DNA of 64,000 nucleotides from Trichosphaerium sp. ATCC 40318 (GCA_038496445.1 JALMLS010000329.1:124001-188000), one strand, 5' to 3'. Numbered from the stretch's first letter, positions 1-64,000 are shown. Notes: generated from the sequence alone by a model not told the origin. Translations and numbers: made by a program.

Positions 1-69
1 GCTGGCCCTAAGATGATAAAAATAAGATCTATCGTTACCACGCAACACAAGACGCGTATTAATACGCAA

Positions 70-450
70 AAGGGGTATATGGCGTGGCAGAAAAGTAGCT
101 ATAAAGAAAATAATGTCAAACATTCAGGCAGCTATCAGCGGTATATCTAGTCGGTAAAGAGATAATGATATGGTCTATACTTGACATGCTAGCAACAATA
201 GTAAACTCATCGCTCTTGTTTTCTAGCTACAAATACTTGACATCAAAAGAATGAAACAATCCTTTACAGACACGCTGTGTGGTGAAGGAATATCAAGAGT
301 GATGAAGTATTAGTATTTTATTGTAATCAGAGCCTTGGACTCAATTGATTTCCTTGGATGAGAGTTGTCGAGGTTTACAAGAACTCATTTCATATTGAAG
401 CACAAACTAGTAGCTACTCTATGGTTAACAGAAAATGTATTACTACACCT
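70..450 (+). pseudogene. Degenerate TKL-type protein kinase fragment
   Basis: Fragments read RGIWRGRKVAIKKI (subdomain II), KEIMIWSIL (III) and LTENVLL (VIb-like) in different frames, with stops between them. Confidence 0.45.
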
Positions 451-498
451 GTACTGTAATTAAGATGTATTTTATTACTATTTCAAGAATCAAACAAT

Positions 499-1704
499 TT
501 AACGTCTTATTATATTCACTGCACCTGTCAATGACTTGATTTGTTCATCATTTAGTTTGCAATTTTTTGTCAAGTACATAGTATGTACACCTGAAAGTCC
601 TTTCAACAATTCTTCTGTTAAATTCCAATGCTGCAAACCAATTGTGTGTACGCCCGCCAATGCTTTGATATCCGATATCTTGTAACATCTTGCCAACTGA
701 ATAGTATGCACACCTGCCAGTGCCTTGATGCCCTCATTTGTTATCTTTGTATCAGCTAGACCAATCAAATGTACACCTGATAATGCCTTTACACCTTCAT
801 CTGTTACTTTTGTACCTTGTAGATTAATGAAGTGTACACCTGACAATGCCTTTATACCGTCATCTGTTATATTTGTTCCTGCTAAATAAATGCTATGTAT
901 GCCTGCCAATGCCTTTATGCTCTCATCTGTTATTAATTTGCAATAGTTCAAGCCAATGGTGTGTACACCAGCTAACATTTTAACACTCTCATCTGTTACA
1001 TTAGTAGATCCTAAGTTAATCCAATGTGCACCTGCCAATGCCTTTACACCTTCATCTGTTATTGATTTGCAATAGTTCAAGCCAATTGTGTGTACACCAG
1101 CTAACATTTTAACACTCTCATCTGTTACATTAGTAGATCCTAAGTTAATCCAGTGTGCACCTGCCAGTGCCTTTACACCTTCATCTGTTATATCTGTATA
1201 TGTTAGATGAATTGTATGTACACCCGACAATGCCTTTACACCTTCATCTGTTACTTTTGTGTATGCCAAGTTAATTGTATGTACGCCAGCCAACGTTGAA
1301 ACACCCTTGTCTGTAATATGTGTACAATGAGACAAGTTTATATTGTGTACACCAGCCAACGCCTTAAGACTCTCATCTGTTACGAATTTACACTTGAACA
1401 GGTCGATAGTGTGTACACCCGCAAGTAAAGGCAAGCAACTGTTGTCTATTGTACAGCCACGCAAAGAAATTACTGTATTCTTCAATAAAGGGCTTCCTGC
1501 CAGGGTCTCTATTTTTTTTTCGCTATCAATAGTGATTTTGCCATATCCCACATGGTTGTGGACAACATCTCGCAAAAGGCGGCAAGTTTGTGCTGAATGC
1601 AGTGTGTGTGTCCCTTGCTTAAGTATATGTACTATTAGTTCAATTGGCAGCAAAGCAAGGTCAGATATGTGCGCATTTGTTTGGTCTGTGGCTTTTTCCT
1701 CCAT
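499..1704 (-). CDS. Intronless F-box + leucine-rich-repeat protein (21-22 aa LAGVHTIxL repeats)
   Basis: N-terminal LALLPIELIVHIL (F-box-like), then about 14 repeats of LAGVHTIxLxxTxVTDEGVKA. First ATG is at 1704; the ORF-track start at 1716 is TTG. Confidence 0.85.
   Translation of the reverse strand: MEEKATDQTNAHISDLALLPIELIVHILKQGTHTLHSAQTCRLLRDVVHNHVGYGKITIDSEKKIETLAGSPLLKNTVISLRGCTIDNSCLPLLAGVHTIDLFKCKFVTDESLKALAGVHNINLSHCTHITDKGVSTLAGVHTINLAYTKVTDEGVKALSGVHTIHLTYTDITDEGVKALAGAHWINLGSTNVTDESVKMLAGVHTIGLNYCKSITDEGVKALAGAHWINLGSTNVTDESVKMLAGVHTIGLNYCKLITDESIKALAGIHSIYLAGTNITDDGIKALSGVHFINLQGTKVTDEGVKALSGVHLIGLADTKITNEGIKALAGVHTIQLARCYKISDIKALAGVHTIGLQHWNLTEELLKGLSGVHTMYLTKNCKLNDEQIKSLTGAVNIIRR
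923..1191. repeat. Near-exact 129-bp (two LRR units, 43 codons) tandem duplication inside the LRR gene
   Basis: ITDEGVKALAGAHWINLGSTNVTDESVKMLAGVHTIGLNYCK occurs twice; DNA copies start at ~923 and ~1052 and differ by a few substitutions. Confidence 0.9.
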
Positions 1705-1892
1705 TTTATCGTACAATGCTAGCTATCTTCGAAGGTTAAAGGGTTTTCAAGCGGAAACTTAGTACTACTTTTTGTGTCTGATTTTGATTGTTCTGAAATA
1801 TTCTTTCACGTCAACTTAGTCAACTAAGTTAAACATAAAACCATTGATATTTTATTTTAACGTGCAGGTTAAGTGTTTGACACGTGATTTAT

Positions 1893-4243
1893 TTACCACA
1901 AAGAATTTTTGGAGGTTATTGGGCACCATCGCGACAAGCTCAACTGATGGACTCTGTCTTTATGCTGGGTGCAAGATGGAAGCTTACACTTTTCTTGTAT
2001 TGCTTCAATAGCTTTATCGATTGTTTCGTCACTGTCTGCTCTTATCAATGCTTCAAAAGCATAAGCTAATACATATCTATTTTTATCATCTAAAGCTTTC
2101 CATAGCGCTTCTGAGTGTTGTATCTTATGTGTTATCTCTTTGTTTTCTCTATTGTCATACATTAACAGTGAGAAAGCGTGACAAGCCGTTGCTCTAAGAA
2201 TGTCACTTGGCTGAAGCGTTATAAACGCTTCCAAAACTGAGATTGATTTCTTTAATTCTTTGATACCAAAGCATCCCAAGCCTTCAACGCCAATCGCTCT
2301 GATAGATTCTACGTGTGTGCTAGAAGCTGTGCGAAGAAATAAACGCGATATTTCAAGATTTTGAGCATCGCTCAAATCACGTGGGTTAATTAATCGCAGA
2401 GCGAGAAGCGCACAAAATATTTTTTCTGATTTTGTTCCCGATACTATTTTTAGCTCAACATCGAAGTCGTCTTCCTTTGGTACTGTTGGGATATTTTCAA
2501 GGTACTTCGCTTGTGTTGAAATATCTTGCTCAGATATTATATCATCTGAGTTTATGAAAGCAAGTAGCTTCGTGAGTGTTATGTCAGAAGAAGATGTTCT
2601 TTTTCCTTCTGAATGTAAAGAGCAAGCGATAACGAGCCCATACAGTGCTGTTCTCACCTTACTTGTACTTTCGTTTTTTAAGACGATTAGTAGCTTATCA
2701 TGAGCCTCTGTATCATCAATACTTCCTAGTGTATAAGATGCTTGAATGCGCTCATTTTCATGAACGCTGTGAAGCTTTTTTGAAAGAGCCGAGTATTTAT
2801 CTTTCTTGTTTTGTATTTTTTCGCTGTCGATTGTTTCTGGTGGTTTTCCTTGCATCCAAGACCACATGGCATTAAGTACTGGTTTCCTTTCTACTATGTA
2901 CTTACGTTTGTATTGACACAACGTTTCTTGATTTATAACTATCTTCGCATATTTCATCGCAAGATTTTTGATTTCTTTGAAATCAGGTGTCTTTGATTTG
3001 TCGATGTTCTTCGTAGCCTCTTGGAGTAAATACCCTAGCGACCTCTTTGAATGGCTGGTGTTACACATATCAAGGCTTTTACTTGATATAAGAGCAATAA
3101 GCGATTCCTTTGATACAGCCTCAAACACTTCTTTGTTGTTGGAAATGATCGACTTTTCGTTTGGCAGTTCTTGGTTGCTTTGAGAAAAAGGAGCCATTCC
3201 TGCCATCCAAGAGAACATATAATCGTACTCTGGTTTAAGGAGTATTAAAGGATCCCATTCGGATGGTTTGGAATAGTTCCATGATGGTTCAGATGGTGTT
3301 TCTGTTCGGACAAACTGAAACTTAAACATCCATCTAACTTTTGCATCTTTGTGAACATTAGCACGATGCCAAATGTCGTAGTGTATAATTACGACTGTCC
3401 CCTGTATTTTCAATCATAAGTTATCATGTACAAGTGTTCTATTAGAAGATTACGTACAGCTTCACAAACAAGAGGAAGCTCGGTAGTGCTCCAATTGTTG
3501 TGAACTTCTTTTGGCTTTTCAGCTCTATTTTTTGAATAGTCACCTCTGTAGTATTGTGTTCCGGGGAGTAGTGCTGTTGGACCCATACTAAAAGTGGTTT
3601 TTTGTGGGTAATACATTGCCATAAGCCAATAAGGTCTATGTAAAGCTCGATACTGGTGACCTTTATACATATCTTTGTGCCAACCAAGAGTCTAAAAAAA
3701 AATTAAGTAAAATACTATCAATAATACACTAGTAGCAAAATGACATCACGTGAATGGTACACTCACTCGTGTAAAACATCAGTTGATGGGTAGTTCATTT
3801 GAAACTTGGCAACGAAGAGAGTGCAACAATAAGTTCGCAGCATGAACAAAAAAAAAAAGAGGAAAAATAAGATGGTTTTCATTGAATTCAATCAAGTTGA
3901 GCAAACAATTTTGATCACCTTTCGTCCTTTTACTGCTTCATGAGCTCTTCTATGAGCGTGCATCATATAGTTAGGCCCTATAAAAGGCGCTGAGCATGTA
4001 TTTACTGTGTTTCGATTAACGCGTACCTAATAGCGAACTAAGAGCTCCAGTGACTTCAGGAGAGTCGTAAACTTGCTGTAGCTCGGGGATACAAGGTAAA
4101 ATATTATTCCCAGGGTCACCAGATGTAGAGAAAAGCTCATTTGTGTCCTTATATATCTTCTCATGCGTAGAATAAGGTAAATCTGGCTTTAAAATGATAA
4201 ACCCGTTCAATAAGAACTCTTGAACGCGAGTATTGTCTAACAT
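1893..4243 (-). CDS. Phytanoyl-CoA dioxygenase (PhyH)-family 2OG/Fe(II) oxygenase with C-terminal HEAT-like repeats, 4 exons
   Basis: Spliced reading: MLDNTRVQEFLLNGF...GDPGNNILP...LLG|PNYMMHAHRRAH..|TLGWHKD...MAMYYPQ...GPTALLPGTQ|GTVVIIHYDIWHRA. Contains the HxD...H triad, followed by a helical repeat region. Confidence 0.8.
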
Positions 4244-4511
4244 TGCGCGTGAGCTGCCAGTATCAGCCGTATTGTTGCAATTAGGCTAATATGATTAAGT
4301 CACGTGATAATGCAACCAAATCAAGCAAAGTACTTTGCGTTAATAAGGCGTTTTCAAACTGACATGAATGTTTCTTGTAAAGAAGTGTATTACGCTTAAA
4401 GGTACAAGTACAGTGCTCTAGGTTGGTCTATTTTTTGGAACATACAAACTACAGTATACTTCTTTTTGTAAGCTTGCACTAGTGCAATATCTAATTTGGT
4501 TGTTGGACTGA

Positions 4512-6479
4512 TTATTCTGTAATACCTAATTTGGCTTTTGCTTCTTCTGTCAAAAGATCTCGTGCGCTAAGAAAGTGTCTAAAAAAGAACCTCAGTAAAA
4601 TTATTAGCAGGTTACACAGTACGCTAGTAGTGATTTAGTTCCATAATTGATATCTAAAGTATCGTATAAAGGAAGATTGGATGCTATAAACCTTATACAT
4701 ATACTCACAAGAGTCATTCTTGTACCTAGAAAAAAGAAAGTTAAAAAAAACCAGAAAAAAAAAGAAAAAAAGATGCCACTCCCGTACTTGTAACAAGAGC
4801 TGACATTAATTGGCCACATGATAAATCTGTTATTCTTCCGTTCTGTGCAAATTCATAATCAAATACTGATTTGACAAGTGTAGGTTTGTTATATCTAACG
4901 AGGTTAGAAACTAGTTAATACGTGTAGAAAAAAGATAATACCTGTGGTGTCCACCAAATCTTGTGCCGCCCTACAAGGTTTGTTATAAGCAATTTTGATT
5001 TAATGTTCTAAGTAATTTTAGTACCCAAACATAGGCATCTCCATACTGTGTAAGACAACCTTCATTAGCTCTTCCGCATGTCATATGATCCACGCCAATA
5101 TGACTTAAATTCTCATTTTTTACTGGATGAGAGAACATTTTGTTCTGGTTTTTTCCGGCGTGACCAAGTCTGTAATCATCCCCATCACCCCAAGAATATA
5201 CTTCACCGTCATCTTATAGTGTGTTAGGTTTAAAAAACATATAAATTGCAAGTCAGTACATGTGACAGCATTCAAGTGGATGTATCCAACAAAAACCGTA
5301 TCAACTCTTCCTTTTAATTGTTTAACAAGAATAGGATCTTCAGCGTTGCGGTATTCACTAAAACCAAAATAACTTGCCCCAGAACAAAAATTGTGTATTC
5401 CCCACAGATAGAGATCACCTCCAACTACGCCAAAGTAAGTATAATCCAAACTGAGGCGAAAAAAATACAAACAAAGTACCTGTAACAACAGCCGTCCAAT
5501 CAGATCCCATTCCAATACTTTTAGCTTCTGGTATGCTATCCATTGATTTCCATGGAGTTTGAAGACTTTGTAGATATCCACTTGCAATAACTCTTCCTTT
5601 GTCTAATACCTCAATCGTCAATAGAAGAAGTGTTTACCAAAAAAATGTTGTACTTAACACGTGCCTGTAAGAAGAGTTGTTGAATTACTACCACATGCAG
5701 CTGCAACGAACTTGTGGTCATTATATTGTATTTCTGTGGGCTTAGAAATATCTGAAGGACATGAGCCGTTTTTTGAAACAATAGTACAAGCATGACCCCA
5801 CGTGAAAGCTTTAAGGGTATCTATTAAAAAAAGGTTTTAGAGAGCCAAAAGAAATGGCCAACAAACCTGTTATAGCAACCGTATGACCACCTTCATATGA
5901 ACCAGGGGTAGTAACAGCAATGGAAGTAAACCTTTGGCCCTAAATCATAAGCGTTAAATAAAGAAATACCAGAAAACAAAAAGCAACAATTTTCGTAGAA
6001 CAAAAAAAATATTATGCTTTCTCGCTACTCTGTGGAGCGTAGAGTATGAAAATCGAGAACTTGCAGCTGAAACGAAAAAAACTTACAAAACACGTACTTC
6101 GATGTCTAGAACACGCGGTGTAGGTACGAGGGCATGACCATGTCCAGTACCTAGACCTGAACCCCAAGAGTACAGGGTTCCGTTGGCTTTAAACGTTTTT
6201 TAGTACTGGTACGTTTAAACACTTTTCTAAAGCAATCCGCGTACCCGAAAGCGCTATTGTATGAGTATTAGAGCATTTAACCGATATTATACGACACAGC
6301 TCTAATGACGATAGAAGGATCGGGTGTGGGAATTCTCTACGACCTTCGTACCATCCGCTTACGTCTTGAGCTTTTTCTCTCTTGCTATTACTGTGGCCAG
6401 TATATTGCATTTCGCCCCATGTGTATACATACGTGAACGCTAGTTCGTTTTTGTTCAAGCCTGTTTGCTCTATTTCCAT
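4512..6479 (-). CDS. RCC1-repeat (beta-propeller) protein, multi-exon, with C-terminal BC-box-like motif
   Basis: Exons encode VYTWG, GTLYSWGSG, GDLYLWG and VYSWG-type RCC1 blades and SVKCSNTHTIAL. The tail has TLVSICIRFI; stop at 4512. Confidence 0.7.
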
Positions 6480-7543
6480 TGTGGCGTTTTATGTTACAGA
6501 GACTGTGTTTGTTTTCACAGAAGCAAACCGAACGAAAAAACGTTTTACAAACGGTTGTTGTGTTGAAAGTGAACGATGAAAATGAACGTGGTCCTAGTGT
6601 ATTGTGAGTACTACTAGTGCCTCTGTACTAATTTGCGACAACAGACTTTCCTCAAAAAAGTACGTGGTTCTAAAAATCCTCTTGTACCTCGAAAGTGGAT
6701 AAAAATGGTGGTGTTGAACTAAGTACTGACAATTTTCGCAGTTTGGTAATGGTTCCTACAGGCTTTATGTATACTCCGATAATCAAATACATTACTAATC
6801 ATGCTTTAACATCCACAGTAGTAACGGGTTTGTTGAGCATAAATGTAGTTCACAAGTTCGCTCAGGCTGTCTAGGCTGTTAGGATGCTGACAAAAGTTAC
6901 CTGCAACAGAGAAGAGGCTATAGTCCGCTTAGTTATACTGTTTTTAAGGAAAGTACAGCCTTGGATATTTCGAAGCTCTTTAGCTCAAAGATCACGTGGA
7001 TTGTTTTTAGTCCGTGCCAAGAGTATTCTGACGTAGGCTGCTGGATTTTAAATTCCAAAGCGGATGACGCTTAAATAATCTGTACGTAGCCAAATCTGTC
7101 TCGAGGGTAGGGCAAGGTACTGGTTGAGTTAAACTTGTTTATGTTTTAAGTTACCTGATGTGACTTTTTTGTGTTTTAATGTCACTACACTGGGAACAGT
7201 ATGCTGCGGAAAATTTAAAACCCCGCTTTCAACACTGTTGTGTTTATTGGATGAGTATTTTCGGTTCATTTCCAAGCTACAAAAATACTACGAAACTTTA
7301 CAGTATAACATGTTTTTTTTTTCACAAAGCAATCATCCATCCGTTAATATCCATCGAAATTATGTCGTGAGTCGGCTTCGTTATATCAATTTACCCGCAA
7401 TCCATGTGATTTGCACACTGTAGTCTTATAAATCGCGTAGTAAAGTGATGTTTTAACTTGTAAGCTGTTTGTATCCACAGAGTAAAAAGATTGAGATTTC
7501 TTAGCTCAACTTCATTTGTTATTCACACTAAAATTGCTCAACA

Positions 7544-8032
7544 ATGACAACGTTTCTGGTAATACTTCTTTCTGTATTCGTTGCCGTTGCTTCTACTCAG
7601 CCTACAGCACCAGTAGATATTCAATTTGTATTGGACATCATTAAATTAAATGGCTATAAACTCAATCTTGTTAACGCCACAAACATCATTTCAGAAGCAT
7701 CCGGTTGTGAAGGCATTACACTTCAGAAGAAGCCTTCCCAAGTAGTTGAATTCTTTACTCAATGGACTATTGGCAACATAACGGTTCCAGAAGAAGGCTC
7801 AGTATGCAGCTTCAACACAGAGTTGATATACTCGGTGGTAGGAAACACAGACGTCATGTTTAAAATACAATCTTCAAACAAAGTACTCTACGATAGTGGC
7901 GCTGTCAAGTATGTTTTCGCTCAGTCCCCATGTTGCCTTACTCCAGAGTGTTTACTGATGGGATTTGACTATGAGACAACATCTACTTTTGTAATGGACG
8001 ACGTTGTTCCTACTAAAAAATGCTATTCGTAG
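7544..8032 (+). CDS. Secreted Cys-containing 162-aa protein, paralog 1, function unknown
   Basis: Signal peptide MTTFLVILLSVFVAVAS, intronless, clear paralog at 8916-9404, AATAAA just after the stop. Confidence 0.85.
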   Translation: MTTFLVILLSVFVAVASTQPTAPVDIQFVLDIIKLNGYKLNLVNATNIISEASGCEGITLQKKPSQVVEFFTQWTIGNITVPEEGSVCSFNTELIYSVVGNTDVMFKIQSSNKVLYDSGAVKYVFAQSPCCLTPECLLMGFDYETTSTFVMDDVVPTKKCYS

Positions 8033-8915
8033 AAAATAAACAAAAGTTGTTATTTCGCACTTGATGTAGTAAGACTTTCAAATTCTCACGCAATGAACGC
8101 TGTGTTGGTTTTGTTCTGTATTTTAAGGTAGGTCATCGATGTTTTTCAGAGAGCTGACCAGTGCCACCAAGAAATTAACTAGTCTAATACGTAGCCCTTA
8201 AAAACACGATATGTGAAAGCTGTACAGCTAATCAAAATCAGCACTTCGGTTGATAATCCTAATATATTCTCAACAAAGTTCTTGCTATCCGAAGACAACG
8301 AAACCAATGCTACAAAGGATGAACCATGGAAGCAGTTACCTTCACTGTACCAGCTCATTCAAGAGCTAAATACGTTGTGCTTTAGCTGTTAAGCCAAAAG
8401 CATAATAGAAATACAATCTCGCTCTCATAGAACACGATAAGCATGTGCTACCGCGTTGCGAGAGCTGAAGTTGACTGATTTAACTGTTCGAGTTACAAGC
8501 TCGCAGTTTACGTGGTTACTACCGTACTTAAAACCTACACTTTAGAAACAGCCGAACAACTGCTTATTGACACGGGTTGTCGTAACGTAGTCAAATATCA
8601 CGTGCCCAGTGATGTTTAGAGGTAAATTGTGCTCAAATATCTTTACTTTCATTATTATTCAAGTATTATCGACTGGGTAACGCGATTGTGGGTTTTTTCT
8701 CAGCTAATTCGTACCTCCTGTAAGTTTGCGTAGCATGTGTGGTTTGTGACACGTACCTAACATTTCAGGAAACGCTTTAAATATTCTCAACAGCCTTACA
8801 CCACGTGGTAAAGTAACATTTTAACTTTTAAGTTGCTTGTGCCCCACAGTTTAAAAAGACTGAGATTTCTCATCTCAATAGCTTTATTTGTTATTCGTAG
8901 TAAAATTTCTCAACA

Positions 8916-9404
8916 ATGACAACTTTTCTGGTAATACTTCTTTCTGTATTCATTGCCTTTGCTTCTACTCAGCCTACAGCACCAGTAGATATTCAATTTG
9001 GATTAAACATCATTAAATTAAGTGGTGTTAAACTTAATCTTGTTGACGATTCAAATATCATTTCAGGAGTGTACCAATGCGATGGCATTACACTTCAGAA
9101 GAAGCCTTCCCAAATTGTTGATAGGGGTACTGAATGGACTATTGGCAATATAACAGTTCCAGAGGAAGGCTCATTATGCGGTTTCTACACAGAGTTGATT
9201 TACGAAGTGGAAGGAAAGCCAGAGATCAAGTTTAAAATACAATCTTCAAACAAAGTTTTCTACGAGGGTGGCGCTATCAAGTTTGTTTTCTCCCAGTTCC
9301 CTTGTTGCTTTAGTGAAGATTGTATGTTGTTTGGATTTGACTATGCAACAACATCTACTTTTTCAATGAACCGTATTCTCCCTGCTCCAAAGTGCTTATC
9401 ATAG
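8916..9404 (+). CDS. Secreted Cys-containing 162-aa protein, paralog 2
   Basis: Same length, same six Cys positions and homologous ~100 bp upstream region as 7544-8032. Confidence 0.85.
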   Translation: MTTFLVILLSVFIAFASTQPTAPVDIQFGLNIIKLSGVKLNLVDDSNIISGVYQCDGITLQKKPSQIVDRGTEWTIGNITVPEEGSLCGFYTELIYEVEGKPEIKFKIQSSNKVFYEGGAIKFVFSQFPCCFSEDCMLFGFDYATTSTFSMNRILPAPKCLS

Positions 9405-9828
9405 AAATAAACTAATTGTTTCCTCACTTTGTTTCGATAGTTAACTAACTACGACTTCCTAATTCTAGGAAAGTCATTTTACATTATGCAACCTTTCGAC
9501 AGCACACTTGCATTTTTGAACCAGTTCCACGCAAATAGCTGTATTTAGTTTTTACAGCAAAGGTATAATCACGTGCGCCACTGTTGTGCGGATCTCTTTT
9601 AAGACAAAGGTTGTCTTTTGTTTCTCAAAAAGTACCATTATTAACTTTGCAGCTTGTTGAAGTGCTGATACAAGTCGCTTTGCGTGTTTTCCTTATGAAA
9701 GCGTGTGCTATAAAACACGTGCTTGTTGTTGACAATATTGTGCTGTTTCCGTCGTTAAAGTAGTAGGACTATTAATTGCATACTTTGTGCAACTCTGCAC
9801 TAGCGTCGGTTGCTAGACCAAATTGGTT

Positions 9829-11643
9829 TTATTTACTTTTTTTTTTGTTAGTCATCTTGTCCACAAAAGTAACTATCTTTTCCTTTGTTGCATCACTATA
9901 CTCTTTTGATTGCAATAAAATATTATCCTTTATAGCGTTATGTATATCAACAGTACCATATTGAATCAAATGATCAATAACATCAGATAACATATCTTGT
10001 TCTTTTTTAAATCCACGAACCAATGTCAATATAGTAACACCGTTTATACCAACACCATAAGTTCCTTGCATATGCTTGAATACACGTAAGGCTTCTTTGT
10101 ATTTACCAAGCATACAATAAGCACGTATCTCCTCATTACAAGTGAATAGAATTGATTTCAATCCTCTACCTTTCAACTCAACTATTCTTTCTATCGCTTC
10201 TTCTGGTTTTCCTTGTTCTATTAATACATTGATTAAAGTATTATATACAACTATATCACGTGATTCAATACTATCAAATAATGATATAGCATCATCCAAT
10301 TTATCTACCTTTGCATGACATTTTATCATAGTTGAGTAAATGTATCCGTTTGGTTTTATTCCCATTTTTATCATCATATCGAAAAACTTTTGAGATGTTT
10401 CTATATTGTTTTTTGAAGCATAATGTTTTATCAGCTCGTTGAATGCTGGTTTTACCTTTTTCTTTTCTGTATCGTTTGTGTCTTTTAATAGCGTTACCAG
10501 ACGCTTAACCATATCGTTCTGACAAAGAACACGTGCTAGAATTGCGTATGTAATCATATCAGGTTTCGCCTTAAGAAAAATTTTTTAGACATAAGTACAA
10601 CTTCTTTCCACGACCACGTGAGTGACTGAGAAGGCCGTACAAAAATTCTAGTTTGTATTTTTTCTGGTGATTTAAAATCGCAAGCGAAGAAGAACAGAGG
10701 TGGGTGTTTTTATGCGCATGAAACGAAAAGAAAAGACGAAGTTTTTTTTTTCATAATTTTTGACAAAAAGAATACAACAGGTCATCACATAGTTTCTCAG
10801 TACGCACCTCGCTTAGATTCATTTTATCCCATAGTTCGAGCGCTTCTTTAGGCTTTTTAAGACCTTCATATGCCTTCATGACTTTATTGTAGATCGGCGT
10901 ACTAGGCTTTAACTTCGCATCCGCAGAAATAATTTCATAAAGTTCGATAACACCATCATGTTGCTTTCTTTTCGCCAATAGACTCATGACTTGTAGGCAC
11001 GTACTCTTATCTGGTGATATACCAGCATTTTTCATACTCTTAAACATATCAAAAGCTCTCTGAGGCTCATTACAAACCGAGCATTTTTCGAACATTTTTT
11101 TGTAAATGCCAAGATTTGGCTCAACACGTTCTCCAATCATGTGATCAAAGACTTGTGATACTTGAGGTAACGTATCACACAATCCAATTGTAGTCTCGTA
11201 TACATTCGCCTTGAGTTGTGTACCTTGAGATTTGATGATTTCAAGCTCTTTAAACGCAAAATCAAAGTCACCGAATGCAGGAACGTGCTTTGAAAATAAA
11301 TCCAGTACGTCAGCGTTAGGGTTTGTTTTCTTGTGCATATACAACTTTTTACGCGTCTCTGCAATAATTTAGGGAAGATTCAAGCGTTTTAATGAATTTT
11401 TAAGCTCAGTACCTGGCGGTAAGTTGACAGCAGCCTTATAGCGACGCTGTTGGTATTGTGACGGCGTAAGTCGCTATAATTAAGGTTATATACACGTTTT
11501 AAAGAGGTAAAAACTATAAGGGCGCGAATAGACCCAATTTTATCTGTGAAGGAATAATTAAGCGTAGTAATGCGTACTGTCGCAGGTTTGCGGGGCGCCT
11601 GGCCGGCAAATGCATAAGAGCTTCTAATTGCTCTATGAATCAT
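9829..11643 (-). CDS. Pentatricopeptide-repeat (PPR) protein with probable mitochondrial presequence (paralog C), multi-exon
   Basis: Exon 1 MIHRAIRSSYAFAGQAPRKPAT is Arg/Ser-rich with no acidic residues. PPR motifs include PNGYIYSTMIKCHAK and RDIVVYNTLINVLIEQGKPEEA. ORFs 10751-11344 and 9829-10557 join through a GT-AG intron. Confidence 0.85.
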
Positions 11644-11722
11644 AGTCAAGTATAAGCACTATTGTTAGAGCGTAATGGAATGTTTTTTTGGTGATTTCAA
11701 CAGGAAGCACGTAGACTTTTTT

Positions 11723-12069
11723 CTGCCTAATTAAAATGCCCAATCTTGGCTAAACATCGACATAGCCCTCATGTTTCGTCCTCCTGAAACAGCGCTGTTT
11801 TATTTTAGCGCTAAGCCTCCTTTTAAAAGGTCACTCCTATTTGTAGCACGTGACTTTCTCCCTTTATGCTCACGTAAAATACTCTATAAGGCTACACTAA
11901 TGGATAGCTTACAGAGTTGCACTAGGTCTACCTATGTCACAAACCGTACTGAAAAAGCAGACGTAGCGCTAGGTCAAATCCACTGTCACATGCAAATTAT
12001 AGATTGAAAGGACGAAACATGTGAGGGCTATGTCGATGTTTAGCCAAGATTTGGTATTTAATTAGGCAG
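11723..12069. mobile_element. Non-autonomous TIR element (MITE-like), ~347 bp
   Basis: About 60-bp imperfect terminal inverted repeats (ctgcctaattaaa..tcttggctaaacatcgacatagccctca..tgtttcgtcct). No clear TSD. Confidence 0.7.
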
Positions 12070-12156
12070 TGTTATTTATACAAACGTATTCAATTGCATA
12101 ACGGAAGAATGTTAAACCCAAACAAGGGTGCAACAAACACTTGTTAATAAATATGT

Positions 12157-12964
12157 TTATTCCGTCCTGAAACTATTAATATCACATTCAATATTAGCGC
12201 ATTCCATTTGCCATTCCCTATCAGGACCTCTATTACATGAGATGAGAATGAGAAGTGCTACGAAATTGTACAAAAATGTACCCATAACTTGACCTGAACC
12301 CTACAATGTAAGGTATCGCTGGAGGGCAATTAATATCCCCTGTCCCTCCAAGTCCTGGAGTAATGTTGAACATGTCTAACAGTAACCATTAACAAAAAAA
12401 CCGCGTTTTCCTATTCTTACTTATCCACGTGTTACCAGTTGACCTACATCTAAACAATCCTGTACGAGTTCTTGTTGTACATTAGTGATCTCAAATCTAC
12501 AGCTGAATAGGCGAACCTGCAACGAAACCTGAATATTCTATCACTATTAAAGCGATCCCATGGAGAACCACTAATAACTGAAACACGCATTAACAATTAA
12601 AAACTAAAAAGTCCAAAGTACAATCAACTGCGTGTCCATCAGAACATGTGTGAGTGAAAGTTCTACCTAGTTCAGACTCAAAATACTCTGGTGAGCCAGT
12701 AAATGATACACGATTATCAGCGCATCTCCACAAGAATTGACGGGCGCCTGTGAAGGCAGTACTACGAGCTCCTGTGAGGGCACCTACAGTGCAAAATCTA
12801 TGCCAATAGTCAAATCTGGGTGTTACACCACCACCGTTGCCAATGGCTTCTACAATCTCCCCACTACAACTTCTACTACTTTGTTATTTTCGTGTAAGGA
12901 TAAACTTGGCGTACAAAGCCATGATGATTACTAGCACTTGACATAAGATGTGTTGATTTAACAT
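12157..12964 (-). CDS. Secreted dermatopontin / amebocyte-aggregation-factor-like protein, 6 exons (not in ORF track)
   Basis: Spliced reading: MLNQHILCQVLVIIMAF|SRSCSGEIV...ARQFLWRC...RTFTHTCSDGHAVDF|ISGSPWDRFNSDRIFRFRCR|TRTGLFRCRSTD|MFNITPG...NCPPAIPYIVGFRSSYG|GPDREWQMECANIECDINSFRTE*. All junctions are GT-AG and in phase. Confidence 0.75.
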
Positions 12965-13585
12965 ATTTGATAGTATTGTTAGAAGTAAAGCGCAGTTCAG
13001 CTGGTTTCTATAATTCACGTGAAGAGCTATTCTATGAATCGACAAGGTCAGTAAATTGCCATGAATACTGTAATTCTCCAAATAAACAAAAAAGGGTTCG
13101 TAAATTGTTAGATCACGTGAATAAGCGGGTAGGTGAATGTTCAACTACTACGACTGCAGGCTTTGACATTGCAATTTCAACCACATTTTAGGCTAGTGAC
13201 TGCATTAAAACACTGCAAATAATAATTTGGAAATAGATTAGCCATGAATTGGAGTTAGTCACAACAGACTTCAGCCGTTTAACAACACTTAACTTGGAGT
13301 ACCATCGAACTTTCAAACTATTGCATCTGCAAATTTTAAAAGTTCGGCTTGATGGCAAGCCCAGAGTCAGATCTTGTGTCAATACTTTGGCAGAAGATCT
13401 GTTTTATTATCAGCTCTGATGATACCGTATTTGGCCACTGGGATACAGGTGTAGCTCCAGCGGAAGTCGTAGTAAGTGACAAATATTCCGAGTTGTTTGC
13501 ATTCATCTTTTTATTGTTAACATTGCGTAAACACTCAATTACTGCCATTTGTGGACTAAATTGAGAAAAAAACAAAGTGACAGAC

Positions 13586-13603
13586 AAGCGTCACGTGACG
13601 CTT
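13586..13603. promoter_or_regulatory. Perfect 18-bp palindrome AAGCGTCACGTGACGCTT (E-box/G-box core)
   Basis: Seen directly, in the divergent intergenic region between the dermatopontin-like gene and PPR paralog A. Function is inferred only. Confidence 0.35.
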
Positions 13604-13707
13604 TACTTTTATGTCTACTTTTTTTTGACATGCAATAATTGCATTGCACTAAACGTAAGTAGACGTTTAGGCACTAATTTCACGCTGAGGCAGAACGAAT
13701 GATTTTC

Positions 13708-14087
13708 TTTGTATTGAATTTTCTGGACTGACTTTCTATCAAAACGCTGTAGCAAGTGCGTTACACACAAGAGCGTAAAATTAAGTGCTCAGCAAGTTTA
13801 TCCGACGTTCACAACACAATTGAGATTGGATTATGATTCATAGAGCGTTTATACGCTCCTACGCGCGTTCAGGGCATGCGACTCGTAAATCTATGTCAGT
13901 ACGTATTATTTTACACGGTTTCCCCGTCATACGGTTATAAATAGATAAATGACGTTTATTGTAGCGTTTACGACCATCACAATATCAACATTATCGCTAC
14001 ACCACAGATGCAGACGTGAAAGATGGTACGGACGTAAAACCTCCTCTCTTGCACCTAAATACGCTTGAATCTTACTCTCAAAATCAG
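13708..14087 (+). repeat. Left arm of ~380-bp inverted repeat (promoter, exon 1, intron 1, exon 2, intron 2 of PPR paralog A)
   Basis: Reverse complement of 17483-17864; the central ~200 bp looks identical. Confidence 0.95.
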
Positions 14088-15608
14088 GAGTGTCGGTGGA
14101 AGGACTGGCTGAGTATTTTTTTGAAAAAATTTTGCTTCAAAAACGTGATGCGACATTTTATTCAAAAAATGTGATATTCTCTCGTAGTTATTACTCCAAG
14201 AAAACCAATTCGGCATCACAAAATCTGCAGCTATTCACAGAGTACCTCGATATGTTCAGAAACTTTGATTTCATGTTTGAAGAGTTTGAAAGCCTCAAGT
14301 CTCAAGGTATACAACTCGAAGTGGGCCTATACGAGAGCATGATTAAACTGTGCAATACTTCGTCTCAAGCATTTCAAATCTTTGATTGCATGATCGATGA
14401 AGGTGTTGAACCAAGTCCTGCTATTTATGAGAGAATGCTCGACATATGCTTGCTTTGCAGTGAACCTAGGATAGCTCTTGACATGATTAAGACTACTGAG
14501 ATTGCTGGCTTTGTTGTAGATATAAGTACATACATAAACACTATGCAGTTTATGATAAGCATAAGGGAACACGATGCTATTATTGAACTTTATGAAGCGA
14601 TATTTGAGAATACAGATTTACAACCTGGTCCAAACATGGTTGATGTAGCAATGAGGGCATACAGATCTAGTGACAGGCCAAAGGAAGCACTTGAATTATG
14701 GTATCAAAATGTTGATAAAGTGCGTAAATTACTTTTTTTTTTTGCAAAGTGAAAAATCATTTAAGTCACGTTAAACCGGGCTGAAAACCTTCCCAACTTC
14801 CGGCTTGAATATGACCTAAAAAAGCAGAAAATTAAAGTGACTGAAACATATGATAAAAATTTGGTTAAAACTTATTATTGAGCTTCTGTGACCGGCAGAA
14901 ATGTGCAAACAAATACTTTTTCGATGTTTCTCAAAATATGAAAAAAAAGAGAAAACTTCAAAGCGTAGTTTCTTTTTCCTTCTTTACCTATTACTTACTT
15001 TCCATTAGATTCAACCAAATAAAACCACACGTGACACTTTATTTATTCTGCTCTTAAAAAACAATATGAAAGCTGAGTTTATTGAACTAGTACATGGAAA
15101 TGAAGAAAACATGGAACAGTCAATTAAATATTCAATTGGTTATTTCAAGAACAAGAAGGACGTGGAAGTAATACTATTTATCTTTTCTAGTCTTAAATCT
15201 CCTAGTAATCATATCTTTTCTGTTACTATGTATGCATTACTAGAGGTAGGAGCACAAGAAGCGCTTGGTGTACTAAAAAAGTGGGACAATGGTTTTACAC
15301 GTCCGCTGTCCTGTGAATTTAAGCTCCGTATCCAAATTAAGCTTGGTAATTATGAAGAAGCAGCAGATACCTTTAAAGCTATGGACAGCGAATATGGGTA
15401 CACAAAACATAATTTGCTGGCAGCAATGGTTGAGGGCTTTAAAAGTAAACAAGATTTGTTGTCTGAAGTTATTGATTCTGTTGAGTTTACTGAAGACCAT
15501 GATGAATCGACCACAGACTCCATAACACGGACAATGGAAGCATCAACAAATTATAATGATATTGTTAGGAAAAAGATTGTTTCTCTTGTTCGCAATACTC
15601 GTAGATAA
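13833..15608 (+). CDS. Divergent PPR-like protein with probable mitochondrial presequence (paralog A), 4 exons
   Basis: MIHRAFIRSYARSGHATRKSMS|RLRPSQYQHYRYTTDADVKDG|VSVEG... then PPR-like helices (AFQIFDCMIDEGVEPSPAIY). Intron positions match paralog C. Confidence 0.8.
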
Positions 15609-16037
15609 AAAAATAAAGAATTTTTTGACATTAGAAGGTTAGAACAGACTTGAAATGATTTTCAGTACATCTTTCTTTGTATCTTTGCCTATATCTTCTG
15701 CAAAATTATCTATTTTGGCCTTTGTTTTTAACGTTTATTTCAAGGGTACATAAACCTTGCACATGGCATTTTCACTCAATTAAGAAATGTATTAAAGTGC
15801 TGTTACAGTAAAAAAAAAAAAAAATTTCTTAGTTATTCTCAGAGACGTCCTAATTGGGTATATAAATTCAAGCTTTCTTGGATTAGTGGAAAATATAACG
15901 TGCAATGTCACCATGTTCAGTATGCATTCTTTCCAAGTATTTCCACAAAGATATTCATTGTGAACTTTACTACGACGAAATACACAAATGTACACTATTA
16001 TCCTACAACTAAGGCCACGTCTCTTTTACACGTATTC

Positions 16038-17737
16038 TCATCTTTCGTGTGCCCTTCTACGTTTCAGAAGGGTTTTTGCTCTAATACTAATGTTACCAAG
16101 CAAACCCTGAGAAACAATATCCTGAAACATATTTTCGTTTTTTGCAAAACCATCAAACAATGCCAACACGGTTTCATCATTTATACCAATACCATATGAT
16201 CCTCTCATTTTCTTTAATACTTGTACTGCTTCTTCATATTTATCAAGTTCACAATAAGCACGTATCTCCATATTACAAGTTGTTATGATATCATTCAATG
16301 TCATTTTGAGGGATGCATCCGGTACTTTATTTCTCAAGTCCCTAATGCCATCTAGCACCCATTTTGGTTTTCCTCTCTTTAACAATATGGATAAGAAGGT
16401 GTTCCATGTCCGTAAATCAGGTGATTTGAAGCAATAAAAAATTTCAGTTAAAGCAACTGGTTGGTATCTTCGGCTCCTTAACAACTTATCGCCAAGATTT
16501 TCTTTTTGTATAAATTCAAAAATAACATCTTTCATATCACTTTTAAGTGAATCATTGTCACTTTTAGATAAAAACTTAGCAAGTGTTCTTACTAGATTTT
16601 CAGTTGCCTTTTTACAAGGTTGTTTCTATTTCAAGTGAATAAGAGACAACAACAAAGAGAAATAAAAAAAAAAAAACCTCCAAAAAATCTTTTCTCTGTT
16701 TTTTCCTACTTTTGTCAAACAAAAAGAACACGTACACCGGTTTTTTTGATATCATTACTTAATTCCATTGCCTCTTTTGGTTTTTCCTTGATTGAATAAG
16801 CCCACATAAGCCAAGCAAAAAATTTAGGTCTATCCAATAAACTTAACTTTAAATCTTCCTCTATCATTTGATAAAGCTCAATTGCCATGTTTATATTATC
16901 ATTGCGACCAGAGCACATAATAAAACAAACTGGTAAGAATGCTTCCGTATTTAGTGGCATGCCAGCATTGAATGCAATCTTAAGCATATCGAAAGTTTTC
17001 CCAACTGCTTCAATAACTCCCCCTTGATGCCACCGTCTCGAGCACTGAAAAAAAACATATTCATAAATTTTGCGTTCTGGCTTAACACCTTGATCGATCA
17101 TGTGTTTAAAAATTTGATATACTTGAGATATAGTATTGCACACTCTAATAACCCTTCTGTACGCGTTCACATTGAGTTTTACACCTTGAGACTTGAGGCT
17201 TTGAAGTTCTTGTAAGGCGAATTCAAAGCTACGAAGTTTTGGAATGTAGTCTTCAAAAACTTGAGACTGTTTGGTTTTTTTTTGTATACCATTGTGATAT
17301 TGTGCCAAATACCACTGCGTATCAGATGGTGTGGTTCCTAAAAACATCTTAAAATTCATCTCTTGTAGACGTAAAACCGGAAAAAAAAACGGGGTTCGTA
17401 CTTATTAAATCCACTTCCACTTTGCCATCGTCTCGTTCTCGTACAACATTAATCTTTTGTTCATCCACCCATGAGTAATTTTCTGGTTTCGAGGGTAAGA
17501 TTCAAGCGTATTTAGGTGCAAGAGAGGAGGTTTTACGTCCGTACCATCTTTCAAGTCCACATCTGTGGTGTAGCGATAATGTTGATATTGTGATGGTCGT
17601 AAACGCTACAATAAACGTCATTTATCTATTTATAACCGTATGACGGGGAAACCGTGTAAAATAATACGTACTGACATAGATTTACGAGTCGCATGCCCTG
17701 AACGCGCGTAGGAGCGTATAAACGCTCTATGAATCAT
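16038..17737 (-). CDS. Divergent PPR-like protein with probable mitochondrial presequence (paralog B), multi-exon
   Basis: Exon 1 identical and exon 2 nearly identical to paralog A. PPR-like VYQIFKHMIDQGVKPERKIY and PDLRTWNTFLSILLKRGKP. Confidence 0.8.
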
Positions 17738-17864
17738 AATCCAATCTCAATTGTGTTGTGAACGTCAGATAAACTTGCTGAGAACTTAATTTTGCGTTCT
17801 TGTGTGCGTAACGCACTTGTTACAGCGTTTTGATAGAAAGTCAGTCCAGAAAATTCAAAACAAA
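17483..17864 (-). repeat. Right arm of ~380-bp inverted repeat (5' cassette of PPR paralog B)
   Basis: Reverse complement of 13708-14087. Confidence 0.95.
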
Positions 17865-18765
17865 AAAAAGTTCTCGACTTCAGGGATTTTTTAGTCGTAC
17901 AAAGACTTAGCAACTATTAAGTAGAAAGAGGAGGGGTGCAACAAAAACCATTTAAAAATGCAATGAAGGTAAGACGTGAACCATAACTAAACAAGACACT
18001 TAAACACCGCTCCACTCACAACATTCCACATTAAGTGGAGGTCACGTGATAGATAGCCCATGTTGATAAACCACATGTGATCTAAATAAACGGTTCATTC
18101 ATCCGACTGGCTAAAATAGTACCTACCAGTCAGCTGGATGTACATGTACCAGACTGACAAGTGGTTTGACATGGAGCCCAGGTACAAAGGGCTTCGAGGA
18201 AACTACATGGCCTGCTTTAAACCAGACTTCAAACGGAGACCCTGAAACAAGACCAAAATGGACTTGGACACGAAAATAGAAAAGAATAGAGTGCCTACTT
18301 ATTTGAAACAACTTGTCTTTTACTTCGGTTATACCCACCAACTCGACAGGTTCTCCTAATACCCTTTTCATCCATTGATAACTCACAAGAATGAGATTTT
18401 GTTCTTTCAACCTGCCGTTGCTCATCTACTAGCACCTTATGCACGTGACTGGTTAAAATACGAAAAGCCCTGCTAGCTAATATCTTTGATAGGTCGCGCA
18501 TTACATCCACACGATAGCACGGTAGCTACAAGGAATAACTCAAAAACCCAAAAACCAGTAAAGTTAAAAGCGTGATGAGTCGGGTTAAAGATTACGCCAT
18601 TGCAATTTTACCGGTTATCTGAAAACCCATGATTCAGGTGAAACCCGAACTTCCGAAATCGCTAACCTCTGGTGTCACAACGAAGATATATTACGTGTAC
18701 GTATTGTCTCGTCATTGCCCAGTAAAATCACAAACATTTGATAATATCTTTTATTTAACCCAATC

Positions 18766-20452
18766 ATGAACGCCTTGAACAGCACTTCTAATATTACAGA
18801 TACTCATTGTGATGATAGTGAGTTTCTTACATTTAAGGAGGTTCTATCTGATAATCCAAGGTTTGTACGTATTGATAACGAGTTCTATGGAATAGCTTAG
18901 TGCCAAGACTGCGAAAAAAACCATTTGCTTTGTCACACGTGTTTATGATATTTTGTTAACTTGATCGCGTAGATTGCCTTCATATCTAGTACAACATCTA
19001 TACTACTGATCGTCAGCTATGTTATATGGGCTTATCTGACTTACACTCATTTTCAAGCGAAAAGAACCTCATTGAGGACTCTAAACTTGAAAGTATTCAC
19101 TTTCATACCTGTACGTAACAACAACATATTTCATCTAGTTATTCGGATAAAACAATTTCAAAGTTGCTATTTTTGTTTTACAAACGCAGAAACACGTCCA
19201 AAATATCCTTCCAAACGTTTTTTTTCAAAATGTCCCTTGTGTGGTGACCTGTTACCAAACCAACTTCTTCGCAACACCGAAATATTTTGGAAATTCGTGT
19301 GGCTATTGCCAGTAAACTGTGGGCTAAATTGTCCTCAGATAGAGGCATTTCTATTCCAAAATCCATCACGTGAACTAACACGTGTTCAGATACCTTTTTT
19401 TTTCTTTTACTGCTATGTGTTCTTATTCAAAACTAGGTTAATGCAACGCTTGTATATTTATCTTTCTATCTATTCAACTCAACCTTGACGCTACGCCTTG
19501 CTCGGTTGTCTTTCCAAGCTCTTGTGATACGATGGTTTTTTGAGTCTATTGGTATGTCAACTTAACGGCCGTGTCTTTAACCCTCCCCTGTTAATTATCA
19601 TTCGCTTACGCTTGTAATCTAGTACACGCTTTAGGAGGTTGGAAGAGCGCTTCAGATATACTCACAAGTTTAAAGCCATCAAGGTACATTAGAGAAAACC
19701 TTAGTTTAGTTAACATGTTTGAAGGTTCTATGCTGTCACTCCATTTTGCTGTTGCTGTCGTTGCTCTTGCTTTCCAAAGAAGAACTACACGAGAAGATCT
19801 CTTAAATGGTGTACGTAAATTATAGGATGTTTCACGTGATCTCGTGTATAAGACTTTAGACAACTCATTCAGCGAAATAAACAACTAACTTACGTTCTCA
19901 TTAGGTCATGTTCTAGTGGCTCAATACACTATAATCGCTCCGGCTGCCGCTCTTCTAAGAGTATTACTTGATGAAAACGTGAAATCATTTGATCCAACAT
20001 CCTCAAGCTTCTCAGAAGCAAACATATACATCACAATTGTAAACGCAATTTCATCACTTCTTGCTATTTATGGACTTGCAATTATAAGAACACCAACAGC
20101 AAAAGTACTTACAGACTATGGAATAAGAGTAAAGATTTTTACAGTCAGAGCAATCATTCTCCTATCTGCTATACAACTGCTCATTCTGAGGATTCTAGTT
20201 AATACTGATGTGATCAAAGATGATGATTTATTTAACGCTGAACTTAAAGCTGATTTATGGGATAATTTATTATTGATGTTTGAAATACCTATCATCGCTG
20301 CTGTGTGTGTTTTTATATTCACTTTAGATGACTACGATAAAGTCATCGATAAGAATTCATCTATAAATGGTAACGGCACTGTGTTAAATAGTACAAACAA
20401 TGGAAAGAAACCTAAGAAAGGAGAATCATCTTCAGAAGACAGCAATGTCTAA
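18766..20452 (+). CDS. Organic solute transporter alpha / TMEM184-family membrane protein, paralog 1, multi-exon
   Basis: Multiple transmembrane exons. Last exon AQYTIIAP...YITIVNAISSLLAIYGL...KIFTVRAIILLSAIQ...DNLLLMFEIP matches the OST-alpha family pattern. Confidence 0.75.
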
Positions 20453-20958
20453 AAACTATGAAACTCCAAAATAACAAACAAGCTTTTTTAACTACATCTT
20501 TAAATGGCGTGTTCTAATGTATCCTATATTAAGATGTATGAATAACAATAAACCCATTACTTGAACAAACGACATGTCTTATAAAACTGGATAAATGATA
20601 TCCGCTATTGTACTTTTCAGTCAGTTAGTCAACCGTTATTTCGCCAGTTATTTTCTTGTTCTAGCACTTTATTTGTCGTAGTATGCATTGGAGTACTTTT
20701 AACAAAGAAACTGTCCTTTTCATTAAATATTACGCCACAACAAACAGTTCTAGGGTTTATATGAATGTACGGACATATATTTTTCCCTTTCAGCAATAAT
20801 CCATTGAAATAACACGTGTTTTCCCGATATATCAAAAAACACTGCAAAACTACTACAGTACGTTTTGTGTAGATGCTACATTAATAACATCATCACTATA
20901 CAATCAGTGAACCTGCCAATTCACTAAAAACTACCCACAACTTACCAATAAACACGAC

Positions 20959-22360
20959 ATGAACGACACCTCTAATATCACTGACAGTCACTGTATTGAC
21001 GATGATAGTGATTTTCTTACATTCAACGAGGTTTTATCTGATAACCCTGGGTTTGTACGTACCAACACCTATCGATTACGAGTTTTGTTTATTTGACGAT
21101 GAGAACGCGAATAAAACAATAAGAGAATCCTGCGTTTTGACAATTTGTTAATTGTAGAGTGTAGATCGCCGCCACAACCACTATCACGACTATACTCGCA
21201 ATATTGAGCTTCTCTCTATGGGCGTATCTGACGTACAGTCATTTTCAAGCGAAAAGAACATCATTGAGGACTCTAAACTTGAAAGTATTTAGTTTTATAC
21301 CAGTACGTATCAACTACTCTGTCACGTTTTTTTTACGGACACCAACAACGTTAGGTTTATACAATGGTGGTCTATTTATCTTTCTATCTATTCAACTCAA
21401 CACTGACATTAAGTCTCGCTCGGATGGCTTTTCAATCACTTGTGATACGGTGGTTCTTTGAGTCCATTGGTAAAAAAATGAAGATCTTTTTTTTTCTCTG
21501 TTTCGTGTCTTTTGGTTTATCATGTTTATGCTCTTTTCTAGTACACGCGTTGGGAGGTTGGAAGAGCGCTTCAGATATACTTACAAGTTTAAAGCCATCA
21601 AGGTACTCTACAATACTAAAGTCAAGTTATTTAATCGGTCAATATTTCCAGGTATTACGCTGTTCCACCATTATGTTGCTGTTTCCGTTGCTCTTGTTTT
21701 CCAAAGAAATCTCACACGAGAAGGTCTCTTAAATGGCGTACGTTAGGCAAATGTAATATTTCTCTCGTAGACAAAGCATCAAATCACACTATCTTGCGAA
21801 GTCTCACCCACTCTTTAGTATATGTACTAGTGTCTCAATTCACTATCATCGCTCCCGCTGCTGCTCTTGCAAGATTGTTACTAGCCGAAAACTCGAAGTC
21901 ATTTGACCCAGCAGCAACAGACTTTTCTGATTTTAACGTATACATCACAATTGCAAATAACGTTTCATCGATACTTGCTATTTATGGATTAATGATGCTG
22001 AAATCTTCAACTTCAAAAGTGCTAAAAGACTATAGAATACGACCAAAGATATTAACTATACAAAGCCTTATTATTCTATCAAATATACAAATAACTATTC
22101 TACGTATTCTAGTTAATACTGATGTTATCAAAGATGGTGATTTATTCACAGCTGAACTTAAAGCTGACTTGTGGGATAATTTTTTATTGATTATAGAAAT
22201 ACCTATCATCGCTGCTGTTTGTTTCTTTGCCTTCTCTACGGGTGACTATAAAAAGACTATAGACAAGGATGCATCTGCCCAAGGTAATGTGCTACATAGT
22301 AAAAGCGGTGGAAAGACACCTAAGAAAGGAGAATCATCTTCAGAAGACAGCAATGTCTAA
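20959..22360 (+). CDS. Organic solute transporter alpha / TMEM184-family membrane protein, paralog 2
   Basis: Tandem paralog with the same exon structure; start MNDTSNITDSHC, end KKGESSSEDSNV. Confidence 0.75.
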
Positions 22361-22762
22361 AAAACAAGAACGACAAACAAAAAAAAAATGTTAAAAAAAA
22401 CACAAAGGCTGTAATTTTCTGTAGACTATTCTGTTGATGACGAAATTGAATTTTAGCTGTAAGGCATTGTATACTTGTTAACCCAATACCTTCTAAAGAG
22501 CGATTGTATAGGTCAGTTACGCGAATGGCTGTTCACGTGTTCAATCTTAACGAAGCTCAAACTATAATTTGTCCCAACATTCTACAAGGAAACTGAGGTT
22601 CACAAGAATACACAGCTGCTAGTCTTTTTATATCCACAACCAACGGTGCATTGGTTTTCTTGAGACAAACATATTGGAGGTTCTCGTGGAAATGGCATTA
22701 CTAGTCAATTTGTACAGCTTGTTTAAGAAAGAGAACTATCATTTTAGACGCTTCTGGCCACT

Positions 22763-25589
22763 ATGGATCCCTTAAGGGCCATGTCAAATGGTCAGCGTTC
22801 TTCGCTTATGACCCAAAAAGATTACCAGTTTTCAGAAATGCAGCAAACAGAGACTCCAAAAGCGCCAGGCTGGAACACACAGAACGAATACGCAGAAGAA
22901 GACGCAACTTATGAACCACCAAGCGATCCAAGGCACGTGACAAACTTTAGCAAACCAGAAACGCGTAAAAACCTCTAAAACCTTCATTGCGATAATAAAC
23001 AAAGTCATTTCAACATCACAAAAAGAAGAGGTTTACAATTGCCGCCATGTTTCTTTTTTGATAAAATAGATACCCATAAACCATATGATAGGGTTAAAAG
23101 ATCCCAATATTACTATTATTTCAATCAATCAATGATTTTTTAGAAAACTCTTGCTTCTTTTTTAACTTTTCAACGCGTTTTCAATGTAATTAAGTAAAAC
23201 AGTGTTAAACACTACTCCTTGTAACTTATTATGTCTGATAGACCACGTAAGAGGCGTAGGACTATGAAAACAGTGCCTTCTACGGGTTAGTATTTTTAAA
23301 CTCCCTAATAACCTTCTAGCATCGTCAAGAAGGTCAAATCCTTTGTAATTCCGTTAAACGACGGCGCTTTTTTTAATTTTGATTTTTTATTTTTTGGGAT
23401 TACGCACGTGCTTATTTTTTTTACCATTATTTAGCTGCTACTTCAAAGTATATCCAATATCATTGCAATTATTGTCACAAAGATATAAGCAACGTAGTCA
23501 GAATACGCTCCGCCGTAAGTTTCGGGACGGGAGGTTTTTTTTTGAGTTTTCGTTGCGTGAACTTGCGTGTTGCATGCACCTCTGAAATCATGCTGAATTC
23601 CTTTTTTTTAGGTACCTACAGATTCTGATTTTGATCTATGTGTCGAATGCTTCTCTGCTGGTGTTGAGATTGGAAAGCATAAGAACTGGCATGAGTACAG
23701 AGTAATGGAGAATCTTCACTTTCCTTTCTTTTCTGAGGACTGGGGAGCAGACGAAGAGTTCCTTCTATTAGAGGTACAGAAAACCTTTCACACTTGGTTT
23801 TAATATTACTATTTCCCTGATTCTTCTTAAGGGCCTAGAGATATACGGTATGGAAAATTGGGAAGAAGTTAGTGAGCATGTGAGTACAAAAACAAGAGAA
23901 CAATGTGAGGATCATTACAGAGAATTTTATATTAACTTAGATTGCTGGCCTGAACCAGTACGTCAACACATCAAGTCTTCACGAGTATTCATCGTGGTTA
24001 GGATTTCAGTAATGCCATGGGATCTAAGGAAGAAGTACAAAGGCTGAACGCCGGTGAACCATCAGGAGTAGTGCACCAGTCGCCTAGTACGAATGCTCTT
24101 GGATTAAAGTCAGTACAAGAAATTTGACTGATTTTTTTTAGCACGCAAGACAACAGGAGTTCATGTACCAAAAACAGGAGCATCAGTACCAGTAGTACCA
24201 GAATTATCAGGGTACGTGCCATACTTTTATCACGTGAGCAAGAAACTTACCAAACAATAGATGGATGCCTTTGCGCCATGAATTTGAATATGGTACTCTT
24301 ATTTCTCAGTTAATATTCTTCTTCCTCATTTTAACGTCTTTCTAAGAATGGGATAATGAAGCAGAAAAGACTGTCAAAGATATAGAGTTCGGTCCAGATG
24401 ACACAGAAGAGTCAGAAGGTAAAAAAAAATCACTGAGATGAAAATTGTTTTCTTACAGTTTGACTTTGTAGCACTTAAATTAAAACTGCTTGAAATATAC
24501 AATTGGCGTTTAGAGATACGTGCTAAACATAGGGAATTTGTATTAAAACATAAGCTACATGATACAAAAAAGCGTCAAGTACGTCAACTGAAAATTATGA
24601 AAAAAACAAAAAAGTTTTACTGGTTTTGATGTTTTGATGTTTTGATTCTCACGTATTTTTCACTTTGTGTTTATGCCTATGTTGCATACTTTTAATAAAT
24701 GCAATAAAACTCATTTGTAAAACTAGGCAGATGAAAGGAAGCGAACAAAGAGCGAAAAAGAAATGTATGGTAAAGTAAGAAAATACGTTCAAGTCATGGA
24801 TATGAGTAGCCTAGATAAGCTCTATGAAGGTACTTTCCAACAACAAAAACTCACAAAAAACCTTTAGATAGACACAGACCTATAGCCTTGAACTTACTTT
24901 TTTTTAAGGCCTCGTTAACGAGAACATGTTGAGAGAAAAAATCCTAAAATACCAAAAATACCGAAGCAAAGGCATGAGATCAGTCGCTGAAGGTGAAATG
25001 ATGGACACGTGAGTACTCATTTCCTAACCTTAAAAACTTACCGTTTATATTTCTAACCAATTGTTTCAGATCTTCAAGAAGCTCAGACCCGACTTATGTC
25101 CCAGAACGTACAAGCACGAAAAACGTTTTTTTTTAATTTGAATAATCGTTTAACTGGTTTTCTTCGGTTCAGGGTACACTAGAAGACGTGGAAGACCTTG
25201 TAAAGATACACTTAATGTCAGTGGTAAACCATCATTTGATGCATTATCAAAGAAAGAAGCACAATTCTGCTCAACATACCATCTTTTGCCACATCAATAT
25301 CTTGTTATTAAAGAAAAACTACTTCGAACAGCAATAGAAACAACAGAAGATGGTTTAAGCCTTGGAAAAGAAAAAGCAATAGAAGTATTCCAAAACCTTG
25401 GTAAGACAATTCCATTGTTATAAAGAACTAACAAAGGTTTTTTTTTGTAAACTAGACCCTGTGATTGGACCAGCTGTTTATGAATTTATGTTTGATAGTG
25501 GATGGTTAGGAAGAAAAAAGTTTAATGGAGTTAGTGGTCAATATCCCATTAACGGACATCCGTTAATGTATCCACGTGTTACAAGGTAG
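22763..25589 (+). CDS. ADA2: Transcriptional adaptor ADA2 (ZZ, SANT, SWIRM), multi-exon
   Basis: YHCNYCHKDIS...DFDLCVECFSAGVEIGKHKNWHEYRVM (ZZ), [29 protein letters not shown] (SANT), GWMPLRHEFEYEWDNEAE, and LLPHQYLVIKEKL...VYEFMFDSGWL (SWIRM). The first exon is less certain. Confidence 0.92.
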
Positions 25590-25689
25590 TAGTTTATTAT
25601 TAGTAAGGATAGTTTATATGTACACGTGATAGAGATGTAGTAGTAATTAAAACGCAAACTTTTTTTTTTCAAGCTACTTTTGTTTATGT

Positions 25690-25945
25690 TTATCTCAAGG
25701 TTAATTGTATGAACACCAGCTAATGCTTTGACTCCATCTGTTCTTTGTCTACACCGAAATAGATCAATAGTATGGACTCCATCTAAAGCTTTAACACCTT
25801 CATCTGTTATTTGATTGTTAATTGCAATTACTTGAACACAAGCCAAGGTTGCAAACCGCATATTTAGCCAAGGTTGGAAACGTTGAAAGCGCGAGTATTT
25901 TCTCCAATATTTCACGTGTTATAATACTGAATCAATTCTTTCAAA
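25690..25945 (-). pseudogene. Truncated, frameshifted F-box-LRR relic
   Basis: IITREILEKIL (F-box-like) in one frame, then ITDEGVKALDGVHTIDLFRC..DGVKALAGVHTINL in another. No intact gene. Confidence 0.75.
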
Positions 25946-26060
25946 TTATGACAAGAGAATCCAGGAGTTTTAGTAACATCACGTTCTTTCTTGTCTGAAA
26001 AAGGAAATCCACGTGAAGCGTGTAAGCGTGTAAGCGTGTAAGCATTATAGTTTTAGAATT

Positions 26061-26568
26061 CTACAAGTAGCCAACAAGACACATCATCTCTTCACAAGAA
26101 GGCACACGTAATTCCATTGCAAGGTAATACCAAAGGTATGGCTGGGTGTTTGATTTACTAACCGCTTCTATACGAGTTACGCCTGCAAGGGCATGTCGGT
26201 GGTGTTTACAAGCCATGCTATCTGATAGGTTGCGTTTCATGTACTTAAACACTATGTTATTCATCGGCATAGTCTCTTGCATGCAGCTGTTCGTGCAAGT
26301 GTCGACAATACCACAACCGCCTTCTCCAAGAATATTGTCGTTGTCCATGGCGTACTTGGTTTAGATCGCTTGCTGTTCTTCTTGAAGATGTTGTGGAACT
26401 AGTTGAAACGTTGTTTGATTGAGTCGAACATTGGAGGAGGCGTTTAATTGGTTTGAGTAAATCAGTTTTGTATTTTTTGATGCTACTTGTAATGCCACTG
26501 AAAAAGTGTTTTGCAAAATTGCTTTGACTGTCGGTACTTTTCCGCGGCACAGCATACACCGATCGCAA
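26061..26568 (-). pseudogene. Protein kinase N-lobe relic
   Basis: KYAMDNDNILGEGGCGIV (Gly loop), IVFK, YLAMEL. A frameshift near 26360 separates it from the upstream S/T-rich frame. Ends before the catalytic loop, next to a (GCGTGTAA)x3 repeat at 26018-26043. Confidence 0.55.
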
Positions 26569-27044
26569 AATATGTATAAGTACAGAATCCTAGCTACATG
26601 TTCCAAATAGAAATTGAAGTTTAAGATGGTTCTGAGATGAGTAAAAACGTCTTAAAGATTCTCAAAATCCCACAGATATCAAAACATTATTATTTTCGAA
26701 AATGTGTCAAAAATTGATGCTGCCCCGTGGCCTAACCTGATAGTACGTCCAGAAATACAATTCTACACATTGAGAGTAAATAATAAATCAGCAATGCTTT
26801 CGGAAGCCACACAAATGACAAAACTACAATATACATCAACTTAAATGTTGCAAGTACTTCTAGCTACGGAGAATCGCCAAAACCTTCTCTTAGAGTCTTT
26901 GAACTTTCCTAAATAAAGGTGTAAGCTTTGACATGTAGCACAGAGTACAATCAGTATACAAGCTACATATTGATCTTGTACCTGAACCTGTCATGTGGTA
27001 AAACCAACGACAGTGAGCTATGAACTAATGCATTTATGTTTGAG

Positions 27045-27240
27045 GTTTGGACAATCCACTTTAAAGGTATCTTTCACATATTTCAATACACTGTCATTAT
27101 CAATTTAGTTGCAGTGGTTTTGACAATATATTTGACGTTTGTGGCGGATTGTTTCCCACGTGAACGTGTTACCTAAATTCACATGAATTTGTTGAATTTT
27201 TGGTGTTTCTACAGGACTTTATTGAACACATGACTGCACG
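27045..27240 (-). pseudogene. Inverted partial copy of the promoter and 5' end of the AhpD-like gene
   Basis: Reverse complement aligns to 36368-36590 (gtgcagtcatgtgttcaataaagtc...aaagtggattgtccaaac), with an internal deletion. Confidence 0.9.
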
Positions 27241-27423
27241 AATACACTCAGTCCCTCGATCCAACACTGCAATACATTTCAAACAATTACGAATTTTCAA
27301 CCATTCAAAAATAATGAAACGAACAACCGTGAAAAAGGTACTTGTGTCTTGATATTAAAAAGTATCTCAATTTATTTGACCTAAAACTATGCTAATGTCA
27401 GAACATATTTATCATTTCACCGG

Positions 27424-28311
27424 TTATTCATCCTCTATTGTGATACTCGCTATTTCACCTTGGACAATCACACAACTTACTATGAGTTCTCCACTTTCAT
27501 GCCATAGTTTTACCTCGCCATGTTGCTTATCATCAACAAAAAAACTCTTTACCTCGATTTGTCCATTATCATGCCACTCTTTGTATTCACCATTTTTTTT
27601 ATCATCTTTCCATGTACTTTGTATTTTAAGCTGTCCATTCTCATACCAAACCTTAGACTCTCCATCTTGTTTACCGTTAATAAAATAACTGATTGACATG
27701 AGTTGACCGCTATCATACCACCTCTTACGCTCGCCATTTAGTTCACCATCAATGTACATAGTTTCTATGCTGAGTTGACCATTCTCGTGCCAAATCTTTA
27801 CCTTTCCATCTATTTTATCATCATGCCAGTGTATATGTGATTTAAGTTGTCCGTTCTCATGCCATTGTTTGCTTTCATCAGTTTTCTTGTTTGCAATTAA
27901 CACTCTATGTACTCTTATTTGTCCGTTCTTATACCATCCTTTGTGTTCACCATTTGCTTTACTATCAACAAACATACTTTGTACTTCAAGTTGTCCATTG
28001 TCATACCATATTTTATACAAGCCATTCATCTTACCATTAACAAACATCATTTGTTCTCTAAGTTGACCATCTTTATACCACTCATTGTATAATCCATTTA
28101 ACATACCATCAACCTTCATTACATGCACCTTAATCTCTCCGCTTTTATACCACTGAAGCCATTGTCCACTAGGTTGTAGTTTTTCATTGAAATGTGTGTT
28201 CATTGCAGCTGTCTTTGAAAGTGTATGAAACTTTGTGAATGCTTCAATACCGAAGGTACAAATGTACTTTTGAATTTCTCTAGGAAGATCTAGTACTGTA
28301 CAAACAGACAT
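27424..28311 (-). CDS. Intronless F-box-like + MORN-variant (YwqK-antitoxin-like) repeat protein
   Basis: VLDLPREIQKYI at the N-terminus, then about ten 24-aa repeats of GxxKxWYxNGQLxxxxxxxxGKxx. Confidence 0.85.
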   Translation of the reverse strand: MSVCTVLDLPREIQKYICTFGIEAFTKFHTLSKTAAMNTHFNEKLQPSGQWLQWYKSGEIKVHVMKVDGMLNGLYNEWYKDGQLREQMMFVNGKMNGLYKIWYDNGQLEVQSMFVDSKANGEHKGWYKNGQIRVHRVLIANKKTDESKQWHENGQLKSHIHWHDDKIDGKVKIWHENGQLSIETMYIDGELNGERKRWYDSGQLMSISYFINGKQDGESKVWYENGQLKIQSTWKDDKKNGEYKEWHDNGQIEVKSFFVDDKQHGEVKLWHESGELIVSCVIVQGEIASITIEDE

Positions 28312-30842
28312 TGTAGTCTATGAGGTGATGTGTTAACCTACAAAGGACCTTTATTACGAGGTTTAATAGTACAGCATCACTTTTAACTCTTTAGGTGTTT
28401 GTCAAGTATCAGAGAAAGGTCTGATGCACAAAGGAAGGCAACCTGGTATACGTACTTGTCAATTAGCTATGATTTCAGGTTGGTGTATTGGCACGACTCT
28501 GCGTTAGATACTAGAATAATAAAGCGCTCAGAGAAACGGCTGAGAGTTACTACGAGCTGAGAACGATTTTAAGCGGAAACGAAATCTTGTTTAAGTTTTT
28601 TTTTCGATTTTCTTCTCTCATGAATACCACTCTTACTGTTCTCGTGTTGCTCGCTTTCACAACATTTGTATTCGCTCAAACATGCCCTGATGGCACTAGT
28701 TGCTCTTATACATGTTGTCTGATTGGAAATGGCACGTAGATATTCCAAGTGGTTCGAAATAACCGCTTTTTGCCTCTCAATTTTAATGTCACATGATTTC
28801 AAACAGTTTTTCTAATATCTCAACTGTAACAATCCATACTTTGCACTGACTCACCTCAAAAGGACAATACGGTTGTTGTCCTTATGTACAGGCCATATGT
28901 TGTTCAGATGGTCAGCATTGCTGCCCTGCAGGTTACACATGTGACCTGACAACCAAGGATTGCGTACCAGGTTTGAAACGCTCTTTACCAATACCTCTCA
29001 CAGGTATAAAAAAATATTGATGTTATTATTACTGATACCCTTTTTGAAGCTACACGTCCAATCACTGCGATTAATAACGTCAAAGATTGAATATTTCAAT
29101 ACAAAAAGAAAAAAATTCTCACGTTTTTGTTGTAACAAAAATAAACAGAACATGTGGTCTTGCATGACATCAAAGATATTTTAAATATGTCCCTAGCGAT
29201 GGCATGCGCTCTAAAAAGTTGTTTTGAAGTTCAATTTTCCTCACCCAATGACAGCACTCAGTGTACATATTCGCACTTTCGACATTGCGAAAAAAAAAAA
29301 AAAAACAAACATAAAACAATAACACGTGTTGCTTGTTAAATCCTCTAATAACGCACCAGTTGAGGAACACAAATATTTGAGATCACTTTTCACAACCTCT
29401 CCACTTCTATCGCGTGCTTACAGGGAAAATAACGTATTGAGCGAAAATAAGCAAGTAGTTTCCTGCGTAGGTTCGTATTATGGCGTGGCGAAACTGCATT
29501 GTTAGTTTATCCAATTTTTACGGTTTACGGGCTGTTAATTCACTATGGTTACAGAAACGCAATTTAGAGGTATGAATCAGTAACTATTGACGGTTTTCAA
29601 CTTAATTTAACAAAGGCATTTGTCGTTTTCAGTTCAGTTACCGCGTCGTTCATGCTACACGCGACAGATACTCGATTTAACCTTCCTGGAGTCATTAAAG
29701 TTGATAAGCGTTTACAAAACATTTTTCTGTGGATTGATCGTGTCTTATCAGTGGTCGTTGCAGCGGTTGTACTTTTAGGAAGAAAGCAGAGCGTTTCGAC
29801 AGTACGTTTTTACGAAATCAGTTCCCTTTCCTGTTTTATTTTTTCTTCTTACGTTTCTGTGACCTTTCACCAATACTCATCTAGCTATCAGCATATGCAC
29901 CAATAGCTATACTTGGCTTGTTATTAAACACGCTTTCTCTTACACTCAAAGACGACCCATACGTACTAACACATACCATATGGCATTTTCTCGCGTATCA
30001 CCTGGTACGAACGCAATATTTGCAATAACTGTTTAAAATTGCGTCACAATGTCTGAAAAACAAGTGTTAGGTGTACGCCCTAACAAAGGACTAAGCTTTA
30101 CGAATATAGTATAACAAGAAAAACCATAAACGTTTGGTAACCAGTCTGACCTGAATCCGGCTTGTTCAAACAAAACATTCTAAAATAGGCATACAGACAA
30201 GATAACTCTCTATTATGACTGTACATGACGTACGATGTCGACGGGGAACGTTCCGATGATCAGTTCCGAAAACCCTTCTAAACAACGTGAAGAACCTCCA
30301 AAACGGAGAAAAGAATCAATTTCTTCAGGAAAATAAACTGTTGTTTACTCCCCCTATACACTTGCAATAGAATTACAGGAGTTTAGTTTTGGGTTCTTTT
30401 CGGTTTTTTCTACGTCATAATAGAAATGGGCGCTAGAGGAGTGTATAATTATAACATGTGTATGTCGCATGCAAAAAAGGCCTCTGCTGCACGTAAATTC
30501 ACTCAGTTGTGAAAATGGAAACAAACCTTAAACGTATTGCTTGAAATGCATGCTAGAGCGTAACAATAAACGAAAAAAAGGAGGAAAACGGCAAGAGAAT
30601 AGCGTCAAGCTGGCGACATTTTTTATTATTTTTGACGAATTAGCACGTCCTAACAATAAAATACGGAAGCTCTTACGTAATCGCGAGCGGCATGATTGAT
30701 TGCGGTGGTTTTTTGACAGACTTAACCTTCAATAAATAAAAAATCATTTTCAGTCTGTAGTTATCTTTAGCTTACAACCCTACACAAAAAAGTTGACTCA
30801 CAACGCCGGTGCTGGAGTTGCTCAATTGATTTTGCTCTAATT

Positions 30843-32773
30843 ATGGGCATTTGCTCGGGAACTGAGGGAAAAGATGTTAGAACAGAAGAGTCGAAAGGCA
30901 TCGATTTAGATTTAAAGAAGGCTAGAAAGATAGCCAAGTACAGAATTAAGGTCTTAATACTTGGTACAAGCGCCTCAGGCAAATCTACAATTGTGAAGCA
31001 AGTTCGTTTGCAGTACGGAACGGGATTTTCGAGCCACGAACGGGAGAACTTTAGAGACATTGTACATTTAAATATCTTCACGGGGATAAAATACCTAATT
31101 GATCGAGCTGAACAACTCTCGTACAAGATATTGCGAAAGAACAAAAAGGCAAAGGCTAGCCTCCTTGCAGCCAATCTATACGACCCCGGAGCGAGTCGTA
31201 CTACTCTTTTGGAGGCTTGTAAGACTCTTTGGAGCGATCAAGGTAAGTGCGAAACGATCACAATTTAAAAGCTCCAAAACCTTAAAACTACTCTCCGCTA
31301 AACCATTATTTGCTTTTTCCAGTCTGCTATTTTAGCCAAATTGCCACCGTTTCAATTTAATAAATTTTTTTTTTTGTCCAAATTTGCGTTTGGAGTCGTG
31401 TTGCAAGAGGTATTCCCTCCGCTGACTATTTGAACGTCTAATTTGAACAAAATAACCCTTTTTTAACCTCCTCAAATACGTTTTTTACTGCGGCTTTTTT
31501 TTTTTCTATATTTTTGACACCACGTAGGTATACAAAAGTGCTTTGAGCAACGTTGTGAAGATCCAAATGCTCTGCACTTGAAATATTGGATGGACAACGT
31601 AATTGATAAACTCATCGAAAAAGACGATTGGATGCCTACTGACGACGATATTATCTTCGCCCGACAGCGTACAACTGGTATTGTCGAAGCAAAATTTCAG
31701 CAAAAACAGTACGCGCTTTCTTCGTTTTACTTTGGCCTACGACAGTATCGAATACCTCCGATATACTTTTATAAACGCTACATTGACCTTCCTCTCCTCT
31801 CTCGTTCCACAAAATGCTAACTAATTTTAATTAAAGGTACGAATGGCTTCTAGTTGATGTTGGTGGTCAGAAAACAGAAAGGAGAAAGTGGATTCATTGT
31901 TTTGATGGGTAAGGAGCTTGATTGATTTTTTTTTTTTTTCTCCTCTTCGTCAATAATTTTTTCTCCTTGTCTCTAACCCTGTGATAGCATGACTGCAGTA
32001 ATATATGTCGCTGCATCGAACGAGTGGGATATACCTAGCGAGGAAACTGAAGGGGCTACTAAAATGCAAGAGTCGTTAGGAGTATGGCGCCAGGTACGTT
32101 TAAGAGTTTGTTCAGGAATTATATAATTTGTGAACCTTTTTAATTTCTGAAAAGCCAAAAAAAAACTTTGATAGATTATTGCTTGTTTCGTTTGTACTAA
32201 TAATGCCTCCATAGCACGTTAATTCACCTGCGTTTGCCGAAACATGTATTATTCTTTTTTTAAACAAGATGGACCTCTTAAACGAGAAGCTAGCGGTTGT
32301 TGACCTTCAAGAAACATTCTCAGAGTACACAGGTGGTGCAGATGGTAAAATGGTGCGTGTTTTAAGCCTCTTCACGTTGTCGTAAACAGCCGATATAAAA
32401 ATATAATTCAAACGCTGTTCTCGTTAGAAGAAAACCCTCTCTTACCGCTTTTTAGGCATTAGAATTTATAAAAAATCAATATTTGGATGCTGTAGATAGG
32501 GATGGCCACCCTGCATCTATATACGTGCATCCAACATGCGCTATTGATAAAGAACAAATACGTGCGTTGTTTGAAGAACTTTACTTGATTTTTTATTTTA
32601 TTGCTGATCAAGGAGACTATTGAAATGCACTGCGTCTCGCCTTGAGTTTTTTTTAATTTTATTTTTACGTAAACCTTTCCACTACAAAATACTCAAGTTT
32701 GGTTATAGGCGCCGTATTTGGGATGGTCATGGACAACATCTTTAAAGAGAGACTACGCGTGTCTGGCCTGTAA
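30843..32773 (+). CDS. Heterotrimeric G-protein alpha subunit, multi-exon
   Basis: MGIC (myristoylation/palmitoylation site), KVLILGTSASGKSTIVKQ, RQRTTGI, DVGGQKTERRKWIHCFD, FLNKMDL, TCAID, C-terminus LRVSGL*. Confidence 0.95.
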
Positions 32774-32954
32774 TTTAGATAAAGGAAAAATAGACCCACT
32801 ACTTGTACAATAAACGGCATAAACTGTATCTCTGTGATTAATTAATTGTTATTTGGAATTTGTTTTTTTTTTTGTTATTTATTATCAAGTAGTGTACACG
32901 CCAATTTTTTTACAATCACAACACGTTTCTTTGTGCTCTTTGGAATTTTTTTTT

Positions 32955-34693
32955 TCAGGCTTTGTCTGAGATGGTATAATCTGTCGCTTCGTATTCCGAA
33001 ACAAAAAATACGTTGCTGTGTTTCTCCAAAAGCGCTTGTAGATCCCTACAAATCTTCACAATAATATCTACAGTGCCTTCACGCATTGATGTGCTTGCCA
33101 GGAGCATAGGCAACTTAACTACGTAGTTGTAAGTGCACAAATACGCACAAAAACTTTTTTACTTTTTTCTCTCAAATCATAATGCGTATGTCAGGAATAC
33201 TTCAAAACACGTACCAATAAACCTTAGTAGATGCTCAGCACCATAGAGGTCCGAGACTGAGCAAGTCTTAAGTTTTTTCCGCATATGTCTGTATTGCTTC
33301 CTTTCATAGCGATAAAGCAAGTGAACGCCCAAGTCTTCTTCAAAATACTTTTTTAAGTTAAGTGCGACTTCAACGTCTTCAGCGCTGTAATCGTCCTTGT
33401 GAACTTTGGAGGAGTGTGTTAGTATTAATCTCCGGGATGTAGAGGTGTTATAATTTAATAAAAGGGTAATGTAAGGCCAACAAAACAAGAAAAAAAAGTT
33501 CTAGCAAGTGAACAAAAACCAAATAAAGTTTTTGGTTGGTAGTCCCTTTAGACTCAAAAAAACTCATCACGTTTTAATGCATATCAAAGGAGTTCATGTT
33601 GTGATATAGATTTTTCGAAGGAGAATAAAAAAAGTTGATCCACAAAGGGAGGAAGTTCGCTGCAGTGAAATGTTTTCTGCACAATCAATTGTTTTTTTTT
33701 TTGGTTTCTCTTTTTTACCTTCTAGTAATCTTCTAATGATTGTTTCGGTATTCGGACTTCGTGGTAATGGTACTAGCTAATATTGTTATGTTAGTGATGT
33801 TGTTTTTAACGTTGTATATGAGCTACAAAGAGAGAGTTGATTTTTTTTTTTGTATTGATTTTTGCGCTCTTTACTTCATAACCCGTACTTCTTTACTCTG
33901 CGTTATCCAACAACAATCATCAACTAATCGCTGACGTAAAGGCATGCTTATAGGGATTTTGTTTTTAAGCATATCATACTCGTCCTAAAAAGACTTTGAG
34001 TTTGTTGTAATAGCCTCTATGTGTTTTGTTTTTGACCTTTTGCGATGTTTCGCTGTGTTTTCGTTTTTGAACTCTAACTACGACCCGATATCAGCGTATT
34101 TGTTCAGATTTGATTTGTTTAAAGGGATTTTTAGGTTGGGACGTACGGACGCGCTTTGCTGGACCATTGGAGGTTTCTTTATTATCGGCTTTCGCATCTT
34201 GGAGAAGCTGTTGTTGCAGTTCTAGGTTCGCAGAGTTTATCTCTAGTAACTGACTTGTATCAACCCAGTCATTATGTCTGTCGTGAAACAAACCCGTGTT
34301 AGAACTGCAAAGTAACAATGTTTAAGTGCTAAGGGTCTTGATAGAAAATGAGGCATCGTGTGCCACACATACGAAAAAAAAGCAAAGCATCCACAAAGGG
34401 TCAGTAGGTAGTGTGATAAAATGCATTTATTTCGCTGCTTATGTGTTAAAACATTGGTTTGCGTACCTGCTGTTCCACCCTTGATAGTGAATGTGATATA
34501 ACGGTTTGTTTTCATTTGCTTTCGCGTCGAAGACTAGTTTTACGTCCAAAACCTAAAGTATTTGTTAGTTTTAATAAATGCAAATAATTTTAGTTTAAAG
34601 TCATGCCTTTGCTTCGTATATGAGTGAGTGGTGATACGCGAGTGCCTTGTCGCCAATTTTAAACTTTCCACTTGGTGTTTCCTTAGTTGTCAT
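32955..34693 (-). CDS. MRG15: MRG15/Eaf3 chromo-barrel + MRG domain protein, multi-exon
   Basis: FKIGDKALAYHHSLIYEAK|VL...YHIHYQGWNS|RHNDWV; LKKYFEEDLGVHLLYRYERKQY...SDLYGAEHLLRFI|VKLP. Confidence 0.9.
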
Positions 34694-34746
34694 TTGGAAT
34701 TGAGCAAACTTAACGAATGGCTAGGTTAAGTACAGCAAAAAAAATA

Positions 34747-35971
34747 ATGGAAGGAGACCCAACGCCTCCGCGACCGTCAGTAGGTATAATACACCACCAG
34801 AGATTTTTAGCTAATTTTAGCCTAGTAAAGCTAAATGTTGGCGGTATTGTGTTTGTGACCACTAAACAGACTCTAACACAAGGAAACAAAGATACTGGAA
34901 GCTTTTTCACTGCGTTACTGTCTGGTAAGAATGTAGATTTGAAATTAGCGCTAACCTTCATCTGAGGGCGTATTTCTAGTGTGAAAGATGATAATGGCAA
35001 CATTTTAATCGATCGTAGTGGAAAACTGTTTGAACCAATACTTAATTACTTGCGAACAGGCTCACTAGACGTATGTCAACACCATACAATAGCCATTTCG
35101 CCTAACTGATCAAAAATAAGTTACCACAAGACATAAACACATCAATGATAGAAAGAGAGGCACAATTCTATTTACTGGATGATTTATTACAATACCTGAA
35201 AGTATGACGCTGATTTAAACAATTTGCGCTGAAAAACTCTTAGGCTATTAAAGACGAAGAAGAAAAGCAAGAACAACAGTCACAGAGGATCCGACACGAT
35301 GGGTAAGCACTTTATAAATAGTTTGGGCATAAACACGCCAAGCGACGTCACCTTTTATCTGAAAAGAATTTGCAACCGATTTTTTTTCTTTGGTTGATTT
35401 TCAAGTAATCCGTCTGATAGAGCGTTAGACTCATCTGATCGATGGTGTAAACGTTATTAGCATTGTCTAATTATCTCTTTAGGTTCTATTTTCATAAAGC
35501 TGGATGTAGTATCGCCTTTCTAGAAGACAATAAGATTGTTGTCCTTTCAGGACAAGCTCAGAATATGCTTCTATTCCACAAGTTCACTCCTTTTCCCAAG
35601 CTTATTTCTCAAGGCTCATGCGCTCAGGATTACGCTACTTTTGTAACAAAGCGTGTAAAGAGGGGATATTATACAGCGGTATATTTTTTAGACAAAAACA
35701 ACACGTGATAAACGTGGCATCTTGTTCAAAGATTTTTTTGATAATTTTTTTTCAAGGATGGAAATGCTTTAACTCTTAAGCTTAGTACTGCTGAAGCAGA
35801 TGCTTATGGGTGTGTTTCAGATAATTGCTTGTACCTTACTGTACGCATACTTTGTTAATTTAAGCTGACGTGTTTTTGTTTAAGCCTTCTGGACGTTTTG
35901 GAATGAAGGAGTTTTTCCAAACTGTGATTCCCTATGATTCAGTTGAGATGTTTTCTTTTAAACCATGGTAG
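34747..35971 (+). CDS. KCTD-type BTB/POZ (BTB_2) domain protein, multi-exon
   Basis: [18 protein letters not shown]...FFTALLS|G...[27 protein letters not shown]...EREAQFYLL. An alternative ATG lies at 34717. Confidence 0.85.
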
Positions 35972-36506
35972 CCAACCCTTTTGAATGTATAATAAGTAAT
36001 ATTTATTTTACTTTTACGCTCTTGTCTTATGTTTTCTCTTTCTTATACCTAATCAAAAGAACTGTAACTGAGATTAGTTGTTTTGCGTACTTTGAATTGT
36101 ACCTGTTTTTTTGAAGAAAAAACGTAGTCTAGTCTTAATCTACACTCAGTTTTGGTAGTGAACATGCAGTGCCTACACATCCGTTGCAGTGAATGAGACC
36201 ATAGGGATATTACTGGTTCTTAATGCCTTTTAAACCACCATAGAAGTTCTCGCCAAAACCTAGTTAAAAAAGAACAAAATAACATTCTGGATTATGGGGC
36301 TCCCAATAGCGTATTCACCTATTTCAGTGCAGAAACTCCAAACTGTGGGTTTTTTCAAGAGGTCAGTGTGCAGTCATGTGTTCAATAAAGTCTTGTGAAA
36401 CACCAAAAATTCAACAAATTCATGTGAATTTAGGTAACACGTTCACGTGGGACACAACCCGCCGCAAACATCAAATATATCAAAAAACACAATAACCACA
36501 AAGATA

Positions 36507-37037
36507 ATGACAACAACAACTCCTCCTCACGACTATGACAGTGTATTGAAATACATGAAAGATAACTTCAAAGTGGATTGTCCAAACTTAGCCAAACATT
36601 GGTGTCAATCTCCATCAGGACTTATCATTCTCGAATCATTAAAGTCCATCATTGAAAGATCATCTCTTGGATCTCAAGATGTTCATGTTGTATTCGCTGT
36701 TGCTTCTGGTTTGAACAGTTGTAACTATTGTCTCGACTTTCATTCATTGGCTGCTCAGTTGTCTCCAAAAGACGCTAAGGCTCTGATGGATGGGAATGTA
36801 TTCGAATCAAAGAGGATGTTAATAGAAGCTACAAGATGTTTGTATGAGTCTCATGGACGTCCAACAGCATTGTTTTCATCAAAGTTCGGAAAGCTGGATA
36901 CAGCAAAGGTGCATGATATTTGCTACATTATTGGATTGTCTGCTTCTGCAAACTACATCAACCATCAAGGTATGCCTCAGAATGAAGAATGGATGGTTTC
37001 TGGTATTAACGAGATCAACAAATGCTTGGTTGAATGA
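36507..37037 (+). CDS. AhpD / carboxymuconolactone-decarboxylase-family peroxidase-like protein, intronless
   Basis: FAVASGLNSCNYCLDFH carries the AhpD CxxCxxxH motif. First ATG is at 36507. Confidence 0.75.
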   Translation: MTTTTPPHDYDSVLKYMKDNFKVDCPNLAKHWCQSPSGLIILESLKSIIERSSLGSQDVHVVFAVASGLNSCNYCLDFHSLAAQLSPKDAKALMDGNVFESKRMLIEATRCLYESHGRPTALFSSKFGKLDTAKVHDICYIIGLSASANYINHQGMPQNEEWMVSGINEINKCLVE

Positions 37038-37679
37038 ATGATCATACGTATGGCACGACAGAAACAAGTCAGCATTGAGTGTAATAGTACACAATAAACG
37101 ACTTTTTCTATTTCACTTATCTGTCTCCAAAGCTTTGTTTAGTGGAACTCAACAGGTTAATTTACTTGTTTGAAGTGTTCAATTCACCATACAAAGGTCT
37201 CACACTGAGAAAGTTTTGTTTGGTGTTACCCGCAGTGTCGTTTACAGTCAGCATCACGTGATTGTAACTAATTCATCAAATCATATACTATAGACCCGGG
37301 TTGAAGCAAATATCACTAGAGATGTTGACACGTATACTACATTATCTGTACAAAACAACGTATCAAAAAAAAAAAGCAACATTAGTTTCTCATTGTTTCA
37401 ACAATGCTATTTGTCATCTTATTGGTCAAAAAAAAAAGTCCCAGTTGTAAATGAAAGTCGATATTGGTCCTTAGATGGTATCTGTGTACAACACTTGAAG
37501 TTAATGTGGTTTAAATGTGCGCGTGTGTTATATTTGCAATTTATTAAACATAACCCAAATCATCTCAAACAGTTGGTACAAATGTACCTTTATCTGTTTA
37601 GTTTCATAATAATGTTCAAACTGCAAAAAAAAAAAAACTACTCTTTGACAACATCTGTCTTTCTCACGTGATCTATACT

Positions 37680-40600
37680 TTAAATCTCTTCTTTATGAAC
37701 CCCAGCGACTTTTGGGCTTTCCCCCACCCAATTAAAAGTGCAGGTCACCCAAGCTAGTGTAGTTGTTAGAACGGGAAAGCGAAGAGAACATAGAGAAAAA
37801 AGTGTGTTGACGAGATAGGAAGGCTTACTCTGATTAAGGTTGTTGTATCTATCTTCCATACATCTCCATTGTTTTCTTTCAATAGTGCCACAAGCTCACC
37901 TGCTGCCATAGGGTCTTGTCTACCTGCTCCACCGTATAGATTTTGCTCTGAAGGTTTTGTAGTTAAGAAGAAAGATACGTCTCTTCCAGGGCGAGCTACG
38001 AGTACACCTAATAGAGGTCAAACAAGTCTACGAAAAAAGGAAAACCAATTGCTACCAATCTGTTTAAAGACAAGGTGTTAAACGTCAACAAAAACTGTTG
38101 ATTTATATTTTTTTGGTTGAAGTCACGTGATGCAGACGCAGAGGAAGAAACGAGGTTTTAACTAATACATACTGTACTCAGAAATGCCATGTTTTGTATT
38201 TGGCCGTTGAGAGATATAGCAGTTATGATACTTTGCAAGAGACAAACAAGGATCAACAAAGTTAGGTATTGGGTTAACCCAATCATCATCTTGATCACAC
38301 GTGTATACAACCTAAAGAAAATACATATCACGTGAGTTTAATCAAAAAGGAAGTTTGTTACCTTGTCATCAAATGTTTCTTTTTTAACTTGTGGCTCGCA
38401 GTCACCCAAGTCGTCTTCTGCTAAATGAGGGTGTGTCTCTGAAACAGCATTCTAAAGGTAGCTGGTCAGTATTTTGGGTACCTGGAAGAAGTTGTAGTGT
38501 ACATAAACAGGTAAAGGTAGAGGTATAACTTGGTTCGAAGGTGTATCGTTTTCTCCACTACAAGCAAAAACCTTCGCGTATGAACCAATGGCATCAACTA
38601 CTGGCTTCCATCTGTTGAGTATTACCTTTTTTTGGATATTAGCTAAAAGTGGCAGCTATGCTTTGAGATGTACCTGATCCATAACGTCTCTGTCTCCTCT
38701 GTAAAATACAAGAACAGTACAAGGTTGCTTCAATAACCAGTAAGTTTTCTTGATTGTTAACATAACCTCAGTGTACCTGTTGAACCTGCCACTCCCACCA
38801 TGAAAGTGGGTTACCAAAAAGAGACACCAAAGAAGAAGTGTCTTTCGCAGCTTCGATGGCTGAAGCTGAAGGTGTGAGGCTGATACTCTTGATAGTTCGT
38901 TAGTACAAACAATCTTTAAAGATGCACACTCACTCTTGGGATTTTCCCCATTACTGAGAATCCAGGTCCAGGACAATAGACTTGAACAAACGAAAGCGTC
39001 TTACCACTCTTTCCCTTCCTGACACCACCTAATAAAATGTCAGCATCACGTGATTATTTAGACACAAGGTTTCTTCGCATACCAGCCACAAACGTGATAG
39101 CCTTTTTGTTTTTGGTTACTGAGATAGGCACTGGTAGACCTTTAAGAGAAAATCCCATAGCAGTTCTGTATCCGTTATGGAAGTTCAAGTCAACAAACCG
39201 AAGTACTCCCTACAACAAAGAACGTGTTAGCTTTTTTCTTTGTTTTAATTCTGTTCTACTTTTGTTATTGCTTACGCTTTTTGTTACAGTGGCTATGCCA
39301 CGTGATATACGTTTCATATATTTTATGGGATCTGCAGTAGACCAATCAAAAGCTAACAGTGAAGTAACTTTTGGTGTTGAAGATTTCAGTTTTTTAGCTA
39401 TTTTGTGAGGAGCCTTTGAAAAATCCGTCAGTAGCTCTCCCTATATTGAACTGAGTATTAACAGCTGTGAACCATTTGTCTTACTGTGTATGAACTACGA
39501 TAGTGAACTTCTCCATATAAGTTACCTGTGAACAAGCCAGTATCATCAAACAGCATAGCAGTTATAGTCTTTTCAACGTCAACTACAGTGTGACCCTTTA
39601 AAACAAAATCAAAATTATTCGGAGGATGAGAACCCTGTACCTTCTCATCACCTTTGTCTTCAACATACGTGTTTGTATCAAATATTTCAAGCTTTCCAGA
39701 GGAGGAAGCAGCAACTTGACTTCCATGTTGTGCTAGAGAAACCCAATTTTCACCCATCAAATTTGGTGTTGCTTTGCATTTCAGTTTGAACTTCTAGAGT
39801 TAAGAGAGAGGTTAACACATAGTCTCAATTACCAAAAGCGTACTGATTTTAATCTCCATAATTGAAATTGATCACTGCCGCCCAAGAATAAAGTTTGTAG
39901 TGTGAGTTTGCAGAGGCTTATATTCAATCCTGTTCAAGTAGTAAATAACAGCTGGCATCAATAAATGGCTTCATAGTACCTTGCATAAATCCTGTCTCTG
40001 CTTTACCAACTATAGACAAGCTCTGGCGACGGCAAAGCACAAACTACATTGGTGTAAGCGAAGACTAAACACAATTACATCGAGTTAGCAAAGGAGTGTT
40101 GTGCCTCATGTTCATATAGAACAGACGTACATGTTTTCGTAGTAGAACACAGAAGTATCTACTGTTTGCAACAAATCCTCTAACAATTACTAATTTAAAG
40201 TGGTAAGCACGTGTCACGGATATTCAATATTAATAGTCGTACAATCGCCAGATGATTTTAGTTGTAATGGAGCTGAACCACCATTCTTTGAAGTCCTTGA
40301 TGAGCTTAGATTGGACTCTGTTTCAGACGTCATTTTTCGTTTTTCATTTTGCGTTGTTTGTAGGTCTTTCTTGTCCTTCTCTGATATCTTAAGGTCTTCG
40401 CACTTGGCTAATTGTATAGTATGTATACTCTTACTACGTGCATTGACCACCTACAGCCACCATGAGCCATCAGGTTGTGCCACTCGTCTTTTTTTTTTTC
40501 TTTTTTGACGTACTTTGACTATTGCGTCGTTGTATCCAACGAACAGAAGCGGATAATCAAATCTAATAACAGTAGCGCCTTTACGCTTTAGAATTATGAG

Positions 40601-40922
40601 TTCATCATAGCTACTGTCTTCATTTGAAGCACATAGTTTCGCAACTCCTTCTTTTGTCCTAGAAGCAATATTAATCGGTTAATAAAACGAGTATATATCC
40701 GTCAGAGCATGTTTGATGTTGTTTATTGCTTTCCCAAAAAATCATCGGATGAATCAAGTATCTCCGAGTGTAATTGACTTTAAGAACGTACAAGTATGCA
40801 AAATAACCACCATATCCAACTTCAATCTGACTAAAACTTTCGTCTGTGAGCTTCACTTTAAAATCTGAATCAACCTTCCATTTGAGTGGGTATATTCTTT
40901 TCTCCTTCGGTTTATCACCCAT
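37680..40922 (-). CDS. Uncharacterised multi-exon protein, N-terminal half beta-propeller (WD40-like)
   Basis: Chain of in-phase exons from MGDKPKEKRIYPLKW. Propeller-like strings WVSLAQHGSQVAASSSGKLEIFD and ITAMLFDDTGLFTGNLYGEVHY. May be two genes. Confidence 0.5.
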
Positions 40923-41510
40923 GTGTGAGGTGCGTGGGTTTTGTTTAAATTGATTGGTCTTAATTAAAACAGTTGATTGACGCTAGTTGACGAGATCTCG
41001 TTCAAACAATTTCGGCGTTTTTTTCATTTTTTAGTCGAAAAATATGTTTTTGTTAGAAAACACAAGGTACCTTTTTGTAGTTTTTAAATTAGTATTCAAA
41101 GATCTCATACTACCTTTCAAAAACTTCCAGATGATGAACTATCGTTTGTCGTGTAATGTCTGCGCTGATTTCTTACTTTTTTCGTAACTCTCATTTTTTA
41201 GGACCTTAGCAGTTTCTTGTATGCAAGTGAATTACATGACATTTCAGTAAAGGTAAATACGAAATCATACACGAGTATACAGTTTTTAACACAATTTAAG
41301 GGCGTTATACAGGCATAGTTGCAAAAAAACAGTTTATTACAAAAGGGCAATTACAGTGTCTTCAGAACCTTGCATGTGACTGGTTCTAGCTTCAAGTAGA
41401 GATTCTGTAGCGTTACATTGGTGCTCACTGCAACCCATGGATTATTAAACGAGTTTTTAAACAAATCTGGGTTTTTGCTGTATTTATTCAACAAATTTGA
41501 TCCATCTTAT

Positions 41511-43220
41511 CTAACCGTAACTTCCTATCCCATACAACTTCATTATCTTTCTTAACATATAGTACACGATGCATAGGAATATCTGACTGACTAAATACAA
41601 GAGCTTAGCAAAAAAACCCCAAAACCCACGTGACTTGTTCACGAACAAAAAAACATGGAAAAAAAAAAGTTGTTCTGTTGGAAGTTGAACAAGCATACCT
41701 CATAAACTCTTCATATGGTACTTCTGTAGGACCTACAAATCTATCTCTGTAGCAAACAATCCAATCGAAATTAATAAATTTAGTATCCCATTTTATTCTA
41801 CTCAAGATTTCTGCAGCAGGCGTAAGACGCTCTTTAGTAGTAGGTAATGAATCAACCCCTAATGAATATATCACTGATGGATTACGTCATTTAAATAAGT
41901 TTGGATTGTACTTGATCGACGCTCTGCATGTTCATCCAGCACTGCTTTTGTAACATTTTGAATATGCTTTGAAAAAGTAAGTAACAACATCCCGCGAAAT
42001 TCCAAGGTTACCTTGAATCTGTCTGGTCCTAGTTTTTTACCTCCATACCTATACATCCATAAGTAATTTAGAATGCATAATTGAGTAGTAAGGATAACAA
42101 TCAAAGGATATACCATCGCGTAACAACCTACAAACATTTTTAGAAAGAAACCAATAAAAAAAACTAAAGTTAAAGTACCACAAGAACACCGAGTTCTTTG
42201 CGTAACTGAAGTGTCTTCAATATAGTATCACCACCACCATGTTCTCCATCGTCATCTCTGTATTCAGCCTAAATTAAAAACATAAAAAACCGCACGTGCA
42301 AAACATCCACGGCGTACAATTGTTTGATTTTTCTTCCGCAATCTGTAGGCATACATGTTGTGTGTTGCAGCGTTTATCCTCTTATCACTTAAAAGATCAT
42401 CCATAACAGAATCTACTTCGTCCGTGGATTGGACAACAGCCAAGTGAGCAAGGAACCGACCTTACCACTATTGTTAAAAAAATATGAAACTTTTTCAATG
42501 AATCAAAAGCTATCTCACTTTTTCTATCAGTCACTGCTTGACCTACCCACGTTTCAACGTGTGGTGGTTGTTCTGTAGAATCTTCTTCATTTTCTGTTTG
42601 CACTGGTTCCATTACTGCCTCAGGAGCTTTCTTGGGCTTCGATTTCCTCATGTAATGTGGTGTTATTGATTCTTCTGTTTCACCCAAATGATCAAGCAAT
42701 TCTTCTCTCAACCATTCTATCCACTCGTACACTGTTCCTTGAGGTTCATTTTCGTTTGAAATATCTGTAAGCTTCTCTGATACCTTTGTTTAAACGTGTT
42801 AGATAGTAGTTGTCAGTGTCAACACCGTTTTAAGCTTTTTCTTAACTCACCTTGTCTAAATGTTCTCTGGACATCCACTCAGCGTTTATCTATACGTGAG
42901 AGGAGTTATTACGCAGTTTCAATTATTAAACGTGTCATTGCCTTGTAGGTTGGTGTGGAATTAGGGAAATCGTCACTGTACAGCCAACTAAACTCTATTA
43001 CAAGGTCTTCTGTCACCTTGACGTTTATCTAACGTAATTAGCGTATTTTAAGCATTAGAAAGCTTATAAGGGTACCCCATAGCTTTTTTGATCGTTAACG
43101 ATAAGTTCTTCGCCGTATACTGCTTGTAACGTTTCTATTTCTTCAAGTTGCTCTTCGCACGCTAAACTCCACTTATTACACTTTATTAAAATGTAGTCAA
43201 TGCATACCGGGCTCCGCCAT
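41511..43220 (-). CDS. IMPACT: IMPACT-family protein (RWD + UPF0029) with C-terminal MJ1316/DUF504 domain
   Basis: MAEPACEEQLEEIETLQAVY (RWD); VTDRKS.FLAH, INAATHNMYAYR, DDDGEHGGG, RYGGKKLGPDRFKHI (IMPACT ancient domain); then AAEILSRIKWD...VCYRDRFVG...DIPMHRVLYVKKDNEVVWDRK (MJ1316). Confidence 0.85.
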
Positions 43221-44789
43221 GGCACAAACGAGTCGTTTTGTGAAGTTGTGACTTAATTTAGGTACACAAAGTGGTTTGTGAAAATGACATTGTGTTTCGT
43301 GCCTGGTATTATTGCTTCTTCAGTATTATATGTTACTGTATGTTAACAACAGGTAGTACAAAGATACCTTTTAATAGCCCTTAGTCTACAACATCCATGT
43401 GCAACACCAGCTTGTTGCCGAATACAAGATGGAAAACTAACTTAGATTTTAAATTGTTATTGTATCACAATCCATTTTCAAATTTACCCACTTTCCAACC
43501 TGTTGATTTTAGGATTCCAAGAGTTCTACAATTGTTGATATAACCCTTCGCATTTCACGACACAGAAATTTCGCTTAGTAATTTTATCACGATGACTGTG
43601 CAAGTGCAAGATCTGTTGATAGCTGTTATTGAGCTATCAGTATTTTATGGTAAGCTGTTGAAGGGCTACCTACAAAGTGTTGTGTATTCATGTGTAGTGA
43701 TGATATGAAAAAGGTGTCGACTTGAATGACTTTTAGGTACTCAAACGGCTAAACCGAAAAGCTCTTTGGAATTGTGTTGGTAAGATGCTTGTGGTATCAC
43801 GCCCACAGCTGCCAAAGATTATTAACTAACCCAAAGACAGGACAAGTGTATTTAATGTCCTGGTAGGTGGTTAAAAATGAAGTTAGAATAGCTGCATTGG
43901 ACTCTTCCCTCCATGTCTACTATATTACCAGCTGTAAACAAACATGCGCCTTGATTGTTCTCCCTTGGAGGTGAACCTGCGCTTTCACTCATTTGTAAGA
44001 CATATTACTGTGATTTTACTAAAAAACGACTTCAACTTGAACCTATTTTTTTATTGTTTGCAAAGACCGTTTTAAAAGCCGTTTTGGTATCATCTCTATT
44101 CATGTGATTACTAAACCATTGCTGGCGACTAGCACGTGGTTGAATAGTTAGACGAACGTCTATAGCTCCATGATTCTTCATATTAACACTCCGCACTGGT
44201 ATGGATCCTACATTGTCAGATTGTGCAAGAAAGAATCATAGCAACTGTGTGGCTCTCTTTTACGCTATTGTGAAAGATGCCTGTTGCCTATCTTATGTCT
44301 GGGTGGTTCTAGTATACCTTGAACTTCCGCGTAGTCACTGTCTAAAATAGAAAGAAGGAGGTTTGTGGCGTTTACCCGGAAGTTGATCTGTGGGTGTAAA
44401 AAAGAGGTGTGAATGGTTCCTGATAGGAGCGAGAAACTAAGAGTGGGATCTTATTGGGTGATTCTCTTAATTACACAAAAAATGAAGCTATTGTAATCAA
44501 ATAGGTTTAAAACGCATTAGAGTAGAACCTCATATTGCTTTTGTGTGCTATTGGGATGGATCCGGAACTTAACGGGCTTGACGTCGTAAACTACCAAAAA
44601 GTGTCAAGAAACAACGGGTATTGTTATTGAGAAGTACTACAGGCGTAGAAAATGAGCCCACTAGGAGTTTGAAGACATTTAAACAACAGAAGAATACACG
44701 AAAACAATACTGCAAAAAAATGGAAAGTCTGACTTAACTGTTGCAATAAAACTTGTTTAGTTTCATTTATCGATTACTTGACAACTAGA

Positions 44790-47374
44790 ATGACACCTCA
44801 ACGTATTCTATTTGTTGCACTACTTGGTACAAACACTAAAACAAACCCGCGTAGACGACAATAACTAACTTTATAAATAAAATAGGCTTGCTAGCCTTAA
44901 GCATTGAATGTACACGCGCTCACGAACATAGACATCACTCAGGTTCGAGATTAGTTTCTATTTTAATAAAACAACTTCAACTCGCTTCGGAAGGTGTTAG
45001 CTTACTCTACAATAGGTCATGTTTGCGGTGAGACTTTTAAACATACAAAGTCCGTAACGCACCTTGACGGCAATATATTTGGTCAATCTTCGAGTCGCCG
45101 TAGCCTCAAAAGGTATACTACCGAATAGTAGCACTTTGTAGTCCATTATTGCTAACCATGTCATTAGAAACACTGAACAGCAAACAGGCTTGACAATTAA
45201 CGTCACATATGGACCAACAATGCTTTTAGTACGTCATTAGAAAAGATTTAAGAGTTGCAGAGCCATTTTTAGACATTATTTTCTTATGTTTGTGCTTAGC
45301 CCGAAAATGTCGAATATGTTAATACAATGAACCAAGCGTTAGCAGTGCTTGTACGTCCTCTTTTGTGTTTTTTTTTTCTTTTTTTCTGAATATTTGACAT
45401 AAAAACGCCCGAAATGAGAAACAAGGCTGACATTACTTTAGAACAGCGTCATTATGAGTATTCCTCATACTATACGCTTGACATTAAAGTTTGACGCTAA
45501 TATAACAGATAATACTACCCTTGGGCTAACTAACTCTAACGCCTTTGTTGTGGAATCAGCTGAGTACATGTATGTAAAAAAACCAAACTGCTCTTACTGT
45601 TTTTCTCATCTCCATTATAGGACTCAATTGTCTTTGTTCAACGAGAACGCAACTTTTCCATCTTCTTTCACTAACATAACTGCTAATTATCCAACAGTAC
45701 GTCTTTGTAATTCATTCACAAACTATTTTTTTTTTGGATATTGTTTCTTTTTTTTTTTTTCTTCATCTGGGGCCTTGTTTGTCATCAAAAAAACTCGAAG
45801 GTATCTTTATGGTAAAACGAAAATAGACTTTCATGTGATGGGATTGTAAAAATGGTTCGATGGTGTCGATCATTGTTTACAGGTTGGGGTATTCACGGCT
45901 TTTTTTGGAGTTTTTTTGAAAATAGCATAAAAATGTAGTTTGCTTTTTTGTAACTTTTATTGTAGAACTTTACAACATCAAATAATATCATGTTCAATCT
46001 TGCTTCTGTAAAAGCTATCACAACAGGTGTTTTGCCTCCAGGTCTTGATACCACTGATCCGGATGCTATTATTACTTTGAACCCAAAATTTAAGTTTGAC
46101 ACTGATATTTCTGATGGTGTTGATGCTGTGCGTGTTTTGTTTTTGTTTGTTTTGAGTGGCCGATTATCTGTGGATTTAATCTAAATATTGTTTAGTCTTC
46201 TACTTGTTTATTGACTGTGCTAATACACGAGATTGGACATGCTTTGGGATTTGATTCCAACTTGGATAACAGTATGTAGAACATGTGCTTTGGAAGTCTA
46301 TTGTTTTCTTCTAATACGATGACTTTAGTTGAGGCTATAAAGAATCCAGTCGCTGGAACTGAGACCACCATGGCTATTATTGATATTTTCCGTGTTGATG
46401 AGTTGACTACTACTCCACCTGATACATTTGTTACAGCAAAAAGACAGTGGGCACCAGGTACAATATTAAAGAGCTTGTTTTTTTTCTTCTTGTCGCTTAC
46501 AGTTTTTGTCTTTAGCGCAGGAGGCTTTGTTTTTCCACCCTGTGGAAGGTATTCAAGACGAAGCTGCATTTTCTACTGGTGCAAGTGGTGATGGACATCA
46601 ATCAAGTCATTGGAAGGTTAGTAAACAACAAAACCTGGATTTGAATATTAACTTGGTTCTTTAAAAAGGATAACCTTGAGATTGGTATTATGGATCCTAC
46701 TATTGGTGACGGAGAAATTACAGGTATTACAGACGTAGATTTATTAGCTTTTGATGCTATTGGTTTCCGTATTAATGGTACGTGATGTGACAAGACTATT
46801 TTTCTCATGCTTTCGTTGTTTTTCTGACTCTTTTTCTTAAACAGAAAATGTGAAACCGTACATTTCCTATGTAAATGCTACATCTGGCGTAGAAGGTGAT
46901 AAAATAACTATTTATGGATACTTTTTTTACGGAGATGTGACTTGTAAATTTGGTTCTGTAAGCAGTGCAGTTGGAACAGTCTCAGCAACACTAGGACAAT
47001 TGGTACGGTTTTTTTTTTGTCCGCAATAATTTTAAGATTGTTTAATTAACTTTTTTGTTTCAAAGGAATGTGTTGTGCCAGCAACTACTGTAGCATCATC
47101 AACTATCGCTGTAGTATCAAGAAGCATTACATCCGATACAAAACCATTTACCATTGCTGGACCGCCAACAACATCTGCTCCAACCATGCCTGTAGGTCCA
47201 ACAGCAGCGCCAACAACGACTGTTGCTCCAACAACTGCACCTACAGCTGCGCCAGTTGCTCCAACAATGCCTGTTGCTCCAACCATGCCTGTAGCTCCTA
47301 CTTCAGCGTCTGCACACACCATAGTATCTGTATTATTAGTAACTTTGTTCCTATGCTTAGCTACTATTGCTTAA
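44790..47374 (+). CDS. Secreted zinc metalloprotease (HExxH zincin, bacterial NF038122-like) with IPT-like domain, Pro/Thr stalk and probable GPI signal, multi-exon
   Basis: Signal peptide MTPQRILFVALLGLLALSIECT; prodomain HVCG and RRSLKR; LIHEIGHALGF; DGHQSSHWKDNLEIGIMDPT...DLLAFDAIGF; APTMPV repeats; hydrophobic C-terminus. Confidence 0.8.
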
Positions 47375-47499
47375 ACATATTGTCTAATAAATATGATTTA
47401 TTTACAAAAAAAAGCATTCTTGTTCTTCATTAAGAGCCTCTAGTTCTACATTGACAAAAAAAACCAAAGAAATCGAATAACAAGTTATTGAGCTTCCAT

Positions 47500-48393
47500 T
47501 CACATGTTATCCACAATAACACAAACGCCTACAATAGCACGTAAACCTTGTGATACTCCATATATAAAATAACATTGATTCTCCCATCTACCAATAGCTA
47601 CACAACCATAATTCTTTAATCCCCATTTCTCTTCATTGAATATATCTTTAAGACCTTCTACTAACTTTGGTGTTTTCTCTTTCCACGCATAATCACCTTC
47701 TTCATCGTCTTCGTCAAGGTATTCTTCCATGTCCTCCAGGGCCCCTTCTATCTTCCTTACAAACGCTTGAGGAGTCATAGCTCGGAGGTTTGCTTCTTCG
47801 TCTACTTTTATCTTCTCAAGCACGTGATGCAAAGCGTTTTCTTCTTTGTCATCTTCCTTCAAAACTATATAAAATTCATCAAACTCTGGCTCCATATTTG
47901 CCGTCCTGTTTGGATAACGTAACCCTTTGATCCTCTTCTCAAACATTTTACCGATTGCTCTGTTTCTACAGCTCTCATACCAATAACAAGGGTTTCCTCC
48001 ATCGCTTGGTGCCCATGCAGGCTCGTCCGTAGGTCCTTTACCTTTAGACTTGCTTTGTGGCTCGTCTCCACTTTCTACAGTGTACTCTCCTGTTGGTACG
48101 ACAGAAAAAGATCCTGAAACGTCTCCATAAGCTTCATTGTCCTCTAGGTATTCCCATACACCGCATTGACTGTTGAAGAAGTGAGTTTCGTACATTTGGC
48201 GCCAATAAGACTTTGTAGAAATAATAATGGAGCGTAAATCCTTAGAAACACATAAATATGTACGCAGTGATGTGTAGACGCTATTGTAACCGAAAATAGA
48301 GAGAATAATCTCTGGTGGGAGAGTAGAGCTTGTTGAGGTGTTTGACGCTTCCAGTTGTTTAGATTTCGCGGGTTTTGGTGCGTTACTTGACAT
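47500..48393 (-). CDS. Intronless F-box protein with acidic C-terminal domain (possibly nuclease A inhibitor, NuiA-like)
   Basis: TLPPEIILSIFGY...YLCVSKDLRSII...YWRQMY is an F-box. The C-terminus IKGLRYP...AIGRWENQCYFIYGVSQGLRAIVGVCVIVD resembles NuiA by eye. ATG at 48393. Confidence 0.7.
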   Translation of the reverse strand: MSSNAPKPAKSKQLEASNTSTSSTLPPEIILSIFGYNSVYTSLRTYLCVSKDLRSIIISTKSYWRQMYETHFFNSQCGVWEYLEDNEAYGDVSGSFSVVPTGEYTVESGDEPQSKSKGKGPTDEPAWAPSDGGNPCYWYESCRNRAIGKMFEKRIKGLRYPNRTANMEPEFDEFYIVLKEDDKEENALHHVLEKIKVDEEANLRAMTPQAFVRKIEGALEDMEEYLDEDDEEGDYAWKEKTPKLVEGLKDIFNEEKWGLKNYGCVAIGRWENQCYFIYGVSQGLRAIVGVCVIVDNM

Positions 48394-48869
48394 TTGCGGT
48401 GATTTTAAACAAGTAACGTCAGGTCGTTTATTCTTCTTCGAAAAACAGTTTAAGTGTGTCACAGATTCATGAATAGTTTTTCTGAATTGAAATTCAATTG
48501 TTTTTTTTTTTGGGATAATTAACACGTGACTAATCTTTCGAATTAAAATCCAAGCCGTGATGGTTCAAATAAACCTGTTGTACCCTAAGGAATTATTTAA
48601 GACCTTGTTCAGTGCAAGTTGTCATTGCAAGACATCCGTGATATTGCTTAATCATACAATACAATAGCTACATTACATACTTTACGTTTGATAGCCATAC
48701 TGTTGGTTCTACTGTGGGGCGAAATGAGGCTAAGTTTGATGTCTCTTTCTTGTAAAACAATTACCTCAGTTGTGTTCTGTCACGCGAATATTCAGATCTA
48801 GATAGAATTGAAACGACTGGAATAAAATCATGCTCATCTTATTCATGGAATAATTGTTACAACGTTTTC

Positions 48870-49127
48870 AGTATGGCTTTACAATTGTAAACATTGGATT
48901 AATACTAATAGTATGAAGACCTTCAAGTACAAGCAGTTCAACGCCTTGTTCTGTAACGAGAGTGTTCCAAGGAAATTGTATGAATACCTCCCAATGTTTT
49001 GATTCCCTCATCTATCACAAAACTTTTCATGTTTTTCTGTATAATGTAGAATATCTGCAATAATTTCTATAGGAAGGTACAGAATAGTAGGACAAGATTC
49101 TTTAGTTGTAGCTGTAGTTAATAACAT
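48870..49127 (-). pseudogene. F-box-LRR relic with internal deletion and frameshifts
   Basis: MLLTTATTKESCPTILYLPIEIIADILHYT then a stop; shifted frames give IKTLGGIHTISLE and VTEQGVELLVLEGLHTISI. Confidence 0.75.
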
Positions 49128-49296
49128 TAGAGTCACATGTTTTTACAAAAGTCAAAACATTGTACTATAAGAGTCCGAATGGTTGTTACGATAGTATAGC
49201 AAAGGAACTCATTGATAAGATGTCAGATCTGACAAATGTGGTTTAATTTGTCAACAAAGTTAAAATAGATCATGTCTGTAATTGTTGTTATAGTTT

Positions 49297-49920
49297 TAGA
49301 GATGGCAGAAATACCAGTCTGAACCGGTTCCGGACCGAAACGCAAAAGATCGGTCCGTAAACGGTCCAAACGGTCCCCTGTCAAAGGGAGTAAGTACCCT
49401 TGGAAAATCGGAAAAATAGCCGAAAAAGGAATTTTTGTCAAAGGGTACTCCCTTGGATTTTTATCGGTCCAAACGGTCCCGCTGTCACAAAATCTCAGAG
49501 TCCTCCATCCATTGACCTACTCACTGTGTGCATGCACATAAGGTGGCTATACACTTTTGTGGCACGTTTGAATATCCCACCTTTTTTTTTTTTCATACAC
49601 CCAAAATAGTAAAGATACTATTATTTCGCGTAAGTAATGCACTTGATATGTTTCTCTATGCGCACAAAGTGATAAAAATAGGTTTGGGTGAAAGTGTATG
49701 AAAGTACCGCTAAACGTAATTTGGTTAAAAATGGCTGATAGAGGGCTTTCAACCACTCTGTGCATAGAATTTTAAGAAAGTAGCTGGTGGTTCAAAAAGA
49801 CTACAAACTTTGATGTTCACTGAATAAATACTGGTCTTGTTCTAAATCGCGGACCGGTTACGGACCGAAAACCGATATCTTGAAACCGGATCGGTATCGG
49901 ACCGGTATTTGCCACCTCTA
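49297..49920. mobile_element. hAT-superfamily non-autonomous element (624 bp)
   Basis: TIRs TAGAGATGGCAgAAATACC / GGTATTTGCCACCTCTA; perfect 8-bp TSD TATAGTTT (49289-49296 and 49921-49928); subterminal AAACGGTCC/GGACCG repeats. Confidence 0.92.
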
Positions 49921-50049
49921 TATAGTTTACAGAAACTAATTGTAAGAAGTTCACGTCAAAGTACTTTCGCGCACCAAGGACTAAAGCTGTGTCCATATTC
50001 TCAACAGAAAACGTTTCATTTTTTTCTTTGCAAGCCTCAATCCTCTTAT

Positions 50050-51955
50050 ACCATTTCTGTCACATGTACGTCTAATGCGGCCTGAAAGTGGGTATGTACT
50101 AACCGTGGGAAGTGGGTGCATGGAACTCAGCGTTTGAAAGTTTGTCTTGTGATACTGACGTTTTAAAGCTGGTTGGCACTTCGCACACGTGCGAGTATAG
50201 CCAGTGTAACGTCTGAAGCGTGTTGTCGTATGTTTTAAATACACAATGAAGATGCGGGCTCCGGCCAAAGGAGTCGTCATGAAAAATCACAAAAAAAAAA
50301 AAATTGTCACAAATTTATTAGGAGGTTATTTTCCTGTCCCTGTGAGAAGCAATTCCGTTGCAATTTCTTGTAAAAAACCTTTGGGAGTAAGGGCTCCGTT
50401 TTGACACTTATACAGAATAAAAGCAGTTGTGAGGGTGTAGTAAAACCAACCAACAAGAAGTGTCATGTTCCATTTTTTGAACCGCCTATCTGTACAATAG
50501 GACTTGACCAGCTGGCCAAATTGATCACTATTTCCCTTGGTGTGATCATTTTTATTTTTGAACATACCTTTTATTGCTACTGTCAAATGAACTTTTGTCA
50601 TCATGCACACAGTAGAGAGTGGTGGCCAACTTTACGATTTCATTGTTATTTGTTGCAACGGCAACAGTTTTGTCCAATGGTGCCAATCTTGTGTATCCCA
50701 CAGGCACTTTTTTTGCAAGTGATAGCTTCAAGGCCACTGACAGTGGTTGGTATTACATGATGAAGTAGCGTCTAAGTCAAATTCCCCCGGCTTGTTGAGA
50801 TCCATGGCTGAACAAAAATTAGAGTCACATGTAAAAAAAATGGCACCTTCCAATTGTTTTCGACCATTTTGCACATGAAAGAAGGATTCATTTGGTGTGA
50901 GATGAGGCTATATCAAAGCATTGATAAAGTCAATCAGATGCCTAGTTCGAATCATCGAGACACTTCAATTCTATGGCCCATGCGTATGGTTTCCTAGTGT
51001 TGTGAGTTTTGATATGGCAATTGAAATATTATGATGGAATACAGATTTCATCAGCACAAGTGAAATAACCTGGTACCATGTGGCGCTTAAAGACAATCAC
51101 TAGAAATGAATGTACCCTGCTAGCATCAAATTTCATGTTGGCAGAGATGTTGAAGTAGTGATTAAGTTGCAACAAACCTGTTTTCCCAGTAAATAAAATT
51201 TATGCTTCACCTGTGCTCCACAATGTGTGAATATTCTGTATTCCAATAATCCCATGCCATATCACTATGCCAGAGAAGTTCGTCATATGGGTAGTGATCC
51301 CATTTTTTAGGTCAGTGTGATGTTGTTCATATGTGCTTGTGAGTAACAAGTTTTCAAAAATCTTATTATGCCACTTGAAGGTGAAAAATGCCATTGGTGT
51401 CTTGGCTTTTCCAATACCAATAATGTTACGTTGCTTTTAAAGTTTAGTCCAAACGTCTAACACGGGATAGTCAACATAGGTAAATCCGTAAGGCTTCAAT
51501 GCTGCTGTCAAAATCGGAGCCCAAAGAAATATTAGTTGCCAGTATCGCAGATGTTATGAAGTACATACCGTATGGATTCTCTGTTTGACCGTTTCAACAC
51601 GCGCTCCTTTGGGCGTTTGTCATAATACTTGGAAAAACCACGGCGTTGTTGCGACATTGGGGAGTTACGTATTCTTTATTGTGAAATCCACAATTTTTGG
51701 GTTTACAAAAGTTGACTTTTTTGATGACGACTCGATGGGCCGGGCAATTGTACTTTTATGGCAATCCTTCCGCTTTGTCACCAACTCATTGCCAATGGCG
51801 CTTACGTAGCTCTGCCAGACAATAGCGGATGCTGTTAAGCGTTTTGACGGTTGTAAAGTATTACAATCGTCAAATGGCCTAAAACGGTCATATTTAGTAT
51901 AGTCGCAGTGCGAGTTCATTGTTGAAGTGAGAGAGTTAAGAAACATTACATCCAA
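50050..51955 (-). mobile_element. Decayed piggyBac-like (DDE_Tnp_1_7) transposase with introns
   Basis: VPGYFTCADEICIPS*YFNCHIKTHNTRKPYAWAIELKCL; KGNSDQFGQLVKSYCTDRRFKKW...AFILYK...FLQEIATELL; Cys-rich tail RTCAKC. In-frame stops present; no TIRs found. Confidence 0.75.
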
Positions 51956-52036
51956 ACTGTGAATTTAGTTTGGCTTAACGACTTCATTGTTAAACGCTAC
52001 TAATAGCATAGAACACTTTTCCGCATACTCTTAAAC

Positions 52037-53630
52037 ATGTTTCGGCCTGTTATACGGCGTGTTGCGCACAATGCGATAATGAGGGCTCGCGCTCGCCTTG
52101 GGCTGCGTGGATACAGCTACGAAGAGGAAGAGCTTGCCAAACGACTTCGTGTTGATCATAGCAAATTGACACGCGAAGAAAGACTACTCTATGAGTCTGA
52201 TGGCTACGTACCAAAGAGATTGTCGCCGTTTTGGGTACTATAAACGTAAATCGCGTTTTATTACTTAATATTACCGTAGACTCGCGTCAAGAACACTCTC
52301 AGGTATAGTCTAATTGGCTATTCGTTCCTTGGCTACCTTTGGTTCAAAATATACAGCAAGGAGTACGAAGACCCAGAAGCTAACCGTACGCATGACTTAA
52401 AGCCATTGGGCACTGGTACGTACACTTCAATGTCAATTTTATTACATTCTGCCACTTTTTATTTAAAACGCTTGTCATGACACATTCGTAGGTCTTTGGT
52501 TCTATAGACGCCTGTAAGTTCACCAACGAATACTTATTTTTTGAAAAACGATGGAAAATGATGGGTTTTTTTTTGGAGTGTTTAATTCTTAACGTGCTTA
52601 GGTATCAATCTCTTTTCTTGATTCCACATGTTACAGCATCTAATATGTTTGTATGTGTTGTGGACGAAGAGTCAGGTATGTAAAATAGTCGCGTGCCTAT
52701 ATTTTCGCATGTTACGAAAAAATTATACAAATTCTCCTTTGTTCACGTTTTTTGCGGTTTTTTTGATTATTGTGTACTTTTGTTGTTTCTTATGTATTTC
52801 TTCAAGATGATGGACCAGGTCTTATGATATATAATCCAACTAGACTTACAAAAGTTGTTATACACGACATCAGGAATTTAAAAAAAAAACTTGGAGATAT
52901 GCCCGTAAAGTACATTTGCTTGCCAAGCAGTAACAGCTATACCTACTACTTGGATGACTACCTCAAAGCATTCCCAGATAGTGTAGGTCTTGTACCAGAA
53001 GGTGCGTTTAATATTTAATATCACGTGATCAATCAGGCGTAAAAAACCAAGAATCAAGTTTTTTCTTGTTTCCTACTTTTTTCTTTCGTTCTATTTTTTT
53101 CCAGATTGTTGATGGTCTCTTTAGGTATGGGCAAAAAATTTAAAAACATAGAATCACCTATCAAGGAGATATCGAAAGAAAGCCCTGATGTACCAGGAGG
53201 TATAGAAGTGCGTAGACTGAAAGGATTCTGGTGGATCGACGAATTGGTTTTCAAACACAAAATGTCAGACACACTTGTTGTCCGTGACTTTGTTCATCAT
53301 GTCTGTCGAGATACTATTATTCTTCGTCACCACGACGCAGTAACAGGGCCTTTAATGGATACATACGCTTGGATGTTCGGTTTCTGGGACAATATCGGAG
53401 TGGACTCGAACTACTGGTGGATTTTAAGGAATAGAAGTCAAGCTGAAGAAAGTATCAAAGATATTTTAACTCTTGACTTTACAGGTGTCGCTATGGCTTT
53501 TGGTGAACCTGTTCCTGCTCTATTATACCCACAAAATATTATGAAAAAGGTAGTGCGACATGGATGGAACCGTCTACTGAACAAAGACTTGGCACCACCC
53601 GAGGAAAAAGCACTAGATAATGCGGCTTAA
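52037..53630 (+). CDS. DUF4336-family (metallo-beta-lactamase-fold) protein with probable mitochondrial presequence, multi-exon
   Basis: MFRPVIRRVAHNAIMRARARLGLRGY presequence; GLMIYNPTRLT...VKYICLPS...YLKAFPDS and DELVFKHKMSDTLVVRD match the DUF4336 pattern. Confidence 0.7.
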
Positions 53631-54269
53631 ATCCCAGAAAAAAAAAAGATGAAAAAAACAACAACCCAAAACAATATTCGAAGAAACTCGCTTGGATATA
53701 CATTTCCCAAAGGCTCACTTTAAACATGTTTTCTTAAAACCTATTAGAGCTCTTTATATACTTCCATGAACACATGAAGTTGTCTATAACGTTATACCAT
53801 TGTAATAACAAATAAAACAAAAAATATGCAATAATCGAAAGGAATTGTACTTCAAAGTTTAACATCTGAAGGGGTAACAGGGTTTCAAGTTGATCTACAT
53901 AAGACATAAATGTACACATAAATTGTGCTCACCATGCTCCAAACCTCACTGAAGTAAACGTTTATTTTACTTTCAAGTCTTAGTATTATAACACGTGTCA
54001 ATACTACCACTTAATGCAACACTTTTGGCTACAAACACCTTCCGCTTGTTTTGCAGCAAGTTAGAATGTTGTGTTTTTTCCTCAGCACCATAGTAATTCA
54101 AGTCAAACGCAGTCGCATAAACTTGATACACAATAACCACTTTGAATTAAAAGTCTCGCTTTATTTCACCACCACACGTTAGTTTTGATCCAGCAAACCT
54201 CAAACAGTCAAATCATTGTACTATAAACTTCATTTAGCTGTACTTTACTAACACGAACATTAAAAATAG

Positions 54270-55231
54270 ATGAATACAAACACCCAGACCAATGCTACAT
54301 ATTACAGCTCCCTCTGGAGATACATTTCGATATTATTGATTTAGACGCCAGCGTTTATTTAAAATGGCCTCTGTTATCTAAGCAAACAGCCATAACAACG
54401 AGATTTGATTCTGAGATGAACAAACATGGGAAATGGCTTCACCATAAACTTTACTCTGACACCTTAGTTCCAATACACTCTGATGACAGTAAACGTGATT
54501 CGACACAAAAAGTACAAAGAGTTTATCGTCAAGCGTGTTGGATGAATGGACGCCTACATGGAGAGTACAAAAGCTGGCACAGTAATGGGAAGCTAGAGGA
54601 AGAGAGCCTTTATGTTAATGGTTTACAAGATGGAGAGTCCAAGAAGTGGTACAGCAATGGACAGTTGTTTACTAAGTGCGTTTACGTTGCTGCTGCGGTC
54701 CAAGGAGAACACAAACAGTGGTATGACAATGGTCAAATAGAACGTCAATCTAATTATGTTAATGGTAAACAACACGGAGAACAACTAATATGGACGTATG
54801 ATGGTAGATTATGGACTAAGTCTTATTTTGCCAACGGTGAACTAGAAGGAGAGTACCAGAGGTATCATAGTCATGGTGGATATATGGAACGTTGTAACTA
54901 TATAAAGGGTAAAAGACAAGGAGATTACAAGAAATGGCATAGGAATAACCAATTGGAACATCAAGTGCAATACGTCAATGGTGAAAGACAAGGAGAGAGC
55001 AAGATGTGGTACGAAGATGGTACAATTTTTTCAATTTGTTACTATGTCAATGATAAGCTCGAAGGAGAGTACCAGAGTTGGCATACCAATGGTAATATAA
55101 TGGAAAAAAGTCATTATGTTAATAATACACGTGATGGAGAATACAAGCTGTGGCAATACAGTAATGGCAAATTGGAACAGCATCTCATTTTTTCAAAAGG
55201 TGCACTTGTTAAAACTCTAAAGTATTATTAA
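54270..55231 (+). CDS. F-box-like + MORN-variant repeat protein; F-box segment out of frame with the first ATG
   Basis: ORF 54416-55231 holds the 24-aa repeats. The same frame extends upstream as ILQLPLEIHFDII...LSKQTA with no ATG; the ATG at 54270 is in another frame. Confidence 0.75.
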
Positions 55232-55475
55232 ATGAGCTTCATAAACATTGTACTTGACACCAAGAGTCTAGTACTACGCTAGGTCCTTTGATACATTAGT
55301 AAGTGAGAAATTCTATAGCTGATAAACTTCATTTTCACGTGTTTATTCTTGTATTAGTTCTCTTACATTAAACCCTTTTGTTATAAAATTATAGTGTTCG
55401 TTGGTTAGCCAATACGGAACTGTAGCATCAATATGGTTTGAGATTAGTTGTATTTTTGTTATCACAATGTGAGCT

Positions 55476-56417
55476 TTAGTATCTTGTATTTATTTCTGTT
55501 GGTACACACCCAATCTCATGAATGGCCTCGTACGATATATATGTCCCTCTAATATCAATAACACATACCCCTTTGAGGTGTTTAATACACTTTTCTGTAA
55601 CCCACGTATTTCTGAGACCAATAGTATGAACACCAGCCAAAGCAATAACACCTTCATCTCGTACATTGGTGAAGTTCAAGTTAATACTATGTACACCAGC
55701 TAGTGCTTTGATACCATCACAAGTCACATTAGTTCTATGTAAACTAATCGTGTGTACCCCTTTGAGCGCTATCACTCCTTCATTGGTCACCTGAGTACCG
55801 GAGAGAATAATAGTATGAACACCTGCCAAGGCTTTGATGCCGACATCGGTAACATATGTCCTTGTAAGCTTAATCGAATGTACACCTTTCAAAGCGCTGA
55901 CACCTCGATCTCCTACAGATGTAGAAGATAAATTGATATCATAAACACCTTTCAGCAGTTCTATTGATGCATCTGTTACAGCTGTACAAGATACATCAAT
56001 CGTATGTACACCAACAAGCTCCTTAACACCATCATCACTAACATCAGTGCATCTAAGATTAATAGTATGTACTCCTCTTAGAGCTTTGATACTACTATCT
56101 TTTACACGTGTACAACTGAGGTCTATAGAATATACACCCTTAAGAGACTGTATAGCTTCAGAAATCTGGTTCTTTGGTACATCGCTTATAATTAATATAT
56201 TTGTATTCTTCAAAATGCCTTTGTGTTTTGGTATTTGTAATGCATCTGAAATGTTTCGTATTGTTATTGTTTCGTATCCTACAATATCGTGGATGATACT
56301 ACAAAGTAACGAGCATGTTTGAGCAGCTTCAAAACGCCATTTGGATGTGTGATGAAGAATTAAGCACAACATCTCCGTAGGGAGCTCTAATAGAGCCGCT
56401 TCGTGTTGTTGCGCCAT
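55476..56417 (-). CDS. Intronless F-box + LRR protein (paralog of 499-1704)
   Basis: LLELPTEMLCLILH...AQTC...HDIVGY, then 21-aa LKGVHTIxLxxTxVTDxGxKA repeats. First ATG at 56417. Confidence 0.85.
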   Translation of the reverse strand: MAQQHEAALLELPTEMLCLILHHTSKWRFEAAQTCSLLCSIIHDIVGYETITIRNISDALQIPKHKGILKNTNILIISDVPKNQISEAIQSLKGVYSIDLSCTRVKDSSIKALRGVHTINLRCTDVSDDGVKELVGVHTIDVSCTAVTDASIELLKGVYDINLSSTSVGDRGVSALKGVHSIKLTRTYVTDVGIKALAGVHTIILSGTQVTNEGVIALKGVHTISLHRTNVTCDGIKALAGVHSINLNFTNVRDEGVIALAGVHTIGLRNTWVTEKCIKHLKGVCVIDIRGTYISYEAIHEIGCVPTEINTRY

Positions 56418-57607
56418 TAAAAACGTGCTAAAGAATGTATTTGGTATCACGTTTATTTAGGTTGTATTATAGTACCTAATATTGTCTTGTTGGTTCTACA
56501 CCTAACTGTACACACGTGACTTTTTATAAATTACTGAATACCATTGACTAGGATTTACCACTAAGTATTGTATGTATCATGCAAGTTAGCAAAACTTTGC
56601 ACCTTTTTGCTGTTTGTGCCTTTTGGTTCTCGTGAATGACAGATCTTGCTATCTTGGGATCTTGTCAGCTCTGCAAAAAACAAAATCCACATATGCAATG
56701 CACTATTATTGCGACACCACGTGTTTGAAATCATCAGTATGTTATTTGGTACATCAGCGAATGTAGTTCTGTTGACATCTCTTATGACCTCTAAGGTCCA
56801 ACACTTGTCTCATATACTCTAAATTATTATTGCGTACACTCAGCGCAAGATACTTTGGAAGCGCTTGAAATTTTCTTTTTTGGTTTTAATGTTGTCTTTA
56901 CTCCTCTCTACGCCTGAATGCCAGCGTTCGCACGTGGTGCTAGTACTTAACATGTAAAAAACCAATATTAATTAGCGCTCGTTTTCATGGCTCCTTGTAG
57001 TGAGTAGTAATGACAGCGCAAATACTGATACGTATTGTCGGATGTGACTTTGACACATTGCTTTTCATCTTGCATTAACGTACATAAGGTCGGCAAGCAA
57101 AGCACGATGTATTGAGATATAGGATGCATTCACATTGCTGTGGTTCCACAAGTTGTTGTCAAAGCTGTCAGTTCTTGCGAGAACTAACAAAAGTTACAAA
57201 CTATGACAGAACTTGCAAGATCTTACAGAGTTCTTGTAAGATCTTACACTTTGATACTTCTGCCAAACTTGAATGATACGGACAATGTCGGTGCCCGTTC
57301 CTACATGTACCTGACTTTATGGATACCTGTTCCCCAATTGGTTTGCACTGTAAAATGGTCCCCCAAAAAAGGGTTTGTTTTACAGTATGTGTGGATTGGC
57401 TGTATGGAATGCGAGTCATAAAATGCCAGAACTCACGCTCATCGAACACTTGGACTAATTATTTTGATTGTACCGAGTTTCTTTGAATCACTGTGAGTGG
57501 TTTCACACTTAAGTTGGTGCATGATTTTTTTAAGCGGATAAACAACTGTTTACAGCTATTTTCCAAACCATCGTGATCACATGGCAACCTTGACGAAAAA
57601 AAACGGG

Positions 57608-60457
57608 ATGGTAATAGCCAACAAACCTACAAAGCTTTGGTACGCTCGAAAAGTGTTTAAACTGGCCTCTTGACGCTGAAAATTGAATTAGGCTAGCGTC
57701 AAGAGACGGTGATTTGATAAAAGTAAAGAGCGCCGTTAAACAGTCGTCAGATGAGCTTGACGTATTCATAAATGATCCAGCGAGGCTTCTATGTGCCCCA
57801 CTAACTATTGCGTGTTGGTGTGGACACAGTCACGTGGTGAAATACCTTATCGAAACAGTAGGCGCAAATATCAACATTGGCGCTGGTGTACGACCCATTT
57901 TTTTTAAATCACGTGATAAAAAAACACACAAGATATAATCCAAAAACGCTTTCCAAGGTATATTTTTTTATCTTGTTACTAAATCTTTTAAGAAAACAAC
58001 TTCGCCGATACAAGCTGCTTCTGGCATGGGATATTTAGAGCTGACAAAGTATTTACTGTCAAAAGGCGCTGATGTAAATGCTAAAGAACCTGGGTAATCT
58101 TTTTTTTTGGCTTTTTTTTGTGATGCAAATTTTTAACTTGTCAGTGAGGTTGAGCCTATTGCGGACGTAATTGGCGCTGGTCATATAGATATAGCTAAAC
58201 TTTTGATCGAACATGGGGTAAAAATACCTAAAAAACTTCTAAATATTGCGTCACTGATGAACTGGGTACCCAACCAAGAGATACACCGAAATGAAAAACA
58301 AATTAACTTGTCTTTTTTAGGTGGCTGGTAAAAATGATGTTAAAATGTTAGCTCTCCTTATTAACGTACACACCTTATAATTCTTTTAAATCATATTTAT
58401 TATTTAACACAGAATGGATTTGATGTCAATGAACGCTACACAGATGGAAAAGCGCCAATAGATGTTGCTGTATCTTCAGGCCATTTAGAGTAAGTCATCA
58501 TTAATCCTTAAAATCTAGCTCCCCTAAACCCTTTTCAAAGGGTTGTGAAATTACTCATACGCACAGGAGCGAAAATAGATGATCCTAAACTTGTGAATGT
58601 GTGCATCGTACGTCTCGGTTTTTTCCAGTACCCAAAACCCATAAAAACAACAATTGATAAAACCGAGTAACGTGACTTTTCTTTGTTTAGGAAAATAATA
58701 AGTATGAGATTCTCAAAGAACTTGTAAAATATGGTGCAAGTACCAATCACGTTACTATGAAGGTAGAAGTATGTACATCTACAATATTTATTTTATCTGT
58801 AAAGAGCAATGTAACAAAATTTTTTTATTCTAGGAAATCGGGTATTCAGAAAAATCTCAGTTCTTGCTTTGGTACTTTTATCCTGAGGATCCTAAGGAAA
58901 CTACAAATGACTACCTGGCAAAATTTAAGATTCCAGAAAACACACAATTGAGTATAACCATGCTTTTACATCTAAACAAAGGTAACAAAAAGAGTGTTTT
59001 ATTTACCTATTTTTTGTTTTGTTTTGTCAAACTAATCACGCTGTAGCGACAACCTCAAATCCGCAAGAGACTTTCCCACCTAGATTTAAGTTATGTCCAT
59101 TGTGGGAAAATTTCTTCTTCAGGGTACGCAGGAGACTAACATACAATTATGACAAGATTTTTCCGGAAGCTGCTTTCCACTTTTTTTTTGTTGTTACACA
59201 TCTTACGGATATTAGAATGTTGAATCTTCGTCAATGCACTACAGGAAGCTTCGTTTAACAGACCCAAACTTACAAAAGTATCCTTATGTTGCATCTGAGT
59301 TAAAATCAGCAACAGAGCTATTAAACAATCATCTTGGAGGTGACATTGTTACGATAAAAGGTAACAATCTACATCCACATAAAAATATGATTACCTAACA
59401 ATGTTCAGATATTTTTGCAATTCAAAATGACTCTTTGGAATCCAGGTACGTGATCTGCTTTTAAGTTTGACATTGAAACCGTTTACAAGGGTTTTTTTTG
59501 AGTGAAAATAGCTTTTTTGAAACAAAGATTACTTTCACCTCTTCCCACAGCGTGCTAAATAATACAGGTTTACTGACGCCAAAGAAACATTTACTGCACG
59601 TCATATGTACGTATAATTTTTGACGTTTTTAAGTTGTTATCAATTAATACCCGAAAAACCAGGAATTCTCCAGGTATTTTCAAGAAAGATTGTTGGAAGA
59701 CAAGTATTCGTGCTGGTGACAAGAACAAAGTTTATGAAGAATATCAGAAGTCTTTAAATAAATTTGGCTATAACAACGGCGACACTGTAGGAGTAATACC
59801 AGCTCTCCATGTCACAAACTCAAATACAGTTGATGCTCTATGTTCAGGTGGTTTCAGTGTTGTTTCTTCAACAGGAAAGTTCCATCAATTTGTATTTTGG
59901 TATTGACTTCTGACCTCTCGCTTTAGACCCTGGTTGGTATGGTCAAGGTATCTACTTTACTACATCTCTAAAGTATGCAAAGAAGTACTCTCGAGAGAAA
60001 ACAAAGGTCGTAATAATCTGTTACGTGCTGACAGGTACCAAACTAAAAAAACGAAACAAATATAATAGTACTTACGGAATACAAAAGGCAATGTGTACCC
60101 GGTGGTTGAAGGTCCATACGAAAAAGCACATAGCTTTTTAGGAAAGCCGATCATGCCAGGATACCAGTCCCACTATGTTCGCGTTTCAAACAAGGGTTTA
60201 CCACCTAAAAAATTTGAATCTCTGTCTTCGACTTTTGATGAAATTGTTGTTGGTCAAGGTAAGGAATATTGAAGGAACAATTTGTTTGCGACCGTTCTGT
60301 TCTTTGTACACAATGAATTTGCTGATTTCTGTTGATAGATGCTCAAGTACTACCAAAATATGTTGTCTATTTTGATGCCAAAAAAAAGGCTGAAGAGGAA
60401 GATGACGTGCTTAGTGATGATGACGAAGAATCCATGGACAGGAAATTGTGGGGATAA
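57608..60457 (+). CDS. Ankyrin-repeat + PARP-type ADP-ribosyltransferase protein, copy 1, multi-exon
   Basis: Ankyrin repeats PLTIACWCGHSHVVKYLI and APIDVAVSSGHLE. Catalytic motifs ALHVT, DPGWYGQGIYFTTSLKYAKKY, GYQSHYV and FDEIVVGQDAQVLPKYVVYF (H-Y-E). Confidence 0.82.
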
Positions 60458-60794
60458 ATTGATTGAAAACCTTTTTCCTAGCGATGATAAATACCTTGTT
60501 GTGCAATAAATAAAGTTTCGTACAGGGTCAAATACATTTAGAGTTAACTTGAGGAGACACGTGCAAAGAGACGTTTCAAAAAACTCAATGAAAGAGGCAA
60601 CATGTTTTACTTAACGACACTAACAAGTTTGATACCCTTAGTGGTTTAATAGCGTATGATTGTCCATGCAAACAAAACCGATAAGGCAATCTTCTATTTA
60701 AGTTGTGCGTTATTTTGAAAAGCGGTCAAAACACTTTTTTACACCTATTTCGATCTGTCGTCAGCAAATGGCCACCTTCAATAAAAAAAAAGGC

Positions 60795-63663
60795 ATGTTA
60801 ATAGCCAATGAACCTACACCACTTTGGTACGCTCGAAAAGTGTTTAAACTGGCCTCTTGACGCTGAATATTGAATTAGGCTAGCATCAAGAGACGGTGAT
60901 TTGATAAAAGTAAAGAGCACCTTTAAACAATCGCCAGATGAGCTTGATATATTCATTAAAGATCCAGAGAAGCTTCTATGTGCCCCACTAACTATTGCGT
61001 GTTGGTGTGGACACAGTCACGTGGTGAAATACCTTATCGAAACGGTAGGCGCAAATATCAACATTGGTGCTGGTGTACGACCCCATTTTTCGTTTTGTAT
61101 CACGTGATAACGATTTAAAACAAGGCCGCTGTTCTCCCAAAAATGCTTCTTTGATTTTCTTTTTTGAGTGATCATTTTTCCTTCAAGTTTTGTTGTTTAT
61201 CATGTTTTCAAACTCACTCAATCTTTTAAGAAAACGACTTCGCCAATACAAGCCGCTGCCGTTATGGGACATTTGGAGCTGACAAAGTATTTGCTGTCAA
61301 AAGGCGCTGATGTAAATGCTAATTTACCTGGGTAATCTTTTTTTTGTGTTGAAATTTTTAACTTGTCAGTGAGGTTGTGCCTATTGTGGATGCAATTGGC
61401 TCTGGTCGTTGGAAAGTTGTTAAATTTTTGATTGAAAGTGGTGTAAAGATACCTAAAAAACTTCTAGATGTTGCATCACTGATGAACTGGGTACCCAACC
61501 AAGAGATACACCGAAATGAAAAACAAATTAACTTGTCATTTTTAGGTGGCTGGTAAAAATGATGTTAAAATGTTAGCTCTCCTTATTAACGTACATACCA
61601 CAACTACAACGTTTTTGAAATCTAACTCGATATTTCACACAGTATGGATTTGATGTCAATGAACGCTACACAGATGGAAAAGCGCCAATAGATGTTGCTG
61701 TATCTTCAGGCCATTTAGAGTAAGTCATCATTAATCCTTAAAATCTAGCTCCCCTAAACCCTTTTCAAAGGGTTGTGAAATTACTCATACGCACAGGAGC
61801 GAAAATAGATGATCCTAAACTTGTTGATGAGTGCATTGTACGTCTCGGTTTTTTCCAGTACCCATAAAAACAACATTGATAAAACCGAGTAACGTGACTT
61901 TTCTTTGTTTAGGAAAACAATAAGTATGAGATTCTCAAAGAACTTGTAAAATATGGTGCAAGTACCAATCATGTTACTATGACAGAGGACGTATGTATAT
62001 TCATGAAGACTATTTTTACATATTAGAGCAGATAACAACTTTTCTTTTCAACTAGGAAATCGGGTATTCAGAAAAATCTCAATTCTTGCTTTGGTACTTT
62101 TATCCTGAGGATCCTAAGGAAACTACAAATGATTACCTAGCAAAATTTAAGATTCCAGAAAACACACAATTGAGTATAACCATGCTTTTACATTTATACA
62201 AAGGTAACAAACTTGACTTGTAAAAAAAAACCACAATTTACTACCGGCTTTGTTTTGCCATACTAATCACCCAATGTAGCGACAAGCTCAGATCCACAAG
62301 AGACCTTCCCACCTAGATTTAAGTTATGTCCATTGTGGGAAAATTTCTTCTTCAAGGTGCGCAGGAGAGTAACATACAATTCTGGGAAGATTTTTCCGGA
62401 AGCTGCTTTCCACTTTTTTTGGTTGTTGTTACACATCTTACGGATATTAGAATGTTGAATCTTCGTCAATGCACTACAGGAAGCTTCGTTTAACAGACCC
62501 AAACTTACAAAAGTATCCTTATGTTGCGTCTGAGCTAAAGTCAGCAACAGAGCTATTAAACAATCATCTTGGAGGTGACATTGTTACGATAAAAGGTAAC
62601 AATCTACATCTATACTAACGTATGGATAAAAATATGATTACCTAACAATGTTCAGATATTTTTGCAATTCAAAATGACTCTTTGGAATCCAGGTACGTGA
62701 TCTACTTTAAAACCGTTTACAAGGGTTTTTTGAGTGAAAATATTGATTTATAAAATTACTCTTCCTACAGCGTGCTAAATAATACAGGTTTACTGACGCC
62801 AAAGAAACATTTACTGCACGTCATATGTACGTATAATTTTATTGAAAACTTTAGTCTGCACTATCAATTAATACCGAAAAAACCAGGAATTCTCCAAGTA
62901 TTTTCAAGAAAGATTGTTGGAAGACAAGTATTCGTGCTGGTGACAAGAACAAAGTTTATGAAGAATATCAGAAGTCTTTAAATAAATTTGGCTACAACAA
63001 CGCTGACACTGTAGGAGTGATACCAGCTCTCCATGTCACAAACTCAAATACAGTTGATGCTCTGTGTTCAGGTGGTTTCAGCGTTGTTTCTTCAATAGGA
63101 AAGTCCCATCAAAAAAAAAAATTGGTATTGACTTCTGACCTCTTACTTTAGACCCTGGTTGGTATGGTCAAGGCATTTACTTTACTACATCTCTAAAGTA
63201 CGCAAAGAAGTACTCGAGAGAGAAAACAAAGGTTGTAATAATATGCCATGTGCTGACAGGTACAAAATAGCAAGTGTAATACCGCTTTACTGATGCAATA
63301 CAAAAGGCAATGTGTACCCGGTGGTTGAAGGTCCATATGATAAGCAAGATAACTTTTTAGGAAAGCCAATCATGCCGGGATACCAGTCTCACTATGTTCG
63401 CGTTTCAAACAAGGGTTTACCGCCTAAAAAATTTGAATCTCTGTCTTCCACTTTTGATGAAATTGTTGTTGGTCAAGGTAAGGAATATTGAAGGAACGAG
63501 TATTTAAGACCGTTCTACTCTTTGTAAACAATAACTTGACTGATTTCTGTTGCTAGATGCTCAAGTACTACCAAAATATGTTGTCTATTTTGATGCCAAA
63601 AAAAGCAATGATGATGATTTTAGTGATGACGATGAACCCATTGATAGGAAATTGTGGGGATAA
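60795..63663 (+). CDS. Ankyrin-repeat + PARP-type ADP-ribosyltransferase protein, copy 2 (tandem duplicate)
   Basis: Exon-by-exon near-identical to 57608-60457; reading frame appears intact, stop at 63661-63663. Confidence 0.82.
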
Positions 63664-63784
63664 ATTGCTTTTTGTGCAAATAAATACATACAGAAGTTGC
63701 TTCAAAAAAGCTGAGTGCCAATGTTTTACTTACTTGACACTAACAAGTTGAGACCCAAAAAGTGGACTCCTACTGTTACTATTG

Positions 63785-64000
63785 TCAATACGTTGACTGC
63801 TTTCCATCATCAGAGACAATATTGTTCAGCTCAGTATTAGCTGGAATTTCAAGTGTTTTGCCATCTCTTGCAATTAAAAAGACACGTCCCTTCAAGGTAA
63901 CACCTTCAAAAAGAACAAAAATTAATTAAACGCAAGGTTGAAGGGACTGGTTCGTTGCCATGTTTTTTTAAAAATATCTCACCTTCACCAATGATAACGT
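63785..64000 (-). CDS. UGP: UDP-glucose pyrophosphorylase, 3' end (partial)
   Basis: VIIGE|GVTLKGRVFLIARDGKTLEIPANTELNN matches the eukaryotic UGPase C-terminal beta-helix. Confidence 0.75.

What the first reader, a model, noticed from the sequence alone, without database searches (positions are those of the whole stretch)
41511..43220. IMPACT fused to an MJ1316 RNA-end-recognition domain, switchable by a 38-nt intron
Seen: after the IMPACT domain (...DEHAERRS) a 38-nt GT-AG intron (41874-41911) puts an MJ1316/DUF504 domain in frame, and that domain has no ATG of its own. Retaining the intron adds 13 codons and a stop, giving a normal-length IMPACT. Known: IMPACT/Yih1 binds GCN1 through RWD and dampens GCN2 signalling; MJ1316 domains (as in LENG9) are predicted to recognise 2',3'-cyclic-phosphate RNA ends in RNA-repair systems. 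Inference: one protein coupling ribosome-stall signalling to sensing of cleaved tRNA/rRNA/mRNA, possibly with two isoforms. I do not know this fusion from characterised proteins.
Basis: partly seen in the sequence, partly recalled or inferred. Interest (0 to 1): 0.76.

Follow-up and report, generated by a model that had tools for sequence, protein, structure and literature searches.

The report
IMPACT gene with MJ1316 RNA-end tail
This is a real 12-exon gene for an IMPACT/Yih1-type translation regulator with an extra C-terminal MJ1316 domain, a predicted reader of cut RNA ends; the same uncharacterised fusion occurs in the slime mould Physarum and several environmental eukaryotes, and the 38-base intron at the joint looks ordinary, not like a switch.

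Summary
On the minus strand, 43220-41488, twelve exons give a 368-codon reading frame. Exon-by-exon Pfam scans find RWD, UPF0029 (IMPACT) and MJ1316; each of the two MJ1316 exons passes the curated cut-off. Intron 10 (41911-41874) is 38 nt, GT-AG, phase 1. The MJ1316 exons have no usable ATG. Retaining the intron adds 13 codons and a stop.

The fusion is not unique. At least eight proteins have the same three domains: one Physarum polycephalum transcript and seven environmental ones. Four more are N-truncated. In several contigs UPF0029 runs into MJ1316 as one uninterrupted reading frame. In two fused pairs MJ1316 is the most conserved part. The window keeps all 11 near-invariant MJ1316 residues.

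The "switch" reading has no specific support. All 11 introns give an early stop if retained, and relatives make the fused form without any intron at the joint.

Most likely this is a constitutive three-domain IMPACT variant of an amoebozoan-like lineage. It probably ties GCN1/ribosome association to RNA-end binding; that function is inferred, not shown. No paper describing the fusion was found. Interest is moderate. The source organism was not identified; it is not human.

The parts
43208..43220 (-). Exon 1: ATG plus 4 codons and 1 nt (MAEP-)
   Evidence: Sequence reading and phase check. It is the only ATG that reaches the RWD frame, through a 46-nt GT-AG intron.
43076..43161 (-). Exon 2: start of RWD
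   Evidence: Pfam RWD positions 1-26, 20.2 bits. tblastn of IMPACT relatives aligns here.
42942..43028 (-). Exon 3: RWD middle with an FP...P motif. The acceptor could instead be at 43017/43016, which is also in frame.
   Evidence: tblastn with P0042; phase check.
42851..42889 (-). Exon 4: RWD, preceded by a GC-AG intron (42941-42890)
   Evidence: P-to-W spacing is identical to the Physarum protein P0032. The other donors tried by eye do not keep the frame.
42519..42783 (-). Exon 5: last RWD helix, acidic/basic linker, start of UPF0029 (..TDRK)
   Evidence: Pfam RWD positions 85-112; tblastn.
42318..42460 (-). Exon 6: UPF0029 core (ATHN..AYR)
   Evidence: Pfam UPF0029 30.3 bits, above the cut-off of 27. 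48-58% identity to relatives.
42179..42268 (-). Exon 7: UPF0029 (DDGE..GG)
   Evidence: Pfam UPF0029 positions 51-78; tblastn.
42114..42127 (-). Exon 8: 14-nt micro-exon (VVTR + TG of W)
   Evidence: Needed to restore the family's VVTRW(Y/F)GG motif. Reading on from E7 or past E8 hits stops.
42012..42048 (-). Exon 9: UPF0029 (YGGKKLGPDRFK)
   Evidence: tblastn; phase check.
41912..41966 (-). Exon 10: C-terminal helix of UPF0029 and start of the linker (...DEHAERRS)
   Evidence: tblastn; phase check.
41874..41911 (-). Intron 10: 38 nt, GT-AG, phase 1, in the inter-domain linker
   Evidence: Removing it gives a KHI-to-RIKWD spacing of 44 residues, against 38-44 in relatives.
41699..41873 (-). 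Exon 11: linker and N-terminal half of MJ1316 (..RIKWD..YRDRFVG..E)
   Evidence: Pfam MJ1316 29.8 bits, above 26.3; alignment A2.
41488..41590 (-). Exon 12: C-terminal half of MJ1316 (IPMHRV..VVWDR) and stop TGA 41490-41488
   Evidence: Pfam MJ1316 28.8 bits, above 26.3; alignment A2.
41483..41488 (-). AATAAA overlapping the stop codon: likely poly(A) signal of the fused mRNA
   Evidence: Sequence reading. The role is inferred.

Best explanation
The locus is one gene for a constitutive three-domain protein of 368 aa: an N-terminal RWD domain, the UPF0029 'ancient' domain of IMPACT/Yih1, a roughly 25-residue variable linker, and a C-terminal MJ1316 domain. Intron 10 is an ordinary short spliceosomal intron that happens to lie in the linker. 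The fused protein is the normal product, as in Physarum polycephalum and several uncultured, probably amoebozoan, eukaryotes. These points are shown: the exon structure, domain identities, conserved architecture and purifying selection on the tail. How it works is inferred. By analogy with Yih1/IMPACT, the RWD domain should dock on GCN1, which sits on stalled or collided ribosomes and otherwise activates GCN2, and UPF0029 should contact the ribosome. The MJ1316 tail is predicted in the literature to recognise 2',3'-cyclic-phosphate RNA ends. It would add affinity for a cleaved RNA (mRNA cut at a stalled ribosome, or a nicked tRNA or rRNA). IMPACT would then be recruited to, or held on, ribosomes that carry damaged RNA, and would locally tune GCN1-GCN2 signalling or hand the RNA end to repair or decay.
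For: Gene model. tblastn of seven fused relatives lines up with every exon and spans the E10/E11 and E11/E12 junctions with matching spacing. Domains. The same architecture was verified by Pfam in P0007, P0014, P0032 (a Physarum polycephalum transcript in EukProt), P0033, P0034, P0035 and P0037, and is precomputed for P0031. N-truncated UPF0029+MJ1316 proteins: P0036 and P0038-P0040. Uninterrupted UPF0029-to-MJ1316 frames occur on L001, L002, L004 and L006; L004 ends in an A-run 67 nt after the stop. The window keeps all 11 near-invariant MJ1316 residues. Selection: for P0014/P0031, dN/dS is 0.14 in MJ1316, 0.27 in the IMPACT part and 2.3 in the linker. For P0035/P0037, dN is 0.044 in MJ1316 against 0.265 in the IMPACT part. 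An AlphaFold model of P0033 (pLDDT 89.6) shows three folded modules, with a long helix at 238-271 leading to a compact alpha/beta MJ1316 at 279-345. Its first two modules match Yih1 6bqi, YigZ and RWD domains. Background: Yih1 competes with Gcn2 for Gcn1 (PMC4503747). GCN1 binds disomes and swaps RWD partners (PMC10931611). [quoted passage not shown] Other MJ1316 partners seen here are poly(A)-polymerase-like enzymes, 2H phosphoesterase and CCCH fingers.
Against: There is no transcript evidence from the window's own organism, so splicing of intron 10 is inferred from homology only. The RNA-end specificity of MJ1316 is, as far as I could find, a computational prediction. No solved structure of the domain turned up and no binding study was found. 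Two related proteins (L008 ORF 39-1043, L009 ORF 2782-3810) have C-terminal tails that no longer match the Pfam model and lack the DRF and HR motifs, so the tail is dispensable or repurposed in some lineages. Close relatives without any tail exist: L003/P0041 and the dictyostelids P0042 and P0045.
Confidence: 0.7

Rival explanations
1. Intron 10 is a regulated switch. Splicing gives IMPACT-MJ1316, and retention gives a 289-aa ordinary IMPACT; both would be functional isoforms whose ratio changes with stress.
For: Retention does give a stop after 13 codons and a product of normal IMPACT length. At 38 nt it is the shortest of the 11 introns. The intron sits exactly between the two modules.
Against: All 11 introns give an early stop if retained, after 2-46 codons, so the property is generic. 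Donor GTA is shared with 8 of 11 introns. Relatives make the fused protein from an uninterrupted frame and so cannot use such a switch. The retention stop lies 172 nt upstream of the E11/E12 junction. By the usual rule this would make the transcript a target of nonsense-mediated decay rather than a stable isoform (inference from general knowledge). No AATAAA lies in the intron. The one inside E11 (41797-41792) is simply the codons of the conserved SRIKWD motif.
Confidence: 0.08
2. The MJ1316 exons are a separate gene or an untranscribed remnant downstream of an ordinary IMPACT gene. On this view the apparent fusion is an artefact of reading the DNA.
For: The best single match of E11 in the large library is a stand-alone 83-aa MJ1316 protein (P0001), on a eukaryote-like contig with no IMPACT within 6 kb. 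Stand-alone genes therefore exist.
Against: There is no start codon for the domain. Only 38 nt separate it from E10, and the splice phases are compatible. All near-invariant residues are intact. The same fusion is seen as single transcripts or frames in at least eight other proteins. A poly(A) signal appears only after E12.
Confidence: 0.03
3. The fusion is real, but the tail does not read RNA ends here. It could act as a protein-protein or autoregulatory module, for example masking the RWD or UPF0029 surface, or it could bind another ligand.
For: RNA-end recognition by MJ1316 is not experimentally established in anything I could retrieve. There is no solved structure. Tails in L008 and L009 have lost the signature motifs yet are kept as a tail.
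Against: The signature residues shared with MJ1316 domains of RNA-repair enzymes (PAP-like, 2H phosphoesterase) are all kept in the window and in the fused clade, and they evolve under strong constraint. That argues for the same biochemical activity as in those contexts.
Confidence: 0.17

Closest known systems
IMPACT / Yih1 (yeast Yih1 structure 6bqi; human IMPACT, 320 aa)
   Same: An N-terminal RWD is followed by a UPF0029 'ancient' domain with the family motifs ATHN..AYR, DDGE..G and RW(Y/F)GG..LG.DRFK.
   Different: Yih1 and IMPACT end shortly after UPF0029. Here a linker and a roughly 70-residue MJ1316 domain follow. Binding to GCN1, actin or ribosomes was not tested here.
Physarum polycephalum transcript 11324 product (EukProt; P0032, 366 aa), with environmental kin P0007, P0014, P0031, P0033, P0034, P0035, P0037
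   Same: Identical three-domain order and nearly the same length, 338-368 aa. The linker length is comparable.
   Different: Identity to the window's exons is only about 30-58%. Those sequences are intron-free as held. None is characterised.
MJ1316 domains of RNA-repair-type proteins: poly(A)-polymerase-like + MJ1316 (P0008, P0013, P0024, P0027), MJ1316 + AKAP7/2H phosphoesterase (P0026, LENG9-like), CCCH + MJ1316 (P0021)
   Same: The same Pfam domain with the same near-invariant residues.
   Different: The partner there is an RNA-end-modifying enzyme. Here the partner is a non-enzymatic translation regulator.
C12orf65-type release-factor domain fused to MJ1316 (Burroughs and Aravind 2019, PMC6514570)
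   Same: A ribosome-associated quality-control module carries an MJ1316 domain, and the authors propose coupling of ribosome rescue to RNA damage.
   Different: The partner is different (a peptidyl-hydrolase, organellar), and there is no RWD or GCN1 link.

Membership tests
IMPACT/Yih1 family | N-terminal RWD domain | tested here: met
   Pfam RWD positions 1-26 on E2 (20.2 bits) and 85-112 on E5. Each exon alone is below the whole-domain cut-off of 22.8, as expected for pieces. E2-E5 align to the RWD of relatives.
IMPACT/Yih1 family | UPF0029 (Impact_N) domain with its conserved motifs | tested here: met
   E6 scores 30.3 bits, above the cut-off of 27. E7-E10 align to relatives with DDGE, RWYGG and LGPDRFK.
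IMPACT/Yih1 family | Binds GCN1 and inhibits GCN2 | not testable with these tools
   Known for Yih1/IMPACT from papers.
MJ1316 (PF04457; DUF504/UPF0248) | Match to the family model above the curated cut-off | tested here: met
   E11 scores 29.8 bits (model positions 2-41) and E12 28.8 bits (model positions 56-75), against a cut-off of 26.3.
MJ1316 (PF04457; DUF504/UPF0248) | Near-invariant residues (WD; Y.DRF.G..E; P.HR; W) | tested here: met
   All 11 columns that are at least 90% conserved in alignment A2 are kept in the window's two exons.
MJ1316 (PF04457; DUF504/UPF0248) | Recognition of 2',3'-cyclic-phosphate RNA ends | not testable with these tools
   This is a prediction quoted in PMC6514570. 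No structure and no binding paper were found.
Regulated intron-retention switch | The intron differs from its neighbours in a way that points to regulation (frame-preserving, or uniquely giving a clean stop) | tested here: not met
   All 11 introns give a stop on retention. The splice sites are typical of the gene.
Regulated intron-retention switch | Both spliced and retained transcripts, or both proteins, are observed | not testable with these tools
   No transcript data exist for the source organism. No close relative is in the protein libraries (best identity about 50%).
RWD-UPF0029-MJ1316 fusion clade | The same domain order in one polypeptide in other organisms | tested here: met
RWD-UPF0029-MJ1316 fusion clade | A single evolutionary origin that includes the window's gene | tested here: inconclusive
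   Tree of the IMPACT part: the backbone is unresolved, the fused label needs 3 changes, and one origin is not excluded. The window's exons E5 and E6, entered as separate rows, fall among fused and dictyostelid sequences, outside a well-supported clade of 8 unfused sequences.

The most novel reading that the evidence does not exclude
The MJ1316 tail lets an IMPACT protein read 2',3'-cyclic-phosphate ends produced when mRNA, tRNA or rRNA is cut at stalled or collided ribosomes. RNA damage would then feed directly into the GCN1-GCN2 stress pathway, or IMPACT would recruit repair to such ribosomes. That would be a physical link between RNA-damage sensing and the integrated stress response, and it would also hint at what the enigmatic UPF0029 domain does on the ribosome.
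Probability: 0.2. Interest if true: 0.75.

Novelty: new variant of a known kind. Interest (0 to 1): 0.5.

Why it matters
IMPACT/Yih1 is a conserved regulator whose physiological role and 'ancient' domain are still poorly understood. Domain fusions are among the best clues to function. Here an RNA-end-recognition domain is permanently attached to IMPACT, kept under strong constraint in a whole lineage. That suggests IMPACT acts where RNA is cleaved on ribosomes. It parallels the reported MJ1316 fusion to a ribosome-rescue factor. Physarum, which has the same fusion, is a culturable organism in which the idea can be tested. The claim should not be oversold. The architecture already sits unnoticed in public sequence collections. 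The function of MJ1316 is predicted, not shown. The intron 'switch' has no support.

Tried and rejected
**Source organism.**
- No Rfam family was found in the window.
- An exact look-up of a complete 295-aa window ORF found nothing.
- A word search with a 506-aa ORF gave one weak hit.
- The organism stays unidentified. It is an AT-rich (37% GC), intron-rich eukaryote with PPR, G-alpha, OST-alpha, F-box and LRR genes. It is not human.

**Literature on the fusion.**
- Four searches found nothing on it.
- The key paper on MJ1316 (Burroughs and Aravind 2016, PMC5062991) is not held. I cannot exclude that it lists this architecture in a figure.

**Other searches that gave little.**
- A word search restricted to the MJ1316 part of P0014 found only its near-copy.
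- For the fold of MJ1316, the domain model (pLDDT 82.5) has no significant PDB neighbour. Neither a single sequence nor a profile finds a solved relative.
- I looked for hidden MJ1316 exons after the unfused gene on L003, and for IMPACT exons upstream of the stand-alone MJ1316 on L005. There were none.
- The tree meant to decide between one and several origins is unresolved.

- The spliced protein was never joined.
- The whole 368-aa model therefore went neither to the protein libraries nor to structure prediction. P0033, a natural relative, was modelled instead.

Full report
**What is in the sequence**

The feature lies on the minus strand. Reading 43300-41400 and checking lengths and phases by script gives a 12-exon gene. 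It runs from ATG 43220 to TGA 41490-41488 and covers 1107 coding bases, or 368 codons.

The eleven introns are 38-108 nt long. Ten are GT-AG. Intron 3 (42941-42890) is GC-AG. Exon 8 is a 14-nt micro-exon.

E10 ends with ...DEHAERRS. Reading on through the intron gives 13 more codons and a TGA at 41873-41871, which would make a 289-aa protein.

In the frame of E11 there is a TGA inside the intron. The only in-frame ATG is four codons before the end of the exon. The last two exons therefore cannot be translated on their own. An AATAAA overlaps the final stop (41488-41483). The next gene on this strand starts about 570 nt further on (ATG at 40922).

The window has 36-39% G+C throughout. Its tiny introns and its PPR, G-alpha, OST-alpha, F-box and LRR genes mark it as a protist-like eukaryote, not human.

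**How the spliced model was handled**

Every scan, search and alignment used single exons by reference. The joined 368-aa model was therefore not searched or folded.

**Domain identity**

Pfam was run exon by exon.

| Exon | Family | Score | Model positions |
|---|---|---|---|
| E2 | RWD | 20.2 bits | 1-26 |
| E5 | RWD | 13.6 bits | 85-112 |
| E6 | UPF0029 | 30.3 bits (cut-off 27) | 4-45 |
| E7 | UPF0029 | 13.3 bits | 51-78 |
| E11 | MJ1316 | 29.8 bits (cut-off 26.3) | 2-41 |
| E12 | MJ1316 | 28.8 bits (cut-off 26.3) | 56-75 |

In an alignment of 27 MJ1316 sequences, the window's two exons keep all 11 columns that are at least 90% conserved: WD, Y.DRF.G..E, P.HR and W.

**Is the fusion real, and is it unique?**

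The claim rests on the presence or absence of relatives, so I ran the exhaustive library search with E11. It gave 27 hits, none above about 50% identity. The window's organism and its close kin are therefore absent from the libraries.

Two hits (P0007, 349 aa; P0014, 359 aa) carry RWD + UPF0029 + MJ1316. A word search with an alignment of them (A1) added more:

- P0031.
- P0032, named in EukProt as a Physarum polycephalum transcript.
- P0033, P0034, P0035 and P0037, with all three domains.
- P0036 and P0038-P0040, which have UPF0029 + MJ1316 but a truncated N-terminus.

I confirmed the three domains by Pfam for P0032-P0035 and P0037.

The DNA held for several of these shows one uninterrupted frame from UPF0029 into MJ1316. 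This holds for L001 and L002 (1.2-kb contigs with untranslated ends), for L004 (3.9 kb, with two other genes) and for L006. L004 ends in an A-run 67 nt after the stop.

tblastn of these proteins on the window reproduces every exon. It bridges the E11/E12 intron. It also gives a linker of the same length as in the relatives: 44 residues from KHI to RIKWD, against 38-44. The fusion is thus real and recurrent.

Close unfused relatives also exist. These are P0041 on L003, with nothing MJ1316-like in the 480 nt that follow, and the dictyostelids Acytostelium and Cavenderia.

A scan of metagenome contigs added two proteins whose C-terminal tails resemble MJ1316 by eye. They have lost the DRF and HR motifs and no longer match Pfam (L008, L009).

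The best single match of E11, P0001, is a stand-alone 83-aa MJ1316 protein with no IMPACT within 6 kb.

**Is the tail functional?**

Codon comparison of two fused pairs (Nei-Gojobori):

| Pair | MJ1316 | IMPACT part | Linker |
|---|---|---|---|
| P0014/P0031, dN/dS | 0.14 | 0.27 | 2.3 |
| P0035/P0037, dN (dS saturated in MJ1316) | 0.044 | 0.265 | 0.958 |

The tail is the most constrained part, and the linker is free to vary.

An AlphaFold model of P0033 was built on 39 aligned sequences (pLDDT 89.6, pTM 0.60). It shows three folded modules. The last UPF0029 helix extends through residues 238-271, and a compact alpha/beta MJ1316 unit follows at 279-345. Foldseek matches the first two modules to Yih1 (6bqi), YigZ/TTHA1053 and RWD domains (sequence level).

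The MJ1316 module alone has no significant PDB neighbour.

**The 'switch'**

Nothing sets intron 10 apart.

- All eleven introns lead to a stop when retained, after 2-46 codons.
- Its GTA donor is the commonest in the gene.
- 38 nt is only slightly below the 45-52-nt cluster of the other introns.
- Relatives produce the fused form without an intron at the joint.
- The retention stop lies 172 nt before the last exon junction. By the general rule this marks a transcript for nonsense-mediated decay (inference).
- The AATAAA inside E11 (41797-41792) is just the codons of the conserved SRIKWD motif.

Regulated retention cannot be excluded without RNA data, but there is no positive evidence for it.

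**Evolution**

A tree of the IMPACT part was built with fused, unfused and diverged-tail proteins. The window's E5 and E6 were entered as separate rows. The backbone is unresolved.

The fused label is clustered, needing 3 changes against a shuffled mean of 9.3, and a single origin is not excluded. Fused sequences, the dictyostelids and the window's exons all lie outside a well-supported clade of eight unfused sequences.

Given the Physarum member, an origin within Amoebozoa with later losses is the simplest reading. It remains an inference.

**Mechanism**

These points are shown: one gene, three intact domains, and a conserved and constrained architecture.

These points come from established knowledge:

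- Yih1/IMPACT competes with Gcn2 for Gcn1 through its RWD domain (PMC4503747).
- GCN1 sits on collided ribosomes and exchanges RWD partners, and IMPACT binds ribosomes (PMC10931611).
- MJ1316 is described as recognising 2',3'-cyclic RNA ends. It is fused in eukaryotes to RNA-repair domains and to a C12orf65-type ribosome-rescue factor (PMC6514570).

The rest is inference. The tail would give IMPACT affinity for a cleaved RNA end on or near a stalled ribosome. That would localise or retain IMPACT there, damping GCN2 activation or helping to hand over the RNA. I put about 0.85 on the structural statement and about 0.3 on this particular mechanism.

**Novelty and verdict**

The fusion is not a one-off of this window. 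It is an uncharacterised but recurrent variant of IMPACT, already present unremarked in public collections; one JGI entry is merely labelled 'UPF0248 family'. No paper describing it was found, but the main MJ1316 paper could not be read.

It is a useful functional clue for IMPACT biology and is testable in Physarum. Interest is moderate (0.5). The 'switchable' part of the title is not supported.

Noticed in passing
window 42114-42127 (-): A 14-nt micro-exon (E8) carries VVTR and two bases of the W codon of the conserved VVTRW(Y/F)GG motif. It is flanked by 51- and 65-nt introns.
   Followed up: partly
window 42890-42941 (-): Intron 3 of the gene uses a GC donor (AAG|GCAATG...TATAG). It is supported by identical P-to-W spacing in the Physarum protein.
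   Followed up: partly
window 7544-8032 and 8916-9404 (+): A tandem pair of 162-aa ORFs with near-identical signal-peptide-like N-termini and conserved cysteines. The first has no Pfam match; the second was not scanned.
   Followed up: no
window 9829-17359, both strands: A cluster of at least six ORFs that look like paralogous pentatricopeptide-repeat proteins. PPR was confirmed for 9832-10557.
   Followed up: partly
window 19916-20452 and 21794-22360 (+): Tandem paralogous ORFs. The first matches the OST-alpha / Solute_trans_a family, and both end in the same KKGESSSEDSNV tail.
   Followed up: partly
window 499-1716, 25538-25915, 55476-56450 (-); 27424-28311 (-), 54416-55231 (+): Repeat-protein families. 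One group is F-box-like N-termini with 'GVHTI.L' LRR_6 repeats (ORF 502-1716). The other is ORFs made of 'W..NGQ' MORN-like repeats, judged by eye only.
   Followed up: partly
L008 39-1043 and L009 2782-3810: Environmental IMPACT proteins whose C-terminal tails resemble MJ1316 in outline (IKW..., ...LHRL...W) but have lost the DRF/HR signature and no longer match Pfam. They may be decaying or repurposed tails.
   Followed up: partly
L005 6001-6252: The closest match to the window's E11 is a stand-alone 83-aa MJ1316 gene with its own ATG. It lies on a 12-kb eukaryote-like contig with no IMPACT within 6 kb.
   Followed up: partly
window 30843-31268 (+): First exon of a G-protein alpha subunit gene with an N-terminal MGxxxS myristoylation-type start (Pfam G-alpha).
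   Followed up: no
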